A stretch of DNA of 64,000 nucleotides from Candidatus Zhuqueibacterota bacterium (GTDB lineage Bacteria; SM23-31). The position numbers and the translations under genes are program-made. This document shows positions 1 through 64,000 of the stretch, in pieces; within the stretch, counting starts at the first letter, position 1; each line of letters starts with the position of its first letter. The stretch covers positions 25,017 through 89,016 of the forward strand of contig JBHPLC010000002.1 in the NCBI GenBank assembly GCA_042564455.1, read 5' to 3'. Below the pieces are notes generated by a model. That model saw nothing but the letters and a program-made list of their open reading frames with translations, ran no database searches and was not told the DNA's origin.

Positions 1-1308
1 TCCGGCAAACTGAACATAAATGAAAAGATCGAGCTCCTCCCTGCCGGACAACCGCTAAAATTAAGAAGCATTCAGCGGAATAACGAATCAAAAAAAACGA
101 TCGAACCCGGGGACAGGGCTGCGTTGAATCTCAGTAATATTCAGAAAAACAAGATAAACAGAGGTGATGTAATTGCTCATTCCGGTGTTTTTATTCCTTC
201 CGTCCGGTTAAACTGCTTACTGCATTACCTGAAATCGGCTGACAAACCGTTAAAATACAGGGAAAGGATCAGGTTTCACTGCGGAACAGCCGAGGTGATC
301 GGAAGGATCGTTATACTGGACCGGGATATAATTGAACCCGGCGGCCTCTCCCCTGTCCAGATCCAGCTCGAAAAACCGGTAGTGGCTGCCGTGGATGATA
401 GATTTATTATCAGAAGCTATTCTCCGATCCTGACAATCGGCGGAGGAAAAATTCTCGAAATAAATGCTGATGCTCCCAAGAGGAACAGACCGGAAATTGC
501 CGGGCATATAAATAATATGGCCGATATGTCAACTTCAGAAAGACTCGTTTATCATGTCAGGAAAAAGAAATTTGAACCGGTCGGTTCCGGATACCTTGTT
601 TCCCAGTTCGGCCGTTCTATTGACATGATCGAAGCTGACCTGGAAAAAGAAAAGGCACTGAAAAAATTAGTCATCGAAAATAATAATCTATGGATCGATA
701 AAGCGCTGCTTACAAAATTAAAGGATAATATTCTAAATCATGTTTCAGACTTTCATAAGGAATTCCCTGAAAAACCAAATATGCCCGTAAAAGAGCTTAT
801 CAGCAGATTAAAACTGAAAATTTCCGGCGAAATTTTCAAGCATGTACTGGAAAAACTCGAAAAAGACAAGGAGATTATAATCTCCAATGAAAACATTAAA
901 CGAGGAAATTTTAAGCCTGCTGTCTCTGATAAAATGAAGGAAACAAAAAACGTTATCCTGAAACACCTCAAACAAAATAACATCGAAGGCCCCACAAAAG
1001 ATGAACTTATTAAAGACCTTGAAATATCCGAGGAAGAGGCGGTAAAAATATTAGATATACTTCTGGATGAAGACATTATCACTATTATCAATAACTCCTT
1101 TTTCTACCTCAAAGCAGAGTTGGATAAAATCGAGGAGACTATAAAAGATATAATCCGAAAGAATGAGTCACTGGGTATTGGTGAATTCAGGACTGTTCTG
1201 CAGACAAGCAGGAAATATGCACTGCCGCTGCTTAACTATTTTGACGATAGGGGATTAACTGTCAGGATAGGTGATGAAAGAGTTCTCAAAAAACTGCAGG
1301 ATCTATGA
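1..1308 (+). CDS. selB: Selenocysteine-specific translation elongation factor SelB, 5'-truncated by the window edge
   Basis: Frame 1 is open from base 1 (SGKLNINEKIELLPAGQPLKLRSIQ...), upstream of the listed 124..1308 ORF. The C-terminus has winged-helix repeats ending in RKYALPLLNYFDDRGLTVRIGDERVL, typical of the SelB SECIS-binding domain. tRNA-Sec lies 100 nt downstream. Ends in TGA at 1306-1308. Confidence 0.85.
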   Translation, partial: SGKLNINEKIELLPAGQPLKLRSIQRNNESKKTIEPGDRAALNLSNIQKNKINRGDVIAHSGVFIPSVRLNCLLHYLKSADKPLKYRERIRFHCGTAEVIGRIVILDRDIIEPGGLSPVQIQLEKPVVAAVDDRFIIRSYSPILTIGGGKILEINADAPKRNRPEIAGHINNMADMSTSERLVYHVRKKKFEPVGSGYLVSQFGRSIDMIEADLEKEKALKKLVIENNNLWIDKALLTKLKDNILNHVSDFHKEFPEKPNMPVKELISRLKLKISGEIFKHVLEKLEKDKEIIISNENIKRGNFKPAVSDKMKETKNVILKHLKQNNIEGPTKDELIKDLEISEEEAVKILDILLDEDIITIINNSFFYLKAELDKIEETIKDIIRKNESLGIGEFRTVLQTSRKYALPLLNYFDDRGLTVRIGDERVLKKLQDL

Positions 1309-1410
1309 CCTGTTTGAACTTAATATGTTACTGATCGTTATGTTCTTTTAAAAGTGTTTAAAACACCTTTAATTTAGTAAATAAATTTTGTATAATAATA
1401 CGTTGTTCAT

Positions 1411-1503
1411 GGGAGCGGTTGGAGAGCTGGTGCTTCTCACGGTCTTCAAAACCGATGTCTCTCGTTATACGGGAGAGGTGGGTTCGATTCCCACACGTTC
1501 CCG
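1411..1503 (+). tRNA. selC: tRNA-Sec (anticodon UCA)
   Basis: 93 nt. Acceptor GGGAGCG pairs with CGTTCCC. Anticodon loop is CTTCAAA (UCA). Long variable arm CTCTCG-TTATA-CGGGAG. T arm is GTGGG-TTCGATT-CCCAC. The 6-bp D stem with a 4-nt loop (TGGT) is typical of Sec tRNAs. Lies directly after selB. A TATAAT box sits at 1391-1396. Confidence 0.85.
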
Positions 1504-1509
1504 CAAAAG

Positions 1510-1540
1510 CGAAACGCCCCGATTCGGGGCGTTTTTTTAT
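1510..1540 (+). terminator. Rho-independent terminator after tRNA-Sec (repeat copy 1)
   Basis: ACGCCCC-GATT-CGGGGCGT hairpin followed by a T7 run. Near-identical copy at 3160-3190. Confidence 0.75.
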
Positions 1541-1801
1541 GTCTGAATTGTAAATTACATATCTATATGCAATAATAAAATAAATCTTATTGATTTTGAT
1601 AAAATAAACATTTATGTTTCAGTGAATGTTTTTGACAAACAAAGTATTAATTTAATAAAAATTATTAAAGTATATGATGATGACTGAGGATTGGATATAT
1701 CCGATCTAGATGCGTCGGATTCCGAAAGGATATTTGCTTTATTTTTATCGAATCCAAGATATGCAGGAATTATTACAATAAAAAAGTAGAGGAGGTTTGA
1801 A

Positions 1802-3013
1802 ATGTTAAGATACATCCCAATACCATTACTTTTCAGCGTATTTATTTTATCTATATTTGAACCTTTAAACGGTCAATCAGCAAATACAAATTCTCAATCA
1901 GATAGACAATTAGTCTCATTGATTGGCACTATTGGGGGGGATGATACAAGCGTTCCAAGCGAATTTATTTTAGCACGGCCAGTTATACCGGTAATAAAAA
2001 AGAACGGAGATATCCTTATTCCAGATGAATGTAAAATAAAGATATTTGATGCATCACTTAAACCAAAGAAAATTATTGGAGGATTAGGACAAGGTCCTGG
2101 TGAATTCGAGTTTAATCCTACATTACGTTTATCATCCAGAGGATTTCTTACCGCAAATGAAAATGCCATGAGCACAAATTATTCGCTTTTTGATGATAAT
2201 TATAAGTTTATGTTTGAGAAGAAGTTTCAAGCAAATCAATATCTGAATTCATTTCTTAGAAACAAAGGTATAGAGGGAATACGTTTATCACCCTCTGTTT
2301 ATATGTTAAATGATCATAGTATGATTAATAGTCTATCCTTTAATTTTAGGGAAAGACAATATGATTTCATTACATATGAAGATGAAAATACGTTTGTACC
2401 TGTATTGTTTTTTGAACGTGAAGGACAATTATCCTACGAGAATAGAACTATAACTGCTGCGTTTACTACTTCAAAGCGCTTTAAAATATTGTCGGATTCT
2501 ATTGTAGTATTTATTAAGAATAATTCAGATGACATAAAATATAATTCAAAAACAGAAGGCACGTATACATTACATACCTATAACTTTATAGATAATTATG
2601 ATAAAACAAACACATATACGTTCAAACCTATACACTATACAGAAGAAAGAATAAAGGAATATGCTAAACTTTATACGAGAAGAAAAGCAGACAAAAAACT
2701 TGAAGATCTAATTGAGAAAGCTTTCGAGAAACAAAAATATCACTGGCCTATAAGAAATATATACACAGACCAAAATTATATATTTGTATTTTTAGAAAGT
2801 GGGGCACTTCCCCTTAAATTGAATGTAATCGATTCCATAACCTCTGAAGTTGTATATAATGGAGAGTCACCTTTTGAGATCGATAATTTTGCCTTAGCAG
2901 ATATAAAGAATGGTAATGCATATTTAATGGGTAGAAATAATGATGGATTTATGCAATATCGTGTGTATAAAATCAACCCTACGGTATACGGCTTACCTAA
3001 AGATCTTGAATAA
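1802..3013 (+). CDS. Secreted hypothetical protein, possibly of the 6-bladed beta-propeller (NHL-like) family
   Basis: 403 aa. Strong RBS (GAGGAGG) 7 nt upstream. N-terminal signal peptide (LLFSVFILSIFEPLNGQ). GLGQGPGEFEF motif resembles the G-x-GPGEF blade motif of Bacteroides-type 6-bladed propeller lipoproteins. Visibly more AT-rich than its neighbours. Confidence 0.5.
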   Translation: MLRYIPIPLLFSVFILSIFEPLNGQSANTNSQSDRQLVSLIGTIGGDDTSVPSEFILARPVIPVIKKNGDILIPDECKIKIFDASLKPKKIIGGLGQGPGEFEFNPTLRLSSRGFLTANENAMSTNYSLFDDNYKFMFEKKFQANQYLNSFLRNKGIEGIRLSPSVYMLNDHSMINSLSFNFRERQYDFITYEDENTFVPVLFFEREGQLSYENRTITAAFTTSKRFKILSDSIVVFIKNNSDDIKYNSKTEGTYTLHTYNFIDNYDKTNTYTFKPIHYTEERIKEYAKLYTRRKADKKLEDLIEKAFEKQKYHWPIRNIYTDQNYIFVFLESGALPLKLNVIDSITSEVVYNGESPFEIDNFALADIKNGNAYLMGRNNDGFMQYRVYKINPTVYGLPKDLE

Positions 3014-3122
3014 AAAAGAACTTTATGGGAAAATAATATGGTTTGTAATAAAGATCTATAGGGTGGTGGTTCAGAACAAGTTGGATTAAATATAATTAAG
3101 AAATATCGTCTATAATCAACTT

Positions 3123-3146
3123 AAAAGTTCGTAAAGCGTAACACAC
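3123..3146. repeat. 24-nt direct repeat AAAAGTTCGTAAAGCGTAACACAC, copy 1
   Basis: Exact copy at 6277-6300. Here it is followed 13 nt later by the second copy of the terminator hairpin. Confidence 0.8.
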
Positions 3147-3159
3147 TTTCCAGCAACTA

Positions 3160-3190
3160 CGAAACGCCCCAATTCGGGGCGTTTTTTTGT
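3160..3190 (+). terminator. Rho-independent terminator (repeat copy 2)
   Basis: CGAAACGCCCCAATTCGGGGCGTTTTTTT differs at one base from 1510-1538. Lies between convergent genes 1802-3013 (+) and 3213-5807 (-). Confidence 0.7.
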
Positions 3191-3212
3191 GAAGAATGGG
3201 ATGTTTTAGATT

Positions 3213-5807
3213 CTATTCATATTGGATCGATCTGACCGGATTTGCACGTGCTGCCCGTATGGTTTTACTGCATACTGTAATTGCAGGCAGGATCAACACT
3301 ATTAAAGCTGAAAACAGGAACAGTTCAATGCCTACATCCGCTGTATATGCGAAATTCTGCAGCCATTTATTCATCAACAGGTAAGCTGCGGGCAGGGCAA
3401 CGATATTAGCCAGAAGAATGCTGCGTATAAAGTCCCGGGATAACAGCCGTATGACGGTCAGAGAATCAGCACCCAGAATTTTCCGGATCCCGATCTCTTT
3501 TGAGCGCATTTCTGTTGTATAGGAGATCAGCCCGAACAAACCGAGGCAGGCAATAAAAATGGCAAGCAAAGAAAACCATGTAAATACCGTCCCGAATTTC
3601 TGATCAGCCCTGTAGGTGTTACTGAATGAATCATCCAGAAAATAATAACTGAAAGGATAAGAAGGATCAAAGGCTTCAATTGTCTCCCCGATAAACTTAA
3701 TCGAGCTTTGAATATCACCGGGAGAGATTTTCACAAATATCTCTCTGACAACGCCGGGATCAAGGAAAAGATAAAGCGGTTCTATAGAATCGTACAGGGG
3801 CTGAAAATGAAAATCCTTAATGATCCCCACAACCATGCCTTTTTTTCCCCTGTGGTCACATTCTCTGCCGATTGGCGATTCCCAGCCGAGGGTCCTGACA
3901 GCCGTCTGATTCAGAAGGAATGCTCCGTTCCTGTCAGACAACATTTCCTTAGAGAAACTTCTCCCTTCAAGAATTTTAATTTCAAAGAGATCTACAAAAT
4001 CGAAATCGACTGCGGCATTTCGGATCGATACTCTTTCATCGTCCTTTGACTGAAATGAACCGCCCCACGTAATTCTGCTCGGAATATGGGTGCATGATGC
4101 GACAGACAGTATGGAAGGATCTTTCAGGAGTTCTGTTTTGAGTGCTTCGATATTATTTCGGATATTGGGACTGCTGATCGGTGTTACTAAGACCTGTTCC
4201 CTGTTATACCCTACATCCGTATTCCTGATAAAATACAGTTGTTTACCGATGATCAGAGTCCCGGTGATAAGTATGATCGATATAATGAACTGAAACACAA
4301 CCAGAGTATTTCTCAGCCCGGTTTTTCCTGTCAGCCGGTTCGAAAGTCCCTTCAACACTGCAACCGGGCGGTAAGCCGATACATACAGCGCAGGATACAA
4401 TCCTGACAGGAAACCAATAATCCCGGTCAGTAAAATCAATCCCGGAAGCAGGGAATCCTCTCCCCAAAGACTGAAAGTAATTTCACGCTCTGTAAAAAGA
4501 TTGAAATCCGGCAGAATAAGAGCAGTCAGTATAACGGCTAAAATGAGAGAGATCGAACATATAATAAATGACTCAAAAAGGAACTGCTTAACAAGCTGTA
4601 TCCTGACCGCCCCTACGGCCTTTCGCACTCCGATCTCTTTGGCACGTTTCGACGCAAATGCGGTTGCAAGATTGATAAAATTCAGACACGCTATTATTAA
4701 AAGAACAAAGGCTATCAGGAAGAAAAAATAGACATATCTCATTTCGCTGTTTTTTGATATTTCAAAAGTAACTTGCGATTTCAAATGTATATCGGAAACA
4801 GGCATCAATGCATACTTTACATTCGATCCGGACTGATATTTATCCACGATCTGCGACAATTTTCCTTCAAGTTCCCTGCTGTCCGCATCATCCCTGATCT
4901 CTATATAAGTTGTAAAATCACTTCCGGACCATGTTGTCCCGAAATTATCCGATCCGTACCGGATATTAAGTGATGACATAGACAGAAGAAAATCGAACTG
5001 CAAATGAGAATTACCCGGGATTTCCTTAATAATTCCTGTAATCTCTGCTGCATATTCATTCCTGTCAATGATAATAATTGTTTTTCCAAGCGGATCCTCA
5101 CCCCCAAAGTATTTTTGGGCAAGTTTCTCGGTGATAACTAACGAGAAAGGATCAGTCAATGCTGTATTTATATCCCCCCGCATTAAATTGTATGAAAATA
5201 TATCGAAGAAACTGTCATCAACAAAAAAACCTCTTTCAATGAACTGATCATTGTTATGCTTAAACGCAATCGTATATTCATCTCTATGCTCAATTCTGAC
5301 AGCATGAATTACTTCGGGAAATTCACTTTTGAGTGCAGAACCAAGAGGACCGTATGTTATCACCGAGGCATTAGCAACTTTTTGCCTTGTCTGTGCGTCC
5401 TCATCTGGGAATAAGCGCTGTACTCTGAAGATATTGTCTGCGTTCTCAAAAAATGTATCATAGCTGAGTTCGTATTTTACAAAAAGCATGAGAATGATAA
5501 AGCCGGTCATACCGACAGTAAGCCCGGCAATGTTCAGAAACGAATATCCTTTGTATCTTTTCAGGTTCCTGAGTGCGATTTTCAGATAGTTTCTTAACAT
5601 GATCATGCTCCATATAAAGTTGTTTTTAATAAACTTTGGCAGGGAAATAATGATTTGAAAAATATACCAGACATATCCGGCCGGTCTGCCCTTTGTTTGC
5701 ACTATAGCAAGATATTGTTCTTCAAAATCGCCCAGGATCGCCTCTTGATTTTCATACCTGAGGCATCCTGTCAATATCCATTCTAAAAATTTCGGCGGTG
5801 TTTTCAT
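3213..5807 (-). CDS. ABC transporter permease, duplicated FtsX/MacB type with an N-terminal prefix domain
   Basis: 864 aa. LRNYLKIALRNLKRYKGYSFLNIAGLTVGM is the typical first TM of MacB/FtsX permeases. Two FtsX-like 4-TM blocks are each followed by the motif KEIGVRKAVGA or KEIGIRKILGA. It follows a PadR gene, a common arrangement. Confidence 0.85.
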   Translation of the reverse strand: MKTPPKFLEWILTGCLRYENQEAILGDFEEQYLAIVQTKGRPAGYVWYIFQIIISLPKFIKNNFIWSMIMLRNYLKIALRNLKRYKGYSFLNIAGLTVGMTGFIILMLFVKYELSYDTFFENADNIFRVQRLFPDEDAQTRQKVANASVITYGPLGSALKSEFPEVIHAVRIEHRDEYTIAFKHNNDQFIERGFFVDDSFFDIFSYNLMRGDINTALTDPFSLVITEKLAQKYFGGEDPLGKTIIIIDRNEYAAEITGIIKEIPGNSHLQFDFLLSMSSLNIRYGSDNFGTTWSGSDFTTYIEIRDDADSRELEGKLSQIVDKYQSGSNVKYALMPVSDIHLKSQVTFEISKNSEMRYVYFFFLIAFVLLIIACLNFINLATAFASKRAKEIGVRKAVGAVRIQLVKQFLFESFIICSISLILAVILTALILPDFNLFTEREITFSLWGEDSLLPGLILLTGIIGFLSGLYPALYVSAYRPVAVLKGLSNRLTGKTGLRNTLVVFQFIISIILITGTLIIGKQLYFIRNTDVGYNREQVLVTPISSPNIRNNIEALKTELLKDPSILSVASCTHIPSRITWGGSFQSKDDERVSIRNAAVDFDFVDLFEIKILEGRSFSKEMLSDRNGAFLLNQTAVRTLGWESPIGRECDHRGKKGMVVGIIKDFHFQPLYDSIEPLYLFLDPGVVREIFVKISPGDIQSSIKFIGETIEAFDPSYPFSYYFLDDSFSNTYRADQKFGTVFTWFSLLAIFIACLGLFGLISYTTEMRSKEIGIRKILGADSLTVIRLLSRDFIRSILLANIVALPAAYLLMNKWLQNFAYTADVGIELFLFSALIVLILPAITVCSKTIRAARANPVRSIQYE

Positions 5808-5812
5808 GTGTC

Positions 5813-6148
5813 TTAATCTTCAAATTTCAATTCAGGGAGATCAGACCAGATCAATTCATGGACCTGATTTATTTCCTGCAGAGCTGCGTAACCCTTTTTT
5901 GTTATTTTATATATCCTTTTTCTTCTGCCGCCCCGCTCTTTCATCGATTCTCCCATGGTACTGTTCACATATGTTCCCCTTGTCAATCTGTCGAGAACGT
6001 CGTAGATCGCTCCGATCGACCAGTATTTCTTCGATAACCGGATAACCTCTTCCCGTATTGTCACACCGTAAGCATTCTCACCAAGCCTCCATATGGTGAG
6101 CATTATCATTTCTTCTTTTCGTGAAAGATACCTCATAGTAACCCTCAA
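5813..6148 (-). CDS. PadR family transcriptional regulator
   Basis: 111 aa. Winged-helix pattern (LTIWRLGENAYGVTIREEV...IGAIYDVLDRLTRGTYV...GGRRKRIYKITKKG). Its stop lies 5 nt upstream of the permease start. Confidence 0.85.
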   Translation of the reverse strand: MRVTMRYLSRKEEMIMLTIWRLGENAYGVTIREEVIRLSKKYWSIGAIYDVLDRLTRGTYVNSTMGESMKERGGRRKRIYKITKKGYAALQEINQVHELIWSDLPELKFED

Positions 6149-6276
6149 TTTTGAATGTTTTTCTGTAATACAGAATAACTATATACATATACAGCAGACC
6201 GGTTCATTTTGTTTCAGAATATTTTCGGATCGGGTAATTTTATACTTGAAATTTATTATTGTTTTACTGATATTCC

Positions 6277-6300
6277 AAAAGTTCGTAAAGCGTAACACAC
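6277..6300. repeat. 24-nt direct repeat, copy 2
   Basis: Exact match to 3123-3146. Followed by ACGCCCCCGCTATGTTTTTT, which may be a degenerate remnant of the terminator element. Confidence 0.8.
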
Positions 6301-6402
6301 GCCCCCGCTATGTTTTTTGAATACGCCTGATCTTTCTTTGTATAAATTATAAACACACCATAATACCAATCAATATATTTTAATCAATTCAGGAGTAATA
6401 AA

Positions 6403-8493
6403 ATGAGATTTAAATCATTGTTACTGTTTTTTGTTTTAATGTTTTTCATTACAGGTTCGGTATACGGTCAGATCACTCCCTGGCAGCCATGGACTTTACT
6501 TCCGGAGAAAATGGTAGATGAACTCATCGGTGAAATTTCCGGCGAAACTACAATGAACCATGCAATTGAAATGGGAGCTTACAACCACAACAGACCCGCA
6601 AGTGAGTATTCCGGAAATTTCTGGGAAACCGAGTACGTTTATTCCAAACTCGTGGAATACGGACTTCCCGGCGCTCAGGTAGTACGGTTCCCCGGAGGAT
6701 CAACATGGGACGGTATCAGGGGTGAATTATGGGAAGTAACACCCAACCGCCGGAAATTAGCAGATTATGACGATATGACAGCGATGCTGGCATCAGGAAG
6801 CAGCAATACAAATGTTACTGCGGAACTGGTCTGGATCGGCAGAGGTTCACCCGCCGAGATGGAACAAGCAGACGTTGAGGGTAAGATCGTAGTTACAGAA
6901 GGCAGTATAAGCAGAGCTCATAGTACTGCCTGCGGACAAATGGGCGCTCTCGGAGTAATAGCAATAAGTACATCAAGGCCGTATCTTGACCCGATCCAGA
7001 TCCCTATATCAGGCATCGGGGGAAGAGGACGAGGCGGCGGCGCGAGTCAGGCCAAATTCGGATTTCACATGACAGCCCGAGATGGTGAACTATTGAAAAA
7101 CAGGTTATTGGGAGGTGAAAGAATAACCGTACATGCGCTTGTAGAATCACAAACACTCGATTATGAAGTACAGATACCGACATGTTACGTTCCCGGCACA
7201 GATCCAAATGGAGATGAGATCATTTTCACCGCACATCTTTTTGAAGGATATGTAAAGCAGGGAGCTAACGATGATATTTCAGGATGCGCTGTGATTCTGG
7301 AAGTTGCCCGTGCACTTAATACACTGTACAATGAGGGCCGTTTGCCGAGACCGAAAAGGACACTAAGGTTTATCTGGGCCCCGGAAATTTCCGGCACCAG
7401 GTTATGGGTTAACGATAATTTGAACATAATGGCACGCACTCTTTGCAATATAAACCTGGATATGGTGGGATCGCATTTGTCAAAGAATTTTTCATTCTAC
7501 TGCCTGATGCGCACTACTTTCGGGAATCCGCACTATATTAACGATGTTATTGAAAACTATATGCGTTACGTCGGCCAGACCAACCGTGAGATACTTCAGA
7601 ACCGCGGTTTTGCAAAAATGCTCAAACCTGTAGTTGCTCCTACTGGTTCGATCGAACCATTCTATTATTCTATTGAAACAAATTACGGTTCTTCAGACCA
7701 TACGGTATTTAATGCTATCAGTGTCGGAGTTCCCGCTGTTATGTTCATAACATGGCCCGATCAGACTTATCATACGTCCAGCGACCGAACTTCCTGGATG
7801 GATGCCACACAGCTGAAACGTTCAGGATTCTTAGCTGCAGTCTCAGCATATAATGTGGCTATGGCTGAGGATGATATGGCCATGACAATTGCAGGTGAAG
7901 TAACAAGCAATGGTACAAGAAGAATCGGCCACCAGCTTGCAAGAGGTGTTTTTGAACTGGGGAATGCTGATGCTGCAAATTTTGAGAGTACATATAGAAA
8001 AGTAAGAGGATTTATTGAAGCTGTGGCACAGAGTGAAAAAGCAACCATTGCCACTACTCTGGAATTAGCTACGAATAAATCAGCTGCAGAAGATCATGTT
8101 AAAGAGCTTCAGAGATCGATTGACAATGTCAAAGAAGGCAATTTAATAGCAATCGATTCTCAAATGAAGGTTTTTGCAAGAAAGATCAATGTTGATCCGG
8201 TTGAACTTGAAATGACCGACCTTGAGAAGGAAGCTTCAAAAATGATCCCGGTTCCAAATGAAACTCTTAAAAGTTACGGCAGGAATTCCCTTCGTGATTT
8301 AGGTGAAAGAGCCGCTGATTTCCCGACAGGAGGAGTAAATACTTCGGAGCTCAATCTCCTGATAAACGGTGTTAACAGCGCCCTGGACATAAAGAAAATG
8401 CTCGATGTCCAGTATAATAGATTATCAGACCTGCAGGGAGTAATGAACCATATTGAAATACTCAAATTGCTCAATATGGTTGAAATGAAATAA
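6403..8493 (+). CDS. Secreted M28-family metallopeptidase with a PA (protease-associated) domain
   Basis: 696 aa with a signal peptide. PA-like insert (ELVWIGRGSPAEMEQADVEGKIVVTEGS). M28 metal-ligand motifs: HLFEGY...GANDDISGCAVILEVARAL, NLDMVG, GSSDHTVF, TYHTSSD. Paralog of 20065-22125. Confidence 0.7.
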   Translation: MRFKSLLLFFVLMFFITGSVYGQITPWQPWTLLPEKMVDELIGEISGETTMNHAIEMGAYNHNRPASEYSGNFWETEYVYSKLVEYGLPGAQVVRFPGGSTWDGIRGELWEVTPNRRKLADYDDMTAMLASGSSNTNVTAELVWIGRGSPAEMEQADVEGKIVVTEGSISRAHSTACGQMGALGVIAISTSRPYLDPIQIPISGIGGRGRGGGASQAKFGFHMTARDGELLKNRLLGGERITVHALVESQTLDYEVQIPTCYVPGTDPNGDEIIFTAHLFEGYVKQGANDDISGCAVILEVARALNTLYNEGRLPRPKRTLRFIWAPEISGTRLWVNDNLNIMARTLCNINLDMVGSHLSKNFSFYCLMRTTFGNPHYINDVIENYMRYVGQTNREILQNRGFAKMLKPVVAPTGSIEPFYYSIETNYGSSDHTVFNAISVGVPAVMFITWPDQTYHTSSDRTSWMDATQLKRSGFLAAVSAYNVAMAEDDMAMTIAGEVTSNGTRRIGHQLARGVFELGNADAANFESTYRKVRGFIEAVAQSEKATIATTLELATNKSAAEDHVKELQRSIDNVKEGNLIAIDSQMKVFARKINVDPVELEMTDLEKEASKMIPVPNETLKSYGRNSLRDLGERAADFPTGGVNTSELNLLINGVNSALDIKKMLDVQYNRLSDLQGVMNHIEILKLLNMVEMK

Positions 8494-8510
8494 ATGCATA
8501 TTACATTCAT

Positions 8511-8543
8511 AAAAAAGGCGGGAAAATATCCCGCCTTTTTTTG
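8511..8543. terminator. Bidirectional rho-independent terminator
   Basis: A6-GGCGGG-AAAATAT-CCCGCC-T7, between a convergent peptidase (+) and ferredoxin (-). Confidence 0.75.
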
Positions 8544-8561
8544 TTTTATATTAATATTGTA

Positions 8562-8894
8562 TCAGTCCTTAGCGATCGAGGGATCCCAGTCCGGACCATG
8601 CTGAACATCATCCTTGCTCGTGACCGGTTCGTTGTTGTCATAATCGAATTTATAGTTCAGGTCGATATAATACTGGGCATCATGTTTTGCATTGGTTTCA
8701 TCATAATCCGGTCCTTCCTCTTCCACAAAAATCGCATCTACCGGGCATTCAGGTTTGCAGGCATCACAATCGATACATTCGTCCGGATTAATATACAATG
8801 AGACCTCATCCTGATAAAAACAGTCAACAGGACAGACTTCGACACAATCACCGTATTTACAATTATGACACGGTTCTCCTACTATATAAGACAT
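8562..8894 (-). CDS. 7Fe-type ferredoxin ([3Fe-4S][4Fe-4S], FdxA-like)
   Basis: 110 aa. [18 protein letters not shown] and [16 protein letters not shown] cluster motifs; the N-terminus MSYIVGEPC is typical of FdxA-type ferredoxins. Lies 108 nt downstream of nuoN on the same strand. Confidence 0.85.
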
Positions 8895-9002
8895 TGTTTT
8901 CCTCTGTTTTTATTTAACCAAATTTAACATTCAGATTCTTATCTGAATATTCTGATCATATAGAAATAACAAAAGAATTAGCAGGAAGATTCCAAGATAG
9001 AA

Positions 9003-10493
9003 CTATTTTAATGTTATCAGGAAATTGATCCCAAATGTTGTCCATTCCCTGAGCGGGGTCCAGAACAACCCGAAATAAACAGTAGGTATAAGAAGAATGG
9101 TTACTAAGGCGAAATGGATCTTTGAAACGTTCACTGCTGAAGTATCACCGCTTGTATTTTCTGTCAGGTACATAGCCTTAGCGATTCTAAAATAATAATA
9201 CAAAGACACGACAGCGTTTAATGCCCCGATAATGACCAGCCAGTATATCTTGCTTTCGATGACAGCTGCGAATATCAGCATTTTTCCGATAAATCCTGCT
9301 GTCGGGGGCAGTCCCGTTAATGACACAAGAAAGACTGTCATAGCAAACGCCATATACGGTGCACGCGAAGCAAGACCATTATATTTATCAATATTTTCAC
9401 TCTTCAATTTAAGAGCAATTCCGTCAACTACAATAAATGCTCCGAAATTCATAAACATATAGACTATAACATAAAACAGGATGGCATTCATTCCCTGACC
9501 ATTGAACATGGCAAAACCCATCATAATATAACCGGCATGAGCGATACTGGAGTATGCCAACAGCCTTTTTATGTTCTTTTGACCAAGTGCTGCAAGATTT
9601 CCGACCGTCATGGTAATGGCTGAAAGTACGGCAATAAGAAAAGGTAATTCAATATCGCCTGCAGGCATCCAGAACAAACCTCCCTTATCTACCTGACTTG
9701 ATAATCCGCCAAAAAGAAATCGCGCAAGCAATGCTATACCTGCAACTTTCGGCCCTACTGAAAAGAATGTCGTTATTGGAGTAGGAGCACCTTCATATAC
9801 ATCCGGACACCAGAAATGAAACGGGACCATTGCGATCTTGTATCCGATACCGGCCAAAATAAATAGCACCGCGACAAAAAGTGTGGAATTCTGGAACAGA
9901 CCTGTCAAAAGAACACCACGGATTGAATAAAGGTTAACCTGACCGGTTAATCCATACAGGTAGGAAAAACCAAAAAGCATTATTCCGGTTGATACAGCAC
10001 CATAAAGCATATATTTAAGAGAGGCCTCACTCGCCCGCATTTCGGATCGTCGATAACCGGCAAGAACATAACAGCATATACCTACAAGTTCAAGTGAAAG
10101 AATAATTGATGCAATATGAATCGAAGAAGTCATCAAAACCATTCCAAGCGTAGTCGCCAGTATCAATGTATAATACTCCCCGCTCTTCTTAAATGTAACC
10201 ATCGACAATATGACTATTATTGCAGACGAAAGAGGCAGGAATATTCTGAAAAATACACTGAATTGATCTATAACCAGCATGTTATAGAATACTGTTTTAT
10301 CTGCTGTCCCAATCTGACTGAGTGCAAATACCATGGTCAGGATCAGACCGGCAAAACTCACATACGGTGTCAGGCTCATCTTACTTAATTTTGGGATCAG
10401 ATCAATGACCAGAACAACAAGAATAAATACCGTCAGAATGATCTCAGGGTATATATAAGATAAATCTCTTAAAATTATATTAGAAGTTCCCAT
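9003..10493 (-). CDS. nuoN: NADH-quinone oxidoreductase subunit N
   Basis: 496 aa polytopic antiporter-like subunit. LLAYSSIAHAGYIM motif. Last gene of a colinear nuoA-N cluster. Confidence 0.9.
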   Translation of the reverse strand: MGTSNIILRDLSYIYPEIILTVFILVVLVIDLIPKLSKMSLTPYVSFAGLILTMVFALSQIGTADKTVFYNMLVIDQFSVFFRIFLPLSSAIIVILSMVTFKKSGEYYTLILATTLGMVLMTSSIHIASIILSLELVGICCYVLAGYRRSEMRASEASLKYMLYGAVSTGIMLFGFSYLYGLTGQVNLYSIRGVLLTGLFQNSTLFVAVLFILAGIGYKIAMVPFHFWCPDVYEGAPTPITTFFSVGPKVAGIALLARFLFGGLSSQVDKGGLFWMPAGDIELPFLIAVLSAITMTVGNLAALGQKNIKRLLAYSSIAHAGYIMMGFAMFNGQGMNAILFYVIVYMFMNFGAFIVVDGIALKLKSENIDKYNGLASRAPYMAFAMTVFLVSLTGLPPTAGFIGKMLIFAAVIESKIYWLVIIGALNAVVSLYYYFRIAKAMYLTENTSGDTSAVNVSKIHFALVTILLIPTVYFGLFWTPLREWTTFGINFLITLK

Positions 10494-10510
10494 CTTTTTA
10501 GTGCCTTACA

Positions 10511-11989
10511 TTACGGAATCACAACAGTAATCAAATAGTTTAAAGAAGTTCTCATAAGATTCAGAACCGGAGTTGGATAAATCCCAACAAATAAAATTAT
10601 TACCATCAATGGCGCCAATGTAAATATCTCAAGTCCGTTGATCTCAGGCAGAGTTTTATATTTGTCTTTCAGAGTTCCAAGAAATACTCTCTGAAGTGTC
10701 CACAGCAAATATCCTGCGGTCAATATAACACCGCTGACAGCACAAATTGTCAATACCTTAAATGTTGTGAATGCACCTATAAAGACCAATGCTTCACTTA
10801 TAAATCCGCTCAATCCCGGTAAACCGAGACTTGCAAAGAAAGCAAAACTGGTAATTCCGAAAAAGATCGGCATTTGGCTGGCCAATCCGCCGAATCCGTC
10901 AATGTCACGGTGATGCGCACGGTCATAAATCACACCTACCAGAAGGAATAACATAGCCGTTATTGTACCATGGTTAAACATCTGCAGCACAGCTCCATTC
11001 ATCCCTGCTTCTGTAAAAACAGCCATGCCCAACAGCACATAACCCATATGACTTATACTGGAATATGCAACAAGTTTTTTCAGATCCTTTTGTGCCATTG
11101 CTGTTAATGCACCATACAGGATATTAATTACTCCTAACAGGGCTAATCCCCATTTCAAGTAATATGCAGCGTCCGGCAGCATCGGATAGCTTATCCTTAG
11201 TATTCCGTAAGTTCCCATTTTAAGCAGTACACCGGCAAGAATAACACTTATCGCGGTCGGAGCTTCAACGTGTGCATCCGGAAGCCATGTATGGAACGGG
11301 AAAACCGGTACTTTTATTGCAAAACCTATGAACAGAGCTATATACATCCAATACTGGAATGTTCTCGAATAATTTGCGCTGTTCTCCATTAATTCCAGCA
11401 TATTAAATGTATGTGCACCATTATAGAAATAGAAAGCAAGCATAGCTATGAGCATCAGAAGGCTGCCGAATAAAGTATACAGGAAGAACTTAATAGCGGC
11501 GTATTCCCTTCTTGGTCCGCCCCAGATTCCGATAAGAAAATACATCGGCAGCAGCATTACTTCCCAGAAAATATAAAACAGGAAAAAATCCAGGGCACAG
11601 AATGTACCTATCATTCCCGTTTCAAGAAGAAGGAACATCGCAAAATAGCCCTTATGTGCCTTTTTGATATTCCAGGAAGCAAATATGCACAAAAATGACA
11701 ATAGCGCCGTTAAGAGTATCATCGGGAAGCTGAGTCCGTCAACACCCATAAAATAATCAATATTAAATGTTTCTATCCACTTGTGGTGCTCAACAAATTG
11801 AAAACTATCCTCATTATTTATACCGGGCATAGAGGTATTAAATTGAAACAGCATCAGGATCGTTAGAATAAGAGTAACACCCGTGGCTACCGCGGCTACA
11901 GTCCTGATCTGACCTATCTTATCTTTAGATAAGAAGGCAATAATAGCTGCGCCAACAAGCGGGATGAAAGTTATAAGCGTTAATAACAT
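10511..11989 (-). CDS. nuoM: NADH-quinone oxidoreductase subunit M
   Basis: 492 aa. HTWLPDAHVEAPTA and LVAYSSISHMGYVL motifs. Position in the operon. Confidence 0.9.
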   Translation of the reverse strand: MLLTLITFIPLVGAAIIAFLSKDKIGQIRTVAAVATGVTLILTILMLFQFNTSMPGINNEDSFQFVEHHKWIETFNIDYFMGVDGLSFPMILLTALLSFLCIFASWNIKKAHKGYFAMFLLLETGMIGTFCALDFFLFYIFWEVMLLPMYFLIGIWGGPRREYAAIKFFLYTLFGSLLMLIAMLAFYFYNGAHTFNMLELMENSANYSRTFQYWMYIALFIGFAIKVPVFPFHTWLPDAHVEAPTAISVILAGVLLKMGTYGILRISYPMLPDAAYYLKWGLALLGVINILYGALTAMAQKDLKKLVAYSSISHMGYVLLGMAVFTEAGMNGAVLQMFNHGTITAMLFLLVGVIYDRAHHRDIDGFGGLASQMPIFFGITSFAFFASLGLPGLSGFISEALVFIGAFTTFKVLTICAVSGVILTAGYLLWTLQRVFLGTLKDKYKTLPEINGLEIFTLAPLMVIILFVGIYPTPVLNLMRTSLNYLITVVIP

Positions 11990-12015
11990 TCAAATATCTC
12001 CTCATTACAATCGGT

Positions 12016-14061
12016 TTAATATACTCGAAAAAATATAATTACTAATAAACCGATTAATAATCCAACTAAATAATTTTGAATTCTTCCGGTTTGGAATTGT
12101 CTTGTGATCCAGCCAAAAAACTGAGTGACATTTGCAACTCCATTGACCATTCCGTCAATAACAATATTATCAAATCTGCCGTTAAACCAGGAAAACACTA
12201 CGGTCACTTTTGCAGATCCATTTACAATTCCATCAATAATATATGTATCAAACCAGCGGCAGATCCTTGTTAATAATAATGTGCCGCTTATAAAACTTGC
12301 ATGATAAATTTCATCTATATACCACTTATTAAATAGTGCTTTATAAAGTTTGGGGTAGTTTGCACCCCAGGCTTCTGCGGATATTTTTTTAGTGAAATAC
12401 GTCCGGAACGCCACGATTATACCGGTAAATGCAATGATCAGCGATAAATACATTGCGACAGTGTGTGATGTATCATGCCCGCCGGCATGCTGTGCTCCCT
12501 CTTCTGCAACCTGTTCGACAACCGGTGAAACCGCTGCCTGATGCGGAGGCTGGATAAGATGATAGAACCAGCCTTCTGACGGTGTCAGAGGATTGAAACT
12601 GTAAAAAGCAAAAATGCTCAATACTCCCAGGACAATCAGGGGTATTTTCATCGCATAACCCGATTCGTGCATATGTTTCCAGGCATCTGGTATAGCAAAT
12701 TTTCCAAAAAAGGTCTTAAAAACCAGCCTGAACATATAAAACGCTGTTATTCCGGCAGCAACAAAACCGAAAACAGGTAATAAAAAATGCTGCGGATTTG
12801 CCGAAGCAAATCCCAGTGTTCCTGCTAAAATTGCATCTTTGCTTAAGAAACCGGAGGTAAACGGAACACCTGAAATGGCGATCGTTGCCGCAAGGAACGT
12901 CCAGAAAGTTACCGGAAGTTTCTTTCTTAATCCGCCCATATTATTCATATCCTGGGGATCTTCATGATTGTGAACAGCATGTAAAGCATGATGCATGGAA
13001 TGAATAACACTTCCGGAGCCAAGAAATAACAATGCTTTGAAAAATGCATGGGTCATCAAGTGAAAAAATCCCGCCGTATAAGCGCCGACACCTAATGCCA
13101 TTATCATATAACCTAACTGGCTGACGGTTGAATAGGCCAAAACACGTTTAATATCATTTTGTACAATAGCAATTGTTGCAGCAAAAATTGCAGTGATTCC
13201 GCCTATATAAGCAATAAAAACCATTGAATCGGGAGTTAACATGAAGAATATACGTACGACCAGATAAACTCCTGCAGCGACCATTGTAGCCGCATGGATC
13301 AAAGCGCTGACCGGTGTCGGACCTTCCATTGCATCAGGAAGCCAGACATGTAACGGGAACTGAGCGGATTTGCCGACAGCTCCCATAAAAAGAGTGATAC
13401 CGGCTATCGTCAGCAAGGTGCCGCTGAATTCACCCGATTCTACTGCTTGCTCAATTGCTTCAAGGGAGAACGATCCGACAGTTATAAATACGATCATCAT
13501 TCCGATGAACATCCCGAAATCGCCGATCCGGTTTGTAATAAATGCTTTTTTACCTGCATCTGAAGCCGAGTCTTTTTCGTACCAGAAACCGATAAGAAGA
13601 TATGAACATATTCCCACAAGCTCCCAGCACATATATATACCGAACAGATTCTCAAAAATGACAAGTCCGAGCATTGAAAATGCGAACAGGGATAAGAACG
13701 CAAAATATCTTGAATACCTCGGATCTCCTCTCATATATTCCGTCGAATACAGGAAAACTAATGATGAAACTACAGTAACAACAACAAGCATAACTGCGGT
13801 AACATTATCAAGTACAAAGCTTAAAGGTAAATTTTGCGATCCTAACGTGATCCAGTCAAAATGCACTTCCATTCTAAAATTCGGATTATTAGTTAAAATC
13901 ACATTCGCAAAAATATACAAAGCAAGAATAAGATCAATGAACATTGAACCGACAACTACCCAGTCTCCTTGTCTTGGAAGTCGCTTGCCGAAGAATATCT
14001 GCACAAGGAATGCAAACAGGGGCAGTAACCAAATAAATATTGCAATCGAAAGTAAATTCAT
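12016..14061 (-). CDS. nuoL: NADH-quinone oxidoreductase subunit L
   Basis: 681 aa. HVWLPDAMEGPTPVSALIHAATMV and VLAYSTVSQLGYM motifs. Long C-terminal lateral-helix region. Confidence 0.9.
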   Translation of the reverse strand: MNLLSIAIFIWLLPLFAFLVQIFFGKRLPRQGDWVVVGSMFIDLILALYIFANVILTNNPNFRMEVHFDWITLGSQNLPLSFVLDNVTAVMLVVVTVVSSLVFLYSTEYMRGDPRYSRYFAFLSLFAFSMLGLVIFENLFGIYMCWELVGICSYLLIGFWYEKDSASDAGKKAFITNRIGDFGMFIGMMIVFITVGSFSLEAIEQAVESGEFSGTLLTIAGITLFMGAVGKSAQFPLHVWLPDAMEGPTPVSALIHAATMVAAGVYLVVRIFFMLTPDSMVFIAYIGGITAIFAATIAIVQNDIKRVLAYSTVSQLGYMIMALGVGAYTAGFFHLMTHAFFKALLFLGSGSVIHSMHHALHAVHNHEDPQDMNNMGGLRKKLPVTFWTFLAATIAISGVPFTSGFLSKDAILAGTLGFASANPQHFLLPVFGFVAAGITAFYMFRLVFKTFFGKFAIPDAWKHMHESGYAMKIPLIVLGVLSIFAFYSFNPLTPSEGWFYHLIQPPHQAAVSPVVEQVAEEGAQHAGGHDTSHTVAMYLSLIIAFTGIIVAFRTYFTKKISAEAWGANYPKLYKALFNKWYIDEIYHASFISGTLLLTRICRWFDTYIIDGIVNGSAKVTVVFSWFNGRFDNIVIDGMVNGVANVTQFFGWITRQFQTGRIQNYLVGLLIGLLVIIFFRVY

Positions 14062-14099
14062 AAATGAGCCGTTAACAAAAAATTATACGAATTTTAGAA

Positions 14100-14405
14100 T
14101 TATTTTTTAAGACCTGCAACCTCATCCAGGTTTATGGTCTGCATATTTCTATATATGTTCAGAACAATAGCCAGTGCGACCGCTGCTTCTGCCACTGCGA
14201 TCACAAATATAAACAAAGCTATCATCACACCACTCTTCTCCGGATCACTGAAATGTGAAAAAGCAATGAAATTTATATTGGCTGAGTTCAATATTAGCTC
14301 AACACCCATAAGGACACTAATGGCATTCCTTTTTGTAACAACAGCCAGAAGACCTAATACAAAAAATATCGCACCGATCACTAAAAATGAATTTAAAGTT
14401 ATCAC
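14100..14405 (-). CDS. nuoK: NADH-quinone oxidoreductase subunit K
   Basis: 101 aa, three TM helices, conserved Glu residues (GVELILNSANINF, AVAEAAVALAIV). 4-nt overlap with nuoJ. Confidence 0.9.
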   Translation of the reverse strand: MITLNSFLVIGAIFFVLGLLAVVTKRNAISVLMGVELILNSANINFIAFSHFSDPEKSGVMIALFIFVIAVAEAAVALAIVLNIYRNMQTINLDEVAGLKK

Positions 14406-14911
14406 TTGTCCTCCGAACGTATAATAAACATCGACCCAACAAGTGCAGCAAGAAGTAAAATTGAAGCTAATTCAAATGGAAAAAGATAATTGGTCATCAA
14501 CTCTTCACCAATCTCAGCAGTCTGGGCTTTATATCCAATTTCAACATCCATATCTGCCAGATTAGGCCATATAGAAACAAATAAGATCATCAGCAAAATA
14601 AACATAAGGCCTATTCCGATTACCGCACCCCATACTCTCTGAGTGGTCTGAGTCGTAACTGTCACATCGGAAACCTTTACCGTTAAAAGTACACCAAATA
14701 AAAGCAGAACAAGAATACCTCCGACATATATTATAACCTGAACTGCAGCTAAGAAATCAGCACTCAACAGCACATAAAAACCTGCAACACAAAAAAGAGA
14801 TAACATTAAAGCAAAAGCCGCATAGACGATTCTTTTGGAAAAAACGACAATTGCAGCAGAGCCCACAGCCAAAACCGCCAAAAACACAAACACTATATCC
14901 TTACCGTGCAT
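14402..14911 (-). CDS. nuoJ: NADH-quinone oxidoreductase subunit J
   Basis: 169 aa membrane protein (VQVIIYVGGILVLLLF). Position between nuoI and nuoK. Confidence 0.85.
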   Translation of the reverse strand: MHGKDIVFVFLAVLAVGSAAIVVFSKRIVYAAFALMLSLFCVAGFYVLLSADFLAAVQVIIYVGGILVLLLFGVLLTVKVSDVTVTTQTTQRVWGAVIGIGLMFILLMILFVSIWPNLADMDVEIGYKAQTAEIGEELMTNYLFPFELASILLLAALVGSMFIIRSEDK

Positions 14912-15474
14912 TATGAATCTCCTTCGGGTTCTTTTCCGCTGTTCTCTTTTGATTTCAAAGCTTCCGCTTTCTTCTTCTCTTTTTCAATGGTACGCAGCTT
15001 GTCCTTCTCTCTCAGCTCGGCAATTTTTACAGGATCAAGGTCAGTGAAGTGGAAGATCAGGTCGTTTCTGTCAACAGTCGAATATTCAAATTCTTTCGTC
15101 ATCACCAGACAGAATGTCGGACAGGGATATGTACACAGACCGCAATAGCAGCATTTAGCCATATCTATATCAAATACCGGCAGCCATAAGGACTTTTTCC
15201 TTCCTTCGGATGTAGTACCGAGATCATCCTCCGGGAAAGCTTTAACAGTCTCAAGATCGATACAATCCACCGGGCATACCCTGACGCACTGATTGCATCC
15301 GATACAGTCTTCAATCTTATTAAAAAGTTGATTTCTTGCTCTTTCGGGAATTTCAAGTTTATCATGCGGATATTGAACAGTTACAGATTTCACAAATAAG
15401 TGCCTGAAAGTCAAAGCCATTCCGATCAGAACCGTCTTTATACCGATATATATATTTGAAAAGTACGTCTGCAT
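14911..15474 (-). CDS. nuoI: NADH-quinone oxidoreductase subunit I (2x[4Fe-4S]) with a Lys/Glu-rich C-terminal tail
   Basis: 187 aa. CIGCNQCVRVCP and CCYCGLCTYPCP motifs. C-terminal extension KEKKKAEALKSKENSGKEPEGDS. Confidence 0.9.
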   Translation of the reverse strand: MQTYFSNIYIGIKTVLIGMALTFRHLFVKSVTVQYPHDKLEIPERARNQLFNKIEDCIGCNQCVRVCPVDCIDLETVKAFPEDDLGTTSEGRKKSLWLPVFDIDMAKCCYCGLCTYPCPTFCLVMTKEFEYSTVDRNDLIFHFTDLDPVKIAELREKDKLRTIEKEKKKAEALKSKENSGKEPEGDS

Positions 15475-15502
15475 TATATTTCTTTCTACCTTCCAAAAAG
15501 GA

Positions 15503-16576
15503 TTAATTACTTAAAACCTGCCATAGTCCGATAAAAAATATACAGAACAGAGCAATCGGTGTTAAAACCTTCCAGCATACATACATAAGCTGGTCAACTC
15601 TGAGACGAGGCAGAGTAAATCTCAACCAGATATGAACAAAAACAATAAACATTGATTTACCGATAAACCATATCCAACCGGGAATAAATCCCAGCATATT
15701 CAGCGGAGGCTGCCAGCCGCCGAGAAAAAGAGTTGTAATTATCATACAGACAGCCAGCATATTTCCATATTCAGCCAAAAAGAACATTCCCCATCTCAAT
15801 CCCGAATATTCGGTCATAAAACCTGCAACCAGTTCTGATTCCGCTTCAGGCATATCAAAAGGTGTTCTGTTGATTTCTGCTAATGAGGCCAGAAAATATA
15901 TAAAGAAAGCGATGAAATTAAATGGAAATGATTTAAAAATAAACCAGTTTAAAAGACCGCCTTCCTGCTGTTCAACGATCTCCTGCAAATTTAATGTCCC
16001 GGCGATCATTATTACGCAGACTATCGCAAGACCTGCGGGTATTTCATAACTTACGATCTGTGCCGCGGAACGTACGGCCCCGAAAAGAGACCATTTATTA
16101 TTCGACGACCAACCTGCCATCAGGATACCGGGAACAGCCAGGGTGGAGATTGCCACTATATAGACTATTCCTATATTCAGATGACTGACAACCAGACCGG
16201 CATCAAAAGGAAACACAACAAAAACCGCAAGCGCTGCCATAATTACTACAAAAGGAGCAATAGCATATAGTTTTTTGTCTACTGCGGCAGGAACAATATC
16301 TTCTTTCAGTAAAAGTTTTATCATATCTGCCGGAGTCTGTAACAAACCATGCCAGCCGGTCTCCATAGGTCCTAATCTGTCATGAATATGGGCAGAGATC
16401 TTTCGTTCTGCATAAATAGCCACCAAAGAAAATACAGCAATTAAAGTGAATAAAGCTAATGCTGCAATTACAGAAGCTAAAATAAAAAAGAAATTCGGTG
16501 ATGCTTCAAGCACTTCCGGACCGAATATAAAATCCAGCAGTTCGATAAACTTATTATAATACACTCTCTCAAGCAT
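15503..16576 (-). CDS. nuoH: NADH-quinone oxidoreductase subunit H
   Basis: 357 aa. YAERKISAHIHDRLGP and FDMPEAESELVAGFMTEYSG motifs. Confidence 0.9.
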   Translation of the reverse strand: MLERVYYNKFIELLDFIFGPEVLEASPNFFFILASVIAALALFTLIAVFSLVAIYAERKISAHIHDRLGPMETGWHGLLQTPADMIKLLLKEDIVPAAVDKKLYAIAPFVVIMAALAVFVVFPFDAGLVVSHLNIGIVYIVAISTLAVPGILMAGWSSNNKWSLFGAVRSAAQIVSYEIPAGLAIVCVIMIAGTLNLQEIVEQQEGGLLNWFIFKSFPFNFIAFFIYFLASLAEINRTPFDMPEAESELVAGFMTEYSGLRWGMFFLAEYGNMLAVCMIITTLFLGGWQPPLNMLGFIPGWIWFIGKSMFIVFVHIWLRFTLPRLRVDQLMYVCWKVLTPIALFCIFFIGLWQVLSN

Positions 16577-16621
16577 TTACATATATCCTACAACTCAAAA
16601 TGAGAATTATTTTCAATAATA

Positions 16622-17797
16622 CTAACGGTCTACACAGCCAAGAACTATATCCAGACTGCCTATTATGGCAACAAGATCAGCCAGCATATACCCGCGTGAG
16701 ATATCATCGATCACACTTAAATTACAGAAACACGGCGATCGGCCTTTAAGTCTTGTCGGACCTTTCCCCTTTTCACTTATAATATAATAACCGAGTTCAC
16801 CTCTTGGAGCTTCTGTCCTTCCGTAATATTTACCTACCGGGACTCTTACGTTCTTTCCGATCTTCTCGCTCATGATCTCTCCATCAGGAAGCTGCTGCAG
16901 AGCCTGCCGGATGATCTTAATACTTTCGATCATTTCAAACATCCTGACATAATATCTGTCCCAGCAATCGCCCATGGTACCCATTTCGCCTTTGCCAAGG
17001 ATCACATCAAAATCAAACCTGTCATATAATGAATATGGTTCGTCCCTTCTGATATCCCAATCAACTCCGGAACCTCTCAAAGCAGGTCCGGTGATTCCAT
17101 AATCAATTGCGGTCTCCGGTTTAAGAACACCGACATCAGCAAGACGCTCAACAAATATTTTGTTGTAGGTCAGTATCGGATTATACTCTTCAATGATCTT
17201 TTTTTCTATCAGATCAAGTACCTGCATACACTCAGGAACAAAACCGTCATACAGATCATGGGAAACTCCGCCGATCCACATATAATTATAAAGCAGTCTT
17301 GCTCCGCAGATCTTTTCAAACATATCCAGTATCAGTTCACGTTCACGAAAAGCCCAAAGAAACGGAGTGAATGCGCCCATATCAAGTCCGTAGGTTCCGA
17401 AAGCGATCAAGTGACTGGCAATTCTCTGCAGTTCCGCTGTAATTATCCTTATATATTCAGCCCTTTCAGGTACTTCAATTTCCATAATCTTTTCAACGGT
17501 CACGACATAGGAGAAACTCTGTCCCATTGAAGCAACATAATCCATCCTGTCACAGTAAGGAATAACTGCGGGCCATGGCTCGTTTTCACAGTGTTTCTCA
17601 AAGCATCTGTGTAAATACCCGATATATGGAGTAACCTTTTTCATTATCTCTCCATCGGTAATACATTCCAGACGCAAAACACCATGCGTGCTCGGATGCT
17701 GCGGGCCCATCTGCAGAACCATCTCATCCGTTAAAAATCCCGAGGAAGGCCTGCCGCCTAAAGGTATGTATACATCTTCTGTCTTTATTTCTGACAT
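16622..17797 (-). CDS. nuoD: NADH-quinone oxidoreductase subunit D
   Basis: 391 aa. GPQHPSTHGVLRL motif; C-terminus IIGSLDIVLGCVDR. Directly adjacent to nuoH, so nuoE/F/G are absent from their canonical position. Confidence 0.9.
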   Translation of the reverse strand: MSEIKTEDVYIPLGGRPSSGFLTDEMVLQMGPQHPSTHGVLRLECITDGEIMKKVTPYIGYLHRCFEKHCENEPWPAVIPYCDRMDYVASMGQSFSYVVTVEKIMEIEVPERAEYIRIITAELQRIASHLIAFGTYGLDMGAFTPFLWAFRERELILDMFEKICGARLLYNYMWIGGVSHDLYDGFVPECMQVLDLIEKKIIEEYNPILTYNKIFVERLADVGVLKPETAIDYGITGPALRGSGVDWDIRRDEPYSLYDRFDFDVILGKGEMGTMGDCWDRYYVRMFEMIESIKIIRQALQQLPDGEIMSEKIGKNVRVPVGKYYGRTEAPRGELGYYIISEKGKGPTRLKGRSPCFCNLSVIDDISRGYMLADLVAIIGSLDIVLGCVDR

Positions 17798-17829
17798 AAT
17801 CGATATCTATAGAATTAAATAAATGTTTC

Positions 17830-18327
17830 CTAATTTTCCTTTTTATCATCAGGATGAGGAACAGTCATACCATGATACTTCTCCTGAACCTGATAATCCT
17901 TCCTGAGTGGAAAACCTTCCCAATCCTCCGGGCAAAGTATTCTTCTTAAGTCAGGATGTTCCGTAAAACTGATCCCCATCATATCAAAAGCCTCGCGTTC
18001 ATGCCAATCAGCAGCACGCCATATTTTAGAAACCGATGGAACAGACGGTTTCTTTTTGGGCACTGTTACCCAAAGAGTAATTTTGTGCTTTTTACTGATA
18101 GAATAGAGGTGGTAGACTGCTCCGACATTCTCTTCATCAACATCTATACTGCTAATACACATCAGTGATTTGAAATCGAGATCCGGATTTTCTTTTAAAA
18201 ATCCGCAGACTTCCGTAATCGATGCCGGTTTAACTTCAGCAAAAGGTTCGATCACTTCCGTGTTAACCGACAATATCTTTTCTCCGAACTTTTCCTGGAG
18301 TTTATTTAAAATGTCTTCGGGACTCAT
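17830..18327 (-). CDS. nuoC: NADH-quinone oxidoreductase subunit C
   Basis: 165 aa. WHEREAFDMMGISFTEHPDLRRIL motif. Confidence 0.9.
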   Translation of the reverse strand: MSPEDILNKLQEKFGEKILSVNTEVIEPFAEVKPASITEVCGFLKENPDLDFKSLMCISSIDVDEENVGAVYHLYSISKKHKITLWVTVPKKKPSVPSVSKIWRAADWHEREAFDMMGISFTEHPDLRRILCPEDWEGFPLRKDYQVQEKYHGMTVPHPDDKKEN

Positions 18328-18348
18328 ATATTTCTTATCTGTTAAATT

Positions 18349-18849
18349 TTACGCTGATTTTATTTCAACCTTTTTTGCAATAGAATCTTTTCGGATCTTC
18401 TCCCTTAACTGGATCAGTCCGTCCATCAAAGCTTCAGGCCGGGGCGGACAGCCGGGAATATAAACATCAACAGGGATAATCATGTCTACCCCTTTAAGGA
18501 CATGGTAACCATGTTTCCAGTACGGACCGCCGCAGTTAGCACAGCTGCCCATCGATACAACATACTTTGGTTCGGGCATCTGATCATACAGTCTTTTCAG
18601 TCTTTCAGCCATTTTCATCGTTACTGTGCCGGCAACGATCATAACATCCGCCTGGCGGGGGCTTGCCCTGAACATTATCCCAAAGCGGTCAAGATCAAAT
18701 CTTGATGCACCGGTCGCCATCATTTCAATTGCACAGCAAGCCAATCCAAAAGAAAGAGGCCACAATGATGACAGCCTTGCCCAATTAAAAAGTTTATCAA
18801 CAGAAGTGATTATTATATTGTCACTAAATCTGTTTTCGATCAATCCCAT
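18349..18849 (-). CDS. nuoB: NADH-quinone oxidoreductase subunit B
   Basis: 166 aa. [20 protein letters not shown] and [10 protein letters not shown] (N2 cluster ligands). Confidence 0.9.
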
Positions 18850-18882
18850 TTAATCGCCTTCCCTGATACAGAAACAGAATAA

Positions 18883-19317
18883 TTAATCGTTCGGAGTTTT
18901 TAAAACTTCTTTACCGTGTTCGGTAAAATAAGATTTCACCCATTCCAGATCACCTTTTACCCATGCATAGACCAATCCCACAAGAAGGATCAAAAGGAAG
19001 ATCATCATTTCAACAAAGGCAAACATACCCAGCCTTTTATATACCAATGCCCACGGAAATAAAAAAACCACTTCAATATCAAAGATAATAAATATCAGTG
19101 CGATAATATAAAAGCGGCTGTTGAACCGTACCCACGAACTGCCTACCGGTTCTTCACCGCATTCATAGGTTGTTAATTTTTCCGGGGTTACTTTCCGAGG
19201 ATGGAGTATTCTGGAAATCAGCAAAGATACGCCGACCATGATAATTCCAACCAACAGAAAAACAAGTACGTTTAGAAAATCCTGTATCATATTCTTACTT
19301 ATATTATTCTGCAACAC
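18883..19317 (-). CDS. nuoA: NADH-quinone oxidoreductase subunit A
   Basis: 144 aa as listed; the true start may be the internal Met at residue 10. YECGE motif, three TM helices, first gene of the operon. Confidence 0.85.
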
Positions 19318-19676
19318 TTCTTAAACTGAATCCGAACATCACCGTGTTAGTTGGAAAAGGTGTGCTCTTTATTAGCGTTGAATTTATTCATTTTTTCAAA
19401 CTAAGTCAAGAAAAAACGGGGGCAGTTTCAATTATTTTTGGAATCTGTAATATTATGATTTAATCAGCTTACATTATTTTTAAAATATATCAATATTTCC
19501 ACAAAATGGTTGAAATTGTATAGTAATCTGGCTATATTCGAAAAATATTTTCAATTGTACTTTTAAATACAATTCTGCTTCCTGATATAAACCATAACCA
19601 GTCTGATCTTGATTTACAAGACCACATGAAACGTAACTAGAAAAATCAAATACATTAAAAAGCTTAAGGTTTTAAT

Positions 19677-20003
19677 ATGGCCGAGAATGAGTTATATGCA
19701 AAAGCATCCCGATTAGCTGAATTAGCCGGCTATCAGGATGGTACAATTGTCAGCAAGACCATCATCAAGAAAAAAACCGGTACGGTCACATTTTTTGCTT
19801 TCTCCAAAGGCGAAGGTTTGAGTGAACACACTGCCCCCTTCGATGCACTGGTTTTTATTACTGACGGCCGGGCCGAAGTAACTGTCGAGGATAACACATC
19901 AATCCTCAACTCAGGTGAAATAATGATCCTTCCGGCAAACAAGCCGCACGGTCTCAATGCTGTCGAGAATTTCAAAATGCTGTTAATTATGATCAGGGAA
20001 TAG
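19677..20003 (+). CDS. Cupin domain protein
   Basis: 108 aa. Cupin_2-like motifs (GEGLSEHTAPFDALVFITDGRAEV ... GEIMILPANKPHGLNA). Confidence 0.7.
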   Translation: MAENELYAKASRLAELAGYQDGTIVSKTIIKKKTGTVTFFAFSKGEGLSEHTAPFDALVFITDGRAEVTVEDNTSILNSGEIMILPANKPHGLNAVENFKMLLIMIRE

Positions 20004-20064
20004 AGTTTATTGGCTTTTTAATCTTACTTCTGATTTCATAAATATATCTATAAAGGATAAGATC

Positions 20065-22125
20065 ATGAAAAAACATGTTGTCTTTGCCACAATACTAATA
20101 TTTATCTGCTCACCTCTCTTTGCACAGGAATTTCAGCAGCTGCTGGATAACAGGACCCGGGACATGCTGCATGAGGAACTCAGCGGTGAGACCGCAAAAG
20201 AATACGTGATGGAAATATCAAGATATCATAGAATACAGGGATCTCGCGGATACAGGGATGCGGCAAATTATGTACTGAAAACATTGCATGAGAACGGTTT
20301 CTCTTTGTCAGATGCTTTTATAGAATCATTCAAGTCTGACGGCAAAGTTGTCTATCAGACTTGGCAGTCCCCTTCCGGATGGGACATGGATTTTGCTGAA
20401 CTGCGAATGGTAGAACCGTATGAAGAACGAATAACCGGTTTTCCTGAGATCCCCATGAGCCTGATCACCTATTCAAATCCGGGTGAAGAGACTGCCGAAC
20501 TTGTCTGGGTGGGCAGCGGCCTGAACGATTCCGATTATTCCGGAAAGAACGTACGGGGAAAATTTGTTCTCGCTACCGGCTACGGGGGCAATGTCCACCG
20601 TCTTGCAGTCCTGAAATATGGAGCAAAAGCGGTGATATGCTACTTTGATGACGAACGGGCAATGGAATACCCGGATATGCACCAGTACACAGGAATGTGG
20701 CCTAAGACAGAGGAACTGGAAAAAGTTACTTTCGGTTTTAATCTCTCCAGACGGCAGGGAGAAAAATTGAGAAAGCTGCTTGTAGACGGACAAAGGGTCG
20801 TTCTGCATGCAAAAGTAGAAGGTATAGGTCTTGAGCCCTATTTTATGGATGTACCGGTCGTGATCATCAAAGGTTCCGAAGAACCGGAAAAAGAATTCGT
20901 ATTTTGTGCACATCTGGACCATCCCAAAGAATCCGCAAATGACAATGCAAGCGGATCGGCTGCTCTGATGGATATTGCAATAACTCTTAAAAGACTGATC
21001 GACAACGGGAAACTGGAGCAACCTAAAAGATCCATTCGTTTTTTATGGGTACCGGAATTCTACGGAACTATGGCATACATTGACGCTCATCCTGAACTAA
21101 GAGGGTCTGACCTTGGCGGGAATGTTCTGGCGAACATCAATATGGACATGATCGGAGAAAATCTTGAGCTGATACATACAAAAATGAACATAACAAGAAC
21201 TCCCAGCTCGATCCCTTCAGTATTCAATGATGTTGTGGCCAACATGGCAAAAATGGTTAGCACAATGAACATACGCACTGCAAGAGGAAGCCTTTCTGAA
21301 TTCAATTTCAATATCTCACCCTACAGCGGCGGAAGCGACCACAATTGTTTTATCGACAGAAAAATACCGGGAGTTATGTTCGGACATACACCGGATTATA
21401 CACATCATACATCAGAAGACACCGAAGAAAAAGTCGATCCTGTAGAGATCGAAAGATGTGAGATTATTGGCGCGGGAGCAGTAATATATTTAGCCTCGCT
21501 AAGTGATGAACAGGCCATTGACCTGGTACATTATGCAGCAGGAAACGCTTCGAATGTCTTCTCAAATGCCGGACAGCGAGCTGCAAGATTGCTGTTGAAT
21601 TCAGGAACGTCTGATGCAGAGATCATGTGGACTGAAGCCTATAATACAATCAATTACGAATTAGTATGGCGCAAAAAAGCAGTCAGTTCAATTTTGAATT
21701 TCAACAATTCCTCCGCCATCAGAGAAATTATTGCTAATATACATACCAGTCTAAACGGACAGCACTCATCCTGTTTAGACAACCTAATGATATTAGCCGC
21801 GTCAAAAGGTGTATTAACAGACAGACCGTCACGTCTGATTTCATCCGGGGACACAAGAATTCCTGAAAGGCTCACCAGAGGACCAATCGCATCCGGAATA
21901 CCGGAGAACAGTCTGACATCCGCAAGAGCTCAATGGTATTTGAGCAGACAGTTCTCTCTTACGGGGAACAGACGATTTGAACTTCATAATTTTATTGACG
22001 GGACCAATTCAGTAACAGAGATCAGGAATGCCCTCAGCGCTGAATACGGGCCAGTTGACATGGAAGATATTTTAAGATATATAGAAGATCTTATTACAGC
22101 AGGTGTAGTAAAATGGAAACAATAA
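20065..22125 (+). CDS. Secreted M28-family metallopeptidase with PA domain (paralog of 6403-8493)
   Basis: 686 aa with a signal peptide. PA-like block (ELVWVGSGLNDSDYSGKNVRGKFVLATG). AHLDHPKESANDNASGSAALMDIAITL, NMDMIGE, GGSDHNCF and YTHHTSEDT motifs. Confidence 0.7.
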   Translation: MKKHVVFATILIFICSPLFAQEFQQLLDNRTRDMLHEELSGETAKEYVMEISRYHRIQGSRGYRDAANYVLKTLHENGFSLSDAFIESFKSDGKVVYQTWQSPSGWDMDFAELRMVEPYEERITGFPEIPMSLITYSNPGEETAELVWVGSGLNDSDYSGKNVRGKFVLATGYGGNVHRLAVLKYGAKAVICYFDDERAMEYPDMHQYTGMWPKTEELEKVTFGFNLSRRQGEKLRKLLVDGQRVVLHAKVEGIGLEPYFMDVPVVIIKGSEEPEKEFVFCAHLDHPKESANDNASGSAALMDIAITLKRLIDNGKLEQPKRSIRFLWVPEFYGTMAYIDAHPELRGSDLGGNVLANINMDMIGENLELIHTKMNITRTPSSIPSVFNDVVANMAKMVSTMNIRTARGSLSEFNFNISPYSGGSDHNCFIDRKIPGVMFGHTPDYTHHTSEDTEEKVDPVEIERCEIIGAGAVIYLASLSDEQAIDLVHYAAGNASNVFSNAGQRAARLLLNSGTSDAEIMWTEAYNTINYELVWRKKAVSSILNFNNSSAIREIIANIHTSLNGQHSSCLDNLMILAASKGVLTDRPSRLISSGDTRIPERLTRGPIASGIPENSLTSARAQWYLSRQFSLTGNRRFELHNFIDGTNSVTEIRNALSAEYGPVDMEDILRYIEDLITAGVVKWKQ

Positions 22126-22219
22126 GGATATTTGATTGTTATATTATATAATCGATCAATAAATATTATTCCAAATAAATAAGCACAATAACTCTTTGCT
22201 GAATAATACGGAGGCTTAA

Positions 22220-23239
22220 ATGAAAAAAAAGCATCTGATATTTTACTTCCTTACAATTTCTTTCTTCTCATTTTTTAGTTGTTCAGGATTAATGGATCCT
22301 GATGAACCTGGAAACCTTGTTCCAAAAACTGTATCGGAAGATCCTTCTTTACCTCAATTAAACATTACCTCTACTACCTTGCATCTGGAAACCAAAGGTG
22401 AGGTGAATAATTCGATCCTGATATTTCTTCACTCCGGGCCGGGGAGAGATTACAGAAGCATGACAAAATTAGAAACATTGGCTGATGACGGTTACTTCCT
22501 GATATTTTATGACCAGAGAGGAACCGGTTTATCTAAACGTCATGATAAAAACCAAATAACAATGGAAGATTATATTGAAGACTTAAACAGGATTATAATT
22601 ACATATAATACTCAACCCGGTGTTTCAGTATATCTTATAGGACACGGATGGGGAGCAATGCTGGCAACAGCATATATTAACACTTATCCAGGGAAAATTG
22701 AAGGAGCTGTTCTGTGTGATCCGTATGCATTTACAGGAGAATACCTGGAAAGCATAAGAGACAATTTATTTGATTTGAATTTGTCCTCAGAATGGTATAA
22801 CGACTATATCTGGAACTCAACAATGATGTCGGCGGATTCACATGAGAGAAAGGACTATCAGTTCTATTTGTATATTAAGGATTCCAGGCCTTTATTAGGA
22901 GACAATGAAGATGATCCAAGTCCGCTCTGGCGTCCCGGTGCTGTTGCAAATGAAGCGATAAATGAATCCTTACAGGATTCGGATGGAAAATTCAATTTTG
23001 ATTTTACAGCAAACCTCCAAAGTTATCAAAAAGACGTGTTTTTTGTACGAAGTGAATTCAATAAGATATTGGATGAAAGTCACCACTTGAAATTAATGGA
23101 ATATTATCCCAAATCAACACTTGTAACTGCAAATGACGCGGCTCATGATATATTCTGGAGCAATCCGATAGAATTAACAGATATTATAAATTCATACTTA
23201 AGAATCGACGCTGCCGCACAGAAAGGAGGTAATAAATGA
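22220..23239 (+). CDS. Alpha/beta hydrolase-fold lipoprotein (prolyl aminopeptidase-like) with Gly at the nucleophile position
   Basis: 339 aa. Lipobox FFSC. HSGPG oxyanion motif. The nucleophile elbow reads GHGWGA (GGA codon at 22646-22648) instead of G-x-S-x-G. The C-terminal AAHDIFW has the expected His. Confidence 0.7.
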   Translation: MKKKHLIFYFLTISFFSFFSCSGLMDPDEPGNLVPKTVSEDPSLPQLNITSTTLHLETKGEVNNSILIFLHSGPGRDYRSMTKLETLADDGYFLIFYDQRGTGLSKRHDKNQITMEDYIEDLNRIIITYNTQPGVSVYLIGHGWGAMLATAYINTYPGKIEGAVLCDPYAFTGEYLESIRDNLFDLNLSSEWYNDYIWNSTMMSADSHERKDYQFYLYIKDSRPLLGDNEDDPSPLWRPGAVANEAINESLQDSDGKFNFDFTANLQSYQKDVFFVRSEFNKILDESHHLKLMEYYPKSTLVTANDAAHDIFWSNPIELTDIINSYLRIDAAAQKGGNK

Positions 23240-23922
23240 AAAGATTAATATTAATAGCAATCATACTTTCTTCAAATATATTTATTTCCTCCTCAGAAGC
23301 ACAGGTCCATAGAATAATTTTACCTGAAGAAAAACAGGTTTATTTTAATTATGAACTGGATCCGATAAATGGAATCAGTACTGGATACGCAAGAGGCTTT
23401 TTGCTCGATTTTGAACGATTTGAACTTCATCTAACTGCATTTGCCGATATCATGATGCCGATCAGTCTGCTTGATTTTAACCATTACAGGATTAGACTCG
23501 GCAATAGAATGAAAATAAAGAACTTTGGGAAGTGGCATATTCTGAACCGCCTTACTCTGTTGGATACTTCTGCAGAAAATGATTTGTTCTTCGGGCATAC
23601 GGTCAGCCTGGATGAATCGATATTGGCCGGTTATTTCGAAAACAGATGGCATGCTTCTTTTGAAGCAGGATTCACTAAATTTCTGGTCTCGTATATTAAG
23701 CATAATTCAGAATGGTTCAGGGTTGCCGGATTTAATGAGGCGAAATCAGGATGGTATAAAAGTATGGGCGGAAATTTTACTTTTGGTATAAATGGCGGTT
23801 ATCAATTTAACGATACTGTTGAAACAACATTGAAAATTCATATTAGAAAAACACAGTCATTCAACTCTATAGATGGGCCGCCCGTTTACGGTGCAGTAGG
23901 AATAAATTTCTATTATAATTAA
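23236..23922 (+). CDS. Secreted hypothetical protein (possible small outer-membrane beta-barrel)
   Basis: 228 aa. ATGA overlap with the upstream gene; GGAGG RBS. Signal peptide (LILIAIILSSNIFISSSEAQ). Alternating hydrophobic pattern and aromatic-rich C-terminus (GINFYYN). Confidence 0.5.
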   Translation: MKRLILIAIILSSNIFISSSEAQVHRIILPEEKQVYFNYELDPINGISTGYARGFLLDFERFELHLTAFADIMMPISLLDFNHYRIRLGNRMKIKNFGKWHILNRLTLLDTSAENDLFFGHTVSLDESILAGYFENRWHASFEAGFTKFLVSYIKHNSEWFRVAGFNEAKSGWYKSMGGNFTFGINGGYQFNDTVETTLKIHIRKTQSFNSIDGPPVYGAVGINFYYN

Positions 23923-23960
23923 ATGATACTTTGTATTATTAAGAACTGTCCGGGGAAAGA

Positions 23961-24965
23961 ATGCACATAGACTGCTATGCAGCTTTAGATAAAGGTAAAT
24001 ACCTTAAAAAATATAGATATGAATCCAAACCTCTGAATAATTGGGAAATTGAGGTTGAAATATCTCACTGTGGTATATGCCACAGCGATATTCATCTAAT
24101 CGATGATGACTGGGATATAAGCAGTTATCCATTAGTGCCCGGTCATGAGATCATTGGTTTCGTAAAGAAAAAAGGAAAGAATGTAAATGTCCTGAAAATT
24201 AATGACCGTGTCGGTATCGGCTGGCAGAGCAGCGCATGCTTCTCCTGTGAATCATGCATCCGTGGTTTGGACAATTTATGCTCACAGCAAAAAGCAACGT
24301 GCGTTGACGGTCATGGAGGTTTTGCACGGTCTATCATCATCGACAGCAGATATGCATTCAGAATACCCGAAAATTTAAGATCCGGGAATGCTGCCCCCCT
24401 TCTTTGCGGAGGTATTACTGTTTATTCCCCGTTAAGGTTTTATAATGTCTCACCGCCGATGAAGGTTGGTGTAATCGGTATCGGCGGACTGGGACACCTT
24501 GCTATCCAGTTTGCCGCGGCTTTCGGCTGCGAAGTAACAGCATTTTCTACAACTCCTGAAAAACAGGAAGAAGCAGTAAAATTTGGCGCTAAGAATTTTA
24601 TAAGCGGTAAGGATCACAAAGTTCTGAGAAAATCCGTCAATTCACTTGATTTTATAATATCGACGGTGTTTTCAGATCTTGACTGGAACAGGTACCTGAG
24701 CATATTACGACCTGCCGGAAAACTGTGTTTTGTCGGCGCTCCCACAAACTCAATAAGTATCCCGGCACATCAATTGATCGTATCCAGAAAATCTGTCTGC
24801 GGATCAAATATCGGCAGCAGACATCAGATCGAAGAAATGCTTAGGTTTGCAGATCGCCACAATATCACTGCCCAAACTGAGGTTGTCCCGATGTCTGAAG
24901 TAAATACTGCTATAGAAAAAGTCCGTAATAACAAAGCACGTTATAGAATAGTCCTGAAAAACTGA
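23961..24965 (+). CDS. Zinc-dependent alcohol dehydrogenase (cinnamyl-alcohol/YahK-like, probably NADP-dependent)
   Basis: 334 aa. GICHSDIHLIDDDW, PLVPGHEIIG, structural-Zn Cys cluster CFSCESCIRGLDNLC, and GIGGLGHLA nucleotide-binding motif. Confidence 0.85.
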   Translation: MHIDCYAALDKGKYLKKYRYESKPLNNWEIEVEISHCGICHSDIHLIDDDWDISSYPLVPGHEIIGFVKKKGKNVNVLKINDRVGIGWQSSACFSCESCIRGLDNLCSQQKATCVDGHGGFARSIIIDSRYAFRIPENLRSGNAAPLLCGGITVYSPLRFYNVSPPMKVGVIGIGGLGHLAIQFAAAFGCEVTAFSTTPEKQEEAVKFGAKNFISGKDHKVLRKSVNSLDFIISTVFSDLDWNRYLSILRPAGKLCFVGAPTNSISIPAHQLIVSRKSVCGSNIGSRHQIEEMLRFADRHNITAQTEVVPMSEVNTAIEKVRNNKARYRIVLKN

Positions 24966-25149
24966 CCGGTATCCGTAAAAACATCAATTCAGATCAATCA
25001 ATTTTTCCTTTACAATCACCTCTTAATTTTTTACCTTTAGGTTTGCTCAAATCAAACGTTTTCGAAAGCTGGTTTCAATCTATTATTAATTCGTGTATTT
25101 TATTTCTGAATTTCAGTGATGAGGTACTTTTGTGTAATATGGAGGAAAG

Positions 25150-26889
25150 ATGTCTGAATCATCAAAGAAAATAGGATTTATTCAATCCATGTTTAACGGT
25201 GTTATCGAAAAAGATCTTCTGAAACCTTTTCCTAATTATCAGGGTGATGAATTAGAAGAGATGAAAGTAGTTCTGGATATGGTCAAAAAATTCACTAAGG
25301 AACAAATTGATCCAATAACTATAGATAGAGAACATAAAATCCCTGATTCGGTAAAAGAAGGGATGAAAGAACTTGGTCTTTGGGGTTTTATTATCCCCGA
25401 AGAGTATGGCGGTTTTGAACAGCCTGAGTTCACATATAATAAGACTATGGAGCTGTTAACCGGCAGATGCGGAGCAACAGCAGTTATGTTCGGCGGTCAT
25501 CTCTCGATCGGCCTTAAGGCGATCCTGCTTTTCGGAACCGATGAACAAAAACGCAAGTGGTTCCCGGAATTGGCTGCAGGTGATAAAATAGCAGCTTTTG
25601 CATTGACCGAGCCGGACGCCGGAAGTGATGCCGCCGGAATCAAAACCACTGCAGATATATCAGATGACGGCAAATATTATATCTTGAACGGAAGGAAACA
25701 ATGGATCACAAACGGGGGATTTGCCGACGTATTTACCGTATTTGCAAAAGTCAGAAATAAAGAAAGCAAAACAGAAGATTCCAAAATCACTGCCTTTATA
25801 GTAACAAGAGATATGGACGGATTCTCTTCCGGTAAAGAGGAAGATAAACTCGGTATTTGCGGATCATCCACAACACCGTTATATCTTGAAAATGTAAAAG
25901 TGCCCGCTGAGAACATCCTCGGTAATATAGGCGGCGGATTCAACGTTGCCATGGGTGTGCTTGACACCGGAAGACTGGGATTAGGAGCCGGCTGCGTCGG
26001 GGCCTCAAAATCTCTGCTTCCATATGCACTGGATTTCGCACTGCAGCGTGAGCAGTTCAGAAAGAAAATCGCTGAATTTGACATGATCAAGGAAAAATTT
26101 GCCAGGATACTGGTAAGTACATTTACGGCGGAAAGCATGGTCTACTTTTCAACTACGCTTAAATGTAATCCGATGGTAACTGCTTCCGTTGAATCTGCGG
26201 CATGTAAGATATTCGGCAGTGAGTCGTTCGTACAGACCTCCAATGACTGCCTTCAGATCGCCGGCGGCAACGGTTTTATGCGCGAATACCCTTTTGAAAG
26301 ATACATGAGAGACGCGAGGATCAATATGATATTTGAAGGTACCAATGAAATCCTCCGTATGTTTATATCCACTACAGGATTGATGCCGTATTCTGTTAAA
26401 CTTAAAAAATATTATAAAACATTACCGGAAGATCCCAATAGCAGAAAACAGAAGATCGATGAATTATACAATGAACTTGCCCCATCAACGGACAGCTGCA
26501 GAATTGAAGGTTTCTCGGAAAAACTGAAGGATCAGACAGAACTGGCGGAAAGACTTACAAGGAAACTTAATGAAGCTGTAATAAAATCCGTTCTGGATCA
26601 GGGCAGGGGAATCCGTGACAACCAGATACTGCAAAAACGCCTGGCTGAAGCAGCAATGGATATTTTTGGTATTATTGCAAATGTCGCAAGAGTGGAGAAT
26701 TTAATTCAGCGGGACTATTCTTCTACCGACAAAACGATTCTGATATCCAATGTTTTTGCAATGCAGGCGGAAAGACGTGTCGATCAGAATCTGGATGACG
26801 TATTAAATAACAGAGATGAGAAAATCGAAGAGTTGGCACAAATAGTATATGATGCGGAAAAATTTCCGTTTGACATTTTAGATTATTGA
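25150..26889 (+). CDS. Acyl-CoA dehydrogenase, long form with a C-terminal helical extension
   Basis: 579 aa. [24 protein letters not shown] and [10 protein letters not shown] motifs. The roughly 180-aa C-terminal extension resembles VLCAD/ACAD9-type enzymes. Confidence 0.85.
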
Positions 26890-26908
26890 TTTAAATAGAA
26901 TATATTGC

Positions 26909-26947
26909 AAAAAAATCCCGCCCGGATCAACAGGCGGGATTTTTTTG
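26909..26947. terminator. Bidirectional rho-independent terminator (repeat copy 1)
   Basis: A-run, ATCCCGCC-CGGATCAACAG-GGCGGGAT, T-run. Related copy at 28138-28172. Confidence 0.75.
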
Positions 26948-27979
26948 TCACTTAATTTTTATCTTCAATAAACCATTAATTGAATAAGAAGAAACATACA
27001 GCAGCCCATCTCTCTCATTATAAGCTATATATTCAAAAGTGGCAGAGCCGGTACCAACAAATACTTCTGCCCTGTCATTTTTTATCAAAATATCCCAATC
27101 ATCTCCGGCGTCTTTGGAAAAAGCAATTCCTTTTGAAGTTGTAGCATATATCTCACCTGCCCTTGTAAGACATATACGTGCGCATCTGCTGGCAAAAATC
27201 TTATCCCAGGATAAACCTGCATCCGTACTTTTAAAAAGTCCGTGACCGGCGCTGAAATAAATAACATTATGATCAACCGGATCGATAAACACCAGATTTA
27301 TGGAGTTTCTTCTGCTCGTATATATCTTATCCCAGCTTCTCCCTCCATTTGTACTTTTAAGGATAACATCTCTCCTTGACCTGTAGCTGGTACCATATTG
27401 CTCATTAACAACAACATAAATAATTGAGTTATCTGCTTTATCTATAGTGACCGTTTTCGGAAATATATTAGGAGACAATACTATATCATCTTCCCAGGTT
27501 TCTCCATTATCTTTACTTACCATTAATTTGGGATTACCTGTCGCTTCATCTCTATAAACAAAATAGACAATATTATTGTGTTTTGACATAAAGAGGAGCC
27601 TACTATTCATATTCATATCTTCCCAGGTCAAACCTCCGTCAACTGACTTTAGAACTGCATCTTCGACCCTCGATCCGCTTCTTGAACAATAAATAATATT
27701 CGGATCATTCTCATCTATCATAACACTCCCGATATTGGATCCGGGACTGAGCTCAGTCCAGTTTTCTCCGGAATCTTCCGTTTTTAGTAATTTTGATCCA
27801 GTGGAAACAATTAAAATATTCGGATCTGTTTTTGACATATCAAAATTTCTGACACTGCTCCGCAGAATTGATACAAAATTAATTTTGTCACGCTGTATTA
27901 TCGGATCATCCGAAGGTGAAGCAAAGATTAAAGAACTGAAAAACGTCAATACAAACAATGTGATAATTGTTTTCTTCAT
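26948..27979 (-). CDS. Secreted BNR/Asp-box repeat beta-propeller protein (Ycf48/sortilin-like)
   Basis: 343 aa with a signal peptide. Six S/T-x-D-x-G-x-x-W motifs (TEDSGENW, SVDGGLTW, SKDNGETW, STNGGRSW, STDAGLSW, SKDAGDDW). Confidence 0.8.
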   Translation of the reverse strand: MKKTIITLFVLTFFSSLIFASPSDDPIIQRDKINFVSILRSSVRNFDMSKTDPNILIVSTGSKLLKTEDSGENWTELSPGSNIGSVMIDENDPNIIYCSRSGSRVEDAVLKSVDGGLTWEDMNMNSRLLFMSKHNNIVYFVYRDEATGNPKLMVSKDNGETWEDDIVLSPNIFPKTVTIDKADNSIIYVVVNEQYGTSYRSRRDVILKSTNGGRSWDKIYTSRRNSINLVFIDPVDHNVIYFSAGHGLFKSTDAGLSWDKIFASRCARICLTRAGEIYATTSKGIAFSKDAGDDWDILIKNDRAEVFVGTGSATFEYIAYNERDGLLYVSSYSINGLLKIKIK

Positions 27980-28137
27980 TTTTGTTTCCCTGAGTTATAT
28001 TGTTCAAAAATTGATAATTTATATTAAATAATTTTATTACAACGTCTGCTTTACGGGATAGACCGATGATATGTCTAAATGTTTCGAAATTTTTGTTTTT
28101 TCGAAAATATCTGAAGATGACATGTCTGAATAAATAA

Positions 28138-28172
28138 AAAATCCCGCCCGAATTAACAGGCAGGATTTTCTA
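28138..28172 (-). terminator. Rho-independent terminator (repeat copy 2)
   Basis: On the minus strand reads ATCCTGCC-TGTTAATTC-GGGCGGGAT followed by T7. About 85% identical to the hairpin at 26909-26947. Confidence 0.65.
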
Positions 28173-28193
28173 ACGGTATTATTATCTCTGAGA

Positions 28194-29219
28194 TTAAAGA
28201 TCGACTTTTATAAGCCCTGAGCTGGAGGCAAAGTACAATTTGCCGTTTTTCTCATCAACATACAAGTGGCGAAAAATTGAACTGTTATTACCCATGGAAA
28301 ACCAATTTGAAGGGCTGTTCAGGATCACTTTCCAATTACTTCCGTTGTCGTCTGACCTGACAATACCCTTCTTTGTCAGGGCATAAATTTCACCTTTTGT
28401 GGTAATATGAAGCGATTCGCATCTGCTGTCGAAGGATTTTTTCCAGTTTTCACCACCGTCATGACTTATAAAAATACCATGATTCGCACCAAAGAAGACA
28501 TTATCGGAATTATTAGGATCAACAAAAACATCAAATACATAGTCCTTGCTTTTTGTCTCGTAGATCCTTTCCCAGGTTTTTCCGCTATTTGTACTTTTTA
28601 ACGCATACCCAATTATATCTTTACCGGTATTGCCGTAAATATTCCTGCATGCTGCATAAACGACACTCTGGTTTGCAGGATCAACTGCCAGAGCCTTTGG
28701 ACTGCCCATTATATTCTGCATGTAGCTTTCATCCCAGGATTTGCCATTATCTACGCTTCTTAGAACTTTTGGCAGTCTCTTGGACTGGTCCATAAAAACA
28801 ACTAACAAGGCGCCGTTACTGATAGCGATATCGTTCATATAGCACTCGGATTTGATCTTTTTCCAATCTGAACCACCATCTGTGGTTTTATATAATGCTT
28901 CAGTAACACTTCAACTGCCCTGAGCAGCATAAACAATGTCCGGATCTTTACCGTCGATCTCCACATTCACGATGGTTGAAATGGATTTGATCTTTTCCCA
29001 GTTTTCTCCTCCATTTTCGGTTTTCCAGACATAACCTGAAACAACGGCATAAATATAATCCGGATCGGACTTTGACACATCAAAAAAAGCAGTGGATCCT
29101 TTTAATACAACTTCTGCATTCACCTCGGACAATACCGGATCTGTCTCAACATTTGACACAGCAAATGCATAAAAACAAATAAAGAATACTAATAATACCA
29201 GTGCCTTTATTCTTTTCAT
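28194..29219 (-). pseudogene. BNR/Asp-box propeller paralog interrupted by a single in-frame TGA (28911-28913)
   Basis: ORFs 28911-29219 (signal peptide plus first blades) and 28194-28838 are in the same frame. The 72 nt between them translate as SVTEALYKTTDGGSDWKKIKSECY, a further Asp-box blade. The stop aligns with a Ser (TCG) in paralog 26948-27979. Confidence 0.7.
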
Positions 29220-29333
29220 AGAACCCCCTTTAAAAGTATAATAGTTCTTTTTCTATTATACTATAACAATAGAATAAAGTTTCGATAATCGTACTTTTAT
29301 ATTTATAATAGGGAGATAAGAAGAAGACCCGTT

Positions 29334-30371
29334 TTACCCGCCGATCCTGTGCATTTCGACTTTTTTGTTTTTCTGCGTAGGATTTTCATTTCTGAGGTGT
29401 GTATTTCTCAATTCAGAATACCTGTCATCCCTGTTAAACCAGAGAGACTGAAGAATATCATTTATTTTCTTATCGGACACTCCCCCTCTGATCTCTTTTT
29501 TCAGATCGATATGATCACTTGAAAAAAGACATGTATATAACTTGCCGTCGGTTGACAATCTTAATCTTGTACAATCTGAGCAAAATGGCTGACTGATAGA
29601 AGTAATGATCCCGATCTCTCCTGAACCGTCAGTGTATCTGAACTTTTTTGCCACCTCACCATTATTTGATGACAATACAGGCTCAAGAGGATATCGTTTG
29701 TTGATAGTCTTTATGATGTCTGCTCCCGGGACTACATCCTCCGGATCCCAGTCATTAAGATTTCCGACATCCATATATTCAATAAATCTCGGTATATGAG
29801 AAGTACCTTTGAAATACTCTGCTATATCGAGGATATCTTTATCGTTGACTCCTCTCTGGATAACTGTGTTGATCTTTATCGATACAAATCCGGCATTTTC
29901 TGCTGTCTTTATACCATCCAGAATATTTTCCACATTGCATTCACAGTTATTAACTTTTTTGAACACTTCGTTGTTCAGGGAATTAAGACTTACTGTAATT
30001 CTATTCAACCCGGCTTTTTTTAGTTCGGATGCATAGTCGGTAAGATTAAAACCGTTAGTAGTTAAAGCCAGATCTTTAATACCCTTGATCTTTGACAATT
30101 TGCTTATAAGTCCTTCAATGTTTTCCTTTACAAGAGGTTCACCGCCGGTAATCCTGACTTTTTCAATACCGAGCTTAACCAATATTTTTGTAAACCTGAT
30201 GATTTCCTCAAATGTCAGCAATTCACTTTTGGGCAGGAAATTATAAACACCGCCGGACCACTTCTCAGATTTGACAGGCATACAGAATGAACATCTGAAA
30301 TTGCACCTGTCGGTAACTGAGATCCGCAGATCTTTCAACTTCCGTCCAAATTTGTCTTTCAAAACTGACAT
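29334..30371 (-). CDS. moaA: GTP 3',8-cyclase (molybdenum cofactor biosynthesis, radical SAM)
   Basis: 345 aa. CNFRCSFCMP radical-SAM motif; C-terminal CSDCTRLRLSTDGKLYTCLF second-cluster motif. Confidence 0.9.
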   Translation of the reverse strand: MSVLKDKFGRKLKDLRISVTDRCNFRCSFCMPVKSEKWSGGVYNFLPKSELLTFEEIIRFTKILVKLGIEKVRITGGEPLVKENIEGLISKLSKIKGIKDLALTTNGFNLTDYASELKKAGLNRITVSLNSLNNEVFKKVNNCECNVENILDGIKTAENAGFVSIKINTVIQRGVNDKDILDIAEYFKGTSHIPRFIEYMDVGNLNDWDPEDVVPGADIIKTINKRYPLEPVLSSNNGEVAKKFRYTDGSGEIGIITSISQPFCSDCTRLRLSTDGKLYTCLFSSDHIDLKKEIRGGVSDKKINDILQSLWFNRDDRYSELRNTHLRNENPTQKNKKVEMHRIGG

Positions 30372-30482
30372 CCGGATATTTTGTATTTATTTTAAGGTTT
30401 AGAGTTTATTTCTCAGATATATTTATATTGGATTATATCAATAAAAACCGCTTCTTTAATGCGGCAGTTTCATTTAAATTTC

Positions 30483-32393
30483 TTAAAAAAGCTGTTTCAG
30501 GAAATTACTATGTTTTTTTGAAATGAAATCCTTAATTTTCTGAGCGATTTTTTCGGGTGTCAATTCGACAAGCTCTAATAAGATATTCCTTGAACCATGT
30601 GTAATGAATTTATCAGGAAGGCCTAACCTGAGAAGTTTATTTAACGGCAGATCATTATTTATAAAATATTGTGATATCCCGTCACCAAAACCTCCGGTTA
30701 TTATATTCTCTTCAATAGTTACCACAAAATCATATTGTTTCAGATTCTCTCTCAAATAAGCTTTATCAAGAGGTTTTATGAATCTGGCATTTACAACACC
30801 GCTCTTAACTCCATGCTTTTCTAAAAGTTCTGAGGCTGTCAGTGAAGGATCGATCATCGTACCTACGGCAAGGATCAAAACATCATTACCTTCTCGGATC
30901 TGCTCCCAGGTTCCCAGTTCAATATTTTTGAAAGGGCTGTCCCAATCCATAACCGGTACAATATCTCTCGGATACCGTATTGCAAACGGACCTGACCCAT
31001 AATTGATACCTGTATAAAGAAGGTTCATAAATTCAGTGCCGTCTTTCGGTGCGGAAACTATCATTCCCGGAATACTGTTCAGATATGAAAGATCAAAAGT
31101 CCCATGGTGTGTCGGTCCATCTTCACCAACCAATCCCGCTCTGTCCAGAGCGAAAACAACCGGAAGCTTCTGCAGGCTCACATCATGTATTATATGATCA
31201 AAAGCTCTCTGTAAAAATGATGAATAAACGGCAACAACCGGTTTTATACCTTCAGCGGCAAGGCCGGCGGCAAAAGTAACAGCATGTCCTTCTGCAATCC
31301 CCACATCAAAGAACCTGTCCGGATATTTATCGGCAAATTCGACTAATCCTGTTCCTTCCTTCATTGCAGCGGTAATTGCCGAAACACGGTTATCTGTCTC
31401 AGCTATATTACACATGGCTTTACCAAAAACCTCTGTATAAGAGACAGGTTTAACAGTATGTTTCTTTTCGGGTTTCTTATCGATACCTTTTATACCATGA
31501 TATTTAATAGGATCATCTTCTGCATACTCGCAGCCTTTTCCTTTTGTTGTCAAAAGATGAACAATATGATTTCCGGGAAGATCCTTGATGTTTTTCAGGA
31601 CATTAACAACTTCACCCACATTATGACCATCGATCGGACCGTAATATCTGAAACCCAGGTCTTCAAACAGCATACCGGGTATTACAAGAGATTTAAAACC
31701 TTCCTCAATCTTATGAGCCAGAAGACGAATAGTATCGCTTTTCGGCATTTTGCCTGTGAGTTCCCAGATCTTTGCTCTTAACTTCTGATAAAAGGGATTG
31801 GTCACAATACTTACAAGATATCTTGAGATCGCACCTACATTTCTGGAAATTGACATATGATTATCGTTCAGGATAACCGTAATATCGGTATTTGAACCAC
31901 CCGCATTATTTAGCCCTTCATATGCGAGTCCTCCGGTTATTCCTCCATCACCGATAACTGCAACAACACGATAGTCCTTCCCCATAAGGTCTCTTGCTTT
32001 TGCAAATCCAAGAGCAGAAGAAATGGAAGTGCTTGCATGTCCTGCTCCAAATACATCGTAGGGGCTTTCATTTCTGTTTAAAAATCCGCTTATTCCCTCA
32101 TACTGGCGAATATTCTTTAATGCCTCTTTCCTGCCTGTCAGAATTTTATGAACATATCCCTGATGACCAACGTCCCAGGTGATCTTATCATTCGGAGTAT
32201 CATAAACATAATGAAGCGCCAGTGTCAGTTCAACCACACCGAGACTTGACGCAAAATGCCCGCCGATCTCAGGTATGGTATTTATTATATAATCCCTTAT
32301 TTCTTTGGCAAGTTCAACTAATTCTTCAACAGTAAAATCCCTGATATCCGCAGGGGTATTTATATTTTCCAGTAAAGACATATTAGTTCTCAA
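30483..32393 (-). CDS. dxs: 1-deoxy-D-xylulose-5-phosphate synthase
   Basis: 636 aa. GGHFASSLGVVELT, DVGHQGYVHK, GDGGITGG and GEDGPTHHG motifs. The true start is probably the Met at residue 5. Confidence 0.92.
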   Translation of the reverse strand: MRTNMSLLENINTPADIRDFTVEELVELAKEIRDYIINTIPEIGGHFASSLGVVELTLALHYVYDTPNDKITWDVGHQGYVHKILTGRKEALKNIRQYEGISGFLNRNESPYDVFGAGHASTSISSALGFAKARDLMGKDYRVVAVIGDGGITGGLAYEGLNNAGGSNTDITVILNDNHMSISRNVGAISRYLVSIVTNPFYQKLRAKIWELTGKMPKSDTIRLLAHKIEEGFKSLVIPGMLFEDLGFRYYGPIDGHNVGEVVNVLKNIKDLPGNHIVHLLTTKGKGCEYAEDDPIKYHGIKGIDKKPEKKHTVKPVSYTEVFGKAMCNIAETDNRVSAITAAMKEGTGLVEFADKYPDRFFDVGIAEGHAVTFAAGLAAEGIKPVVAVYSSFLQRAFDHIIHDVSLQKLPVVFALDRAGLVGEDGPTHHGTFDLSYLNSIPGMIVSAPKDGTEFMNLLYTGINYGSGPFAIRYPRDIVPVMDWDSPFKNIELGTWEQIREGNDVLILAVGTMIDPSLTASELLEKHGVKSGVVNARFIKPLDKAYLRENLKQYDFVVTIEENIITGGFGDGISQYFINNDLPLNKLLRLGLPDKFITHGSRNILLELVELTPEKIAQKIKDFISKKHSNFLKQLF

Positions 32394-32485
32394 TTCGATG
32401 TTTGTTTAATACTCAGAATTATTACGGTGATAATACAATCATACAATTATTTTAACGAAAAGTTCTAATTTTTATGCAAATATAC

Positions 32486-33361
32486 TTAACTCTTATCTTC
32501 TTCCCCATCATCAGGCGGTATCCATTCGCTTCTCTTTGACTCACAGTATTTCTCCATCCTGTCCACTTCCTCAATATCAATATAATATGTTCCAAGATTG
32601 CTTGTATCGCCAAAATCCCCATGGAAATCTGATCCGCCGCTTGTCAGAATGGAAAGTTCTCCTGCTAACTTAACATAATTTTTGGTTATTTCCGGTGAAT
32701 GTTTCGGGTGAATGATCTCGATTCCGTCCAGGCCGCTGTCTACTAACTGCCTTATCGTATCATCACTGCATGTTATCCCCGGATGAGCTAAAATGGCCGC
32801 ACCTCCGATGGAATGTATCAGATCTATCACCTCTGAAGATGTGATTTTATATTTTTCGACATAGACCGGACCGTCATTATGCAAATATTTGTTAAATGCA
32901 TCATTTCTTGATCCGGCATAACCTGAATCCACTAAAGCATCAGCAAGATGAGGCCTCCCCACAGGACCGGGACCGGCAAATTTAATTACCTTGTCCAAAC
33001 TTATCTTAATATTCAACTTTGCCAGTTTTTCTATCATTTCCTGTGCGCGCTGATATCTGCGTCTCTTAAATAAATACAAATAATCCAGAAACCGCTTTTT
33101 ATGATGATCGATAAAATATCCTAAGAAATGCAGGTCTGCATTTTCATGTTCTGCACTCAGTTCAACACCTGTGACTGTTCTGATATTAAACAGCTTTGCT
33201 CTTCTTTTGGTCTCATCAAGAGCCTCAACACTGTCATGATCAGTTATTGCAATACACGAAATTCCCGTTTCTCTTAATTTTGGTAAAATCTCTGATGGAG
33301 GGTGAATCCCGTCAGAAGAGTTTGTATGAATATGCAGATCAGCAATACCGGTATTTTTCAT
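32486..33361 (-). CDS. PHP-domain phosphoesterase (TrpH/YciV-like)
   Basis: 291 aa. ADLHIHTNSSDG N-terminal motif, ITDHD, AHPG, GGSDFHG. Confidence 0.8.
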   Translation of the reverse strand: MKNTGIADLHIHTNSSDGIHPPSEILPKLRETGISCIAITDHDSVEALDETKRRAKLFNIRTVTGVELSAEHENADLHFLGYFIDHHKKRFLDYLYLFKRRRYQRAQEMIEKLAKLNIKISLDKVIKFAGPGPVGRPHLADALVDSGYAGSRNDAFNKYLHNDGPVYVEKYKITSSEVIDLIHSIGGAAILAHPGITCSDDTIRQLVDSGLDGIEIIHPKHSPEITKNYVKLAGELSILTSGGSDFHGDFGDTSNLGTYYIDIEEVDRMEKYCESKRSEWIPPDDGEEDKS

Positions 33362-33425
33362 TTTCTGCTCAAATTTATTTTACATGAACTAATAAGTTAA
33401 CAACTTTTATACTAAAACCAAAATG

Positions 33426-34928
33426 TTATTTCCAGTCTTTTAACAACCTTGCAAGCAGTCTGACTCCAACTCCGGTAGGCCCTTTTGGCATATACGATCT
33501 TTCTTTTACATCCCACGCCGTTCCCGCAATATCAAGGTGAACCCAGTGCGTTTTTTTGATGAATTTTTTCAGAAAAGCCGCACCAAATATCGTACCTCCG
33601 CCAGGACCGTTGCTGTTTTTTATATCAGCAAAATCACTTTTCAGGTGTTCATCGAATTCCGGATAAAGAGGCAGTTCCCAGACCATTTCTCCTGATCTTT
33701 CACCCGCTTCTTTCACTCTGTTCAGCAGAGTTGTATTATTACCCAGCATTCCTGTGGCATAATGACCCAAAGCTATTACGACTGCTCCGGTCAGGGTAGC
33801 GAGATCTATCACTGCATCCGGTTTGAACTTATCGACAGTATATGCTAAAGCATCGGCTAACACCAGCCTGCCTTCAGCATCGGTATTAATGACTTCGACG
33901 GTCAGACCTGAATATGTTGAAACTATGTCACCCGGTTTCTGTGCATTTCCGCCGGGGAGGTTTTCTGCTGCAGCTACTATACCGACAACATCCACCTGAG
34001 GTTTTAGCACTTTCAGTAATTTCATTACTCCTAAAACTGCAGCCGCACCGCACATATCATATTTCATCTCTTCCATCTTTTTGGATGGCTTTATAGATAT
34101 CCCTCCGGAATCAAAAGTTAATCCTTTGCCGACAAAGGCAATTTTCTTTGCATTTTCAATACCTGAATTATATTCCATACATATTAGTCTCGGAGGTTCT
34201 TTACTTCCTTTAGCCACACCAAGGAACGCATTCATTTTTTCAGATTTTAATCGTTTTTCATCCAGTACAATGCACTTCAGACCATTTTCCTTTGAGATAC
34301 TCTGAGCTTCTTTGGCAAGATATTTTGGTGTCACAACATTTGATGGATAGGAAGCCAGATCTCTTGCATAACATACACCATCAGCAAATAAGCTCCCTTC
34401 TTCCACTCCCACAGAAAGTTCTTTAAAACTTTTTCTCGACGAGTCAAATACAGTCATATCCGTAACATTAAAATACTTCTTCAGATTCTCTGTTTTGAAT
34501 TTTATGAATTGATAAAGGCTTAATACAGATCCTTCGGCGGCAGCATGAGCGAGATCAATTTTAGATATTTTAGAATCTTCAAATCCATCAACACTAACTG
34601 TGAAGTATTTTAATTTCAATGACCTGGCCTTTTTTGATGCTGTACCGATAACCTGTCTGACCTTTTCAGAATTAAATTCACGCTTTTTACCCAAACCTAC
34701 CAGAAGTACACGTTTGATTCTTGAGTTTTCAGGAGCATACAGCAAGATATTTTCATTCAGTTCTCCCTTAAAATCTCTCATTTTAAGTACTTCTCTTATT
34801 CTATCCTCAAAAACCTCATTGAGTTCTTCTAACCAGCCCTCTATCTTTCTCGATTCCTCAAACATGAATACAGCCAATAATCCTGTACTGACATTTTTGA
34901 TCCTGCCTGTTTTAACTCTGAAATTCAC
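33426..34928 (-). CDS. pepA: Leucyl aminopeptidase (M17)
   Basis: 500 aa. VGKGLTFDSGG, MKYDMCGAA and NTDAEGRLVLADAL motifs. Confidence 0.92.
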   Translation of the reverse strand: MNFRVKTGRIKNVSTGLLAVFMFEESRKIEGWLEELNEVFEDRIREVLKMRDFKGELNENILLYAPENSRIKRVLLVGLGKKREFNSEKVRQVIGTASKKARSLKLKYFTVSVDGFEDSKISKIDLAHAAAEGSVLSLYQFIKFKTENLKKYFNVTDMTVFDSSRKSFKELSVGVEEGSLFADGVCYARDLASYPSNVVTPKYLAKEAQSISKENGLKCIVLDEKRLKSEKMNAFLGVAKGSKEPPRLICMEYNSGIENAKKIAFVGKGLTFDSGGISIKPSKKMEEMKYDMCGAAAVLGVMKLLKVLKPQVDVVGIVAAAENLPGGNAQKPGDIVSTYSGLTVEVINTDAEGRLVLADALAYTVDKFKPDAVIDLATLTGAVVIALGHYATGMLGNNTTLLNRVKEAGERSGEMVWELPLYPEFDEHLKSDFADIKNSNGPGGGTIFGAAFLKKFIKKTHWVHLDIAGTAWDVKERSYMPKGPTGVGVRLLARLLKDWK

Positions 34929-35863
34929 GATATCACCTCAATATATTGTTTTGCGGCTTTTATATTTCTGTTTAAACCTTCCCATTTCGCTCTTTTTACC
35001 GGGCTGTTTTTATATCTCTCCCGAAATTCCTCGGCTGATACTTTCTCAAAATAATCCATGTTGGGAAATCTGTTCTGCTCCTGAGGCTTGAAATCATCTA
35101 TCTTTGTGGTCTTTGAAAATTTATTCCACGGACATACTTCCTGACAGATATCGCATCCGAAGATCCAGTCCCTGTTCTCATTTCCCCATTCCCCCGGAAA
35201 ATCCCCGCGGAATTCTATAGTCCGGTATGATATACATCTGCTGCTGTCGACAATTTTGTTTCCGAGTATAGCTTCAGTCGGACAGGCATCGATGCACGCA
35301 GTGCAAGTACCGCAATAATCTTTAACCGGGCTGCCATATTGCAGTTCACAGTCAGTCAGTATCTCGCCTAAAAAAACATACGAACCCATTTCTTTCGTGA
35401 TCAGATTTGAATTTTTCCCTATCCAGCCGATCCCGCTGTTTGCAGCCCATATCTTGTCTAATACCGGAGCATCATCAACTGCGATCTTTGTTTTTACTCC
35501 GGGAATCAGTTCTTTTATCAATTGATCCAGGTCAGACAGCATATTCTTTATAACGTCATGATAATCTAAACCTGATGCATATCTTGATATCTGAAGGCTG
35601 TTGGATGGCCTATCCTCATCCGGAGAATAATAACTGACCGCGGTGGAAATCACGCTCCTGACACCCGGCAGATATTTATCAGGATCGATCCTTTTTTCCA
35701 TAGTTCTCTGCATCCATGCCATCGAAGCATTGTATCCTTTCCTGATCCATGTTTCAAGAAATTTTCCGTCTATTTTATAAACCGGTGAAATCCCGATCTT
35801 ATCAAAACCGGTCTTCTCAGCGAATGATTTCAACTTTTCTGTAATATCAACCACTTCGTTCAT
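34925..35863 (-). CDS. queG: Epoxyqueuosine reductase
   Basis: 312 aa. CGTCTACIDACPT and CDICQEVCPWN ferredoxin-type motifs. 4-nt overlap with pepA. Confidence 0.88.
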   Translation of the reverse strand: MNEVVDITEKLKSFAEKTGFDKIGISPVYKIDGKFLETWIRKGYNASMAWMQRTMEKRIDPDKYLPGVRSVISTAVSYYSPDEDRPSNSLQISRYASGLDYHDVIKNMLSDLDQLIKELIPGVKTKIAVDDAPVLDKIWAANSGIGWIGKNSNLITKEMGSYVFLGEILTDCELQYGSPVKDYCGTCTACIDACPTEAILGNKIVDSSRCISYRTIEFRGDFPGEWGNENRDWIFGCDICQEVCPWNKFSKTTKIDDFKPQEQNRFPNMDYFEKVSAEEFRERYKNSPVKRAKWEGLNRNIKAAKQYIEVIS

Positions 35864-35943
35864 ATATGGACCTGGAAAGTATAACCTATGTAATTTTATT
35901 ATTATAATGAATAATTACAAGGAAAAACTATATAATTCACTGA

Positions 35944-35975
35944 TAAAAAAAAGAAGAGGCTTACCTCTTCTTTTC
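35944..35975 (-). terminator. Rho-independent terminator downstream of proline dehydrogenase
   Basis: On the minus strand reads AGAAGAGG-TAAG-CCTCTTCT followed by T8. Confidence 0.7.
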
Positions 35976-36010
35976 TTATGGATTATCAAAAATATTTAGA
36001 ATTCTAAATT

Positions 36011-36949
36011 TTATTCTCTTGTCATGCTTTTTAAAATGAACAGAACATTGCTCATTCTTTCACCAAGACGTCTGGAAAAATAAGGAAACCACTCTGTACC
36101 AAACGGTATATAAGCTCTCATCCTGTATCCGTCTTTCACTAACTGTTCCTGTAGGTCTCGCCTTATACCATATAACATTTCAAATTCAAATTTATCCGGG
36201 GAAATTTCATTTTTTTCTGCTATTTCCCTTGCTTTGATGATTATATCCTCATCGTGAGATGCAATAGCCGGCATATGTCCCTCTAATAGCAAAAGCTCAA
36301 GGCATCTGACATAATTGTCATCCACCAGTTTCTTTTTCTGGAAAGCTACAATCTCCGGTTCAAGATAAGCGCCCTTGCATAATCTTACAGTGGCTCCCAA
36401 TTTATTCAGAGCACGCACATCCGTCTCTGTTCTGTAAAGATAGCTCTGAAGTACAATACCTACATTCTTTCCTACATTCCTGTATAGATACTTAAATACA
36501 TTTAAGGTCTTTTCAGTATATTCGGAACTTTCCATATCGATCCGGACAAAATTATCATATTTTGCGGCATGCTCAAGGATCATTTTCATATTGTCCTTGC
36601 ACAGTTTCTCACTTATGTCCAGACCAAGCTGGGTCAGTTTGACGGAAACAGCGGAATTTACGCCGGAACTCTCAATAACATCAAACATATTAATAATTAC
36701 ATCTCTTGCCTTTTCTGCGCCTTCTTTGTCAAAAACACTTTCACCGAGAAGATCAAGTGTGGCAGTTATACCCTTTTTGTTTAACTCCTTTATTGCCGAA
36801 ATAGCTTCTTCCAGAGTCTCCCCAGCAATAAACCTTCGTGCAAATCCGTTCTCGGAAGCCATCCCGTATTTTGTTACAATTTTTCTGATAAACTGATTCT
36901 TTGCTACACCAAGCATTATCTTTCGTGAAAGTAGATCTAACATAATCAC
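36011..36949 (-). CDS. Proline dehydrogenase (monofunctional)
   Basis: 312 aa. RRFIAGETLEEAI, ATLDLLGE, VSVKLTQLG, CKGAY and YGIRRDLQ motifs. The listed start includes MIM; the true start is uncertain by a few codons. Confidence 0.85.
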   Translation of the reverse strand: MIMLDLLSRKIMLGVAKNQFIRKIVTKYGMASENGFARRFIAGETLEEAISAIKELNKKGITATLDLLGESVFDKEGAEKARDVIINMFDVIESSGVNSAVSVKLTQLGLDISEKLCKDNMKMILEHAAKYDNFVRIDMESSEYTEKTLNVFKYLYRNVGKNVGIVLQSYLYRTETDVRALNKLGATVRLCKGAYLEPEIVAFQKKKLVDDNYVRCLELLLLEGHMPAIASHDEDIIIKAREIAEKNEISPDKFEFEMLYGIRRDLQEQLVKDGYRMRAYIPFGTEWFPYFSRRLGERMSNVLFILKSMTRE

Positions 36950-37256
36950 CTCATTGTCTTTCAGCAGTACATTAATTTCTTTTCAGGTACCAATCAATGC
37001 GGATCACCAGGATTATGGTTTTCCGTAAATAATGAATTTAATAAATTTTCTTAGAAAAGACAAATAACTTTTAATAATAAGATATGAAAGGCTTGTATAA
37101 GTGTTTTGTTGACGGACATAATAAATAAGGATTGAAGATACATTTACATGCGGGTATGGACATAAAAATGAAAAATAATATTGCATTGCAAGACCTGACC
37201 CTTTTTATCCCTATTTATCCAGGAACAAATGTTATCTGCTTGAGGTTATTGCCATC

Positions 37257-38129
37257 CTAATCTATTATCCAGATAGTTCCTAATCCCCGTTGCACATTCG
37301 GAGATGACCTTATAAAAACAATCTGTCTGCTGTCAGGCGACCATGAGGGATGATATCCGTCGCTCAGTCTTTTAATATTTGTACCGTCTATATCCATTAC
37401 GTATATGATCATGTTCGATTGAAAAACAATATAATTTCCGTCAGGTGATATTTTTGGATAACGATTGTTCTTACCTGCGACCGCATCGAGCGTATCGGGA
37501 GGAACATCGGAAAAATAATACCGGATAAAACGATGTCCCTGCTGCTTGCCATTTACAATTTTTCCTGCAATTTCCCCAACTATCGATTCCCCATTTGGAT
37601 GCCACGAAGGACTTCCACCACCGAAAACATAGTGCCACTCTGATCCATCTTTCCTCATGATCCAAACACCGCTTGGTCCGTATTTATCACTAAGTGAACG
37701 ATCATGTGCTATCCTTTCACCGTCATAACTCCAGTCAGGGAAGAAATTTCTTCCACCGGGAGTAAGTTTTACTATCTGTGATACATCTATCAAATCTCCA
37801 GTGAAGGGGGCTTTGTATATCTGAGTGTCAACAGCATATACGATCCAGTCCTCATCCGGACTGAAATCTGTTCTGAAATCCCCATATCTATTAATCAGCA
37901 TTTTTGAGTTGCTGCCATCTTTATCAGATATCCATAATCCAACTGAATCAAAATTAACAGTATGACTTCCCCCTTCATCTACTTCAGCAACAGCATTGTT
38001 CTGATACAATATACGCTGCCCATCTGGATGAAAAACAGGATTTTCATGGATATCAGGAAAGACAGGAGTAGGTGGATAAGAAGCTCCTCCTTCGTACGGA
38101 TTACTGCATCCGCATGTTAGAAAAAACAC
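37257..38129 (-). CDS. TolB-like/PD40 beta-propeller lipoprotein
   Basis: 290 aa from a GTG start. PD40-like repeats (HPDGQRILYQ, FSPDEDWIVYA, SPDGNYIVFQS, SWSPDSRQIVF). The signal peptide appears to continue upstream of the GTG (see finding). Confidence 0.75.
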   Translation of the reverse strand: MFFLTCGCSNPYEGGASYPPTPVFPDIHENPVFHPDGQRILYQNNAVAEVDEGGSHTVNFDSVGLWISDKDGSNSKMLINRYGDFRTDFSPDEDWIVYAVDTQIYKAPFTGDLIDVSQIVKLTPGGRNFFPDWSYDGERIAHDRSLSDKYGPSGVWIMRKDGSEWHYVFGGGSPSWHPNGESIVGEIAGKIVNGKQQGHRFIRYYFSDVPPDTLDAVAGKNNRYPKISPDGNYIVFQSNMIIYVMDIDGTNIKRLSDGYHPSWSPDSRQIVFIRSSPNVQRGLGTIWIID

Positions 38130-38451
38130 AAATAACAGTATTCCAACTGCTGAATATTCAAAGATTTTTTATGTAAGTTCATACGGTATTTCTGTATTTT
38201 TTATTGCTTAATTTTCTCCACACAGCAGTGACACACAGTGGGATTTAAATAGTAATTAGGTGTTTAACAATATAAAAACAATAAAGTTTCACAGAATCAA
38301 TTGTAATATTTTAATTTTTACAACCATAGTTACAAATGCAGGATATAGTAATATTATAAAAAAAATATGTTACTTCCTGCTCCCGGAGAAACGAAAAGTC
38401 GGTGTAAAGATTGATGATATTATTGAAATAAGGTTTGTTTCTGGTCAACTT

Positions 38452-39069
38452 TTATAGGAATGGATTATTATGTTTTTCGAAGCCTATCGTTGTTGAAGGG
38501 CCATGACCGGTGTGTACTGTAAGTTCTTCGTCTAAAACCATCAACTTTTCTTTAATCGATCTTATTAACACATCATAATCTCCTCCCGGCAGATCGGTCC
38601 TGCCGATCGATCCCCGGAAAAGTGTATCACCGGAAAATAATACTTCCTCATCCATTAAACATACTCCGCCGGGAGTATGACCGGGAGTATGTATTACTCT
38701 TAGACTACCATCCCCGATCGTGATTTCTTCACCCTCTTTTAAATAACCGTTAACTTCAGGAATACCAAGAATCTTCATCCCGTACATATCTGCAATTTCA
38801 TTTAAGTGGTTAATATAGGGAAGGTCGTCTTTATGTAAGAAAAAAGGTATGTCAAGCCGCTGCTGGAGTTCCTTTATCCCTCCGGCATGGTCAATATGTC
38901 CATGAGTATTAACAATTTTCTCAACAATGATCTTTTTCTTTTCGATCTCATCAATTATCATATCAACTTCATCCCCGGGATCAATGACAATACCTTTCTG
39001 AGTTTTCTCACAGGAAACGATAAAACAATTGGTTAAAAACGGGCTTACTTCTATAACATTAATTTCCAT
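38452..39069 (-). CDS. MBL-fold metallo-hydrolase (glyoxalase II-like)
   Basis: 205 aa. NTHGHIDHAGG metal motif, HTPGHTPG, GDTLF, HGP. Confidence 0.85.
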   Translation of the reverse strand: MEINVIEVSPFLTNCFIVSCEKTQKGIVIDPGDEVDMIIDEIEKKKIIVEKIVNTHGHIDHAGGIKELQQRLDIPFFLHKDDLPYINHLNEIADMYGMKILGIPEVNGYLKEGEEITIGDGSLRVIHTPGHTPGGVCLMDEEVLFSGDTLFRGSIGRTDLPGGDYDVLIRSIKEKLMVLDEELTVHTGHGPSTTIGFEKHNNPFL

Positions 39070-39111
39070 CGACGAACTTATCCGTATTGATATTTATTGC
39101 TCTAAAGAATA

Positions 39112-40620
39112 TTAAGAAGACAGCGCTTCCTGAATAGCTTTATTTAGATTTGAAATCTTAAAAGGCTTATTAATTATTGATCTTATATTTGGAAACTGCT
39201 TTTTGGTATCTATGATATTATCATTTCCGGATGCGATGACTACTTTCACGTTACTGTTTATTGCGATCATCTCTTTCAGAACTTCTTCCCCGGATATTTC
39301 GGGCATTGACAGATCTAAAATTACGACACTTATTTTGTCCCGGTTATCTTTAAAGAGTTCTATTGCTTTATAACCGCCATTTGCAGAAATAACCTTATAT
39401 CCTAATTTATCAAGCATAATTTCTGTCATATTCAGAATAATTTCTTCATCATCAACTACCAGGATCGTGGCCGCACCCCTTTGATCAATACTACTATCTT
39501 CTGATCTATCTTCGGCCTGTTCATCTGTTGCCGGAATATAGATGTGGATCCTGGTTCCTTTTGACAACTCACTTTCTATATAAACAGTACCGCCATGTAA
39601 TTTTGTTACTACATTATATACTGTGGCTAATCCTAATCCCTGCCCTCTTTTACTGCTTTTCTCCTTAGTTGAAAATAATGGATCAAATGCTTTATTAATA
39701 GTATCTTCTGTCATTCCCGCGCCGTTATCTTCAAAAATAATATGAAGATAATCACCATCAGATATTCCCATGTTGTTTTTTTGGGATATTTTCTCCGTAC
39801 TGCAGTATACATTTATTCGGGGAATAGTTTCTTCCTTATTACTAATTAATGCATCAATTGAATTTTCTCCAAGATAAATAAAAGAATTTACCATCTCAAA
39901 TCTGTTAGCCTGGATAAAATATTCACCCTGTTTGAATTTTACATTAAAAGCCGGATTAAAGTCAAAAGAACTTTTGAGGATCATAAAGGATTCCGAGATG
40001 ATCTCAAACACATCCACTTTTTCCTTAGCAGTTGTTGCTGCATCAGATAAAGACTGAAATCTTCTTATCAATTCTGCCGCATTTTCACAATTAACTATGG
40101 CATTTTTCAAATAATCCTTCTGAGAAATGGATAAACCGGTTGACTCATACTCCAACAGATCGAGACTGCCCATTATTCCGACTAACATATTGTTGAAATC
40201 GTGAGCTATTCCACCTGCAAGAGTCCCTAATGATTCGATCTTTTGCCTGATCCTGATCTGGTCTTCAAACTTCTTTCTCTCTGTAATATCCTCAGCTATA
40301 CCGGCAATTTTTTGAATATTACCATTGTCATCTTTTATTGGATATGCCCTGGCAAATATCCACCTTAAACTCCCATCCGGTCTTTTGATCCTGTATTCCG
40401 GAAATTTAGGGTCTTCAAAATTACCTGATGCTTTATTTTTGATTTCCTTAAGCACTATGTCCCTGTCCTGCTTCAAAACAGAATTAAACCAGGATATAGG
40501 ATTCTTCATTAAATGATCACAGGAAATCCCCCAAACTTCTTCAAATTTTGGACTGATGTACAATATTTCTTCCCAGTCAGGAGTACATATCCAGAATACT
40601 TCATTAATATTCTCAGCCAA
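39112..40620 (-). CDS. PAS-HisKA-HATPase-REC hybrid sensor kinase; C-terminal part of a gene split by an in-frame TAG
   Basis: 502 aa from a TTG start. PAS domain (FWICTPDWEEILYISPKFEEVWG), H-box GIAHDFNNML, G-boxes (DNGAGM, GQGLGLA), receiver domain (ILVVDDEEI...ILDLSMPEISG...K). Confidence 0.8.
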   Translation of the reverse strand: MAENINEVFWICTPDWEEILYISPKFEEVWGISCDHLMKNPISWFNSVLKQDRDIVLKEIKNKASGNFEDPKFPEYRIKRPDGSLRWIFARAYPIKDDNGNIQKIAGIAEDITERKKFEDQIRIRQKIESLGTLAGGIAHDFNNMLVGIMGSLDLLEYESTGLSISQKDYLKNAIVNCENAAELIRRFQSLSDAATTAKEKVDVFEIISESFMILKSSFDFNPAFNVKFKQGEYFIQANRFEMVNSFIYLGENSIDALISNKEETIPRINVYCSTEKISQKNNMGISDGDYLHIIFEDNGAGMTEDTINKAFDPLFSTKEKSSKRGQGLGLATVYNVVTKLHGGTVYIESELSKGTRIHIYIPATDEQAEDRSEDSSIDQRGAATILVVDDEEIILNMTEIMLDKLGYKVISANGGYKAIELFKDNRDKISVVILDLSMPEISGEEVLKEMIAINSNVKVVIASGNDNIIDTKKQFPNIRSIINKPFKISNLNKAIQEALSS

Positions 40621-41496
40621 CTACCGGAACTGTTCTTCACTTTCTTTCAGGATTTTTTCAGACCGTTTTCTTTCTGTTATATCTCTTGCAAAGGAGCATA
40701 CCAGCTCAACATCATTAAATTCGACAAAATTTGAATTTATTTCTACCGGATATCTGGTTCCGTCTTTCCTTTTATGTATACCTTCAAACAGCAGGTTTCT
40801 TTTTTGCTTTAAAAGATCCCAATGCTGTTTCCAAACCTCTGGAGGAAATTCATCTCCGAGCTGAAAAACTTTCATTGAAAGCAATTCTTCTCTGGAATAG
40901 CCCAGAAGCGTACATGCCTGCTTATTAACATCTAATATATTACCTTCGGAATTTATCCAGAAAATTCCGTCAATTGCCTGTTCAATAGAATATCTTGTCC
41001 TTATAAGAGCTTCTTCAGTTTCCCTCATTTCAGTAATATCAATAACAATGAATTCTAAAGCCTGTTTTCCTTTATACATGATCTTCTGACCATGAACAAT
41101 AGCTAAAAACTCTTCTCCGTTCTTTTTCTTTAACGGTATCTCATATGGAGAAACGGTTTCCCCTTTTAACCTCAATTCAATATTTCGCCGTGCCACATCA
41201 TGATACCTCTCAGGGATCAGTTTTTCAAAAATATCAAAATCATTAGAATAGATCTCTTTTTCGGACCAGCCTGATTTATTCACAATAGCTTTATTTACAT
41301 AAACTGTTCGGTTATCCTGAATGATCGCCACAAGATTTGGTGAGTTCTCAACGATCACCCTGTATTTTTCTTCACTTTCACGTAACTTTTCTTCAGCTTT
41401 CAGCCTCTGTTCTTCAGATTTTTCAAGTTCTTTAATTCGGTTTTCCAACTTTGATATTTTGTCGCTATCCATAGAATTATTTACCAATATTATCAC
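40621..41496 (-). CDS. Coiled-coil plus two PAS domains; N-terminal part of the same sensor kinase
   Basis: 291 aa. SEEKYRVIVENSPNLVAI and IEQAIDGIFWINSEGNILDVN PAS starts. Ends ...LKESEEQFR-TAG. The next codon (TTG) begins the downstream ORF in the same frame. Confidence 0.75.
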   Translation of the reverse strand: MIILVNNSMDSDKISKLENRIKELEKSEEQRLKAEEKLRESEEKYRVIVENSPNLVAIIQDNRTVYVNKAIVNKSGWSEKEIYSNDFDIFEKLIPERYHDVARRNIELRLKGETVSPYEIPLKKKNGEEFLAIVHGQKIMYKGKQALEFIVIDITEMRETEEALIRTRYSIEQAIDGIFWINSEGNILDVNKQACTLLGYSREELLSMKVFQLGDEFPPEVWKQHWDLLKQKRNLLFEGIHKRKDGTRYPVEINSNFVEFNDVELVCSFARDITERKRSEKILKESEEQFR

Positions 41497-41685
41497 TCTA
41501 TTAGTAAAAGATACAAAAAATTACGAATTACAAAGTGATCTGGAATACTTTTATATTATTAATTAGAAAGGGTATGAAATGGAAAAGTTACAAATATTTA
41601 ATTATATATACAAATATAATTTTTTCCGCAGGAAGTTTCGCCGAAAAACCTAAATATTATGCAAAACAAACGAATATTTTCATAC

Positions 41686-42537
41686 CTATTTGATCAAGGA
41701 CCTTAATAGATTCAGGTTTTTCTTGAATGATTCTTCCCCCCCGGGTGTTTCGAGAAGCATTGGTTTTCCAAAAAACCTCCTGTCATTTATTAACAGTTCA
41801 AATGCCTTTTGCCCTATTTTGCCCTCACCAATATTTTCATGGCGGTCAACATGTGATCCGAGATCGGTCTTTGAATCATTTATGTGAAACGCATATACAT
41901 TGTCAATGCCTACAATATTATCCAGCATTTTAAAAGTGTTCATATATGTCTTTTTCGTTCGGATGTCATAACCTGCTGCAAAAATATGTGCTGTATCAAC
42001 ACAAATTCCCATTTTTTCCGGTTTTTCAGTCAGGTCAATGATCTGCCGCAGATGTTCAAAGGTATGCCCGACACTCGATCCCTGTCCTGCGGTTGTCTCA
42101 AGCAGCAGCCTTACTTTAAAGTCAGGCACTCTTTCGAACATTTCGTTAATACTCTCAGCTATTTTTTTTATACCCCGATCTTCTCCATTACCCTGGTGAG
42201 CCCCGGGATGAAAATTCAAATATTCAACTCCTAAAAGATCAGCCCTAATAATTTCATCGGCAAAACTGTCCCTTGATTTTTTAAGATTTTCACTATTTAT
42301 TGAACAGAGGTTTATCAGGTATGAATCATGAATAACTATCGGCCCGATCCCCGTTTCATTTCTTTCAGTACGGAACTTTGCCACCTCTTCTTCTGCCAGT
42401 TCCTTAGATTTCCACTGCTTTTGATTCTTTGAAAATATCTGTATCGTATCACAGCCGATATCCACACCTCTTGTAAAAGATCTGCTCACACCACCGGCAG
42501 CAGACACATGACACCCCAGCACCCTGTTATTTTTCAT
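41686..42537 (-). CDS. nfo: Endonuclease IV (AP endonuclease family 2)
   Basis: 283 aa. GCHVSAAGG, NFHPGAH, LLETTAGQGS, CVDTAHIFAAGYD, HINDSK and ETP motifs. Confidence 0.9.
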   Translation of the reverse strand: MKNNRVLGCHVSAAGGVSRSFTRGVDIGCDTIQIFSKNQKQWKSKELAEEEVAKFRTERNETGIGPIVIHDSYLINLCSINSENLKKSRDSFADEIIRADLLGVEYLNFHPGAHQGNGEDRGIKKIAESINEMFERVPDFKVRLLLETTAGQGSSVGHTFEHLRQIIDLTEKPEKMGICVDTAHIFAAGYDIRTKKTYMNTFKMLDNIVGIDNVYAFHINDSKTDLGSHVDRHENIGEGKIGQKAFELLINDRRFFGKPMLLETPGGEESFKKNLNLLRSLIK

Positions 42538-42730
42538 AATATCATTTTCCCCATTCTTCGCGAAACATAGATATGATCATATAATAATCTACCTAAATAA
42601 TTTAGTAAATGTTATTTTTATTAGTAATATGTTTTTTTCTTGGTTATTTATCCAACATTTTATAATTTATTAAAACATACATCAATGTTCATACTGCTAA
42701 TCGCTATTAATCTATCTTAAGGAGAACATC

Positions 42731-43912
42731 ATGGCAATTCCCCGTAAACCGGCAACATTAGCTATACATGGAAATGAAACAAAAAAAGGGAAAAGCGAAC
42801 CGGTAGCCCCTCCGATCTTTCAGACCTCCACATTTATATTTCCTGATTCTGATTCTGTCGAAGGCTATATGGCACGCGGAGAAAGAAAACATTATATATA
42901 TCAGCGGTACGGTAATCCGGCTCAGGATATACTGGAAAAACGGATGGCGCTCCTGGAAGGTGCAGAAGATGCCGCTTTCTTTGCATCCGGAATGGCGGCT
43001 ATTACATCAGCTATACTTTCTATCCTTAATGAGGGTGATGAAGTCCTGTCCATACCGGCTCTGTATGGACAAACCCTTAATTTCTTCAAACTGGAACTGC
43101 CGAAATATAAAATGAGCTGCAGGCTCGTACCAATAGATGATTTATATAAGCTTGATAAGGTTGTGACCGAAAAGACAAAGTTAATCTATTTCGAATCACC
43201 GACAAATCCAAATTTACAGGTCGTTGACATACAGAAGATCGTTAAACAGGCAAAAGCACTCGGTTTACACACAATGATAGACAATACATTTGCTTCTTCG
43301 ATCAACCAGCTCCCGATCTCAATGGGAATTGATACGGTAGTTCATAGTGCTACAAAATACCTTGGCGGGCACAGTGATGTTCTCGCAGGAGTTGTAGTGG
43401 GCACAAAAGAACTTGTCGAAAGCACCCGCAAACACTCACAGATCTACGGACCAACCATCAGTCCGCAGAATGTATTCCTGTTACTAAGAAGTCTGGCGAC
43501 CCTGGAAATTCGTGTACTGCGTCAGAATGAAACTGCTATGAAAATTGCCAAATACCTGGAAAAACACCCGAAAGTAAGATCCGTTAACTATCCCGGATTA
43601 GAAAAGGATCCCTTTCATAACCTTGCGAAATCTCAGATGAAAGGATTTGGTGGAATGATCGCCATAGATATAAACGGCGGCAAGAATGAAGCAATGAAAG
43701 TTGTCGACAATCTTGAATTAATGCTGAATGCTACAAGCCTTGGAGGAGTGGAAACCCTGGTCAGTATCCCTGTTATCACTTCACACGTATGGCTTTCACC
43801 TGATGAACTGAAAAACGCCAGAGTAACTCAGTCAATGATAAGGATCTCGGTCGGGCTTGAAGATCCAGATGACCTTATTGCCGATTTCGATCAGGCACTA
43901 AACAAATTATAA
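42731..43912 (+). CDS. PLP-dependent Cys/Met metabolism enzyme (cystathionine gamma-synthase / methionine gamma-lyase family)
   Basis: 393 aa. SATKYLGGHSDVLAG (PLP lysine), YQRYGNP, SLGGVETL. Confidence 0.85.
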   Translation: MAIPRKPATLAIHGNETKKGKSEPVAPPIFQTSTFIFPDSDSVEGYMARGERKHYIYQRYGNPAQDILEKRMALLEGAEDAAFFASGMAAITSAILSILNEGDEVLSIPALYGQTLNFFKLELPKYKMSCRLVPIDDLYKLDKVVTEKTKLIYFESPTNPNLQVVDIQKIVKQAKALGLHTMIDNTFASSINQLPISMGIDTVVHSATKYLGGHSDVLAGVVVGTKELVESTRKHSQIYGPTISPQNVFLLLRSLATLEIRVLRQNETAMKIAKYLEKHPKVRSVNYPGLEKDPFHNLAKSQMKGFGGMIAIDINGGKNEAMKVVDNLELMLNATSLGGVETLVSIPVITSHVWLSPDELKNARVTQSMIRISVGLEDPDDLIADFDQALNKL

Positions 43913-43928
43913 AATAAGAGAGGCCGTT

Positions 43929-45125
43929 ATGTTAAACAAAAAATCAATTACAACTCTTATAGTAATATCGCTATTACTCTCTTCCATTTTCATGTTCTGT
44001 ACCTCACAGGATATAATGCAGTCATTAGGTGACATTAATTTGTCACAGGGAGAAAAGACAACTCTACCGGTATTTCAATCGGATAAAGTGAAAAATGTCA
44101 TTTTTATGATAGGTGACGGTATGTCGATCACCACTATTACAGCGGCAAGGATAAGTGCCTATGGAGCTGATGGCAAATTGACATTAGAAAGGTTTCCCTT
44201 TACGGGAATTCAAAATACATATTGTCTTGACAGATTAGTAACAGATTCCGGCGCATCAGGGACCGCCCTTGCGACCGGTTATAAAACAAATTATGGTATG
44301 ATCAGTATTTTACCTGACAGTACAAAATTGCAGACCATTCTTGAAGCGTTAAAATTGAGAGGAAAATTAACCGGAATAGTTGCCACATCATCTGTTACCC
44401 ATGCAACACCGGCTTCATTCAGCGCACATAATTTAAAAAGAGGAAATGAAACAGAGATCGCTGAGGATATTGTAAATAACAACATCAATGTTATCATGGG
44501 AGGCGGAAGACATTTTTTCATACCACAGTCAACAGAAGGAAGCAAAAGAAAGGATGAAAAGAACCTGATTAATGAGGCTAAAGAATCCGGTTACGAAGTC
44601 ATCAGTACAAAATCTGAACTGCAGAATTCAACGTCCGGTAAAATTCTTGCGCTGTTCCAGCTGGATGCCATGCAGCTGATCGATTCGGAACCTTCACTTG
44701 CCGAAATGACTGAAAAAGCAATTGAAAAACTCAGCGGAGATGAGGACGGTTTTTTCCTGATGGTCGAAGCCAGCCAGATCGACTGGGCAGCTCATGACAA
44801 CCTTCCTGAACAGACTTTAACAAACATGCTGAATTTTGACAAGGCTATTGAAAAAGCTGTTAATTTTGCCTTGAATGACGGAGAAACTCTTGTTGTTGTT
44901 ACTGCCGACCATGAAACCGGAGGGATGACCATTAATGGCGGCAGACTGAATGGGGATCGTCTAAATCTAAAATGGACTACTACAGGACATACGGGAGTCT
45001 CGGTTCCGGTTTTCGCGTTCGGGCCGCAGGGAGAAAAGTTCACCGGCTGGTATGAAAATACGGACATCCCGAAAAAGATCGCGGCAATTTTAGGCATAGA
45101 AGACTTTGCTATAGTGAATCACTAA
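43929..45125 (+). CDS. Alkaline phosphatase (PhoA family) lipoprotein
   Basis: 398 aa. Signal peptide/lipobox (SSIFMFCTS). GDGMS, VTDSGASGTALATG (nucleophile Ser), EASQIDWAAHDN, TADHETGG and GHTG motifs. Confidence 0.88.
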   Translation: MLNKKSITTLIVISLLLSSIFMFCTSQDIMQSLGDINLSQGEKTTLPVFQSDKVKNVIFMIGDGMSITTITAARISAYGADGKLTLERFPFTGIQNTYCLDRLVTDSGASGTALATGYKTNYGMISILPDSTKLQTILEALKLRGKLTGIVATSSVTHATPASFSAHNLKRGNETEIAEDIVNNNINVIMGGGRHFFIPQSTEGSKRKDEKNLINEAKESGYEVISTKSELQNSTSGKILALFQLDAMQLIDSEPSLAEMTEKAIEKLSGDEDGFFLMVEASQIDWAAHDNLPEQTLTNMLNFDKAIEKAVNFALNDGETLVVVTADHETGGMTINGGRLNGDRLNLKWTTTGHTGVSVPVFAFGPQGEKFTGWYENTDIPKKIAAILGIEDFAIVNH

Positions 45126-45198
45126 TAAATTAATAATATACAGAATATAATCTCATTATTATCATAAAGTATTCAGGCAAAAAAACACTATTTTAGTG

Positions 45199-45227
45199 TT
45201 GACAATTGCGGCAAAATTAAGTAATTT
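45199..45227 (+). promoter_or_regulatory. Sigma70-like promoter for tRNA-Asn
   Basis: TTGACA (45199-45204), 17-nt spacer, TAATTT (45222-45227), 23 nt upstream of the tRNA. Confidence 0.5.
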
Positions 45228-45250
45228 TAGAGGTTTAAGAAATTGAGTAT

Positions 45251-45326
45251 TCCTCGGTAGCTCAATTGGCAGAGCGGGTGGCTGTTAACCACTAGGTTGT
45301 AGGTTCGAGTCCTACCCGAGGAGCCA
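45251..45326 (+). tRNA. tRNA-Asn (anticodon GTT), CCA encoded
   Basis: Acceptor TCCTCGG pairs with CCGAGGA. Anticodon loop is CTGTTAA. T arm is GTAGG-TTCGAGT-CCTAC. Discriminator G followed by CCA. Confidence 0.92.
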
Positions 45327-46938
45327 GTCTTGACACTTGGGCGAAACAACTGTTAACCGTTTCGCCTTCTTTTTTGTTATTAACAGCTGATAAATCAAAA
45401 ACTTCCAGCGCTTCTTCCCATAAAATAACTTCAAGAACGCCTTCACCTGTTTTTGTATCCTCTGTTATTTCAATCTTTTTAACAACGGTAGGTAATAGAC
45501 GAAACAATTCGGTGGGATCAGCAGAATCTATAATCTGTGAAAAATCTTTGAGGGTTCTCGCAATCACATCAGCATTTAATGTTTTCGTTTTGATTTGTTC
45601 TTCCTCTAACTCAATTTCCTGAAACTCTTGTTTTACTACATTTAATGATTTTTGCACACTTTCAAGCTCATTTGCTACAATTTTTGCTCCTTCTGCCCCA
45701 AGTTCACGTATTGATGCGACATAGGAATCTCTTTTAACTGTCAGATCATTGATACGTTTTCGGTAAGTAACTTTTTCAGATGCGAGCTTTTTCAATACCT
45801 CGCTATTTGTTTCAATTGATTTTGAAACTATTTTATCTAACATCTCTCTATTAACACTTAACTGTCTAATCCAATCAAACACCGCTTTTTCTGTAGTCTC
45901 TGCACGTAGATTTTTTTGATTGCAAGCAATTTTCCCGACGTGATTTTTCTTAGTACATTGATAATAATCATATTTTAATCCGCCACGTCCATGAGCTGAA
46001 GAGGGCACCATAGCAGCCCCACATTTCCCGCATCTTAGAAGGCCTTTCAATAAATATACTCTATCACCACCAAGTAGTGGATTTCTTCTCGTCTCTCTGT
46101 TCTTTTCGAGAATAGATTGTACCGTTTTAAATGTCTTCTTTGGAATTATCGCCTCATGTCTACCTTTATAGATATTGTCATTATGTCTTATCATGCCAAT
46201 ATAAACAGGATTGGACAATATATTAATAACGGTCTGCTTGTTAAATATCCTTCCACCGTGCCTTTTGCCAGTCTTTGAAATATATTCAGGAGTACGATAC
46301 CCCTTTTCATTAAGCCAGTCTCTTGTTTTTCCAGCAGATCCGCACCGAATACAGGCTTTAAAGATTTCCTTAATCAGTTTTTTGCTTTCAGGATTTACAA
46401 GAAGAAGTCCTTTACGATCATTAGAAAGGTCATAGCCAGGAACACGGCTACCATTCCATAAACCCTGCTCAGCCCTCCACTGCATTTTTTCTCGTGTACG
46501 TTCCCCAGTGATCTCCCTTTCAAGTTCAGCAAACAGTAAAATCATTTTTAAACCGAACCGTCCCATAGGAATTGTTGTATCAAATTTTTCATTTTTTGAG
46601 ATGAATCCTACACCATTTGTATCAAAAAGATCCCATAGATCATAAAAATCTTTCAGTGAACGAGTAATTCTGTCAATTTTTGTGACCAATACTACATCAA
46701 CCAAACCATGTTTAATATCATTTATTAATCTTTTAAATTCGGGGCGTTCTAAGTTTTTGCCAGATTTTCCTTCTTCCCTGTAAACATCAGAAACTTCCCA
46801 AGTCTCGGGTGGTGATGGGCAAACTTCAACATATTTCCGCAATATATCTTCCTGAGTATCTAACGAACCATCAGGAGTATTAGCTTGCTGAATAGATGAA
46901 ACTCTCGTATATATTGCTACGTTCTTCGTTTCTTTCAT
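45292..46938 (-). CDS. Large serine recombinase (integrase)
   Basis: 548 aa. Resolvase catalytic domain (VAIYTRVSSIQQ...VLVTKIDRITRS), recombinase domain, zinc ribbon (CGKCGAAM...YYQCTKK...C), and a long coiled coil. The last 35 nt (LAPRVGLEPTT) overlap the 3' half of tRNA-Asn on the opposite strand. Confidence 0.88.
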   Translation of the reverse strand: MKETKNVAIYTRVSSIQQANTPDGSLDTQEDILRKYVEVCPSPPETWEVSDVYREEGKSGKNLERPEFKRLINDIKHGLVDVVLVTKIDRITRSLKDFYDLWDLFDTNGVGFISKNEKFDTTIPMGRFGLKMILLFAELEREITGERTREKMQWRAEQGLWNGSRVPGYDLSNDRKGLLLVNPESKKLIKEIFKACIRCGSAGKTRDWLNEKGYRTPEYISKTGKRHGGRIFNKQTVINILSNPVYIGMIRHNDNIYKGRHEAIIPKKTFKTVQSILEKNRETRRNPLLGGDRVYLLKGLLRCGKCGAAMVPSSAHGRGGLKYDYYQCTKKNHVGKIACNQKNLRAETTEKAVFDWIRQLSVNREMLDKIVSKSIETNSEVLKKLASEKVTYRKRINDLTVKRDSYVASIRELGAEGAKIVANELESVQKSLNVVKQEFQEIELEEEQIKTKTLNADVIARTLKDFSQIIDSADPTELFRLLPTVVKKIEITEDTKTGEGVLEVILWEEALEVFDLSAVNNKKEGETVNSCFAQVSRLAPRVGLEPTT

Positions 46939-47029
46939 AAGCCTTAGATCGTACGATTGTGTTTCTTTACTGTCAATACCATTATATTATTATTCTGCAT
47001 CAAAATCAAGCATATTTTTAAATGTAATG

Positions 47030-47221
47030 TCATTTCTGCAAATCCCGACAATTTCGAGCCCAGATATCAGCAGCTATTGATACAAACTCCTTCTGTCTTT
47101 CAGAGCCTGAAAAAGCTGCAAAAGTATTATCAGTGCTTTTTCTATCTTTCTCTTTAAAAGTTTTCAATATTACTTTTAAGGGTTTTGTGCATTGAGATGC
47201 ACGTTTATTAAGTTTTGTCAT
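47030..47221 (-). CDS. Small hypothetical protein, divergent from the XRE regulator
   Basis: 63-aa ORF in the position of a cro/excisionase-like gene. No recognisable motif. Confidence 0.3.
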   Translation of the reverse strand: MTKLNKRASQCTKPLKVILKTFKEKDRKSTDNTFAAFSGSERQKEFVSIAADIWARNCRDLQK

Positions 47222-47434
47222 TTTTTAGATCATTTTCCCACATGAAAATTATTCTTGACATCATTTATAAAAATACATATATTGTACATATATCATACAG
47301 GCGCTTCTTTAATCAGTAAACGTATTTAATTCAAATAAAGTTCCATATGTGTATTATTTAAGCATTATTTATGTACTCAATATAGGAAAGCCCGTTTTTA
47401 TTGTCAAGTAAAATCTACGGTTAATCGCAAAAAT

Positions 47435-47451
47435 AGTACAGTTTTTGTACA
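47435..47451. promoter_or_regulatory. Candidate operator: inverted repeat GTACA-N5-TGTAC
   Basis: AGTACAGTTTTTGTACA lies about 30 nt upstream of the XRE gene start. A further TGTACA is at 47283-47288 in the same divergent intergenic region. Confidence 0.3.
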
Positions 47452-47480
47452 TTTATAACATCTGTAAATAAGAGGAAATC

Positions 47481-47948
47481 ATGAAATTCTGGAAATTAAT
47501 ATCTGATGAGATGGATAAAGTCGGGCTCAATAAGAAACGATTAGCTGATATGGCAGGTATGTCCCGATCTACTTTGAATGTATTAGAGCAGGGTAAAGAG
47601 CCTTCTCCAGATAACAGAATGAAACTTGAAGCAGCATTTGGTTATACAATAATGAAGAAAGGAAAAGATGATTATGAGTGGGATGCCAAAATATGGGATG
47701 CACAATCTGAAGAGGTTTTAAAACTTAAAAAAATGCCCGCCAATTATAGGCTATTCAAAAGTACACATTCTAAAGTTAATATTAGAAGAAAAGGATTAAT
47801 TGATTTTAAAAACAGTAAAGATTGGATGATTGCCAATATTTCTGATGATGAGGAAGAGTGGTTAGAGAGTATTTTCTTTCGGCCTGAAAAAAATCCATCG
47901 GCTGAAACATATAAAGATTTGTTACTGATATATAGAAAACTTCAATAG
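47481..47948 (+). CDS. XRE-family helix-turn-helix regulator
   Basis: 155 aa. N-terminal HTH_3 pattern (LNKKRLADMAGMSRSTLNVLEQGKEPSPDNRMKLEAAFG). RBS AGAGGAAA. Confidence 0.75.
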   Translation: MKFWKLISDEMDKVGLNKKRLADMAGMSRSTLNVLEQGKEPSPDNRMKLEAAFGYTIMKKGKDDYEWDAKIWDAQSEEVLKLKKMPANYRLFKSTHSKVNIRRKGLIDFKNSKDWMIANISDDEEEWLESIFFRPEKNPSAETYKDLLLIYRKLQ

Positions 47949-48087
47949 AATTATTTGAAGTTCTCGGCAAACATCTTAACGTTATGCCCACCTACCGGAT
48001 GAAGCACTGAAAAAAGCGGCAGATTTGGCTGGAGATATTATTAAAAGAGGTGGCGGTAAACGAAGGAAATAAAGAATAATAATCATT

Positions 48088-48121
48088 AACAATCCCTGCT
48101 CAAAAGGTGGATTTACGGACA
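48088..48121. repeat. 34-nt direct repeat block, copy A
   Basis: AACAATCCCTGCTCAAAA, 5 variable nt, then ATTTACGGACA. Same blocks and spacing at 48883-48916. Confidence 0.75.
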
Positions 48122-48221
48122 TGTATGAACATACGGGGACAGTAAATAGTTACAATTTTGATTATTATAATCATACCTCAAAAATTCTCTCACTTGTGAT
48201 AACCCTCATATGAACAACCCA

Positions 48222-48719
48222 TCAATTTTTATGATGTTTATCTGCATACTTCTCGATTACTATCCTGGCAGCATGTTCGGTGCTGCAACCTGATTTCACT
48301 AAGGTGAAAAATTCCTTTAGCATTTCTATCTCTTCTTTGAAAACATCTTTAACTTGAGCTATTCGGTCTCCTTGATACTGATGAGTTACTGGGTGCTTTG
48401 GATACTTGTGTTTTATCTTTTCCAGAAACTCCTGTTTTTCTGTCTCACTCTTAAAATCCATCTTTTCCCGAATCTCCAACTCTCTCCCTTTGGCAATTTG
48501 CTCGGCAACCAAGTACGATACAGTCGCCTGCATTCGCTCTTCTCCTTCTCCAAATTCTTCAACGTCTTTATTCCGCTGTTCTTCTGAGTAACTCAACACC
48601 GTGGACCAGTATTTCGTCATATTGTTTATGATAAATTCTTCTAACGTCATTTTATTAAATCCCGTAGATTTGCGTTTTGAAATTGTTGGAGTGATTGGAT
48701 TAAAAGTTAAGAAAAACAT
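48222..48719 (-). CDS. Hypothetical protein
   Basis: 165-aa ORF, charged/helical. The likely true start is the internal Met (MTLEEFIINN). No recognisable family. Confidence 0.45.
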   Translation of the reverse strand: MFFLTFNPITPTISKRKSTGFNKMTLEEFIINNMTKYWSTVLSYSEEQRNKDVEEFGEGEERMQATVSYLVAEQIAKGRELEIREKMDFKSETEKQEFLEKIKHKYPKHPVTHQYQGDRIAQVKDVFKEEIEMLKEFFTLVKSGCSTEHAARIVIEKYADKHHKN

Positions 48720-48811
48720 ATATCCTATACAAGTGTTTTTAAGTTCCTTCCTCTTTCAGGTTATATCTACACCTATATTTCTTCTTTCAATGCAGAGATT
48801 GTTTAATCACG

Positions 48812-48838
48812 CAAAAAAGACGGTTCTTACACCGTCTA
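48812..48838 (-). terminator. Rho-independent terminator for the giant-protein-1/peptide operon
   Basis: On the minus strand reads AGACGGT-GTAAGA-ACCGTCT followed by T6. Lies 125 nt downstream of the peptide stop. Confidence 0.65.
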
Positions 48839-48882
48839 TAAATTATTAAAAATTATATACTAAATATCTTAACTCAAATACA

Positions 48883-48916
48883 AACAATCCCTGCTCAAAA
48901 CATGTATTTACGGACA
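48883..48916. repeat. 34-nt direct repeat block, copy B
   Basis: See 48088-48121. TTACGGACA is additionally duplicated just downstream, at 48918-48926. Confidence 0.75.
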
Positions 48917-48962
48917 ATTACGGACATTCGCAGACAGAAAATGAGTATTTACTCATCATTTC

Positions 48963-49157
48963 TTATTTCCCGCCCTTTCTGAATGTCTGGAAGAGCATGT
49001 ATGCCATTAACACAATTCCATAGATTCCGGGATTGCCCCATGGGATCGTTCCCACCGGATTTACCGGAGGGCCGGGAGGCGCTTGGGCGAACAGCATTAA
49101 CGCTGACCCAAATATCAAAGCTGTGCCGATAACTAAATACTTTATAAGGTTTCTCAT
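48963..49157 (-). CDS. Conserved 64-aa membrane peptide: signal peptide, Pro/Gly-rich segment, TM helix, basic tail (copy 1)
   Basis: MRNLIKYLVIGTALIFGSALMLFAQA / PPGPPVNPVGTIPWGNPGIYG / IVLMAYMLFQTF / RKGGK. GGGAG RBS. Lies 17 nt after the giant-gene stop. 54/64 residues are identical to 54860-55054, and only synonymous changes occur in the central 23 codons. Confidence 0.8.
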   Translation of the reverse strand: MRNLIKYLVIGTALIFGSALMLFAQAPPGPPVNPVGTIPWGNPGIYGIVLMAYMLFQTFRKGGK

Positions 49158-49174
49158 TTATATATACTCCCAAT

Positions 49175-52100
49175 TTATCTTAAGAGAATTAATCTCATTG
49201 TTTTTGTATTGCTGCTCGAGATCAGTTTGTAAAAGTACATTCCGCTCGAAACATCCATGCCGCTGTTGTCCTTTCCATTCCAGACTACTTTATGATAACC
49301 GGCGGATTTTTCTGTATTCACGAGGGTTCTCAACTCCTGTCCCAGTGAATTATAGATAGCCAGCTTAACATGTCCGGTCTGCGGAAGTCCGAATTCGATC
49401 GTGGTTTTCGGATTGAATGGATTTGGAAAATTCTGTTTCAGTGTATAGTCATCCGGAATAACATCGTTTTCTGTTCTTGTGTCTTTGCTGAGAACGATCT
49501 TGAATCTTCTTTGCTCCAGTCCGTCATCTGCAAGTTTTTTGGTAAAATCTGTCGGATCATCTGCAAAAAGAACTGGACCCGGTGAAGATTTGGATGTTCT
49601 TGGAATGACGTTAAATGTGAAAGAACTGTTTTTCTGCATATCAATTCTATCACCAGTCAGTTCATCTATAAGCATAAAACCAAGCTCGCTATTATCAATA
49701 TCAGGAATATCCCAGTTCACAGTAACCTGACTGGATGAACTGTTGGTCATCACAATAAAATCCCATGAAGAGCCTTCATCACTGGATTTTCTGATGTCCT
49801 GTGTGTAATATCCCGGGTTGGTTTCCCAGCCGTTATGCGGAAATGACAGCGAGATGAATTCATCGTTTAGCGAAACCAGTTCGAACACGTCTCCACGGTC
49901 AAACCTTGGATCAGCCCAGTCAGCCATTCCGATATAATTGTGCGTGTCAATATTTTCACCGCTTTCTGCGGAAATCTTCATCCGCCAATCAAGCTCTAAT
50001 AATTCACCGCCGCCCATCTTGCCGACACCCGGATAGCTTATCGTCACTTCTTCCGCATCCTGGTTGGTGCGCACCCAGAAGCCGCTCCAGGGAGCTATGG
50101 TCGAAGTCAGACTGCCGCCGGGGAGTCCGTTGCCCAGGTAAAAATCATATTCCGAACCTGTCCAGCGGTAATATACGTTATCCATTCCGCTTCCCACGGC
50201 CACATCGTCATCCCAGTCTATGTCAACTCCGTAGGGATTGCCGAGCATATGCCAGCCGTTGGAATTTGTATAGGTTAATGTGCTGGTGATGTCCGCTGTT
50301 TCCTGAAGGCCGGTGACGTCCACATTAGACGGATCAAAAGCGTAAAGTATGTACCCTGTACCGTTTGATAATTCTGTCGGTATGACCCATTCACCCAATG
50401 CTTCGTTATATTCATATATATTGGAATTGTTGGTTTCGTACCTGAACGGGGCTATGTCGTCTGAGAAGATCGATACGGGATTGACCACGTCTTCAGGAGA
50501 GACAGGAAGGCTTATCATGCTCCACCCCGGCTGCATTATGGAGGAGGAAGTCGTATCGTTAACTTCGATGACACCGTAGATCGAGAAGTGGTTGATCTTT
50601 ATCTTGACGGTATTGTCAACGTGGTTTATGACATGGTCGCCTCTAACACGCTGCCAGATCTGTTTTGCGATATCCCAGATATGCACCCGCATATTTTCCT
50701 TTTTATTCTTGACCTCAAAATCCAGGAACTCCATCGTAAGCTCTACAGAATCCCTGAAGGTAAATCCGCCTTCGGATCCTTCAACAATGAAGCTTACTGC
50801 TGACGGACACTTTTCGAGTTCCGTTATTGGAATATCAGCTTCGGACGGCTGCTGCACAATAATGCTCTTGCTGCCTATAATCGCTCCCGGCGGGATATCA
50901 ACGGCATGTTTTGTGAATACACCTCCGGAAGATATCTGAACTCTGCCCCCTAATGATGAATTAACTGCTATCGTTGTATCATTGAATACTTTTTCGTTCT
51001 TTAAATTGCGGTCGGCTACCGTGATCGTAAGAGTTTCCGCCAGGGTTAGAACACCATCGGACACATAAAACACTACCGTATATGTTCCGGCGTGCAAAAA
51101 TGAAGGATTCCAGTGGAATTTGCCTGTGTTGACATTAAAAGAAGCTACTGCTCCCGCAGGAAGTCCACTCAAGTCCGCCCAGAAGGATAAATTGCGATAA
51201 TTGCCCAACGGTGAAGTTACCTGAAACTCTATTTCTTCGCCCTCTTTAGTTGTTTTATCACCTATATGATTAAATAAAAAATTGACTGAAAATACATTAA
51301 TTGCATCATCCACTTCTGTAGCAACATAAACATGCTTATTATCCGGACTAAGTTCAACATCAACCGGTCCGTCTAAATAAGTATATCCATCAACTTCATC
51401 ACGATACATCTCTATAAAATCTAATTCACCTGTCTCTCTGTTTCTGTTGAATACACTTACAGCGTCATCAGTACGACCTCCGACAATTAGTATTCCACCG
51501 TCGGGACTGACCTTTATACCACGCGCTCCCTGTAGGCCGGTCAAGCCATCCTGCTCGTCAAAATATGACTTAACAAATGTGAGCAGACCTGTGGTCTGAT
51601 CCCTTTTTAATAAAACTATTGCATGATCCCTCTGACTGCCGCCATAAAGAAATTTCTCGTCAGGACTAATTGTAAGGTCGGTTACATTATCCAATCCATC
51701 AACACCGTCAGTATTGTCAATAACAACTTGGATCTGTGTCAATTTGCCTGTTTCTTCATCTATTCTGAATACTGCAATAGCATCCCCTGCTAAACCTGCC
51801 TGATAAAGAAATTTACCGTCAGAAGAAATCTCATTAGAACCACCCCCTCTTAGACCCGATACACCATTCTGACCTTCCAGAAGAGACTCTACGAAAGTTA
51901 ATCTGCCTGTTGCTGGATTCCTTTCAAAAACTGCCATAGAGCCTGATCCTCCATAATTAGAAATATATAAAAACTTTCCATCAGGTCTCAAGTTGCTAGT
52001 ATGTGGTCTTGACAGGCCTGAAATACCATCCTGACCGTTAAAAAGAGTTTCTAAATAAGTGAGTTTACCTGTTTTATCATCTCTTGTAAATGCAGCTACT

Positions 52101-54526
52101 GCATTTTCATTTGTTGACAGTCCGGTGGCATAAATATTCTTACCGTCCTGGCTTAAAGTAAGATCCCAGATATCATTAATACCGAGAAAACCATCAACTA
52201 AATTTTGATAAGATTCAATATAGGTAAGTTCTCCTGTGCCTGGATTCCGGGTAAAGAAGGCAATGTTATCCTCGCTATTTCCTGTAACATAAACATGTTT
52301 GCCATCAGAACTAAAGACTATTTTGCCTGTACCATTTATACCGGAAGTTAATTTCTTTACTACATTACTGAATGTTAATGTTCCTGTTGAAGAATTTCTA
52401 ATAAATTTAACTATTGTATCATCGGTATAACCAGATACATAACAATTATTGCCATCATTACTTATAGCAAATTCATATGGATTATCCATACCTGCAATTG
52501 ACTGGAGGTTGTTGTAATATGAAGTTAAATAAGTTAATTCTCCAGTAGAAGAGTTTCTGGAAAATACTACCAATGCGTCATCAAACCGGCCAACCGCATA
52601 TAAATAATTACCATCCAAACTTACCTTTAGAAAAGGTATTGTATTTAGTCCGTGTATACCACCTTCATTATTGGTATAAATGTAGTTGTTAAATGTCAGT
52701 TTACCTGTACTGGTGTTTCTTGTAAATAAAGTTATTGCATTTCGTCCATTATCTGATACATATAGATGTTTGTCATCCGGACTAATATCCAAAGTTCTTG
52801 GAACATCCAAACCAAAAAAATCATTAATACCTTCTTGATAGATATCATCAAAAGATAGGGCGCCAGTTGAATTATCTCTGCTATATGCAATAACAGAATT
52901 TGCTGAAGTAACATAAATAAAAGACCCGTCATTACTGATTACAAAACCACGTGGCCCCTCTATGCCACCGGAGCCTCCAACACCACCAACAGTAGTACTG
53001 AATACAGAATTTCCTGCGCCAGCAATCCAGCCGTTGTTTGCGTCTGTAAAATGAACTCCTTTAAGCCCTCTATCAAAAGGATGTATCTGAGTAGTCCAGG
53101 TGGTTCCACCATCTGCTGTGTAGACTATAGCGCTTTGTATGCTATTATTAAACTCACCGACGTTTCCAACCGCCCAACCTTTATTAGAATCAGCAAAATA
53201 AATATCCCATAATTTACCGTCACTTGCAATAGGTATGGTTTGTGCGGTCCAATCTGTTCCCCCATTAGTTGTTTTAAGAACTGTACTTTCATTGCCGGAA
53301 ACCCATCCGACGGTAGAACTCGTAAAATGTATTCCACGAAGTTCAACGGATGTGCCGCTAGTCTTAACCGCCCAGTTGTCGCCTCCGTCTACTGTTGCCA
53401 GAATTGTCCCGTTATTCCCGACAGCCCAGCCGTTATTAGCGTCAGTAAAAAATACGCCAAAAAGGTCTTCAGAAGTGTTGCTTGTCTGTGTATTCCAGGA
53501 AGAACCATCGGTTGTTTTGAGGATAATACCACCGCTGCCGACTACCCAACCGGTAGTGCCGTTGAAAAAATGTACTCCATAGAAATCATTCCCTAAATTA
53601 GGATTTTGTGAACCCCATGAACTACCGCCATCAGTAGATTTAATTATTGTATCATCCGAACCTACGATCCACCCATTATCAGCGTCAACAAAAAATACAG
53701 CATTAAGACTACGACCTGTACCTATTGAATAAGATTCCCAACTGCCGCCGCCATCAGCTGTTTTAATTAGAAGATCATTTTCACCTATTATCCAGACAGT
53801 ATTTGCATCAATACTGAAGACATCAGCAAAAGCAGTATTTCCACTGGTTGGCAATTCAAAAGTGTTCCATTTATAATCATTGCCTATGGTCTCAACATAT
53901 GATAATCTTCCTGTTGAAGTATTTCTGTCAAAAACAACTACTGCGTCACTAACATAACCAGTCACATAGACATGTTCATTATCCGGACTGACTTTTATAT
54001 CTAAAGCACCATTAAGACCTGGAAGTGAGATGTCGTCATTAAAATGAGTTTCCAGATACGTTAATTCTCCTGTATTAGAGTTTCTATCAAAAACAACAAC
54101 TGCATCACTAACATATGCCGCAACATATAGATTATTCCCATCCGGGCTTAATGCAATATATCTTGGAGCATCCAATCCAGCTATTATACCAGTGTTATTT
54201 TGATATCTCGCTATATAGGTTAAATCTCCACTTGATAGGTCACGGCTGAAAACAGAAATATCATCAGACACATATCCCGCAATATAAACAAACTTATCAT
54301 CCGAACTGTTTACAATACTACGAGCACCATCCAGACCCGGAATCGAATGGATCTCGGCGCCTGTTTCGACTTCGACGAATTTTAGAAGGCTGCCCTTATC
54401 GGTTTGGGCGAATATAGCAAAATTTGTAATCAGTAAACTGACCAAAATGAATAGAATTATCCTAAAGGAAGATCTTGCATGTAACATATCTTTGTTCCTT
54501 ACATAAAAGGGAATAATATATTTCAT
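49175..54526 (-). CDS. Giant secreted surface protein 1: lactonase-type beta-propeller repeats, embedded Ycf48/BNR-like propeller, Ig-like domain, ZU5-like domain (HFS), T9SS-type C-terminal sorting domain
   Basis: 1783 aa; the probable start is Met14 (54487), followed by a signal peptide. Many repeats of the SPDG..LYV..y.sD.v.VF.R...TG.LT type. W.VG..G.I..T.DGG..W repeats lie at about 52985-53870. The ZU5-like block is at 50567-50959. The C-terminus NFPNPFNPKTTIEF...GMYFYKL...RLILLR is typical of T9SS type A sorting domains. Confidence 0.85.
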   Translation of the reverse strand: MKYIIPFYVRNKDMLHARSSFRIILFILVSLLITNFAIFAQTDKGSLLKFVEVETGAEIHSIPGLDGARSIVNSSDDKFVYIAGYVSDDISVFSRDLSSGDLTYIARYQNNTGIIAGLDAPRYIALSPDGNNLYVAAYVSDAVVVFDRNSNTGELTYLETHFNDDISLPGLNGALDIKVSPDNEHVYVTGYVSDAVVVFDRNTSTGRLSYVETIGNDYKWNTFELPTSGNTAFADVFSIDANTVWIIGENDLLIKTADGGGSWESYSIGTGRSLNAVFFVDADNGWIVGSDDTIIKSTDGGSSWGSQNPNLGNDFYGVHFFNGTTGWVVGSGGIILKTTDGSSWNTQTSNTSEDLFGVFFTDANNGWAVGNNGTILATVDGGDNWAVKTSGTSVELRGIHFTSSTVGWVSGNESTVLKTTNGGTDWTAQTIPIASDGKLWDIYFADSNKGWAVGNVGEFNNSIQSAIVYTADGGTTWTTQIHPFDRGLKGVHFTDANNGWIAGAGNSVFSTTVGGVGGSGGIEGPRGFVISNDGSFIYVTSANSVIAYSRDNSTGALSFDDIYQEGINDFFGLDVPRTLDISPDDKHLYVSDNGRNAITLFTRNTSTGKLTFNNYIYTNNEGGIHGLNTIPFLKVSLDGNYLYAVGRFDDALVVFSRNSSTGELTYLTSYYNNLQSIAGMDNPYEFAISNDGNNCYVSGYTDDTIVKFIRNSSTGTLTFSNVVKKLTSGINGTGKIVFSSDGKHVYVTGNSEDNIAFFTRNPGTGELTYIESYQNLVDGFLGINDIWDLTLSQDGKNIYATGLSTNENAVAAFTRDDKTGKLTYLETLFNGQDGISGLSRPHTSNLRPDGKFLYISNYGGSGSMAVFERNPATGRLTFVESLLEGQNGVSGLRGGGSNEISSDGKFLYQAGLAGDAIAVFRIDEETGKLTQIQVVIDNTDGVDGLDNVTDLTISPDEKFLYGGSQRDHAIVLLKRDQTTGLLTFVKSYFDEQDGLTGLQGARGIKVSPDGGILIVGGRTDDAVSVFNRNRETGELDFIEMYRDEVDGYTYLDGPVDVELSPDNKHVYVATEVDDAINVFSVNFLFNHIGDKTTKEGEEIEFQVTSPLGNYRNLSFWADLSGLPAGAVASFNVNTGKFHWNPSFLHAGTYTVVFYVSDGVLTLAETLTITVADRNLKNEKVFNDTTIAVNSSLGGRVQISSGGVFTKHAVDIPPGAIIGSKSIIVQQPSEADIPITELEKCPSAVSFIVEGSEGGFTFRDSVELTMEFLDFEVKNKKENMRVHIWDIAKQIWQRVRGDHVINHVDNTVKIKINHFSIYGVIEVNDTTSSSIMQPGWSMISLPVSPEDVVNPVSIFSDDIAPFRYETNNSNIYEYNEALGEWVIPTELSNGTGYILYAFDPSNVDVTGLQETADITSTLTYTNSNGWHMLGNPYGVDIDWDDDVAVGSGMDNVYYRWTGSEYDFYLGNGLPGGSLTSTIAPWSGFWVRTNQDAEEVTISYPGVGKMGGGELLELDWRMKISAESGENIDTHNYIGMADWADPRFDRGDVFELVSLNDEFISLSFPHNGWETNPGYYTQDIRKSSDEGSSWDFIVMTNSSSSQVTVNWDIPDIDNSELGFMLIDELTGDRIDMQKNSSFTFNVIPRTSKSSPGPVLFADDPTDFTKKLADDGLEQRRFKIVLSKDTRTENDVIPDDYTLKQNFPNPFNPKTTIEFGLPQTGHVKLAIYNSLGQELRTLVNTEKSAGYHKVVWNGKDNSGMDVSSGMYFYKLISSSNTKTMRLILLR
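50567..50959 (-). other. ZU5-like domain with terminal HFS motif (giant protein 1, residues ~1190-1320)
   Basis: GGRVQISSGGVFTKHAVDIPPGAI...CPSAVSFIVEGSEGGFTFRDSVELTMEF...MRVHIWD...W..V...VKIKINHFSIYGV. The H-F-S codons are at 50582-50590. Confidence 0.55.
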
Positions 54527-54859
54527 ATTCGGATATATGGATAAATAATCCGTTAATTTGTATTCATCCTTGATATAGTGAAGCTAAATGGGGGAATGCA
54601 ATCAGAACCTTAAAGTTCAAAATTTGGAAATATCACACAGAAATGCTTAACATATTTAAGGTAGAAAAATTATATCAAAAACAGACGCTTCCCTCCACCA
54701 TTTAATAGTTGATATTTTATTTTCGGCAGAATTTGACAATACTTTAGAAAATTTATATTATTTTGTGGTAATAGGGAGTGATTTTGTGATATCTGTAAAT
54801 AAAGTACTGTAAATGAGGATGGATCGGCAATCTTAAAGATTTTGTGGCAGAATTGGTAT

Positions 54860-55054
54860 TTATTTCCCGCCTTTTCTGAATGTTCGGAACAGCATGTATC
54901 CCATTAGTACAACTCCGTATATTCCGGGATTGCCCCATGGGATTGTTCCAACAGGATTTACAGGAGGGCCTGGAGGAGCTTGGGCAAACAGTGTGAATGC
55001 CATGCCTAATAATAAAGCTGTGCTGATAACTGAATATTTAATAAGATTTCTCAA
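54860..55054 (-). CDS. Conserved 64-aa membrane peptide (copy 2)
   Basis: TTG start with a GAGGGG RBS, 13 nt after the giant-gene-2 stop. MRNLIKYSVISTALLLGMAFTLFAQAPPGPPVNPVGTIPWGNPGIYGVVLMGYMLFRTFRKGGK. Confidence 0.78.
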   Translation of the reverse strand: MRNLIKYSVISTALLLGMAFTLFAQAPPGPPVNPVGTIPWGNPGIYGVVLMGYMLFRTFRKGGK

Positions 55055-55067
55055 TTTTGCCCCTCTG

Positions 55068-58000
55068 TTATCTGATCAATAATAATTTCATAGTATTGAA
55101 ATAATTGCCTGATGTTATTCTGTAGAAGTAAACTCCTGTTGAAACTTCAGTTCCGAGATCATCCCTACTATCCCACATTATCGAATGATAACCCGCCTGA
55201 ACTTCCGTATTGACGAGTGTTCGGACTTTCTGCCCCAATGAGTTGAATATCACAATCCTTGTTAGTCCTGATTCGGGTATTCCATATTCGATCTTTGTTA
55301 TAGGATTGAACGGATTCGGATAATTCTGATTCAGAAAATAACTTTTTGGGACTAATTTATTTGAATCCTTAGAGAGAGTGATCGTAAAATTCCGCGATGT
55401 TACATCATCAGCCGATACTTTTTGAGTAAAATTGGTCGGATCTTCCACCCTCTCCGGTGCAGCTTCGCCGCTTTTCTGCAGAGCAGGTTTGCTGAAAGAG
55501 TAAATATTTACTGACCTCATGTCAATAATTTCACCTGATGTATTGTCTTTCATGTAGACATTGACATCAGATTCAAGTTCCTCCGGTATCTCCCAGTTCA
55601 GACTCACAAGATCATTTGAGCTGTTAGTTGCGACATCAAAATCCCATGAGATTTCATCAGAATTCGGTCTTATATCCTGTGTCAGATTAGTCGAGTTATT
55701 CAGGAAGTAAAGCGAGATAAACTCATCATTCAGAGGTGAGAGTTCATAAATGTCATGACCATCAAAACCTGTGTTTGCATTCTCTGCAACACCGAGATAG
55801 TTATGCGAATCTTTAACATAGCCGCTCTGTGCGATTATCCTCATTCTCCAGTCTGGCTTCGTGGGCTTTGAAACACCTTTTTTGTTCAGTCCCGGATAAG
55901 AAATGGTCAGTTCCTCTGCATCCATCGTAGTGTGCACCCAAAACCCCTGCCATGTTGAGATGGTTGAAGTCAGGCCTCCGTCCGGGTAAAACTCATACTC
56001 TGAGCCTGTCCAGCGGTAATAAACATTATCTGTTAACGGGTCTAATGTTACATCTGTATCCCAGTCGATATCAACTCCAAATGGATTGCCAATCAGATGC
56101 CAACCATTCGAATTAGTGTATGTTAATGAATGTGTGATATCTGCTGTTTCCACCAGTCCGTCAAGATCAATATTAGATGGATCGAAAGCATACAGAATAT
56201 ACCCCGTACCGTTATTTACTGATGAGGGTATAATCCAATCTCCCGCTGATTCATCATAAGAATATATGCTCGAATTGTTGATCTCATATCTGAATGGGTA
56301 GATATCGTCACTGAATAGTGACACGGGATCAGTACTAACGTCAAGTGTTACCGGCAGACTCACCATTCCCCAACCGGGAGACAATGTAGTCTCCTCTTCG
56401 GCTATTGATACTTCCGCCACTCCATATATTGAGAAATGCGTTGTTTTAGTTCTAACGGTGTTATTGATCCAATCTATTATATGATTGCCGCGAACTCGTT
56501 TCCACATCTGTTTCGTCTTGTCCCATTCGTGCACTCGCATATTAGATTTATCACTTTTAACTTCGAAGTCTTTGAATTCAATTGTAATTTCAACCGAATC
56601 TTCAAAAGTAAATCCGTTTTCGCTTCCCTGAACAACAAAATCTATTGCTGATGGGCAATTTTCCAACTCCTCTAAAGGTATGTCATCTAAATTAGGGGGC
56701 TGAACAATAATAATCTTATCTTCAGGTAAGGCATTTGGAGGAATTTCAACCTTATGCTTTTTGTAAAATCCAGTAGTGTCAACACTAATTGTGCCACCAG
56801 TCTCTTTTTTGAAACTCTTTGTATTAGATGCGGCTAAGCCTTTGATAAAATCAGCCTTTACCACAGTAATGGTAATTGTTTCTGAATCGGAATAATAACC
56901 GTCTTTAACGGTAAAAGTAACTTGATAAACACCAGCAGATCCAATATGAGTATTCCATTTGAAAGTAGCTAAAGTTTTGTCGTTGTTTGATTTAAAAGAA
57001 GCTCCGGCTGATTGTGGCAAATTCTCAGATGATTTTGAATAACTTCGAGACAAAATACCATCATAATTAGAAGTTACATCAAATGAGATTTTCTCACCCT
57101 CTGTATAGTTTTTATCTCCAATTGGATTAAGTTCAAGGGTAGCATAGTATTCCAGAACAAATATCTTAAAAGAGGATTCTGATGCAGCTCCCAAAGTGTC
57201 CTCAGCGCAAACTACAACTCTGTGTGTGTCCATTTGAGAGATGTTTGGCTTCCAATTTATCTCTCCCGTTAATGAATCAATACTCATTTCGAGAGGACCG
57301 TCTGTCAGAGAGAATTTAAATAAATCTCCGTCAATATCTGACGCAGTAACCACTGTTATAATTGCCTCTCCAACACCGGCAGTTATATCTGATATAGGAT
57401 CAATTTCCGGAGGCTGGTTTACATGCAGCACTGTAATATCCAGAGTATCTGCATCTTCACCTCCAAAAATATCATTTGCCTTAATAATCAAAGAATAATC
57501 ACCGCTCTGCAAAAATGATGGGGTCCAGTTTAAATCACCAGTCGTGCTGTCTAATGTTAAACCATCTGGTTTTGATCCAGAGATTGAAAAAAACAGAGAA
57601 TCTGATTCTACATCTGTTGCTGAAACCGTTAAATTCAGAGTATCTCCTTCATTAACTGTCTGGTCCTGTATATTTACTATTACCGGATGATTGTTTATAC
57701 TCAAAGTGACAGGACGGGTATACAGTGTTAAATCAGTGGCCATTGTGTTGGTTGCCTTACATATATAAACACCTGCATCTGAAGATTGTAAAGAATCGAT
57801 TGTCAGGGTACTACTGGTTGCACCAGAAATATTCGAGCCATTCTTGATCCACTGATACTGGGTAGCAGCACCTCCAGCTGACACAGTTAAAGAAAGATTG
57901 GTTCCTATTGTGACAGACGTATCTTTTGCAGCCCCAATGCTGTCCTGAGGAGAGTAATTAATACCTGTAATTCCGACATTTGGTTCTATATCTTCGAAGG

Positions 58001-60071
58001 TGAAATTGTTATTATAAATTTTTGTTGTTGTTAAGTTGGCAAGACTTGATAGATCAGGTAGAGAATCGAATCTATTATCTTGAACTTCAAAAATTATTAA
58101 ATCAGACATATTAGCAAAGCCAACTGGAACACTACCATTTAAACCAGTATTATTCAGAAAAAGGAACTTCATATTAATCAAATTACCAATTTCTTGAGGA
58201 ATTTGACCTATGAAACTATTGTTATTCAGATATAAAATCTGGATATTAATCAAATTACCAATTTCTTTTGGGATAGTGCCCGTAAACTGGTTTGAAAACA
58301 AATACAAATTAGTTAAACTTGTCATGTTACCTATTTCAGGTGGGATTTGACCAGTTAGACTATTACTATTGAGGTTAAATGTTGTTAAATTAGTGAGATT
58401 ATATAATTCCGGAGGAATTGAACCACTAAGGTCATTGCCGTTAAGCCAAAGTTCTTTCAATTTTACAAGGCTGGCTAGTTCTATGGGTATAGTGCCCGAT
58501 AAATTATTTAGGTTTAGATATAATGTCTGTAAACTGTCTAAAGTACCTAACTCGGGTGGAATTGAGCCAGTTACTCCAGTACTTTGAATCCACAAATTTG
58601 TCAAATTTGTTAAACTACCTAGCTCGGGTGGAATTGAGCCAGTTAGACTAATATCACTAAGTGATAGACTTTGTAATTTCGTAAGATTACCTAACTCTAG
58701 TGGAATAGAACCCGTTAGACTATTATAACTAAGATCTAAACTGACCAAATTAGTTAAAGTACCTAATTCTGGTGGAATTGAGCCTGATAAACTATTATGA
58801 TCTAGACCTAAATAGGTCAAATTTGTTAAAGTACTTATTTCTGGTGGAATTGAGCCGATAAGATTATTGCCACCTAAATATAAGGTTTCCAATGCTGTAA
58901 GGTTGCCAATCTCCGAAGGCATGGTACCCGTTAGATTAATAGATGAAAGAAATAACATAGTTACTCTTCCAGAAGTTACAGTTACTCCAGACCAGTCTGC
59001 TACTGAATTCCCTGCAAGCCAATTTGTTTTATCTGTCCAGTTCGCGCCATCAGTTGAATTATACAAAGCAACGAGAGCAAGTGAATCAGTTTTGACACCT
59101 GTTGACCATGTTTTAACAGCACCGTAACCACCGGCTGTAGTTATCTGCTCCTCATTACTAGTGCTAACTTCTCGTGCCCAAATATTTCCACCACGGCTAA
59201 AAACAATAAAACTATCATCCGGAGACCATATACCATTAGTGGAACCGTTATCTGTTGTTAATTGTGCAACGTTTGTAGTATTTAAGTCATACGTGAATAA
59301 GTTTAGTGATGACGATGAGCCAAAGGTAAACAGTACTTTTGATTTATCGTTAGAGACAGTTGGATAATTTTCATAAAGTGTACCTGCAGTGGAACTCCAA
59401 AGCGTCTCAGATTGCGAACCATCTGTCTTCACTTTAAAAAGTGAACAGTCATAGGATGTTCTGTTGCTTCGTGCTGTAATTGCCCAATCGGAATCTATAA
59501 AGCTTCCTGAAGCATAATCGTAGGAACTTGATACTGGGTTTGGATTGAACAACGAATAGGTCAAGGTGTTAGTATTTAACATCCAAGCAGAACCGCCAGA
59601 ACCCCAGGGTTCAAAAGCGGTTACAAGTAAAGAGTCTCCATGCCAGGCTGTAGGCAAGCTTAGGTCGAGAGAGGTAGGCACCATAGCCGCATCAGTTCCA
59701 TCTGCGTCCATTATCCACACTTGATATCTAGAGGAAGTCGCGTTGGACATGAAAGCTATTTTTGTTCCATCTGGAGATAATACTGGATATCCAACTCCAC
59801 CGGAGGAAGGTGTATAGATTGTACTCTCATTGCGAGATGCCAAATCCATCTTTACAATACTTCCAGCCTTGACAAAATAGATATCACCAACTAGACTAAA
59901 TTGCCCATAGGTATTATTAGAAAGAAATAAAACTAACAGCAATATTACTATTCTTAATTTCACATTAACCTCAAGAATTGTATTATATTGTTTTATAATG
60001 AGTAGAAACAGTAAGTCATTTATTATCGGCATGAATATCAGTATCTTTAATGATTCCCATTGAAAATTCAA
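55068..60071 (-). CDS. Giant secreted surface protein 2: PD40/TolB-like propeller, plant-type LRR array, I-set Ig, cadherin-like/putative Ig domains, ZU5-like domain (HFS), T9SS-type C-terminal sorting domain
   Basis: 1667 aa as listed; the probable true start is GTG at 59963 (VKLRIVILLLVLFLSNNTYGQ signal peptide). About 12-13 24-residue LRRs (L..L..L.L..N.L(S/T)GSIPPELG.L). QYQWIKNGSNISGATSSTLTIDSLQSSDAGVYICKATN is I-set-like. The C-terminal ~590 aa are colinear with giant protein 1. Confidence 0.85.
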   Translation of the reverse strand: MNFQWESLKILIFMPIINDLLFLLIIKQYNTILEVNVKLRIVILLLVLFLSNNTYGQFSLVGDIYFVKAGSIVKMDLASRNESTIYTPSSGGVGYPVLSPDGTKIAFMSNATSSRYQVWIMDADGTDAAMVPTSLDLSLPTAWHGDSLLVTAFEPWGSGGSAWMLNTNTLTYSLFNPNPVSSSYDYASGSFIDSDWAITARSNRTSYDCSLFKVKTDGSQSETLWSSTAGTLYENYPTVSNDKSKVLFTFGSSSSLNLFTYDLNTTNVAQLTTDNGSTNGIWSPDDSFIVFSRGGNIWAREVSTSNEEQITTAGGYGAVKTWSTGVKTDSLALVALYNSTDGANWTDKTNWLAGNSVADWSGVTVTSGRVTMLFLSSINLTGTMPSEIGNLTALETLYLGGNNLIGSIPPEISTLTNLTYLGLDHNSLSGSIPPELGTLTNLVSLDLSYNSLTGSIPLELGNLTKLQSLSLSDISLTGSIPPELGSLTNLTNLWIQSTGVTGSIPPELGTLDSLQTLYLNLNNLSGTIPIELASLVKLKELWLNGNDLSGSIPPELYNLTNLTTFNLNSNSLTGQIPPEIGNMTSLTNLYLFSNQFTGTIPKEIGNLINIQILYLNNNSFIGQIPQEIGNLINMKFLFLNNTGLNGSVPVGFANMSDLIIFEVQDNRFDSLPDLSSLANLTTTKIYNNNFTFEDIEPNVGITGINYSPQDSIGAAKDTSVTIGTNLSLTVSAGGAATQYQWIKNGSNISGATSSTLTIDSLQSSDAGVYICKATNTMATDLTLYTRPVTLSINNHPVIVNIQDQTVNEGDTLNLTVSATDVESDSLFFSISGSKPDGLTLDSTTGDLNWTPSFLQSGDYSLIIKANDIFGGEDADTLDITVLHVNQPPEIDPISDITAGVGEAIITVVTASDIDGDLFKFSLTDGPLEMSIDSLTGEINWKPNISQMDTHRVVVCAEDTLGAASESSFKIFVLEYYATLELNPIGDKNYTEGEKISFDVTSNYDGILSRSYSKSSENLPQSAGASFKSNNDKTLATFKWNTHIGSAGVYQVTFTVKDGYYSDSETITITVVKADFIKGLAASNTKSFKKETGGTISVDTTGFYKKHKVEIPPNALPEDKIIIVQPPNLDDIPLEELENCPSAIDFVVQGSENGFTFEDSVEITIEFKDFEVKSDKSNMRVHEWDKTKQMWKRVRGNHIIDWINNTVRTKTTHFSIYGVAEVSIAEEETTLSPGWGMVSLPVTLDVSTDPVSLFSDDIYPFRYEINNSSIYSYDESAGDWIIPSSVNNGTGYILYAFDPSNIDLDGLVETADITHSLTYTNSNGWHLIGNPFGVDIDWDTDVTLDPLTDNVYYRWTGSEYEFYPDGGLTSTISTWQGFWVHTTMDAEELTISYPGLNKKGVSKPTKPDWRMRIIAQSGYVKDSHNYLGVAENANTGFDGHDIYELSPLNDEFISLYFLNNSTNLTQDIRPNSDEISWDFDVATNSSNDLVSLNWEIPEELESDVNVYMKDNTSGEIIDMRSVNIYSFSKPALQKSGEAAPERVEDPTNFTQKVSADDVTSRNFTITLSKDSNKLVPKSYFLNQNYPNPFNPITKIEYGIPESGLTRIVIFNSLGQKVRTLVNTEVQAGYHSIMWDSRDDLGTEVSTGVYFYRITSGNYFNTMKLLLIR
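56417..56807 (-). other. ZU5-like domain with terminal HFS motif (giant protein 2, residues ~1089-1219)
   Basis: GGTISVDTTGFYKKHKVEIPPNAL...CPSAIDFVVQGSENGFTFEDSVEITIEF...MRVHEWD...W..V...VRTKTTHFSIYGV. The H-F-S codons are at 56430-56438. Confidence 0.55.
58005..58945 (-). repeat. Tandem 72-nt coding repeats (24-aa LRR units)
   Basis: Repeated strings such as CTCGGGTGGAATTGAGCCAGTTA (about 58552 and 58624) and GGTGGAATTGAGCC (about 58769 and 58843) recur with 72-nt periodicity. Confidence 0.85.
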
Positions 60072-60211
60072 ATATTTTTTCTTGACGACATAGAAAGATG
60101 ATTAATATACTGCCAATTTTTCATGATTGATTAAATAATAAATATAAACTTGACAGTATCCGACAAAAAAAAGACGGTTTTTTCACCGCCTTTCAATATC
60201 AGGTATTTCAC

Positions 60212-60343
60212 CTAATTATCATCCAATCTAGCACGCCGTCTTTTCAAATCACCAGGTCGTTCCCTTCTCCGTTGTCCCGGTGGAAACAATCGCCATTTAA
60301 TGAGCCAATGGTAAAACTTTTCAATCAATTTGCTTCCAGACAT
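60212..60343 (-). CDS. Possible 43-aa Arg-rich small protein
   Basis: Its ATG overlaps the upstream stop (TAATG), and GGAGG lies 6 nt upstream. MSGSKLIEKFYHWLIKWRLFPPGQRRRERPGDLKRRRARLDDN. Below the ORF-track size cutoff; speculative. Confidence 0.25.
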   Translation of the reverse strand: MSGSKLIEKFYHWLIKWRLFPPGQRRRERPGDLKRRRARLDDN

Positions 60344-60813
60344 TATTTACCTCCGTTATTACCGTTTTTAACAAGTTTCATTTTTGAATTTCCGTTATCT
60401 GTATTCAGCTTCGACCACGCAAAACAGGCGTAGTGCGCCACTTTTTCTAGATCGTGCTCCTTATTACTCCCTGTGTGTAGCCTGATTGCATACTTAAGAA
60501 TGTTCCAGAGGCATGTCTCTATATCTGTCATCGTCATCAAATCAACTCCGTCATCCATCCCATACTTCTGCACCGTTCGCTCTTGAATATACTTTTCCAT
60601 GTGTTTAGAGAACTTCCGCCATTCTTCAACTCTGTCAATTGGTTCCTTGCCGTTGGTGTGACCATTATCCGGTTCAAAGTCTTCTCTCTCTATAACCGTT
60701 AAAGGGATGGCTTCCCAGTTCTCGGCATCAGGTTTCGTATCAAACTCTGCCAATAAATCCGCCTTCGCCTCTGTGTTGAGGTTATGATAGTAAATTTCAA
60801 ATTGTCGTGTCAT
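60343..60813 (-). CDS. Phage-associated hypothetical protein (C-terminus resembles the DUF3310 family)
   Basis: 156 aa. NILKYAIRLHTGSNKEHDLEKVAHYACFAW fits the K-Y..R...K....DL.KA.hY pattern seen in DUF3310-type phage proteins. Weak assignment. Confidence 0.4.
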   Translation of the reverse strand: MTRQFEIYYHNLNTEAKADLLAEFDTKPDAENWEAIPLTVIEREDFEPDNGHTNGKEPIDRVEEWRKFSKHMEKYIQERTVQKYGMDDGVDLMTMTDIETCLWNILKYAIRLHTGSNKEHDLEKVAHYACFAWSKLNTDNGNSKMKLVKNGNNGGK

Positions 60814-60828
60814 AAGATATTCCTTTTG

Positions 60829-61776
60829 TTAATTTAACAATGCGAGAATCTGTCCTCCTGTTTTCTGTAAATTGTATTGTGCAGCGGCAGTTAGCCCCTG
60901 AAATTTGGGTGCAGAAGTATATGCGTTTATCACAGAAAACATAGTATTTCCAGGCTCTGTCTCATATCCCCAAGACACTGCTGCTCTTTCATTTTCTGAA
61001 AGTTGAAATTGTCTGTTAAAAGTTTTAATCGTTTCAATCGGATTATCTACAGGCGTATCCAATGCTATCTTAAACTGTTTTTTATGCACGTTTAGATTAT
61101 CCAGGACTCTATTCATTACTTCTGGAAACTCTTCATTGATTTTCTCAGATAGATGCTTGCGCGAATATGATTCCTGTGTTTTATGAATTAGCCCATTTTG
61201 ACAAACAATCCGGTAGGTGTATGATGTTATTTTTATGGAACTGATCCCAGTTTCCGAATTAACAATTGAGGTTCCGGGAATGTACTTATCTTTCTTTATT
61301 TGAAACTGTTTCTCTTGATCGGGAATATTGATGGCCATGAGATTGTCATCAAACATAAATTCAACTGGTGCATCATTTTTGAGTCCATATTTTTCCAATA
61401 ACTCGATAATCTGAGTATTATTATATGGAACATATTTCTCAGTAAATATACTTCTGACGGAATCACCTTTGAACCGGAACAGTAAAGATTCATTGGTAAC
61501 ACTCTGCAGCCAATATTCCAGATTCTCTTTCTGGAGTTCCTCAGGACACCGTGAAATGTAATTGTGTGGAACGTTGCACCTATACGCCATAGATTTTTGA
61601 GCCATGGTCTTCATTGGATGAGTCTCTGATCCAATCTTAATTGAGTCAATGGAATTGAACGACAGGCTCCTTACAGGTATGACTTCATCTCGGCAATCTT
61701 TAGCATAATCTCTGACTTGTTCAGCGACTTTTCCTAATTTTGTTAGTTTTTTCATGTAATTTTCTCCTTTTGACAT
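60829..61776 (-). CDS. DUF932/DUF945-family phage/plasmid-like protein
   Basis: 315 aa. Overall pattern (HPMKTMAQKSMAYRCNVPHNYISRCPEELQKENLEYWL ... NSETGISSIKITSYTYRIVCQNGL) matches the family commonly found on ICEs and prophages. Confidence 0.6.
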   Translation of the reverse strand: MSKGENYMKKLTKLGKVAEQVRDYAKDCRDEVIPVRSLSFNSIDSIKIGSETHPMKTMAQKSMAYRCNVPHNYISRCPEELQKENLEYWLQSVTNESLLFRFKGDSVRSIFTEKYVPYNNTQIIELLEKYGLKNDAPVEFMFDDNLMAINIPDQEKQFQIKKDKYIPGTSIVNSETGISSIKITSYTYRIVCQNGLIHKTQESYSRKHLSEKINEEFPEVMNRVLDNLNVHKKQFKIALDTPVDNPIETIKTFNRQFQLSENERAAVSWGYETEPGNTMFSVINAYTSAPKFQGLTAAAQYNLQKTGGQILALLN

Positions 61777-61963
61777 TAATTTTCTGGATTTTCTAATTAT
61801 TTACTGCTGGTAAAATGTTGAATTGTATACAATTATGAGGGCTGACGCTTCCAGAGGAGAGCACTGACTCGTTCAGAAGCAGAAGAGTTTGATTGGAGGC
61901 TGACTCATCCTTTCACATTTATGACCACCTAACCTGAATCAACCTTACCCACCTAACTGACAC

Positions 61964-63802
61964 CTAACTGTCACCGGTGATTTCATCAAGGAAATGACTT
62001 TTCTTCGCTGGCTGGTTAAGATACGTATGTGTCCAACTGAGGTACAGCAAAGTCATTGCGCGGCTGCATCCAACAAAACAAATCCTTCTCTCTTCCTCAA
62101 TATCTCCCTTATTTGAAGGCATGATCCCTTCAACGAGGCCAGGGATCATAACCACTTGAAACTCCAAACCCTTTGCCTTGTGTATTGTCATTAGCTTGAT
62201 TCCGTCAGTGTCGGTAGCTGAAACATCCTTGAATGTGTCAACATACTGTAAGAACAGTTCAATAGAATTGTATTTTGCTCCCGCAAGAGTCAACTGATTG
62301 ATGTTATCTATCTTGGAATCGTCAGGAGTTGGAATATCATCTTCAGAAATAAATGCGTCATAATCCAATACTTCACGTAGAATCTGTAATGTCTCCGCAG
62401 GTTCAAGCTTGCCAACATCTTTGACCAGAGGTTCAATCAGTCTAATGAAATCTTTGACATTCTTCTTCTGATAAGGGAGTGTAATTGGCATGCTCTTTAA
62501 ACCTTCATACAGGTAGATATTCTGTTCGGAGGCATACTGTTCAAGTTCTTTGATAAACTTGCGACCTAAGTATCTTGTGGGTACATTTAGAACATGTAAT
62601 AATGATTCGTCACCCTCATCAGATAAAGGATTGTTAATTACAGTAAGATAGTCCAACAGAATTTTCACTTCCCGCCTTTGATAGAAATTCATTCCATTCT
62701 CAATTACATATGGCATCTGATTCTGCGACAGGTATTCTTCCAAAATTCTGGACTGAAAGTTACATCTATACAGTATGGCTATATCCGAATGCTTAAATCC
62801 CCGCTCCAGAAGTTCTTTTATCTCATTCACAATATTGATCGCTTCTCCTTCTTCTGATGATGATTCAATTATGATTACATCGTCGCCATCTTTATTCTCA
62901 GTGCGGAATTCTTTTTCTGTCCGTTTCTCATTGTGCTGAATAAGGTTCTGGCAGGCTTTCAATATCTGGGGAGTGCTTCTGTAGTTTAAGCTGAGAATGT
63001 ATTGTTTAACATGGGATGACAGGTTTTGAACGTCATACATCAAATCTGGGCGTGTCCCGGTGAATCCGTAAATTGACTGATCAGGATCGCCTACAACAAA
63101 AAGGCTTGAACCGTTGTCAGTATTCCCGGCAATTAATTTCAGTATTTCCATCTGTACAACATTAGCATCCTGAGCCTCATCCTGAGAAATATGAAGGAAT
63201 TTTTTCTGGTAGTATTGTCTTATTTCTGTATTCTCTGAAAGTAATTTATAAGCCTCAAGCAACAGATCGTCAAAATCATATCTCAGTTTCTTCTGTTTGT
63301 CTGATTCATATTCCTCATAAACCTGTGCGATTTTATCATAAGTTTTATCACCTGCATGGAGTATCTTAAATTCTGCGACATTAATAAGGTTGTTCTTAGC
63401 GAGTGAAATTTCTCTGAGAACCAATCCAACTGAAATATTTCTTATCCTTAATCTTTTTAATATGGTCTTAATGAATATTATCTGTTCTTTTCCTGTGAGA
63501 AGCTCAAAGACTCGTCCGGAATGTTTAAGTAGATGCAGACAGAAACTGTGTATTGTCATCAGTTTAACATGTTGCGCCTGTTCCTTAAGTTCTGGTTCAA
63601 GCCTTTCTTTCATTGTATATGCGGCGTTATTGGTAAAAGTGAGTCCAAGTATCTGTGTGGGATCAACGTCATGTTTTTGAACAAGATTACTGATTCGTCC
63701 GATTAACGTCCTTGTCTTTCCTCCTCCTGGTGGAGATTCTACAATAATGATTCCAGTATAAATTTGAGCGGCTTCAGATTGTTCTTCATTCAGTTCTATC
63801 AT
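61964..63802 (-). CDS. UvrD/PcrA-type superfamily 1 DNA helicase
   Basis: 612 aa. Strong RBS (AAAGGAGGT). Walker A SPPGGGKT, motif II DEAQD, motif III VGDPDQSIYGFTG, LNYRSTPQIL, TIHKAKGLEF, CFVGCSRA. Confidence 0.88.
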   Translation of the reverse strand: MIELNEEQSEAAQIYTGIIIVESPPGGGKTRTLIGRISNLVQKHDVDPTQILGLTFTNNAAYTMKERLEPELKEQAQHVKLMTIHSFCLHLLKHSGRVFELLTGKEQIIFIKTILKRLRIRNISVGLVLREISLAKNNLINVAEFKILHAGDKTYDKIAQVYEEYESDKQKKLRYDFDDLLLEAYKLLSENTEIRQYYQKKFLHISQDEAQDANVVQMEILKLIAGNTDNGSSLFVVGDPDQSIYGFTGTRPDLMYDVQNLSSHVKQYILSLNYRSTPQILKACQNLIQHNEKRTEKEFRTENKDGDDVIIIESSSEEGEAINIVNEIKELLERGFKHSDIAILYRCNFQSRILEEYLSQNQMPYVIENGMNFYQRREVKILLDYLTVINNPLSDEGDESLLHVLNVPTRYLGRKFIKELEQYASEQNIYLYEGLKSMPITLPYQKKNVKDFIRLIEPLVKDVGKLEPAETLQILREVLDYDAFISEDDIPTPDDSKIDNINQLTLAGAKYNSIELFLQYVDTFKDVSATDTDGIKLMTIHKAKGLEFQVVMIPGLVEGIMPSNKGDIEEERRICFVGCSRAMTLLYLSWTHTYLNQPAKKSHFLDEITGDS

Positions 63803-63820
63803 ATATATTATACCTCCTTT

Positions 63821-64000
63821 CTAAGCTGCTTCACTTAAGAACCAGTCATTACAGGCATTGGCAAACTGGCAGTAGTTACACTTCCATGAATTGGGATTGG
63901 GAATAAACACTTCTTTACTGATGCCTTCCCATACCGCCTGCACCTGTTTTATTGTTCTTCTGTCATCTTCCTCAGAACGGCTGGTATAATATGACTCAAA
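63821..64000 (-). CDS. PD-(D/E)XK Cas4/RecB-like nuclease, C-terminal fragment (5' end beyond the window)
   Basis: The reverse translation ends ...VWEGISKEVFIPNPNSWKCNYCQFANACNDWFLSEAA-stop. C-x2-C-x5-C is the C-terminal Fe-S cysteine motif of Cas4-like nucleases. Its stop lies 18 nt upstream of the helicase start. Confidence 0.6.
   Translation of the reverse strand, partial: FESYYTSRSEEDDRRTIKQVQAVWEGISKEVFIPNPNSWKCNYCQFANACNDWFLSEAA

What the first reader, a model, noticed from the sequence alone, without database searches (positions are those of the whole stretch)
48963..60071. Tandemly duplicated module: giant ZU5/T9SS-CTD surface protein plus conserved 64-aa membrane peptide
Two adjacent same-strand copies share one architecture: a giant secreted protein, a 13-17 nt gap with an RBS, then a 64-aa peptide.

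The N-terminal two-thirds of the giants are unrelated. Giant 1 has lactonase-type and Ycf48/BNR propellers. Giant 2 has a PD40 propeller, a plant-type LRR array and Ig domains.

The last ~590 aa are colinear, with long identical strings (NMRVH, HFSIYGV, NGTGYILYAFDPSN, LTYTNSNGWH, DNVYYRWTGSEY). Both end in a T9SS-type sorting domain.

A variable head on a conserved stalk, always paired with the same mini-protein, looks like a cassette system for displaying or shedding alternative binding modules. I cannot match it to a described system. It is flanked by mobile-element genes.
Basis: partly seen in the sequence, partly recalled or inferred. Interest (0 to 1): 0.8.

Follow-up and report, generated by a model that had tools for sequence, protein, structure and literature searches.

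The report
Secreted giants paired with sorting-signal mini-protein
Two neighbouring gene pairs in a KSB1 bacterium each encode a huge surface protein exported by the type IX secretion system, followed by a tiny proline-rich membrane protein that looks like a stand-alone exosortase sorting signal; the pairing recurs in every relative examined, which hints at an undescribed way of handling or anchoring such proteins.

Summary
On the minus strand lie giant 2 (55068-59963), peptide 2 (54860-55054), giant 1 (49175-54487) and peptide 1 (48963-49157).

**The giants.** They share about 700 C-terminal residues (51-53% identity): He_PIG, a ZU5-like sandwich ending in HFS, two uncharacterised beta domains (B, C) and a T9SS type A CTD. 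Their heads are unrelated.

**The peptide.** It is a genuine gene (dN/dS 0.13; 0.05 in the mature part). A homologue directly follows every close relative of the stalk that I could inspect (13 loci, KSB1-type genomes, a dozen different heads). One of these lacks the ZU5-like domain, so the peptide tracks the B-C-CTD block.

**What the peptide looks like.** It has a signal peptide (A|Q), a proline-rich linker, an [IV]P-W-G-x-P motif, a TM helix and a basic tail. This is the layout of exosortase/archaeosortase sorting signals.
- A homologue elsewhere sits beside an exosortase gene and a B-C-CTD cargo.
- Bacteroidota show the same order: T9SS cargo, PID-CTERM mini-protein, XrtX.
- The peptide matches no curated CTERM model, and no exosortase was seen in the KSB1 DNA available.

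ZU5 is supported only by weak fold similarity. Verdict: a new variant of known sorting themes; its function is inferred, not shown.

The parts
55068..59963 (-). Giant 2, a T9SS type A cargo of 1631 aa (the longest ORF reaches 60071). Order of parts: signal peptide ...NNTYG|Q, PD40/DPPIV_N propeller, LRR array, Ig_3, three He_PIG domains, then the conserved C-terminal unit.
   Evidence: (P0014)
55068..57131 (-). Conserved C-terminal unit of giant 2: He_PIG, ZU5-like domain (from 56798; HFS at 56430-56438), domain B (from 56378), domain C (from 55856), and the CTD.
54860..55054 (-). Mini-protein 2 (64 aa, TTG start). It begins 13 nt after the stop codon of giant 2; the RBS is GAGGGG.
   Evidence: (ACFL7D_00810)
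49175..54487 (-). Giant 1, a T9SS type A cargo of 1770 aa (the longest ORF reaches 54526). Order of parts: signal peptide ...FAIFA|Q, lactonase-type propeller blades, Ycf48/BNR propeller, more lactonase blades, He_PIG, then the conserved unit.
   Evidence: (P0013)
50561..50950 (-). ZU5-like beta-sandwich of giant 1. It ends in H-F-S (50582-50590), followed by the strand IYGVIE.
   Evidence: AF2 model with pLDDT >90. The best PDB fold hits are ankyrin ZU5. Motif census. No Pfam hit.
49994..50530 (-). Domain B of giant 1 (GWxMxSxP ... NSNIY ... NGWHLLGNP ... PWxGFWV). It is an uncharacterised beta domain and the most conserved part of the stalk.
   Evidence: (dN 0.25)
49463..49993 (-). Domain C of giant 1 (DWRxxI ... 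D.HNY.G ... D..DV.EL ... TQDIR), an uncharacterised beta domain.
49175..49429 (-). T9SS type A C-terminal sorting domain of giant 1 (TIGR04183 / FlgD_ig-like).
48963..49157 (-). Mini-protein 1 (64 aa, ATG start). It begins 17 nt after the stop codon of giant 1; the RBS is GGGAG. Layout: signal peptide (cleavage predicted at A24|Q25), Pro-rich linker, I-P-W-G-N-P motif, TM helix, RKGGK tail.
   Evidence: (ACFL7D_00800)
48818..48837 (-). Intrinsic terminator about 125 nt downstream of mini-protein 1. A matching terminator lies at 60169-60194, upstream of giant 2. None lies between peptide 2 and giant 1.
   Evidence: (D13)
45251..46938 (.). tRNA-Asn (45251-45326, +) abutting a large serine recombinase/integrase (45292-46938, -). 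This is the probable left end of the integrated element that carries both cassettes.

Best explanation
**What the cassette is.** Each cassette is a two-gene unit: a type IX secretion (type A CTD) cargo protein plus a cognate sorting-signal mini-protein.

**The cargo.** It carries an exchangeable N-terminal 'head' with binding or enzymatic function. The head sits on a conserved rigid stalk: He_PIG, a ZU5-like sandwich, then domains B and C, followed by the CTD.

**The mini-protein.** It appears to be translated from the same message. It is exported by Sec and loses its signal peptide at A|Q. What remains is a roughly 40-residue molecule with three parts:
- a proline-rich periplasmic segment;
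- an [IV]P-W-G-x-P motif at the membrane surface;
- one TM helix with a short basic cytoplasmic tail.

This is the tripartite signature recognised by exosortase/archaeosortase enzymes (VPXXXP-CTERM-like).

**Inferred mechanism.**
1. A small XrtX-like exosortase encoded elsewhere in the genome cleaves at that motif.
2. It transfers the Pro-rich peptide to an envelope acceptor.
3. The product, or the unprocessed anchor, serves as the dedicated partner of the cargo's B-C module, for envelope attachment or sorting. This resembles the way SprF/PorP partners serve type B CTD cargo.
4. The HF|S/T site at the end of the ZU5-like domain may autocleave. The head would then be held non-covalently and could be shed.

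**Shown:** the gene pair, its conservation and linkage, purifying selection, domain architecture, homology to an exosortase-adjacent mini-protein, and the parallel Bacteroidota arrangement.

**Inferred:** processing by an exosortase, physical interaction with B-C, anchoring, and autoproteolysis.
For: **Linkage.**
- A peptide homologue directly follows the stalk gene in the window (twice) and in L001, L002, L003, L004 (start only), L005, L006, L007, L008, L048 and L049.
- A third pair probably exists in the source genome. P0015 and P0003 are each recorded on a 4534-bp contig.
- L048 lacks the ZU5-like domain but keeps B-C-CTD and the peptide.

**The peptide is a real gene.**
- dN/dS is 0.135 overall and 0.05 in the mature part, with 13 synonymous against 3 non-synonymous changes.
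- Invariant residues are Q25, P31, P34, I38, W40, G41 and P43.

**Sorting-signal character.**
- The layout is motif, TM helix, basic tail.
- hhalign of the peptide profile against the L051 mini-protein gives probability 96.4%. None of 100 segment-preserving shuffles reaches its score.
- The L051 mini-protein lies 53 nt upstream of an exosortase-family gene (TIGR04178, 70.6 bits against a cut-off of 23; best subfamily archaeosortase B). It is in the same operon-like cluster as a B-C-CTD cargo.

**Parallel in Bacteroidota.**
- L009 has the order: T9SS cargo with a B-like domain, 74-aa PID-CTERM mini-protein (NF046080, above cut-off), XrtX (NF046081, above cut-off).
- L010 has an XrtX-associated-like gene next to a B-like giant.

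**Stalk structure.** AF2 gives pLDDT 90.7 and pTM 0.88, i.e. a compact three-domain module.

**Precedent.** A cognate partner gene directly downstream of T9SS cargo is documented in PMC12618676.
Against: - No KSB1 peptide matches PID-CTERM, VPXXXP-CTERM, PEP-CTERM or any other curated sorting-domain model, even at E <= 10.
- The profile comparison with the Arcticibacter PID-CTERM mini-protein is no better than shuffles.
- No exosortase gene lies in the 64-kb window or in any KSB1-type locus fetched. I could not search whole KSB1 genomes.
- The exosortase link rests on one distant locus (L051 and L052 are near-identical) plus an architectural analogy.
- Exosortase products and acceptors are unknown in general.
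- A peptide anchored in the inner membrane cannot by itself hold a protein outside the outer membrane.
- Peptide similarity does not track stalk similarity. For g1/g2 the stalk is 53% identical and the peptide 84%. For g2/P0015 the stalk is 62% and the peptide 48%. There is thus no sign of pairwise co-evolution.
- A distant B-C-CTD protein (L050) has no peptide.
Confidence: 0.45

Rival explanations
1. The mini-protein is an ordinary, unprocessed, single-pass inner-membrane protein. It acts in the periplasm as a dedicated escort, chaperone or secretion-specificity factor for the stalk before T9SS export. Functionally it would resemble SprF/PorP for type B CTD cargo, with no exosortase involved.
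For: - The genes are tightly coupled, suggesting stoichiometric co-expression.
- The most conserved part is the periplasmic Pro-rich segment plus the IPWG motif, while the TM helix and tail vary.
- No exosortase was seen near any KSB1 cassette.
- No curated sorting-domain model matches.
- Cognate downstream partners have a precedent.
Against: - It does not explain the homologous mini-protein placed directly before an exosortase gene in L051.
- It does not explain the identical cargo, mini-protein, XrtX order in Arcticibacter.
- The motif/TM/basic-tail layout at the extreme C-terminus is the hallmark of sortase-like sorting signals.
Confidence: 0.27
2. This is a programmed head-switching or phase-variation cassette system. 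Recombination between the conserved 3' blocks, or at the He_PIG junction, would swap which head is expressed, driven by the neighbouring recombinase.
For: - Two paralogues in one closed genome share a 96%-identical 1769-nt 3' block (B, C, CTD and peptide) under unrelated heads.
- The peptide genes are less diverged at synonymous sites than the adjacent stalks (pS 0.45 against 0.71-0.88).
- The head/stalk junction is disrupted in L001, L002, L003, L005 and L006.
- A serine recombinase lies 2 kb away.
Against: - Both window copies are intact. They have their own signal peptides and are only 66-71% identical at the DNA level in the best stretches.
- No inverted or direct recombination sites flank the heads.
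- The recombinase is a large serine integrase sitting at a tRNA gene, which is typical of an element integrase.
- There are no promoterless silent cassettes.
- Several of the disrupted genes come from low-coverage or long-read assemblies, where indel errors are likely.
Confidence: 0.08
3. There is no functional link. The peptide ORF is a hitch-hiker, or a spurious ORF copied along with the 3' end of the giant gene.
For: - Gene conversion copies the 3' block and the peptide together.
- Many annotations fail to call the ORF (L002, L003, L008).
Against: - Purifying selection is strong.
- An RBS is present.
- Residues are invariant across lineages whose stalks are only 40-45% identical.
- The peptide is retained next to giants with a dozen different heads and in a member lacking the ZU5-like domain.
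Confidence: 0.03
4. This is a polymorphic toxin/effector with a downstream immunity protein, carried by a mobile element.
For: - The proteins are large, secreted and modular, with a small gene immediately downstream, and they sit in a mobile island.
- ZU5 is known as a releasing peptidase in polymorphic toxins.
Against: - The variable part is N-terminal and consists of propellers, LRRs and proteases, not toxin domains.
- The small protein stays conserved while the heads vary, the opposite of toxin/immunity pairs.
- There are no PADLOC or toxin hits.
Confidence: 0.02

Closest known systems
XrtX (exosortase X) / PID-CTERM sorting domain / XrtX-associated membrane protein system of Bacteroidota (NCBIfam NF046081, NF046080, NF046082). 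No paper on it is in the searched library.
   Same: - The partner is a mini-protein of about 65-75 aa: signal peptide, Pro-rich linker, short motif, TM helix, basic tail.
- It is encoded directly downstream of a T9SS type A cargo that carries a B-like domain (L009).
- The L051 relative of the KSB1 peptide is likewise next to a small (183 aa) exosortase and an associated membrane protein.
   Different: - The KSB1 peptides do not match the PID-CTERM model. Their motif is IPWGxP rather than P-[IL]-D.
- No exosortase lies next to the KSB1 cassettes.
- The mini-protein gene is repeated after every cargo gene instead of sitting once beside the sortase.
VPXXXP-CTERM sorting signal / archaeosortase B (TIGR04143, TIGR04144)
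   Same: - The invariant I-P-W-G-x-P fits [VI]-P-x-x-x-P, followed by a TM helix and basic residues.
- The best subfamily hit of the L051 exosortase is archaeosortase B (101 bits).
   Different: - That hit is below the subfamily cut-off (150).
- The peptides have no HMM match.
- The described system is archaeal.
- Here the 'cargo' of the signal is only about 16 residues of proline-rich peptide.
Type B CTD cargo with cognate PorP/SprF-like shuttle genes (Flavobacterium johnsoniae; PMC12618676)
   Same: A T9SS cargo gene is followed immediately by a dedicated partner gene, apparently needed in stoichiometric amounts. There is one partner per cargo paralogue.
   Different: - The cargo here has a type A CTD (TIGR04183).
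- The partner is a 64-aa single-pass or sorting-signal peptide, not a roughly 300-aa outer-membrane beta-barrel.
ZU5 / FIIND autoproteolytic modules (PIDD, UNC5CL, NLRP1, CARD8) and ZU5 releasing peptidases of bacterial polymorphic toxins
   Same: - The domain is a beta-sandwich whose best PDB fold matches are ankyrin ZU5 domains.
- It ends in H-F-S/T followed by a beta-strand, like the HF|S cleavage sites.
- It packs tightly against the following domains.
   Different: - There is no sequence-profile match to ZU5, FIIND or UPA.
- Fold scores are weak (E 1.5e-3; TM 0.47 to a single ZU5).
- Cleavage is untested.
- Three of 23 members lack the His or the Phe.

Membership tests
T9SS type A CTD cargo (TIGR04183 / PF18962) | C-terminal sorting domain of about 80 aa scoring above the curated cut-off | tested here: met
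   TIGR04183 gives 36.9 bits (g1, residues 1700-1780) and 38.0 bits (g2, residues 1584-1663); the cut-off is 23. The Pfam PF18962 scores (23.5 and 26.0 bits) fall just below Pfam's cut-off of 27.
T9SS type A CTD cargo (TIGR04183 / PF18962) | N-terminal Sec signal peptide | tested here: met
   Read directly from the sequence: MLHARSSFRIILFILVSLLITNFAIFA|Q and VKLRIVILLLVLFLSNNTYG|Q. No predictor was run.
T9SS type A CTD cargo (TIGR04183 / PF18962) | T9SS machinery (SprA/Sov, PorU/V, GldKLMN) present in the same genome | not tested
   Only 64 kb of the genome is available, and the other genes in the window were not screened for T9SS components.
ZU5 domain (PF00791) / FIIND (PF13553) | Match to the family profile | tested here: not met
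   No ZU5, FIIND or UPA hit at E <= 0.01 in the giants, nor at E <= 10 in ten ZU5-like+B segments. The profile search against PDB found nothing.
ZU5 domain (PF00791) / FIIND (PF13553) | ZU5 beta-sandwich fold | tested here: inconclusive
   - The top Foldseek PDB hit of the high-confidence model is ankyrin ZU5A-ZU5B (3ud2_B, E 1.5e-3, probability 0.92).
- 3kbt_C gives TM 0.47 over 143 columns.
- No hit reaches E <= 1e-3.
ZU5 domain (PF00791) / FIIND (PF13553) | Autoproteolysis at an HF|S-type site | not testable with these tools
   The motif H-F-[ST] is present in 20 of 23 members, and the S/T in all 23. Cleavage itself needs biochemistry.
PID-CTERM / XrtX system (NF046080-82) | C-terminal domain matches the PID-CTERM model | tested here: not met
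   None of 9 KSB1-type peptides hits the model at E <= 10. The Arcticibacter control scores 29.6 bits against a cut-off of 26. hhalign against that control is no better than shuffles.
PID-CTERM / XrtX system (NF046080-82) | Tripartite sorting signal (motif, TM helix, basic cluster) at the extreme C-terminus after a signal peptide | tested here: met
   The alignment of 11 peptides shows IPWGxP, about 17 hydrophobic residues, then K/R-rich ends.
PID-CTERM / XrtX system (NF046080-82) | Cognate small exosortase (XrtX-like) in the same genome | not testable with these tools
   None is present in the window or in L001-L008, L048 or L049 (phmmer). Whole KSB1 genomes could not be searched. One is present next to the homologous mini-protein in L051.
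Type B CTD / PorP-SprF partner pairs | Cargo carries a type B CTD (TIGR04131) and the partner is a PorP/SprF-family outer-membrane protein | tested here: not met
   The cargo matches the type A model only. The CHU_C hits are weak (E 4e-4 and 6e-3, below cut-off). The partner is 64 aa and has no family hit.
Polymorphic toxin / immunity pair | Variable C-terminal toxin domain with a co-varying downstream immunity gene | tested here: not met
   The variable part is N-terminal, and the downstream gene is conserved across different heads.

The most novel reading that the evidence does not exclude
Two protein-sorting systems may be coupled. An exosortase-family enzyme would process the Pro-rich mini-protein, and the product would become the envelope anchor or docking partner for the B-C module of T9SS type A cargo, either as a lipid- or glycan-linked peptide or ligated to the cargo itself. 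This would give small exosortases of the XrtX/XrtF/XrtY type, which have no demonstrated role, their first function. It would also reveal a surface-attachment route for T9SS cargo outside the A-LPS paradigm. In addition, a FIIND-like HF|S autocleavage would let the exchangeable head be shed.
Probability: 0.22. Interest if true: 0.85.

Novelty: new variant of a known kind. Interest (0 to 1): 0.6.

Why it matters
- **Anchoring of T9SS cargo.** How type IX cargo is retained on the cell surface is understood mainly for Porphyromonas (PorU-mediated linkage to A-LPS). It is essentially unknown in other FCB-group phyla.
- **Role of small exosortases.** Small exosortases such as XrtF, XrtX and XrtY are curated in databases, but I found no published function or substrate logic for them in the searched library.
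- **A testable hypothesis.** A strictly conserved pairing of one class of T9SS cargo with a mini-protein that looks like a bare exosortase sorting signal is seen in KSB1 and mirrored in Bacteroidota and a third lineage. It suggests the two systems cooperate.
- **Domain annotation.** The conserved ZU5-like-B-C stalk is a confident, compact fold with no close relative in the PDB. It defines domain families absent from Pfam.
- **Possible shedding.** The HF[S/T] site raises the possibility of a bacterial extracellular, FIIND/GAIN-like shedding device.

Tried and rejected
1. **Sequence homologues of the peptide.** The word-indexed search with a single peptide found only the three copies in the source genome. 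A six-sequence profile added five clusters.
2. **Metagenome scan.** A degenerate DNA pattern scan for P..P...I[PS]WG.P..Y returned 37 loci, none a real peptide.
3. **ZU5 by sequence.** Pfam at E <= 10 on ten members found nothing. PDB profile searches with 6 and 31 sequences also found nothing.
4. **First AF2 run.** With a 6-sequence alignment, domains B and C failed (pLDDT < 50). A 31-sequence alignment fixed this. Foldseek still gives no convincing PDB relative for B or C.
5. **Curated sorting-domain models.** No hits for the peptides.
6. **Defence-system models.** Nothing for the giants or the peptide.
7. **Literature.** Searches for KSB1 + T9SS, PID-CTERM, XrtX and KSB1 + exosortase found nothing relevant.
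8. **Co-folding.** Predicting the peptide together with the stalk was not possible. The structure tool takes a single chain, and the two genes are in different frames.
9. **Co-evolution.** Peptide similarity does not track stalk similarity among the three pairs of the source genome.
10. **Rejected ideas.**
   - Immunity protein: the peptide is conserved while the heads vary.
   - Acceptor amine for PorU-type ligation: the predicted mature N-terminus is Gln, which is likely to cyclise.
   - Read-through fusion with the giant: the peptide has its own signal peptide and lies in a different frame.

Full report
**1. The observation**

All four genes are on the minus strand.
- Giant 1 is 49175-54526 as the longest ORF. 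The NCBI protein P0013 starts at 54487 and has 1770 aa.
- Giant 2 is 55068-60071 as the longest ORF. P0014 starts at GTG 59963 and has 1631 aa.
- Each giant is followed, after 17 or 13 nt containing GGGAG or GAGGGG, by a 64-codon ORF: 48963-49157 and 54860-55054.
- BLASTP aligns the last ~700 residues (709 alignment columns) of the giants at 51% identity and nothing upstream.
- The peptides are 84% identical.
- Pfam and NCBIfam confirm lactonase plus Ycf48/BNR propellers in giant 1. In giant 2 they confirm PD40/DPPIV_N, an LRR array, Ig_3 and He_PIG. Both giants have a T9SS type A sorting domain above the curated cut-off.
- ZU5 is not found by sequence.
- Strong intrinsic terminators bracket the four genes at 60194-60169 and 48837-48818. 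None lies between peptide 2 and giant 1.
- The source is an NCBI 'candidate division KSB1 bacterium' MAG, locus tags ACFL7D_00800 and ACFL7D_00810.

**2. The peptide is a real gene**

- Between the two copies dN/dS is 0.135.
- In the mature part it is 0.05, with 13 synonymous against 3 non-synonymous differences.
- Across 11 homologues, Q25, P31, P34, I38, W40, G41 and P43 are invariant. A24, P28, P30, Y46 and Y53 are nearly so.
- The invariant A-Q lies where the giants of this family end their own signal peptides (FAIFA|Q, NTYG|Q, SLFA|Q ...). This pattern is known as the Bacteroidetes Q-rule (PMC5837995).
- The mature product is therefore probably about 40 residues: a proline-rich stretch, I-P-W-G-x-P, roughly 17 hydrophobic residues, and a basic tail.

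**3. How general the pairing is**

*Size of the stalk family.*
- An exhaustive profile search of 1.84 billion representative proteins finds the full stalk in about 22 clusters at 50% identity.
- Those proteins are 664-3427 aa long.
- Their heads include M6 and C10 proteases, LVIVD repeats, Reg_prop/Ig arrays, BNR propellers, beta-helices, LRRs, FG-GAP and lactonase.
- Named members are all KSB1 or unclassified 'bacterium'.

*Linkage to the peptide.*
- Wherever I could read the DNA downstream of a close stalk gene, a peptide homologue follows within 12-38 nt. The loci are L001, L002 and L003 (uncalled ORFs), L004 (start only, at the contig end), L005 and L006 (two loci in one closed 3.78-Mb genome), L007, L008, L048 and L049.
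- A third pair in the source genome is inferred. P0015 (an M6-protease head plus the stalk) and peptide P0003 are each recorded on a 4534-bp contig.
- Conversely, every peptide homologue with known context sits next to such a cargo.
- The peptide family is rare: 8 clusters among 5.8 billion proteins, and no true hit in the JGI metagenome set.

*Which part of the stalk the peptide follows.* P0038 in L048 has a C10 protease head and domains B, C and CTD, but no ZU5-like domain. It still has the peptide. The peptide therefore tracks the B-C-CTD block.

*More distant B-C-CTD proteins (about 30% identity).* These behave differently.
- L050 has no peptide.
- L051 is discussed in section 5.

**4. The stalk**

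- With a 31-sequence alignment, AlphaFold2 gives a confident model of giant 1 residues 1193-1688 (ORF numbering): pLDDT 90.7 and pTM 0.88. This indicates three beta domains packed as one module.
- The best PDB fold matches are ankyrin ZU5 domains: 3ud2_B at E 1.5e-3 and probability 0.92, and 3kbt_C at TM 0.47. Nothing reaches E <= 1e-3.
- Domains B and C have no convincing structural relative and no sequence relative in the PDB or Pfam.
- The ZU5-like domain ends with strand TVKIKINHF, then S, then strand IYGVIE.
- H-F-[S/T] is present in 20 of 23 members, and the S/T in all of them.
- This resembles the HF|S autocleavage sites of PIDD and FIIND, and the ZU5 'releasing peptidases' described in bacterial polymorphic toxins. 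Cleavage is untested.

**5. What the peptide resembles**

*Layout.* A signal peptide, a linker, a short motif, a TM helix and a basic tail at the extreme C-terminus form the layout of exosortase/archaeosortase sorting signals. I-P-W-G-x-P fits [VI]-P-x-x-x-P, the VPXXXP-CTERM pattern.

*Locus L051/L052 (a high-GC organism).* The gene order is:
1. an OmpA/PorE-like gene;
2. a 68-aa mini-protein (signal peptide, EPTPPPPPPPTHMVPAAGG, TM helix, RLRRRN);
3. a 183-aa exosortase/archaeosortase-family protein (TIGR04178, 70.6 bits against cut-off 23; best subfamily archaeosortase B at 101 bits, below its cut-off);
4. a 173-aa membrane protein;
5. a subtilisin-B-C-CTD cargo.

The KSB1 peptide profile aligns to this mini-protein with hhalign probability 96.4%, and no segment-preserving shuffle out of 100 reaches its score. 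The L048 peptide behaves the same way, with probability 94.2%.

*Bacteroidota loci.* Both were recovered only through similarity to domain B.
- In Arcticibacter (L009), an 802-aa T9SS type A cargo with a B-like domain is followed after 49 nt by a 74-aa protein that passes the PID-CTERM model (NF046080). After a further 30 nt comes exosortase X (NF046081, 174.8 bits against cut-off 170).
- Also in L009, an XrtX-associated-like membrane protein lies beside a second T9SS giant.
- Chitinophaga (L010) shows the same XrtX-associated-like gene next to a B-like giant.

*Caveats.*
- The KSB1 peptides match no curated CTERM model, even at E <= 10.
- They are not detectably homologous to the Arcticibacter mini-protein.
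- No exosortase lies in the window or in the KSB1-type loci.
- Whole genomes could not be searched.

**6. Interpretation**

*Best supported reading.* This is a two-gene cassette: a T9SS type A cargo with an exchangeable head on a conserved stalk, plus a cognate mini-protein that is essentially a bare exosortase-type sorting signal.

*Proposed mechanism (inferred).* A small exosortase encoded elsewhere processes the mini-protein. The product, or the membrane-anchored precursor, partners with the B-C module for envelope attachment or sorting.

*Closest documented analogues.* The functional analogue is the type B CTD cargo with its SprF/PorP gene directly downstream (PMC12618676). The architectural analogue is the XrtX/PID-CTERM system.

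*Main rival.* The peptide could be an unprocessed inner-membrane escort.

*Programmed head switching.* This is not supported. There is, however, clear evolutionary recombination.
- L005 and L006 share a 96%-identical 1769-nt block (B, C, CTD and peptide) under unrelated heads.
- In the window, the peptide genes are much less diverged at synonymous sites than the stalks.

**7. Context**

The cassettes lie inside an integrated element.
- tRNA-Asn (45251-45326) abuts a large serine integrase (45292-46938).
- An HTH repressor-like gene, an orphan 165-aa ORF, DUF3310, DUF932 and a UvrD/GajB-like helicase surround the cassettes.
- Relatives in other genomes are not in obviously mobile contexts.

**8. 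Verdict**

The giants are ordinary as T9SS cargo. The obligate pairing with an exosortase-like mini-protein, and the uncharacterised stalk, are new variants of known sorting themes and worth experimental follow-up.

Noticed in passing
window 45251-46938 and 60343-63802: tRNA-Asn abuts a large serine integrase. Together with an HTH repressor-like gene (47481-47948), DUF3310, DUF932 and a helicase, this suggests that both cassettes ride on an integrated prophage-like element whose right end lies beyond the window.
   Followed up: partly
window 61964-63802 (-): The UvrD-type helicase matches Gabija GajB models over its full length (PADLOC E 3e-81). A GajA partner would lie upstream, beyond position 63802 at the edge of the window.
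   Followed up: no
window 1411-1504 (+): A selenocysteine tRNA (anticodon TCA) was predicted by ARAGORN.
   Followed up: no
window 48088-48147 and 48883-48942: A 60-nt direct repeat (82% identical, containing TTTACGGACA-like units) brackets the orphan 165-aa ORF 48222-48719, just downstream of peptide 1 (D6).
   Followed up: no
L002 628-630; L001 ~3140-3158; L003 1036-1540; L005 7988-8510; L006 7993-8297; L008 4184-7380: The head/stalk junction near the He_PIG domain is repeatedly broken in relatives.
- L002 has an in-frame TAA inside He_PIG.
- L001 has a frameshift (2.87x coverage).
- L003 is fused to an unrelated N-terminal ORF.
- The long-read assemblies show split genes.

These may be assembly errors, pseudogenes or a recombination hotspot.
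   Followed up: partly
L005 8461-10229 vs L006 8461-10229: Two loci 413 kb apart in one closed genome share a 96%-identical 1769-nt block covering domains B, C, CTD and the peptide, beneath unrelated heads (Reg_prop against lactonase). This indicates gene conversion or recent copying of the 3' block.
   Followed up: partly
L051 66-6072 (and the near-identical L052): An operon-like cluster runs: OmpA/PorE-like protein, 68-aa Pro-rich mini-protein, 183-aa exosortase-family protein, 173-aa membrane protein, subtilisin-B-C-CTD cargo. The source organism was not identified.
   Followed up: partly
L009 935-11291; L010 918-6822: In Arcticibacter and Chitinophaga MAGs, the XrtX / PID-CTERM / XrtX-associated genes are interleaved with T9SS type A giants that carry a B-like domain. 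I found no publication describing this link.
   Followed up: partly
N-termini of P0013, P0014, P0016, P0018, P0019, P0025, P0028, P0038, P0040 and the peptides: Signal peptides of this KSB1 family almost always end in A|Q or G|Q. This Q-rule-like pattern has been reported as specific to Bacteroidetes and not general to the FCB group (PMC5837995).
   Followed up: no

Follow-up and report, generated by a model that had tools for sequence, protein, structure and literature searches.

Self-cleaving domains of the ZU5, GAIN and Nup98 types are central to apoptosis, inflammasome and adhesion-GPCR signalling in animals. The ZU5 domain of UNC5CL cleaves itself at HF|S. Self-cutting by an N-to-O acyl shift, after which the two halves stay non-covalently associated at the cell surface, also occurs in Clostridioides difficile CwpV and in SEA domains; CwpV, anchored in the Gram-positive cell wall, cuts at G|T and SEA domains cut at G|SVVV. 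At the HFS site of PIDD and Nup98, the N-to-O acyl shift is carried out by the serine (PMC3210808).

In bacteria, ZU5 autopeptidases were predicted in polymorphic toxins and large surface proteins by Zhang, de Souza, Anantharaman, Iyer and Aravind (Biol Direct 2012; PMC3482391). The same authors described related ZU5 domains in large surface proteins that also contain enzymatic modules and modules for adhesion, in which ZU5 processing may be general, and assigned Nup98 to the ZU5 superfamily (PMC3482391). The bacterial origin proposed for ZU5/GAIN/Nup98-type self-cleaving domains was derived entirely from sequence analysis, and a literature search found neither a demonstrated cleavage of any bacterial ZU5 domain nor a paper linking ZU5 with T9SS cargo.

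The p1/p2 locus and its common C-terminal cassette

The window, that is, the whole 64,000-nucleotide stretch of DNA analysed, comes from a Candidatus Zhuqueibacterota bacterium and encodes two neighbouring giant surface proteins, p1 and its paralog p2 (Table 1). NCBI places the start of p1 at M14 (nt 54487), which gives a protein of 1770 aa (MFC1553148.1) named 'beta-propeller fold lactonase family protein' from candidate division KSB1. The p1 protein begins with a signal-peptide-like N-terminus, which, judged by inspection from the NCBI start (MLHARSSFRIILFILVSLLITNFAIFAQ), is a candidate Sec signal peptide. Lactonase-type and BNR/Ycf48-type beta-propellers follow, and then the C-terminal cassette. 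The head of p2 is unlike that of p1 and consists of a PD40/DPPIV propeller, LRR, Ig and He_PIG domains.

Table 1. Coordinates of p1, p2 and their domains and motifs in the window.
Feature	Coordinates	Strand	Evidence
p1 (giant protein 1), 1783 aa	49175..54526	minus	longest ORF
He_PIG-type Ig domain of p1, aa 1087-1170, first cassette element	51017..51268	minus	
ZU5-fold domain of p1, aa ~1184-1321, beta-sandwich of ~12 strands	50564..50977	minus	Pfam, family profile, AlphaFold2, Foldseek
H1313-F1314-S1315 of p1, predicted autoproteolytic site, scissile bond F1314-S1315	50582..50590	minus	
Conserved module of p1, ~370 aa, aa ~1330-1690 (GWNMVSLPV...NGWHLLGNPY...DWR...TQDIR)	49457..50539	minus	
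Type A T9SS C-terminal sorting domain of p1, aa 1700-1780	49187..49429	minus	TIGR04183, Por_Secre_tail, FlgD_ig
p2 (paralog), 1667 aa; NCBI MFC1553150.1, 1631 aa	55068..60071	minus	
ZU5-fold domain of p2, aa ~1083-1220	56412..56825	minus	alignment with p1
H1212-F1213-S1214 of p2, aligned with HFS of p1	56430..56438	minus	
Type A T9SS C-terminal sorting domain of p2, aa 1584-1663	55083..55322	minus	TIGR04183

The two proteins, whose heads are unrelated, have in common a C-terminal cassette of about 700 aa composed of an Ig domain, a ZU5-fold domain, a module of about 370 aa and a T9SS tail. The cassettes are 51% identical over 709 aa, with the homology beginning at aa 1085 (nt 51274) in p1 and at aa 981 (nt 57131) in p2. 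A type A T9SS sorting domain was identified in both by TIGR04183 (p1, 36.9 bits; p2, 38 bits; cut-off 23), and Pfam Por_Secre_tail and FlgD_ig also matched the sorting region of p1.

The module of about 370 aa is kept in about 20 relatives with a mean column identity of 48%, and it had no match in Pfam and none in the PDB in a profile search. In an AlphaFold2 model of p1 aa 1176-1700, the ZU5 domain was again confidently predicted, aa ~1326-1512 had pLDDT values below 50 and the second half of the module was partly confident, as a beta-sandwich. The UPA profile matched neither the 469-aa C-terminal fragment of p1 (E<=10) nor any of 20 homologous downstream modules (E<=1). The module is not a UPA domain.

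Word-indexed homolog searches returned few relatives, and the AlphaFold2 alignments were therefore shallow. A 320-aa segment of p1 retrieved one protein, covering the downstream module alone, the 63-row profile of the family retrieved 29 short proteins and the profile of the downstream module retrieved three. When GTDB genomes were scanned with a pattern from the closer of two alignments, a single locus was returned.

Evidence for a ZU5 fold

A ZU5-like domain had been proposed for residues 1190-1320 of p1. This range corresponds to nt 50959-50567 of the minus strand, as claimed, and the sequence strings on which the proposal was based (LGGRVQISSGGVFTKHAVDIPPGAII, CPSAVSFIVEGSEGGFTFRDSVELTMEF and KINHFSIYGV) are all present in p1. 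The Pfam ZU5 profile (PF00791) matched the p1 segment colinearly over profile positions 6-91 of 97, with E=0.01 and 16.5 bits, a value below the gathering score of 21. No match was obtained for the p2 segment at E<=10, and none in whole-protein scans of p1 and p2. Of the two Pfam domains considered in the original prediction, ZU5 was thus found on p1 below the threshold and was absent on p2, and UPA had no match.

Clearer ZU5 matches came from the relatives. Among 63 family members, 24 matched ZU5 at E<0.1 (best 5.4e-7), and three of the relatives (P0039, P0041 and P0077) scored 27-37 bits, above the gathering score. Precomputed PF00791 labels are carried by several relatives, one of which also bears a T9SS tail. 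When the profile of the 63 sequences was compared with the PDB, the sole strong matches were the ZU5 chains of ankyrin-3/2/1 and ZO-1 (E=3.7e-6 to 1.2e-3). Weak matches to the adhesion GPCR GPS region covered exactly the motif-bearing end of the domain. These ZU5 matches were obtained only through the family profile, and a phmmer search of the PDB sequences with the single p1 segment gave nothing meaningful. One weak match to Pfam Nucleoporin2 (E=0.087) was noted among the 63 family members.

The AlphaFold2 model of the ZU5 segment of p1 had a pLDDT of 87.7 and a pTM of 0.80 and was all-beta except for short helices. In the Foldseek search with this model, ranks 1-16 were occupied by ankyrin and ZO-1 ZU5 domains (E=4e-5 to 5e-3, probability 1.00), with a moderate target-normalised TM of ~0.5-0.6, an rmsd of ~5 A and a sequence identity to solved ZU5 domains of 11-19%. 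GAIN domains (BAI3, GPR56 and CD97; 4dlo, 5kvm and 8ikj) came after them, together with the FIIND of rat NLRP1 (7crw; E=0.016, probability 0.99). The structural comparison foreseen in the original prediction returned ankyrin/ZO-1 ZU5 as the closest fold, followed by GAIN and the NLRP1 FIIND. Chains of the PIDD and UNC5CL ZU5 domains appeared in neither the profile search of the PDB nor Foldseek, and Nup98 gave no significant match by sequence or by Foldseek.

The ZU5 reading is supported by the relatives above the Pfam threshold, by the ZU5 chains reached in the PDB with the family profile and by the top Foldseek matches. Supported by these data and by the predicted structure is the assignment of p1 aa ~1184-1321, and of the aligned part of p2, to the ZU5 superfamily as a beta-sandwich. 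The segment might instead be a generic Ig-like or beta-sandwich domain, with HFS arising by chance or convergence, and in favour of this are the sub-threshold Pfam score on p1, the absence of a match on p2 and an identity of just 11-19% to solved ZU5 domains. Against it stand three types of evidence obtained independently (the HMM matches, the profile search of the PDB and the fold comparison), which led to ZU5, GAIN and FIIND alone, and the retention of the motif in 90% of 110 homologs. Chance resemblance is extremely improbable and was rejected, as the HMM, profile and fold evidence concur.

The HFS motif and the predicted self-cleavage

Among all ORFs of the window above 150 aa, the tripeptide HFS occurs just twice, once in p1 and once in p2. 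The motif is exactly kept in the paralog (KTTHFSIYGV as compared with KINHFSIYGV in p1), as had been claimed, and the expectation of its wider conservation was borne out: H-[FL]-[ST] occupied the aligned position in 99 of 110 homologous domains (90%), with exact HFS in 75. Taken singly, the first position was H in 100 of the 110 domains and the second F or L in 108; in the 31-row alignment H and S were invariant. Among about 150 columns of the domain, H ranked 2nd, F 5th and S 6th in conservation. Such retention in homologs, together with these ranks, indicates that HFS is more than a chance occurrence.

DSSP assignments on both AlphaFold2 models gave a strand up to F1314, a one-residue break at S1315 and another strand at 1316-1321. 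The strand after the motif (IYGVIE) had a pLDDT of ~97 and was modelled as part of the ZU5 domain. The models thus place the p1 site at the break that separates the penultimate predicted strand from the last one, which is also its location in known self-cleaving relatives.

The ZU5-fold domain of p1 and p2 is most likely a one-shot autopeptidase that would act independently of any enzyme, a reading that we favour with some reserve. By the chemistry of Nup98, PIDD, FIIND and GAIN, Phe1314, presumably buried, would strain the backbone once p1 had folded in the periplasm. Ser1315, with the help of His1313, would attack the carbonyl of Phe1314 in an N-to-O acyl shift, and the ester formed at Phe1314 would then be hydrolysed. 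The N-terminal product of about 1270 aa would comprise the propeller head, the Ig domain and most of ZU5. As originally proposed, a break after F1314 would yield a 469-aa C-terminal piece ending in the type A T9SS sorting domain; it would start with the last ZU5 strand (SIYGVIE), followed by the module of ~370 aa. Since this strand stays within the ZU5 sandwich, the fragments should remain docked non-covalently. Both would be exported jointly by T9SS, with the C-terminal fragment serving as the anchor or as the point of release, and the head would thereby become a pre-cut, detachable unit. Cleavage, non-covalent retention of the head and its shedding are what we infer from these comparisons.

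A different use of the same chemistry is conceivable, in which the acyl shift takes place and the ester at Phe1314 is resolved by another nucleophile, such as a sugar hydroxyl or an amine of LPS, peptidoglycan or a protein. The N-terminal fragment would then be ligated through its new C-terminus, with the residues past HFS as the leaving group, in the manner of cholesterol transfer by Hedgehog. Relatives that end 6-8 residues past HFS do resemble a domain with a short leaving peptide, many architectures place the domain beside a sorting or anchoring signal and the ester intermediate has been described as open to a second nucleophile (PMC3210808). However, no such activity is known for any member of the ZU5, GAIN or Nup98 groups, nothing in the window indicates an acceptor, and the piece past HFS in p1 and p2 is a large conserved fragment of 469 aa with an export signal rather than a disposable peptide. 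Such a transfer is therefore very unlikely.

The conservation of the motif has exceptions that bear on its role. One subfamily retained the whole domain (E 2e-10 and 2e-9) and lost the motif (KFN, KLN, RFN). The fold can therefore do without HFS, and this speaks for a functional reason behind the retention of the motif in the other homologs. In animals, too, both ZU5 and GAIN domains include cleaving and non-cleaving members. Many of the small stand-alone, lipoprotein-like relatives end just 6-8 residues past HFS (e.g. ...HFSRYAVAY). In these proteins a cut would release no more than a hexapeptide strand, and part of the HFS conservation may therefore be structural.

The domain could alternatively be a ZU5 module that serves as a structural spacer or in binding without being cut, like those of ankyrin, UNC5A-D and ZO-1, in which case HFS would be kept because a buried Phe and its neighbours stabilise the last hairpin. 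The top matches in sequence and structure, ankyrin and ZO-1 ZU5, are non-cleaving, the C-terminal end of ZO-1 ZU5 reads ...DHF with no cleavage known for ZO-1, and in the stand-alone relatives a cut would have no obvious use. Mutagenesis of Nup98 showed that the His of its HFS is only marginally needed (PMC3210808). The first of these points carries little weight because the coverage of the PDB is biased, no PIDD or UNC5CL ZU5 chain having been matched. A scaffold role is also at odds with the relatives that keep the fold without the motif, in which all three positions changed jointly (KFN, KLN, RFN, LLD), resembling the loss of a catalytic site. In addition, the position of the nucleophile is restricted to S or T in 102 of the 110 domains, only one column of the domain is more conserved than that of H, and neither ankyrin nor UNC5B retains these residues (Leu replaces Phe in UNC5B; PMC3210808). 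On balance, we consider a purely non-cleaving role rather unlikely and retain self-cleavage as the preferred reading.

Beyond p1 and p2, the domain is found near the C-terminal anchor under many heads, including M6 peptidase, LVIVD, NHL and Kelch propellers, NosD beta-helix and Big_2, and the element after it in relatives is a T9SS sorting domain, a dockerin or a sorting signal of another type. Some relatives contain two tandem HFS-ZU5 copies. As a tentative extension, which we hold to be possible though doubtful, HFS-ZU5 placed upstream of a T9SS sorting domain, dockerin or anchor might be a widespread bacterial counterpart of the 'pre-cut joint' formed by GAIN and SEA in animals. Two docked chains would hold the head on a short anchored stub and allow protease-free shedding by force or unfolding, and the Ig-ZU5-module-CTD cassette would be swapped as a unit.

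The p1 locus provides a compact, easily expressed bacterial example with a canonical HFS site, by which the claim of a bacterial origin becomes directly testable. If cleavage does occur, part of the T9SS cargo would appear on the surface as two chains held together non-covalently, and the surface attachment, shedding and proteomic signatures of such cargo would need rereading. The domain would also represent a protease-free, mechanically breakable joint of potential use in protein engineering. If it proved to be non-cleaving, the conservation of HFS alone would be an unreliable predictor of cleavage.

Comparison with known self-cleaving systems

The best functional analogy is offered by GAIN (GPS motif, HL|T/S; adhesion GPCRs and polycystin-1), an extracellular, anchor-proximal autoproteolytic beta-sandwich. 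GAIN is cut between its last two strands and the last strand stays embedded, so that the anchored stalk keeps hold of a large adhesive head through non-covalent contacts. The likeness of p1 is confined to the subdomain-B-like sandwich and is weaker than the ZU5 match by Foldseek. In contrast to GAIN, p1 has no helical subdomain A and no Cys-x-Cys GPS disulfides, its sequence containing no Cys near the motif, and the Pfam GPS profile matched neither the p1 and p2 segments nor the 63 family members. The anchor also differs, being T9SS/LPS for p1 and p2 and a 7TM receptor for GAIN, and a tethered-agonist role is inconceivable for p1 and p2.

The folds and motifs of CwpV and SEA are unrelated to the ZU5 of p1 and p2. 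The Nup98 autopeptidase (peptidase S59, HF|S) has the same HFS tripeptide and a buried Phe, but belongs to a nuclear pore protein. FIIND (ZU5-UPA; NLRP1 and CARD8; SF|S) has a ZU5-like fold, is cut before Ser and its fragments stay associated, whereas p1 and p2 have no UPA, HFS in place of SFS, no CARD and no proteasome/DPP9-based release. Because no UPA follows ZU5, p1 and p2 resemble the single ZU5 autopeptidases, PIDD and UNC5CL, and not FIIND. With PIDD1 and UNC5CL, which are cut at HF|S, they have in common the same HFS tripeptide at the C-terminal end of ZU5. Those two carry death domains and act in animal signalling in the cytosol, whereas p1 and p2 are predicted to be extracytoplasmic; moreover, PIDD has two tandem sites giving distinct signalling fragments and p1 and p2 have a single predicted site.

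The ZU5 domains of polymorphic toxins share with those of p1 and p2 the superfamily fold, a secreted or surface setting in bacteria and a predicted ability to process themselves. The toxin domains are N-terminal and tied to SpvB/RHS and TcdB/TcaC export, whereas those of p1 and p2 lie near the C-terminus in a cassette whose last element is a T9SS sorting domain. The two proteins are probable further examples of the kind of bacterial ZU5 autopeptidase already predicted in 2012 (PMC3482391).

Identity of the HFS-bearing domain

The coordinates of giant protein 1, of its neighbouring paralog and of the adjacent genes are collected in the table, with the residue numbering throughout following the original prediction and the longest ORF, not the NCBI start. 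The longest ORF of giant protein 1 begins with an ATG at 54526, upstream of the NCBI start (54487; 1770 aa), and that of the paralog with a TTG at 60071, upstream of the NCBI start (extra stretch 59964-60071; NCBI protein 1631 aa). With the NCBI starts, both proteins begin with a typical signal peptide. In NCBI they are named 'beta-propeller fold lactonase family protein' and 'putative Ig domain-containing protein', respectively, both from a candidate division KSB1 bacterium, and neither record carries a ZU5 flag. The strings quoted in the original prediction of a ZU5-like domain in giant protein 1 (LGG...DIPPGAII, CPSAVSF...GGFTF...VELTMEF and KINHFSIYGV) were all found in the sequence.

Coordinates of the giant protein pair, their motif and module regions and the flanking genes
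Feature	Position (nt)	Strand	Remarks
Giant protein 1, ORF	49175-54526	minus	1783 aa, longest ORF
Giant protein 1, residues 1190-1320	50959-50567	minus	exactly the interval of the original prediction
Giant protein 1, H1313-F1314-S1315	50590-50582	minus	
Giant protein 1, ~370-aa module between ZU5 and T9SS tail	49457-50539	minus	
Paralog, ORF	55068-60071	minus	1667 aa; KTTHFSIYGV, HFS = residues 1212-1214
Paralog, ~370-aa module between ZU5 and T9SS tail	55323-56400	minus	
Flanking gene	45292-46938	minus	
Flanking gene	47481-47948	plus	
Flanking gene	60829-61776	minus	
Flanking gene	61964-63802	minus	

A Pfam scan of both whole proteins reported no ZU5 domain. For the isolated 150-aa segment of giant protein 1, ZU5 was the top Pfam match, aligned colinearly with positions 6-91 of the 97-position profile, but its score of 16.5 bits (E = 0.01) is under the 21-bit threshold; the paralog segment matched nothing in Pfam, and phmmer against PDB sequences was uninformative. 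Searched exhaustively with HMMER against 1.84 billion representative proteins, the alignment of the two giant proteins retrieved 97 proteins at E < 1e-3. The domain alignment used as a profile comprised 63 segments keeping H, F/L or S/T at the motif position and excluded seven matches in which the motif was wholly lost. Individually, 24 of these segments matched Pfam ZU5 at E < 0.1 (best 5.4e-7) with no other family recurring, and three full-length relatives passed the ZU5 gathering score (27-37 bits). Among all PDB sequences, the profile significantly matched only the ZU5 chains of ankyrin-3, ankyrin-2 and ankyrin-1 (E = 3.7e-6 to 5.3e-5) and ZU5 of ZO-1 (1.2e-3); the GPS end of adhesion GPCR F1 was marginal (E~0.1) and aligned with profile positions 110-148, the motif-bearing end.

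An AlphaFold2 model of residues 1170-1345, obtained with a 31-row alignment, had a mean pLDDT of 87.7 and a pTM of 0.80. In a Foldseek search of the PDB, ranks 1-16 went to ZU5 domains of ankyrin or ZO-1 (E = 4e-5 to 5e-3, probability 1.00, with a moderate target-normalised TM of 0.5-0.6); GAIN domains (BAI3, GPR56, CD97) and the FIIND of rat NLRP1 ranked after them. Pfam matches of the relatives, the profile comparison with the PDB and the fold search are independent of one another, all point to the ZU5 superfamily and support the predicted identity, with the Pfam match of giant protein 1 itself being sub-threshold and that of the paralog absent.

Conservation and position of the motif

HFS occurs only twice in the long ORFs of the window, once in each giant protein, and is kept in the paralog as originally noted. 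Its expected conservation in wider homologs was borne out in 110 aligned sequences (81 domains from the representative search and 29 word-index matches), 99 of which carried H-[FL]-[ST] (HFS 75, HLS 13, HFT 10 and HLT 1). Among about 150 columns, H ranked second, F fifth and S sixth in conservation, and neither H nor S varied in the 31-row alignment. Both AlphaFold2 models show a long strand that stops at F1314, S1315 as the sole non-strand residue and then the strand IYGVIE (1316-1321) with pLDDT of ~97. In GAIN domains the cleavage site is described between the last two strands. The placement in the models also agrees with that reported for Nup98 and CARD8 by D'Osualdo et al.

The motif was absent in 11 of the 110 homologs (KFN, KLN, RFN, KTN, LLD and others). 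Several of these ranked high (E = 2e-10, 2e-9) and aligned with most of the profile, so the fold is possible without HFS, which argues that its conservation elsewhere is functional. Homologs with and without the motif parallel the cleaving and non-cleaving members of animal ZU5 and GAIN domains. A tandem two-copy subfamily (P0030, P0031, P0038, P0052, P0063 and P0090), in which HFS is replaced by KFN, KLN, RFN, KTN or LLD, presumably represents non-cleaving ZU5 variants. Four other proteins (P0027, P0029, P0057 and P0107) have two tandem copies with HFS in each, in which they resemble PIDD.

The C-terminal cassette and its surroundings

The heads of the two giant proteins are unrelated, with lactonase-type and BNR/Ycf48-type propellers in giant protein 1 and a PD40/DPPIV propeller, LRRs, Ig domains and He_PIG domains in the paralog. 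The last 709 residues are 51% identical, and the common region consists of a He_PIG Ig domain, ZU5, a conserved ~370-aa module and a T9SS sorting domain. The module, with the signature GWNMVSLPV...NSSIY.Y...NGWHLLGNPY...YPGGGLT...DWR.QI.A.SG...TQDIR, matched nothing in Pfam, UPA included, or in the PDB; AlphaFold2 was unconfident for its first half and gave a beta-sandwich-like second half. The module represents an undescribed domain family.

The cassette recurs in about 20 close relatives beneath other heads, such as M6 metallopeptidase or LVIVD propellers, and nearly all of these relatives have 417-471 residues downstream of the motif. In some more distant relatives the HFS-ZU5 lies ~20-30 residues ahead of the T9SS sorting domain, and in others a dockerin or another C-terminal signal follows. 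A T9SS-like NxPNPF signature, a motif proxy, was present downstream in 31 of 80 motif-bearing matches, and Pfam confirmed the T9SS domain in 13 of 17 relatives scanned.

Two loci outside the window (L001 and L002, 7490-9674), located far apart on one 3.78-Mb contig (ena:ERZ26167216 ctg495822), share 2185 bp with 100% identity, encoding a partial Ig domain, ZU5, the downstream module and the T9SS tail under two unrelated heads. The cassette seems to have moved or been converted as a unit. Both copies contain an in-frame TGA exactly at the near-invariant Trp of ZU5 (NMRVHI*D versus NMRVHIWD in the window); this codon may reflect recoding or, if the copies are pseudogenes, a nonsense mutation. 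Genes flanking the giant pair itself encode a large serine recombinase with Resolvase, Recombinase and Zn-ribbon domains, as well as an HTH_3 protein, a DUF932 protein and a UvrD-type helicase. Integrative mobile elements typically carry such genes, and therefore the pair may be located in or beside one.

Putative self-cleavage and known systems

Taken with the models, the data show a ZU5-fold domain, anchor-proximal in a T9SS cargo, whose HFS is canonical, strongly conserved and correctly placed in the structure. A cut after F1314 would leave, as foreseen, a 469-residue remainder with a type A T9SS sorting domain at its C-terminal end (TIGR04183, 36.9 bits, cut-off 23). By analogy with Nup98, PIDD, FIIND and GAIN, the strained Phe1314 carbonyl would be attacked after periplasmic folding by Ser1315 with the assistance of His1313, and the resulting ester at Phe1314 would be hydrolysed. 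The head fragment (~1270 aa after signal-peptide removal) would remain docked, since the ZU5 sandwich includes the strand with which the C-terminal fragment begins; the sorting domain of that fragment would direct export of the two-fragment complex, from which the head could dissociate later.

The small stand-alone ZU5 proteins (P0117-P0127, P0102 and P0119; 150-280 aa), with lipoprotein-like N-termini (a hydrophobic stretch and Cys), terminate 6-8 residues past HFS, e.g., ...INHFSRYAVAY. If self-cleaving, they would free only a hexapeptide or short strand, so that a structural role of the motif, or a more exotic ligation chemistry, is also conceivable. Self-cleavage between F1314 and S1315 is moderately probable; possible shedding or force-release of the head is a reasonable analogy with GAIN, and the cleavage-and-release mechanism as a whole is plausible.

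The literature search found no demonstrated bacterial ZU5 cleavage and no ZU5 coupled to T9SS sorting domains or Ig-ZU5-module-CTD cassette. Zhang et al. (2012; PMC3482391) defined the superfamily comprising ZU5, GPS and Nup98, predicted ZU5 autopeptidases in polymorphic toxins, explicitly noted related domains in large bacterial surface proteins, for which they proposed ZU5 processing as a possible general feature. As a kind, the domain of the giant pair is thus already covered by computational prediction, and a bacterial HFS-ZU5 would not greatly surprise a specialist; the locus of giant protein 1 offers a clean and cheap experimental test of this long-standing prediction. The domain is not a FIIND, as UPA is absent, nor a GAIN domain, as it has neither the GPS cysteines nor the helical subdomain. 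Functionally, GAIN is its best analogy.

Follow-up and report, generated by a model that had tools for sequence, protein, structure and literature searches.

We read two 64-residue mini-proteins encoded in the window (the whole 64-kb stretch of DNA that was analysed) as free-standing exosortase-type sorting signals, that is, as dedicated substrates functionally tied to T9SS cargo proteins. We give this reading a probability of about 0.6, and within it both the acceptor and the role of the mini-protein are inferred. That a sorting tag is encoded here as a mini-gene of its own had been proposed in the first-pass annotation, which was made from the letters of the window alone. Six of eight attributes of tripartite sorting signals, together with the adjacency of an exosortase gene in five lineages, support this proposal; the attribute of mutually unrelated carriers is missing, and no curated model, PEP-CTERM included, is matched.

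Two short genes under purifying selection

Copy 2 of the mini-protein gene (54860..55054, minus strand, ACFL7D_00810, labelled hypothetical protein by NCBI) starts with TTG and copy 1 (48963..49157, minus strand, ACFL7D_00800) with ATG, each encoding 64 aa. Ungapped comparison revealed that the copies differ at 34 nt and, with the start codon excluded, at 10 residues, 7 of which lie in residues 8-21. Codons 24-46 contain eight synonymous changes and no non-synonymous one (P ~3e-5 for 8/8). Nei-Gojobori analysis of the two window copies gave a whole-gene dN/dS of 0.125; the signal peptide taken alone has 0.219 and the mature part 0.054, the latter with 13 synonymous versus 3 non-synonymous changes (binomial P ~4e-6). 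The mini-protein frame is the only frame open in both copies, all others running into a stop codon in at least one of them: the alternative same-strand frame 48949-49173 was rejected as the translated one on account of a stop in copy 2, and the antisense frame, which shows 81% identity between the copies, has a stop in copy 1. Homologues from other genomes agree with the mini-protein frame.

The first-pass annotation had called the two ORFs real, constrained genes, counting 10 of 64 differing residues with seven in the first 21, and synonymous changes only over 23 codons. Both counts were reproduced on recomputation (the start codon excluded for the former, 8/8 in codons 24-46 for the latter), and the claim is borne out by the dN/dS values of 0.125 and 0.054 and by the homologues. 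Its reservation that the overlapping frame 48949-49173 might be the translated one is removed by the stop in copy 2, and the search for homologues that it had left to others returned about 25 family members.

Architecture and family of the mini-proteins

Each precursor consists, in this order, of a hydrophobic N-region ending in ..LFA|Q, the stretch QAPPGPPVNPVGTI, the motif P-W-G-N-P, a hydrophobic segment of ~16 residues and the tail RKGGK. In copy 2, on the minus strand throughout, these parts correspond to a predicted Sec signal peptide (aa 1-24, 54983..55054), recognised by hydropathy and by an invariant A24 and a nearly invariant Q25; a proline-rich ectodomain with the same residues in both copies (aa 25-38, 54941..54982); the signature motif at the presumed membrane interface (aa 39-43, 54926..54940; 49029-49043, also minus, in copy 1), in which W40 is invariant and P39 nearly so across the family; the short hydrophobic segment GIYGVVLMGYMLFRTF (aa 44-59, 54878..54925), a predicted TM helix; and the basic C-terminal tail (aa 60-64, 54863..54877). 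Hydropathy of the segment was computed for copy 1, where it peaks at 1.65 (Kyte-Doolittle, 15-residue window); the segment is short, moderately hydrophobic and borderline. The window copies literally read WGNPGIYG.

Gln occupies position +1 in 6 of the ~8 secreted proteins of the window, both giant neighbours of the mini-genes included. Since this pattern fits the 'Q-rule' of Bacteroidetes, by which Gln directly follows the signal-peptide cleavage site (PMC5837995, PMC10653852), cleavage before Gln25 is supported. The data support a mature product of 40 residues in an N-out/C-in orientation, its cleavage being predicted and its topology inferred, and under the Q-rule the mature N-terminal Gln is probably cyclised, i.e. 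pGlu-APPGPPVNPVGTIPWG. That the N-terminus supplies the nucleophilic amine to a T9SS sortase of the PorU type was also considered but judged unlikely, because the Gln is probably cyclised and the ectodomain lacks Lys.

The mini-proteins belong to an unannotated family of ~25 members of 61-77 aa in KSB1-like bacteria, which share a signal peptide ending in ..FA|Q, a PPxPP stretch, the signature (I/V)-P-W-G-(N/D)-P, a short TM helix and a basic tail. Alignment of 24 sequences gave the consensus ..FAQxPPxPPxxP(V)Gx(I/V)PWG(N/D)PxxY followed by the TM helix and basic tail. Across these sequences A24, P31, P34 and W40 never vary, and Q25, P28 and P39 hardly do; a 16-sequence alignment shows G41, too, as nearly invariant. 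Inside the TM segment, Y46 and a mid-helix G-Y are conserved. A word-indexed search identified a third paralogue, ACFL7D_11030, in the window's genome, which is that of a candidate division KSB1 bacterium, and all three paralogues are labelled hypothetical. When 1.84 billion cluster representatives were searched exhaustively with a profile, 15 proteins came back at E<=1e-3, namely the query itself, one spurious 285-aa protein and 13 proteins of 61-77 aa with the family layout; a second profile search and scans of the loci added further members. No significant match was obtained in Pfam or NCBIfam with the mini-proteins either whole or as C-terminal fragments, and a scan of GTDB genomes for the back-translated peptide produced 62 pattern matches, none of which was confirmed.

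Membership among tripartite sorting signals

To classify the C-terminal part of the mini-protein we used the eight attributes of tripartite sorting signals listed by Haft (10.1101/2023.06.07.544157, section 5), six of which are met. The three elements, from the motif through the TM helix to the basic tail, fill aa 39-64 of the 64-residue protein (attribute 1); several signals occur per genome, three in the window's genome and three in OZ252239.1 (attribute 2); the motif carries conserved residues, with W40 invariant and P39 nearly so in 24 sequences and G41 nearly so in 16 (attribute 3); a TM-like hydrophobic region is present, if borderline at ~16 residues and a peak of 1.65 (attribute 4); the terminal basic cluster takes forms such as RKGGK, KYKKKRHNSP, RRRRST and RKRRRQ (attribute 5); and all members have a hydrophobic N-region with ..FA|Q, a signal peptide predicted from hydropathy (attribute 6). 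Attribute 7, mutually unrelated carriers, is failed because every carrier found is one of the homologous 61-77 aa mini-proteins, and this failure is precisely what 'free-standing' means. As no larger protein bearing the (I/V)PWG(N/D)P tag was found, with the limitation that short local matches would be sub-significant, the tag does not behave as a general sorting tag. Regarding attribute 8, homologues that bear another signal, mini-proteins at the same position in Bacteroidota bear PID-CTERM, with homology unproven.

Comparison with curated models yielded no assignment. The mini-proteins did not match PEP-CTERM (TIGR02595) or IPTL-CTERM at E<=10, and none of the 24 KSB1-type members matched PID-CTERM (NF046080). 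WGxxGxxG-CTERM (NF038039) was rejected as well, there being no HMM match at E<=10 and no conservation of G44/G47 in the family.

Pairing of the mini-gene with giant T9SS cargo

Directly upstream of each mini-gene, on the same strand, lies a giant gene whose stop codon is separated from the mini-gene start by 17 nt (copy 1) or 13 nt (copy 2). Cargo 1 (49175..54526, minus strand, 1783 aa) contains lactonase-type and BNR beta-propellers, and cargo 2 (55068..60071, minus strand, 1667 aa), the true start of which is probably downstream of the listed TTG, contains PD40, LRR and Ig domains. Both end in a T9SS type-A CTD (TIGR04183, 36.9 and 38.0 bits, respectively, cut-off 23), located at 49187-49429 in cargo 1 and 55083-55322 in cargo 2, both minus. 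Their N-terminal parts are unrelated and their last ~700 residues are 53% identical. This conserved C-terminal module (49178..51280 in cargo 1 and 55071..57131 in cargo 2, both minus) comprises a He_PIG Ig domain, ~500 aa without family match and the type-A CTD. No Pfam family other than the one Ig domain and the CTD was recognised in the module, no relative was found in the PDB by sequence, and an AlphaFold2 model built from a 6-sequence alignment was of too low quality for use, its mean pLDDT being 47.9 and the first Ig domain its one confident part.

The same arrangement was found in related genomes. A mini-gene lies downstream of a type-A cargo gene with the module, or with its CTD end, in 13 places, and in 12 of them the gap measures 4-38 nt: both places in the window, L001, L002 and L008 of the closed MAG OZ252239.1, L003 of a second KSB1 MAG, L004 (JANQEH01), L020, L023, L025, L027 and L029. 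The gap in L030 is ~260 nt. The type-A CTD was likewise recognised in the cargos of L003 and L004 (Pfam) and in L013, L017 and L018. Every cargo that could be read far enough upstream of a family member is closed by the ~700-aa module at 39-51% identity and, conversely, a mini-gene stands behind each full-length module that was retrieved with the module as sole query. Exceptions are the family member P0005 in L007, which follows a divergent amidase gene with no cargo ahead, and the divergent 'PWNSELL' variant P0022 in L006, where the 178 nt of upstream sequence at hand contain no ORF. The mini-gene is thus tightly paired with a T9SS type-A cargo gene, the two being co-transcribed or translationally coupled. 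Fusion of cargo and peptide by read-through or frameshift was rejected, because gaps of 4, 12, 13, 16, 17 and 38 nt do not preserve one frame throughout. The link of the mini-proteins to the neighbouring giant proteins, which the first-pass annotation had offered only as a possibility, is corroborated at the level of synteny by these 13 places and by the module shared among the readable cargos.

An exosortase and a partner membrane protein adjoin the mini-gene in five lineages

Comparison of neighbouring genes identified two conserved membrane-protein genes beside the mini-gene in L004, L027/L028 and L029. The first protein (~180-200 aa) belongs to the exosortase/archaeosortase superfamily, with TIGR04178 scores of 43.1 (L004), 41.7 (L027) and 34.1 bits (L029) against a cut-off of 23; the second (~180-200 aa) resembles the XrtH-associated membrane protein only non-significantly (E 0.049). 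Using HMMs of both proteins, the same pair was detected directly beside the cassette in L020 and L008. Three arrangements occur, with the pair convergent and right after the mini-gene (L004, L027, L020), on the same strand after the mini-gene (L029) or divergent from the cargo gene (L008). Cys93 (in FGCTG), Arg134 and His153 are invariant in the five exosortases, and the corresponding cysteine of archaeosortase A is an active-site residue (PMC7157517).

None of the adjacent enzymes reaches a subfamily cut-off. Matches to XrtH (TIGR04177) score 27.8-56 bits against a cut-off of 86, XrtH being the best subfamily match in L004 and L027 (49-56 bits); those to archaeosortase B (45-49 bits, cut-off 150) and XrtX (38-42 bits, cut-off 170) also fall short, and those to XrtM, XrtY, ArtE and XrtF are lower still. 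The enzymes appear to form a new exosortase subfamily, below all curated cut-offs.

In dedicated sorting systems, enzyme and target are typically encoded by consecutive or nearby genes (10.1101/2023.06.07.544157, section 5). This criterion is met in L004, L027/L028, L029, L020 and L008 and unmet inside the window: no homologue of the exosortase or of its partner was found in the 64 kb, nor within ~6-10 kb of the cassettes in L001, L002, L003 and L023, nor in the examined flanks of L006 and L007. As there is no enzyme near L001 and L002, one enzyme locus (L008) accompanies three cassettes in OZ252239.1. Co-occurrence with an exosortase, which the first-pass annotation had named as a check on its proposal, therefore holds in five related lineages, where the enzyme adjoins the mini-gene, but not in the window itself.

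A parallel in Bacteroidota

The core of the module (profile positions ~250-480) has distant relatives in type-A cargos of Bacteroidota MAGs, scoring 44-59 bits (E 1e-10 to 1e-14 at Z = 1e6). Behind these cargos, 5 of 9 distinct loci encode mini-proteins of 60-84 aa in which a signal peptide and AQ are followed by PPxPP, a stretch rich in Gly, P(I/V)(D/G)GG and lastly a TM helix with a basic tail. Against PID-CTERM (NF046080, cut-off 26), the mini-protein of L017 passes with 40.5 bits, and those of L018a (24.7 bits) and L013 (22.3 bits) remain just below. Profile-profile comparison of the KSB1-type and Bacteroidota families with hhalign gave a probability of 96%. When the comparison was restricted to the mature parts, the score was 26.7 versus 7.0 +/- 1.3 for column shuffles and 15.0 +/- 3.3 for segment-preserving shuffles, 0 of 80 of which reached 26.7. 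On sequence grounds homology of the two families is plausible, though not proven. No exosortase was detected within ~8 kb in the Bacteroidota loci. The literature searched contained no mention of PID-CTERM or of a comparable pairing and nothing useful on the substrates of XrtH, XrtX or XrtF.

Proposed mechanism and alternative explanations

Analogy with the exosortase, archaeosortase and rhombosortase systems (PMC7468200, PMC7157517, PMC3237569) is the ground on which a substrate role, cleavage and transfer are inferred; the exosortase model is described in PMC7468200, and the thioester and lipid amine of ArtA in PMC7157517. By that analogy, the precursor would be exported by Sec and cut ahead of Gln25, leaving the mature form in the inner membrane, N-out/C-in, so that its P-W-G motif would lie at the outer surface of that membrane. 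Cleavage by the exosortase at or near this motif would then allow the ~16-residue proline-rich peptide to be transferred to an acceptor, probably an amine of a lipid or glycan. From synteny only, we infer that the product, or else the uncleaved anchor, may serve the co-encoded T9SS cargo; in the simplest version it would act as a tether or receptor that the conserved ~700-aa module recognises, an interaction for which there are no binding data. In its fullest form the proposal holds that a new exosortase subfamily cuts a near-passengerless mini-protein and that the ~16-residue peptide, placed on lipid or glycan, is a dedicated surface anchor or receptor for giant type-A cargos, bound covalently or not via the 700-aa module, both in KSB1 and in Bacteroidota, the latter with PID-CTERM mini-proteins. 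So extended, it is possible but somewhat unlikely.

The mini-protein might instead be a stable, uncleaved bitopic protein of the inner membrane, which uses its proline-rich ectodomain to hold or accompany the periplasmic cargo until T9SS exports it, in the manner of PRiMA, with the exosortase acting on other substrates. Tight pairing of cargo and peptide in 13 places would be expected of such a tether, several cassettes have no exosortase nearby, the conserved Y46 and mid-helix G-Y of the TM segment suggest specific helix contacts, and there is a weak, non-significant match to PRIMA1 (E 2.3) with the same layout. However, exosortase genes are rare and yet adjoin the mini-gene in five independent lineages and three arrangements, the exosortase loci yielded no further candidate substrate that ends in a tripartite tail, and the conserved motif sits exactly where exosortase-type signals have theirs. 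We consider this main alternative unlikely and retain the dedicated-substrate reading.

A second possibility grants that the mini-protein is an exosortase substrate but makes the released proline-rich peptide a signal or matrix component unrelated to the cargo, the synteny then reflecting co-regulation or co-mobilisation. Stand-alone copies without cargo (L007 and L006), the position of the window cassettes in a putative mobile island and the two-component regulator genes close to several cassettes could all be understood in this way. It sits poorly, however, with the occurrence of module and peptide together wherever the sequence is readable, at module identities down to ~40%, with the gap of 4-38 nt in 12 of 13 places, and with the recurrence of the pairing in Bacteroidota with a different sorting motif, and we hold it to be quite improbable.

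That the ORFs are non-functional, arising by chance or overlapping an alternative frame that is the translated one, could appeal to a product that is short, compositionally simple and annotated merely as hypothetical and to the 81% identity retained by the antisense frame, but is effectively refuted, because dN/dS is as low as 0.05-0.13, every other frame meets a stop in at least one copy and ~25 protein-level homologues elsewhere agree in both frame and gene position. A RiPP precursor was considered too and rejected, modifying enzymes being absent from all loci.

Comparison with known systems and significance

XrtH (exosortase H, TIGR04177) pairs with the IPTL-CTERM or IPTLxxWG sorting signal. 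The dedicated-substrate system described here resembles it in its short enzymes of ~160-190 aa, with XrtH as best subfamily match in L004 and L027, in a partner gene weakly similar to that of the XrtH-associated membrane protein (E 0.049), and in a mini-protein signature with I-P...W-G right ahead of the TM helix. It differs in that the enzymes stay below the 86-bit cut-off, the mini-proteins have no IPTL-CTERM match, the motif IPWG(N/D)P lacks the TLxx spacer, the carriers measure only 61-77 aa, and the setting is one of FCB-group or KSB1 bacteria, with a link to T9SS cargo. The PID-CTERM mini-proteins of Bacteroidota share the overall layout and the position directly behind a type-A cargo with the module core; unlike the KSB1-type members, which have no NF046080 match, they carry the signature P-(I/V)-(D/G)-G-G with a Gly-rich insert, and unlike the five KSB1-type lineages with an adjacent enzyme, their loci have no exosortase within ~8 kb.

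With the PEP-CTERM/exosortase (XrtA/EpsH) and PGF-CTERM/archaeosortase A systems, the mini-protein shares a Sec signal peptide followed by the tripartite series of motif, TM helix and basic cluster, a neighbouring enzyme of the same superfamily with conserved Cys, Arg and His, and the same proposed chemistry, which runs through a thioester and ends with transfer onto an amine (PMC7468200, PMC7157517). PEP-CTERM and PGF-CTERM tags, in contrast, sit on many diverse, usually large proteins, whereas the passenger of the mini-protein is only ~16 residues long and neither a PEP nor a PGF motif is present. Within T9SS, type-B CTD cargo has an adjacent PorP/SprF-like partner thought to set surface anchorage (PMC9143113, PMC12618676). 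In both cases a cargo-specific partner gene adjoins the T9SS cargo gene, but the type-B partner is an outer-membrane beta-barrel, whereas here the cargo has a type-A CTD and the partner is a 40-aa bitopic peptide. By analogy only, the layout of signal peptide, proline-rich stretch, TM helix and basic tail also recalls the PRiMA/ColQ anchors of acetylcholinesterase, which tether a large soluble partner; unlike the mini-protein these are eukaryotic, and there is no detectable homology (Pfam PRIMA1, E 2.3, non-significant).

As a kind of system, a tripartite sorting signal with its exosortase is already known. What appears to be new is the signature (I/V)PWG(N/D)P, the presence of the signal solely as a near-passengerless mini-protein, and the sub-cut-off exosortase subfamily with its link to T9SS cargo. 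The findings thus describe an unannotated protein family and a probable new class of sorting signal, (I/V)PWG(N/D)P-CTERM, within a recurrent compact four-gene unit of T9SS-CTD cargo, mini-substrate, exosortase and partner membrane protein. Cut down to a sorting signal plus ~16 residues, the mini-protein would be a minimal exosortase substrate, and a chemically tractable one because a peptide of 40 residues is within reach of synthesis and can be tracked by mass spectrometry. Exosortase/archaeosortase systems and T9SS are treated as separate surface routes; the unit suggests an undescribed link and offers a direct genetic handle on possible cross-talk between exosortase and T9SS, although a real coupling of the two has only a minority chance. 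It bears on the acceptor of exosortases in bacteria, which is unknown, and on the retention of type-A cargo without Porphyromonas-type A-LPS.

Expression signals and genomic setting

Shine-Dalgarno-like sequences precede both mini-genes by 6-9 nt: GGGAG (49167..49171, minus strand) ahead of the ATG of copy 1, and GAGGGG (55060..55065, minus strand) 6 nt ahead of the TTG of copy 2. A terminator-like hairpin with a T-run (48818..48837, minus strand), ~125 nt beyond copy 1, is likely to be the end of the cargo-1/peptide-1 transcript. No attR repeat of tRNA-Asn was found inside the window. Around the L008 unit a composite transposon was rejected, the two flanking 406-aa ORFs being unrelated. The window cassettes sit in a putative mobile island, and two-component regulator genes lie near several cassettes.

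Divergence of the mini-genes and their genomic setting

Comparison of the two mini-genes encoding the 64-aa putative sorting-signal peptides (48963-49157 and 54860-55054, both on the minus strand) gave a pS of 0.46 and a dS of about 0.7, whereas the pair of adjoining cargo modules (49178-51280 and 55071-57131), the conserved C-terminal parts of the giant T9SS cargo proteins, showed a pS of about 0.77 with saturation in every 100-codon block. The synonymous divergence of the mini-gene pair is thus far below that of its neighbours, suggesting either gene conversion between the copies or constraint on their synonymous sites.

Both cassettes, each a cargo gene with its peptide gene, probably lie inside an integrated mobile island, since the 3′ end of a large serine recombinase gene (45292-46938, minus strand) abuts a tRNA-Asn (45251-45326, plus strand), and an HTH gene, DUF3310, DUF932 and a UvrD-like helicase gene surround the cassettes (47481-63802). 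No tRNA-derived repeat was found within the window.

Cassettes in related genomes

In the closed MAG OZ252239.1, the cargo upstream of each peptide is broken into two or three successive ORFs (e.g. 793 + 171 + 492 aa) at all three cassette loci (L001, 5607-9988; L002, 7319-9988; L008, 5136-9980). These genes may be frameshifted or pseudogenes, may undergo phase variation, or may have been misassembled from long reads. Several cassettes are adjoined by genes for a PAS/HisKA sensor kinase and a response regulator (1-2709 in L003, from a second KSB1 MAG; 9781-12463 in L004, from JANQEH01; 3524-5101 and 12034-12597 in L001), hinting at two-component control; the regulators in L003 and L004 are of the sigma-54 type. 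The Bacteroidales locus L018 carries one T9SS cargo gene followed by two tandem PID-CTERM-like mini-genes (9050-9286 and 9435-9689). In NCBIfam, the model for PID_CTERM (NF046080) is numbered next to those for exosortase X (NF046081) and exosortase Y (NF046083); from this alone it may be inferred that curators built PID-CTERM to represent the signal of one of these two enzymes.

Export signals and other genes of the window

In six of about eight secreted proteins of the window (ORFs at 1802, 6403, 20065, 23236, 49175-54526 and 55068-60071), the first residue after the predicted signal-peptide cleavage site is Gln. The Bacteroidetes 'Q-rule', reported not to be general across the FCB group, thus appears to hold in this KSB1 genome. 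In the cargo gene 55068-60071, the signal-peptide-like segment VKLRIVILLLVLFLSNNTYG|Q starts about 37 codons past the TTG at 60071, the mechanical ORF start, which is probably too far upstream.

Elsewhere, a tRNA-Sec (1411-1504) adjoins an ORF for the SelB C-terminal part (124-1308), and the organism therefore uses selenocysteine. The window also holds a complex I (nuo) operon on the minus strand (within 9003-19317) and two paralogous M28 peptidase genes (6403-8493 and 20065-22125).
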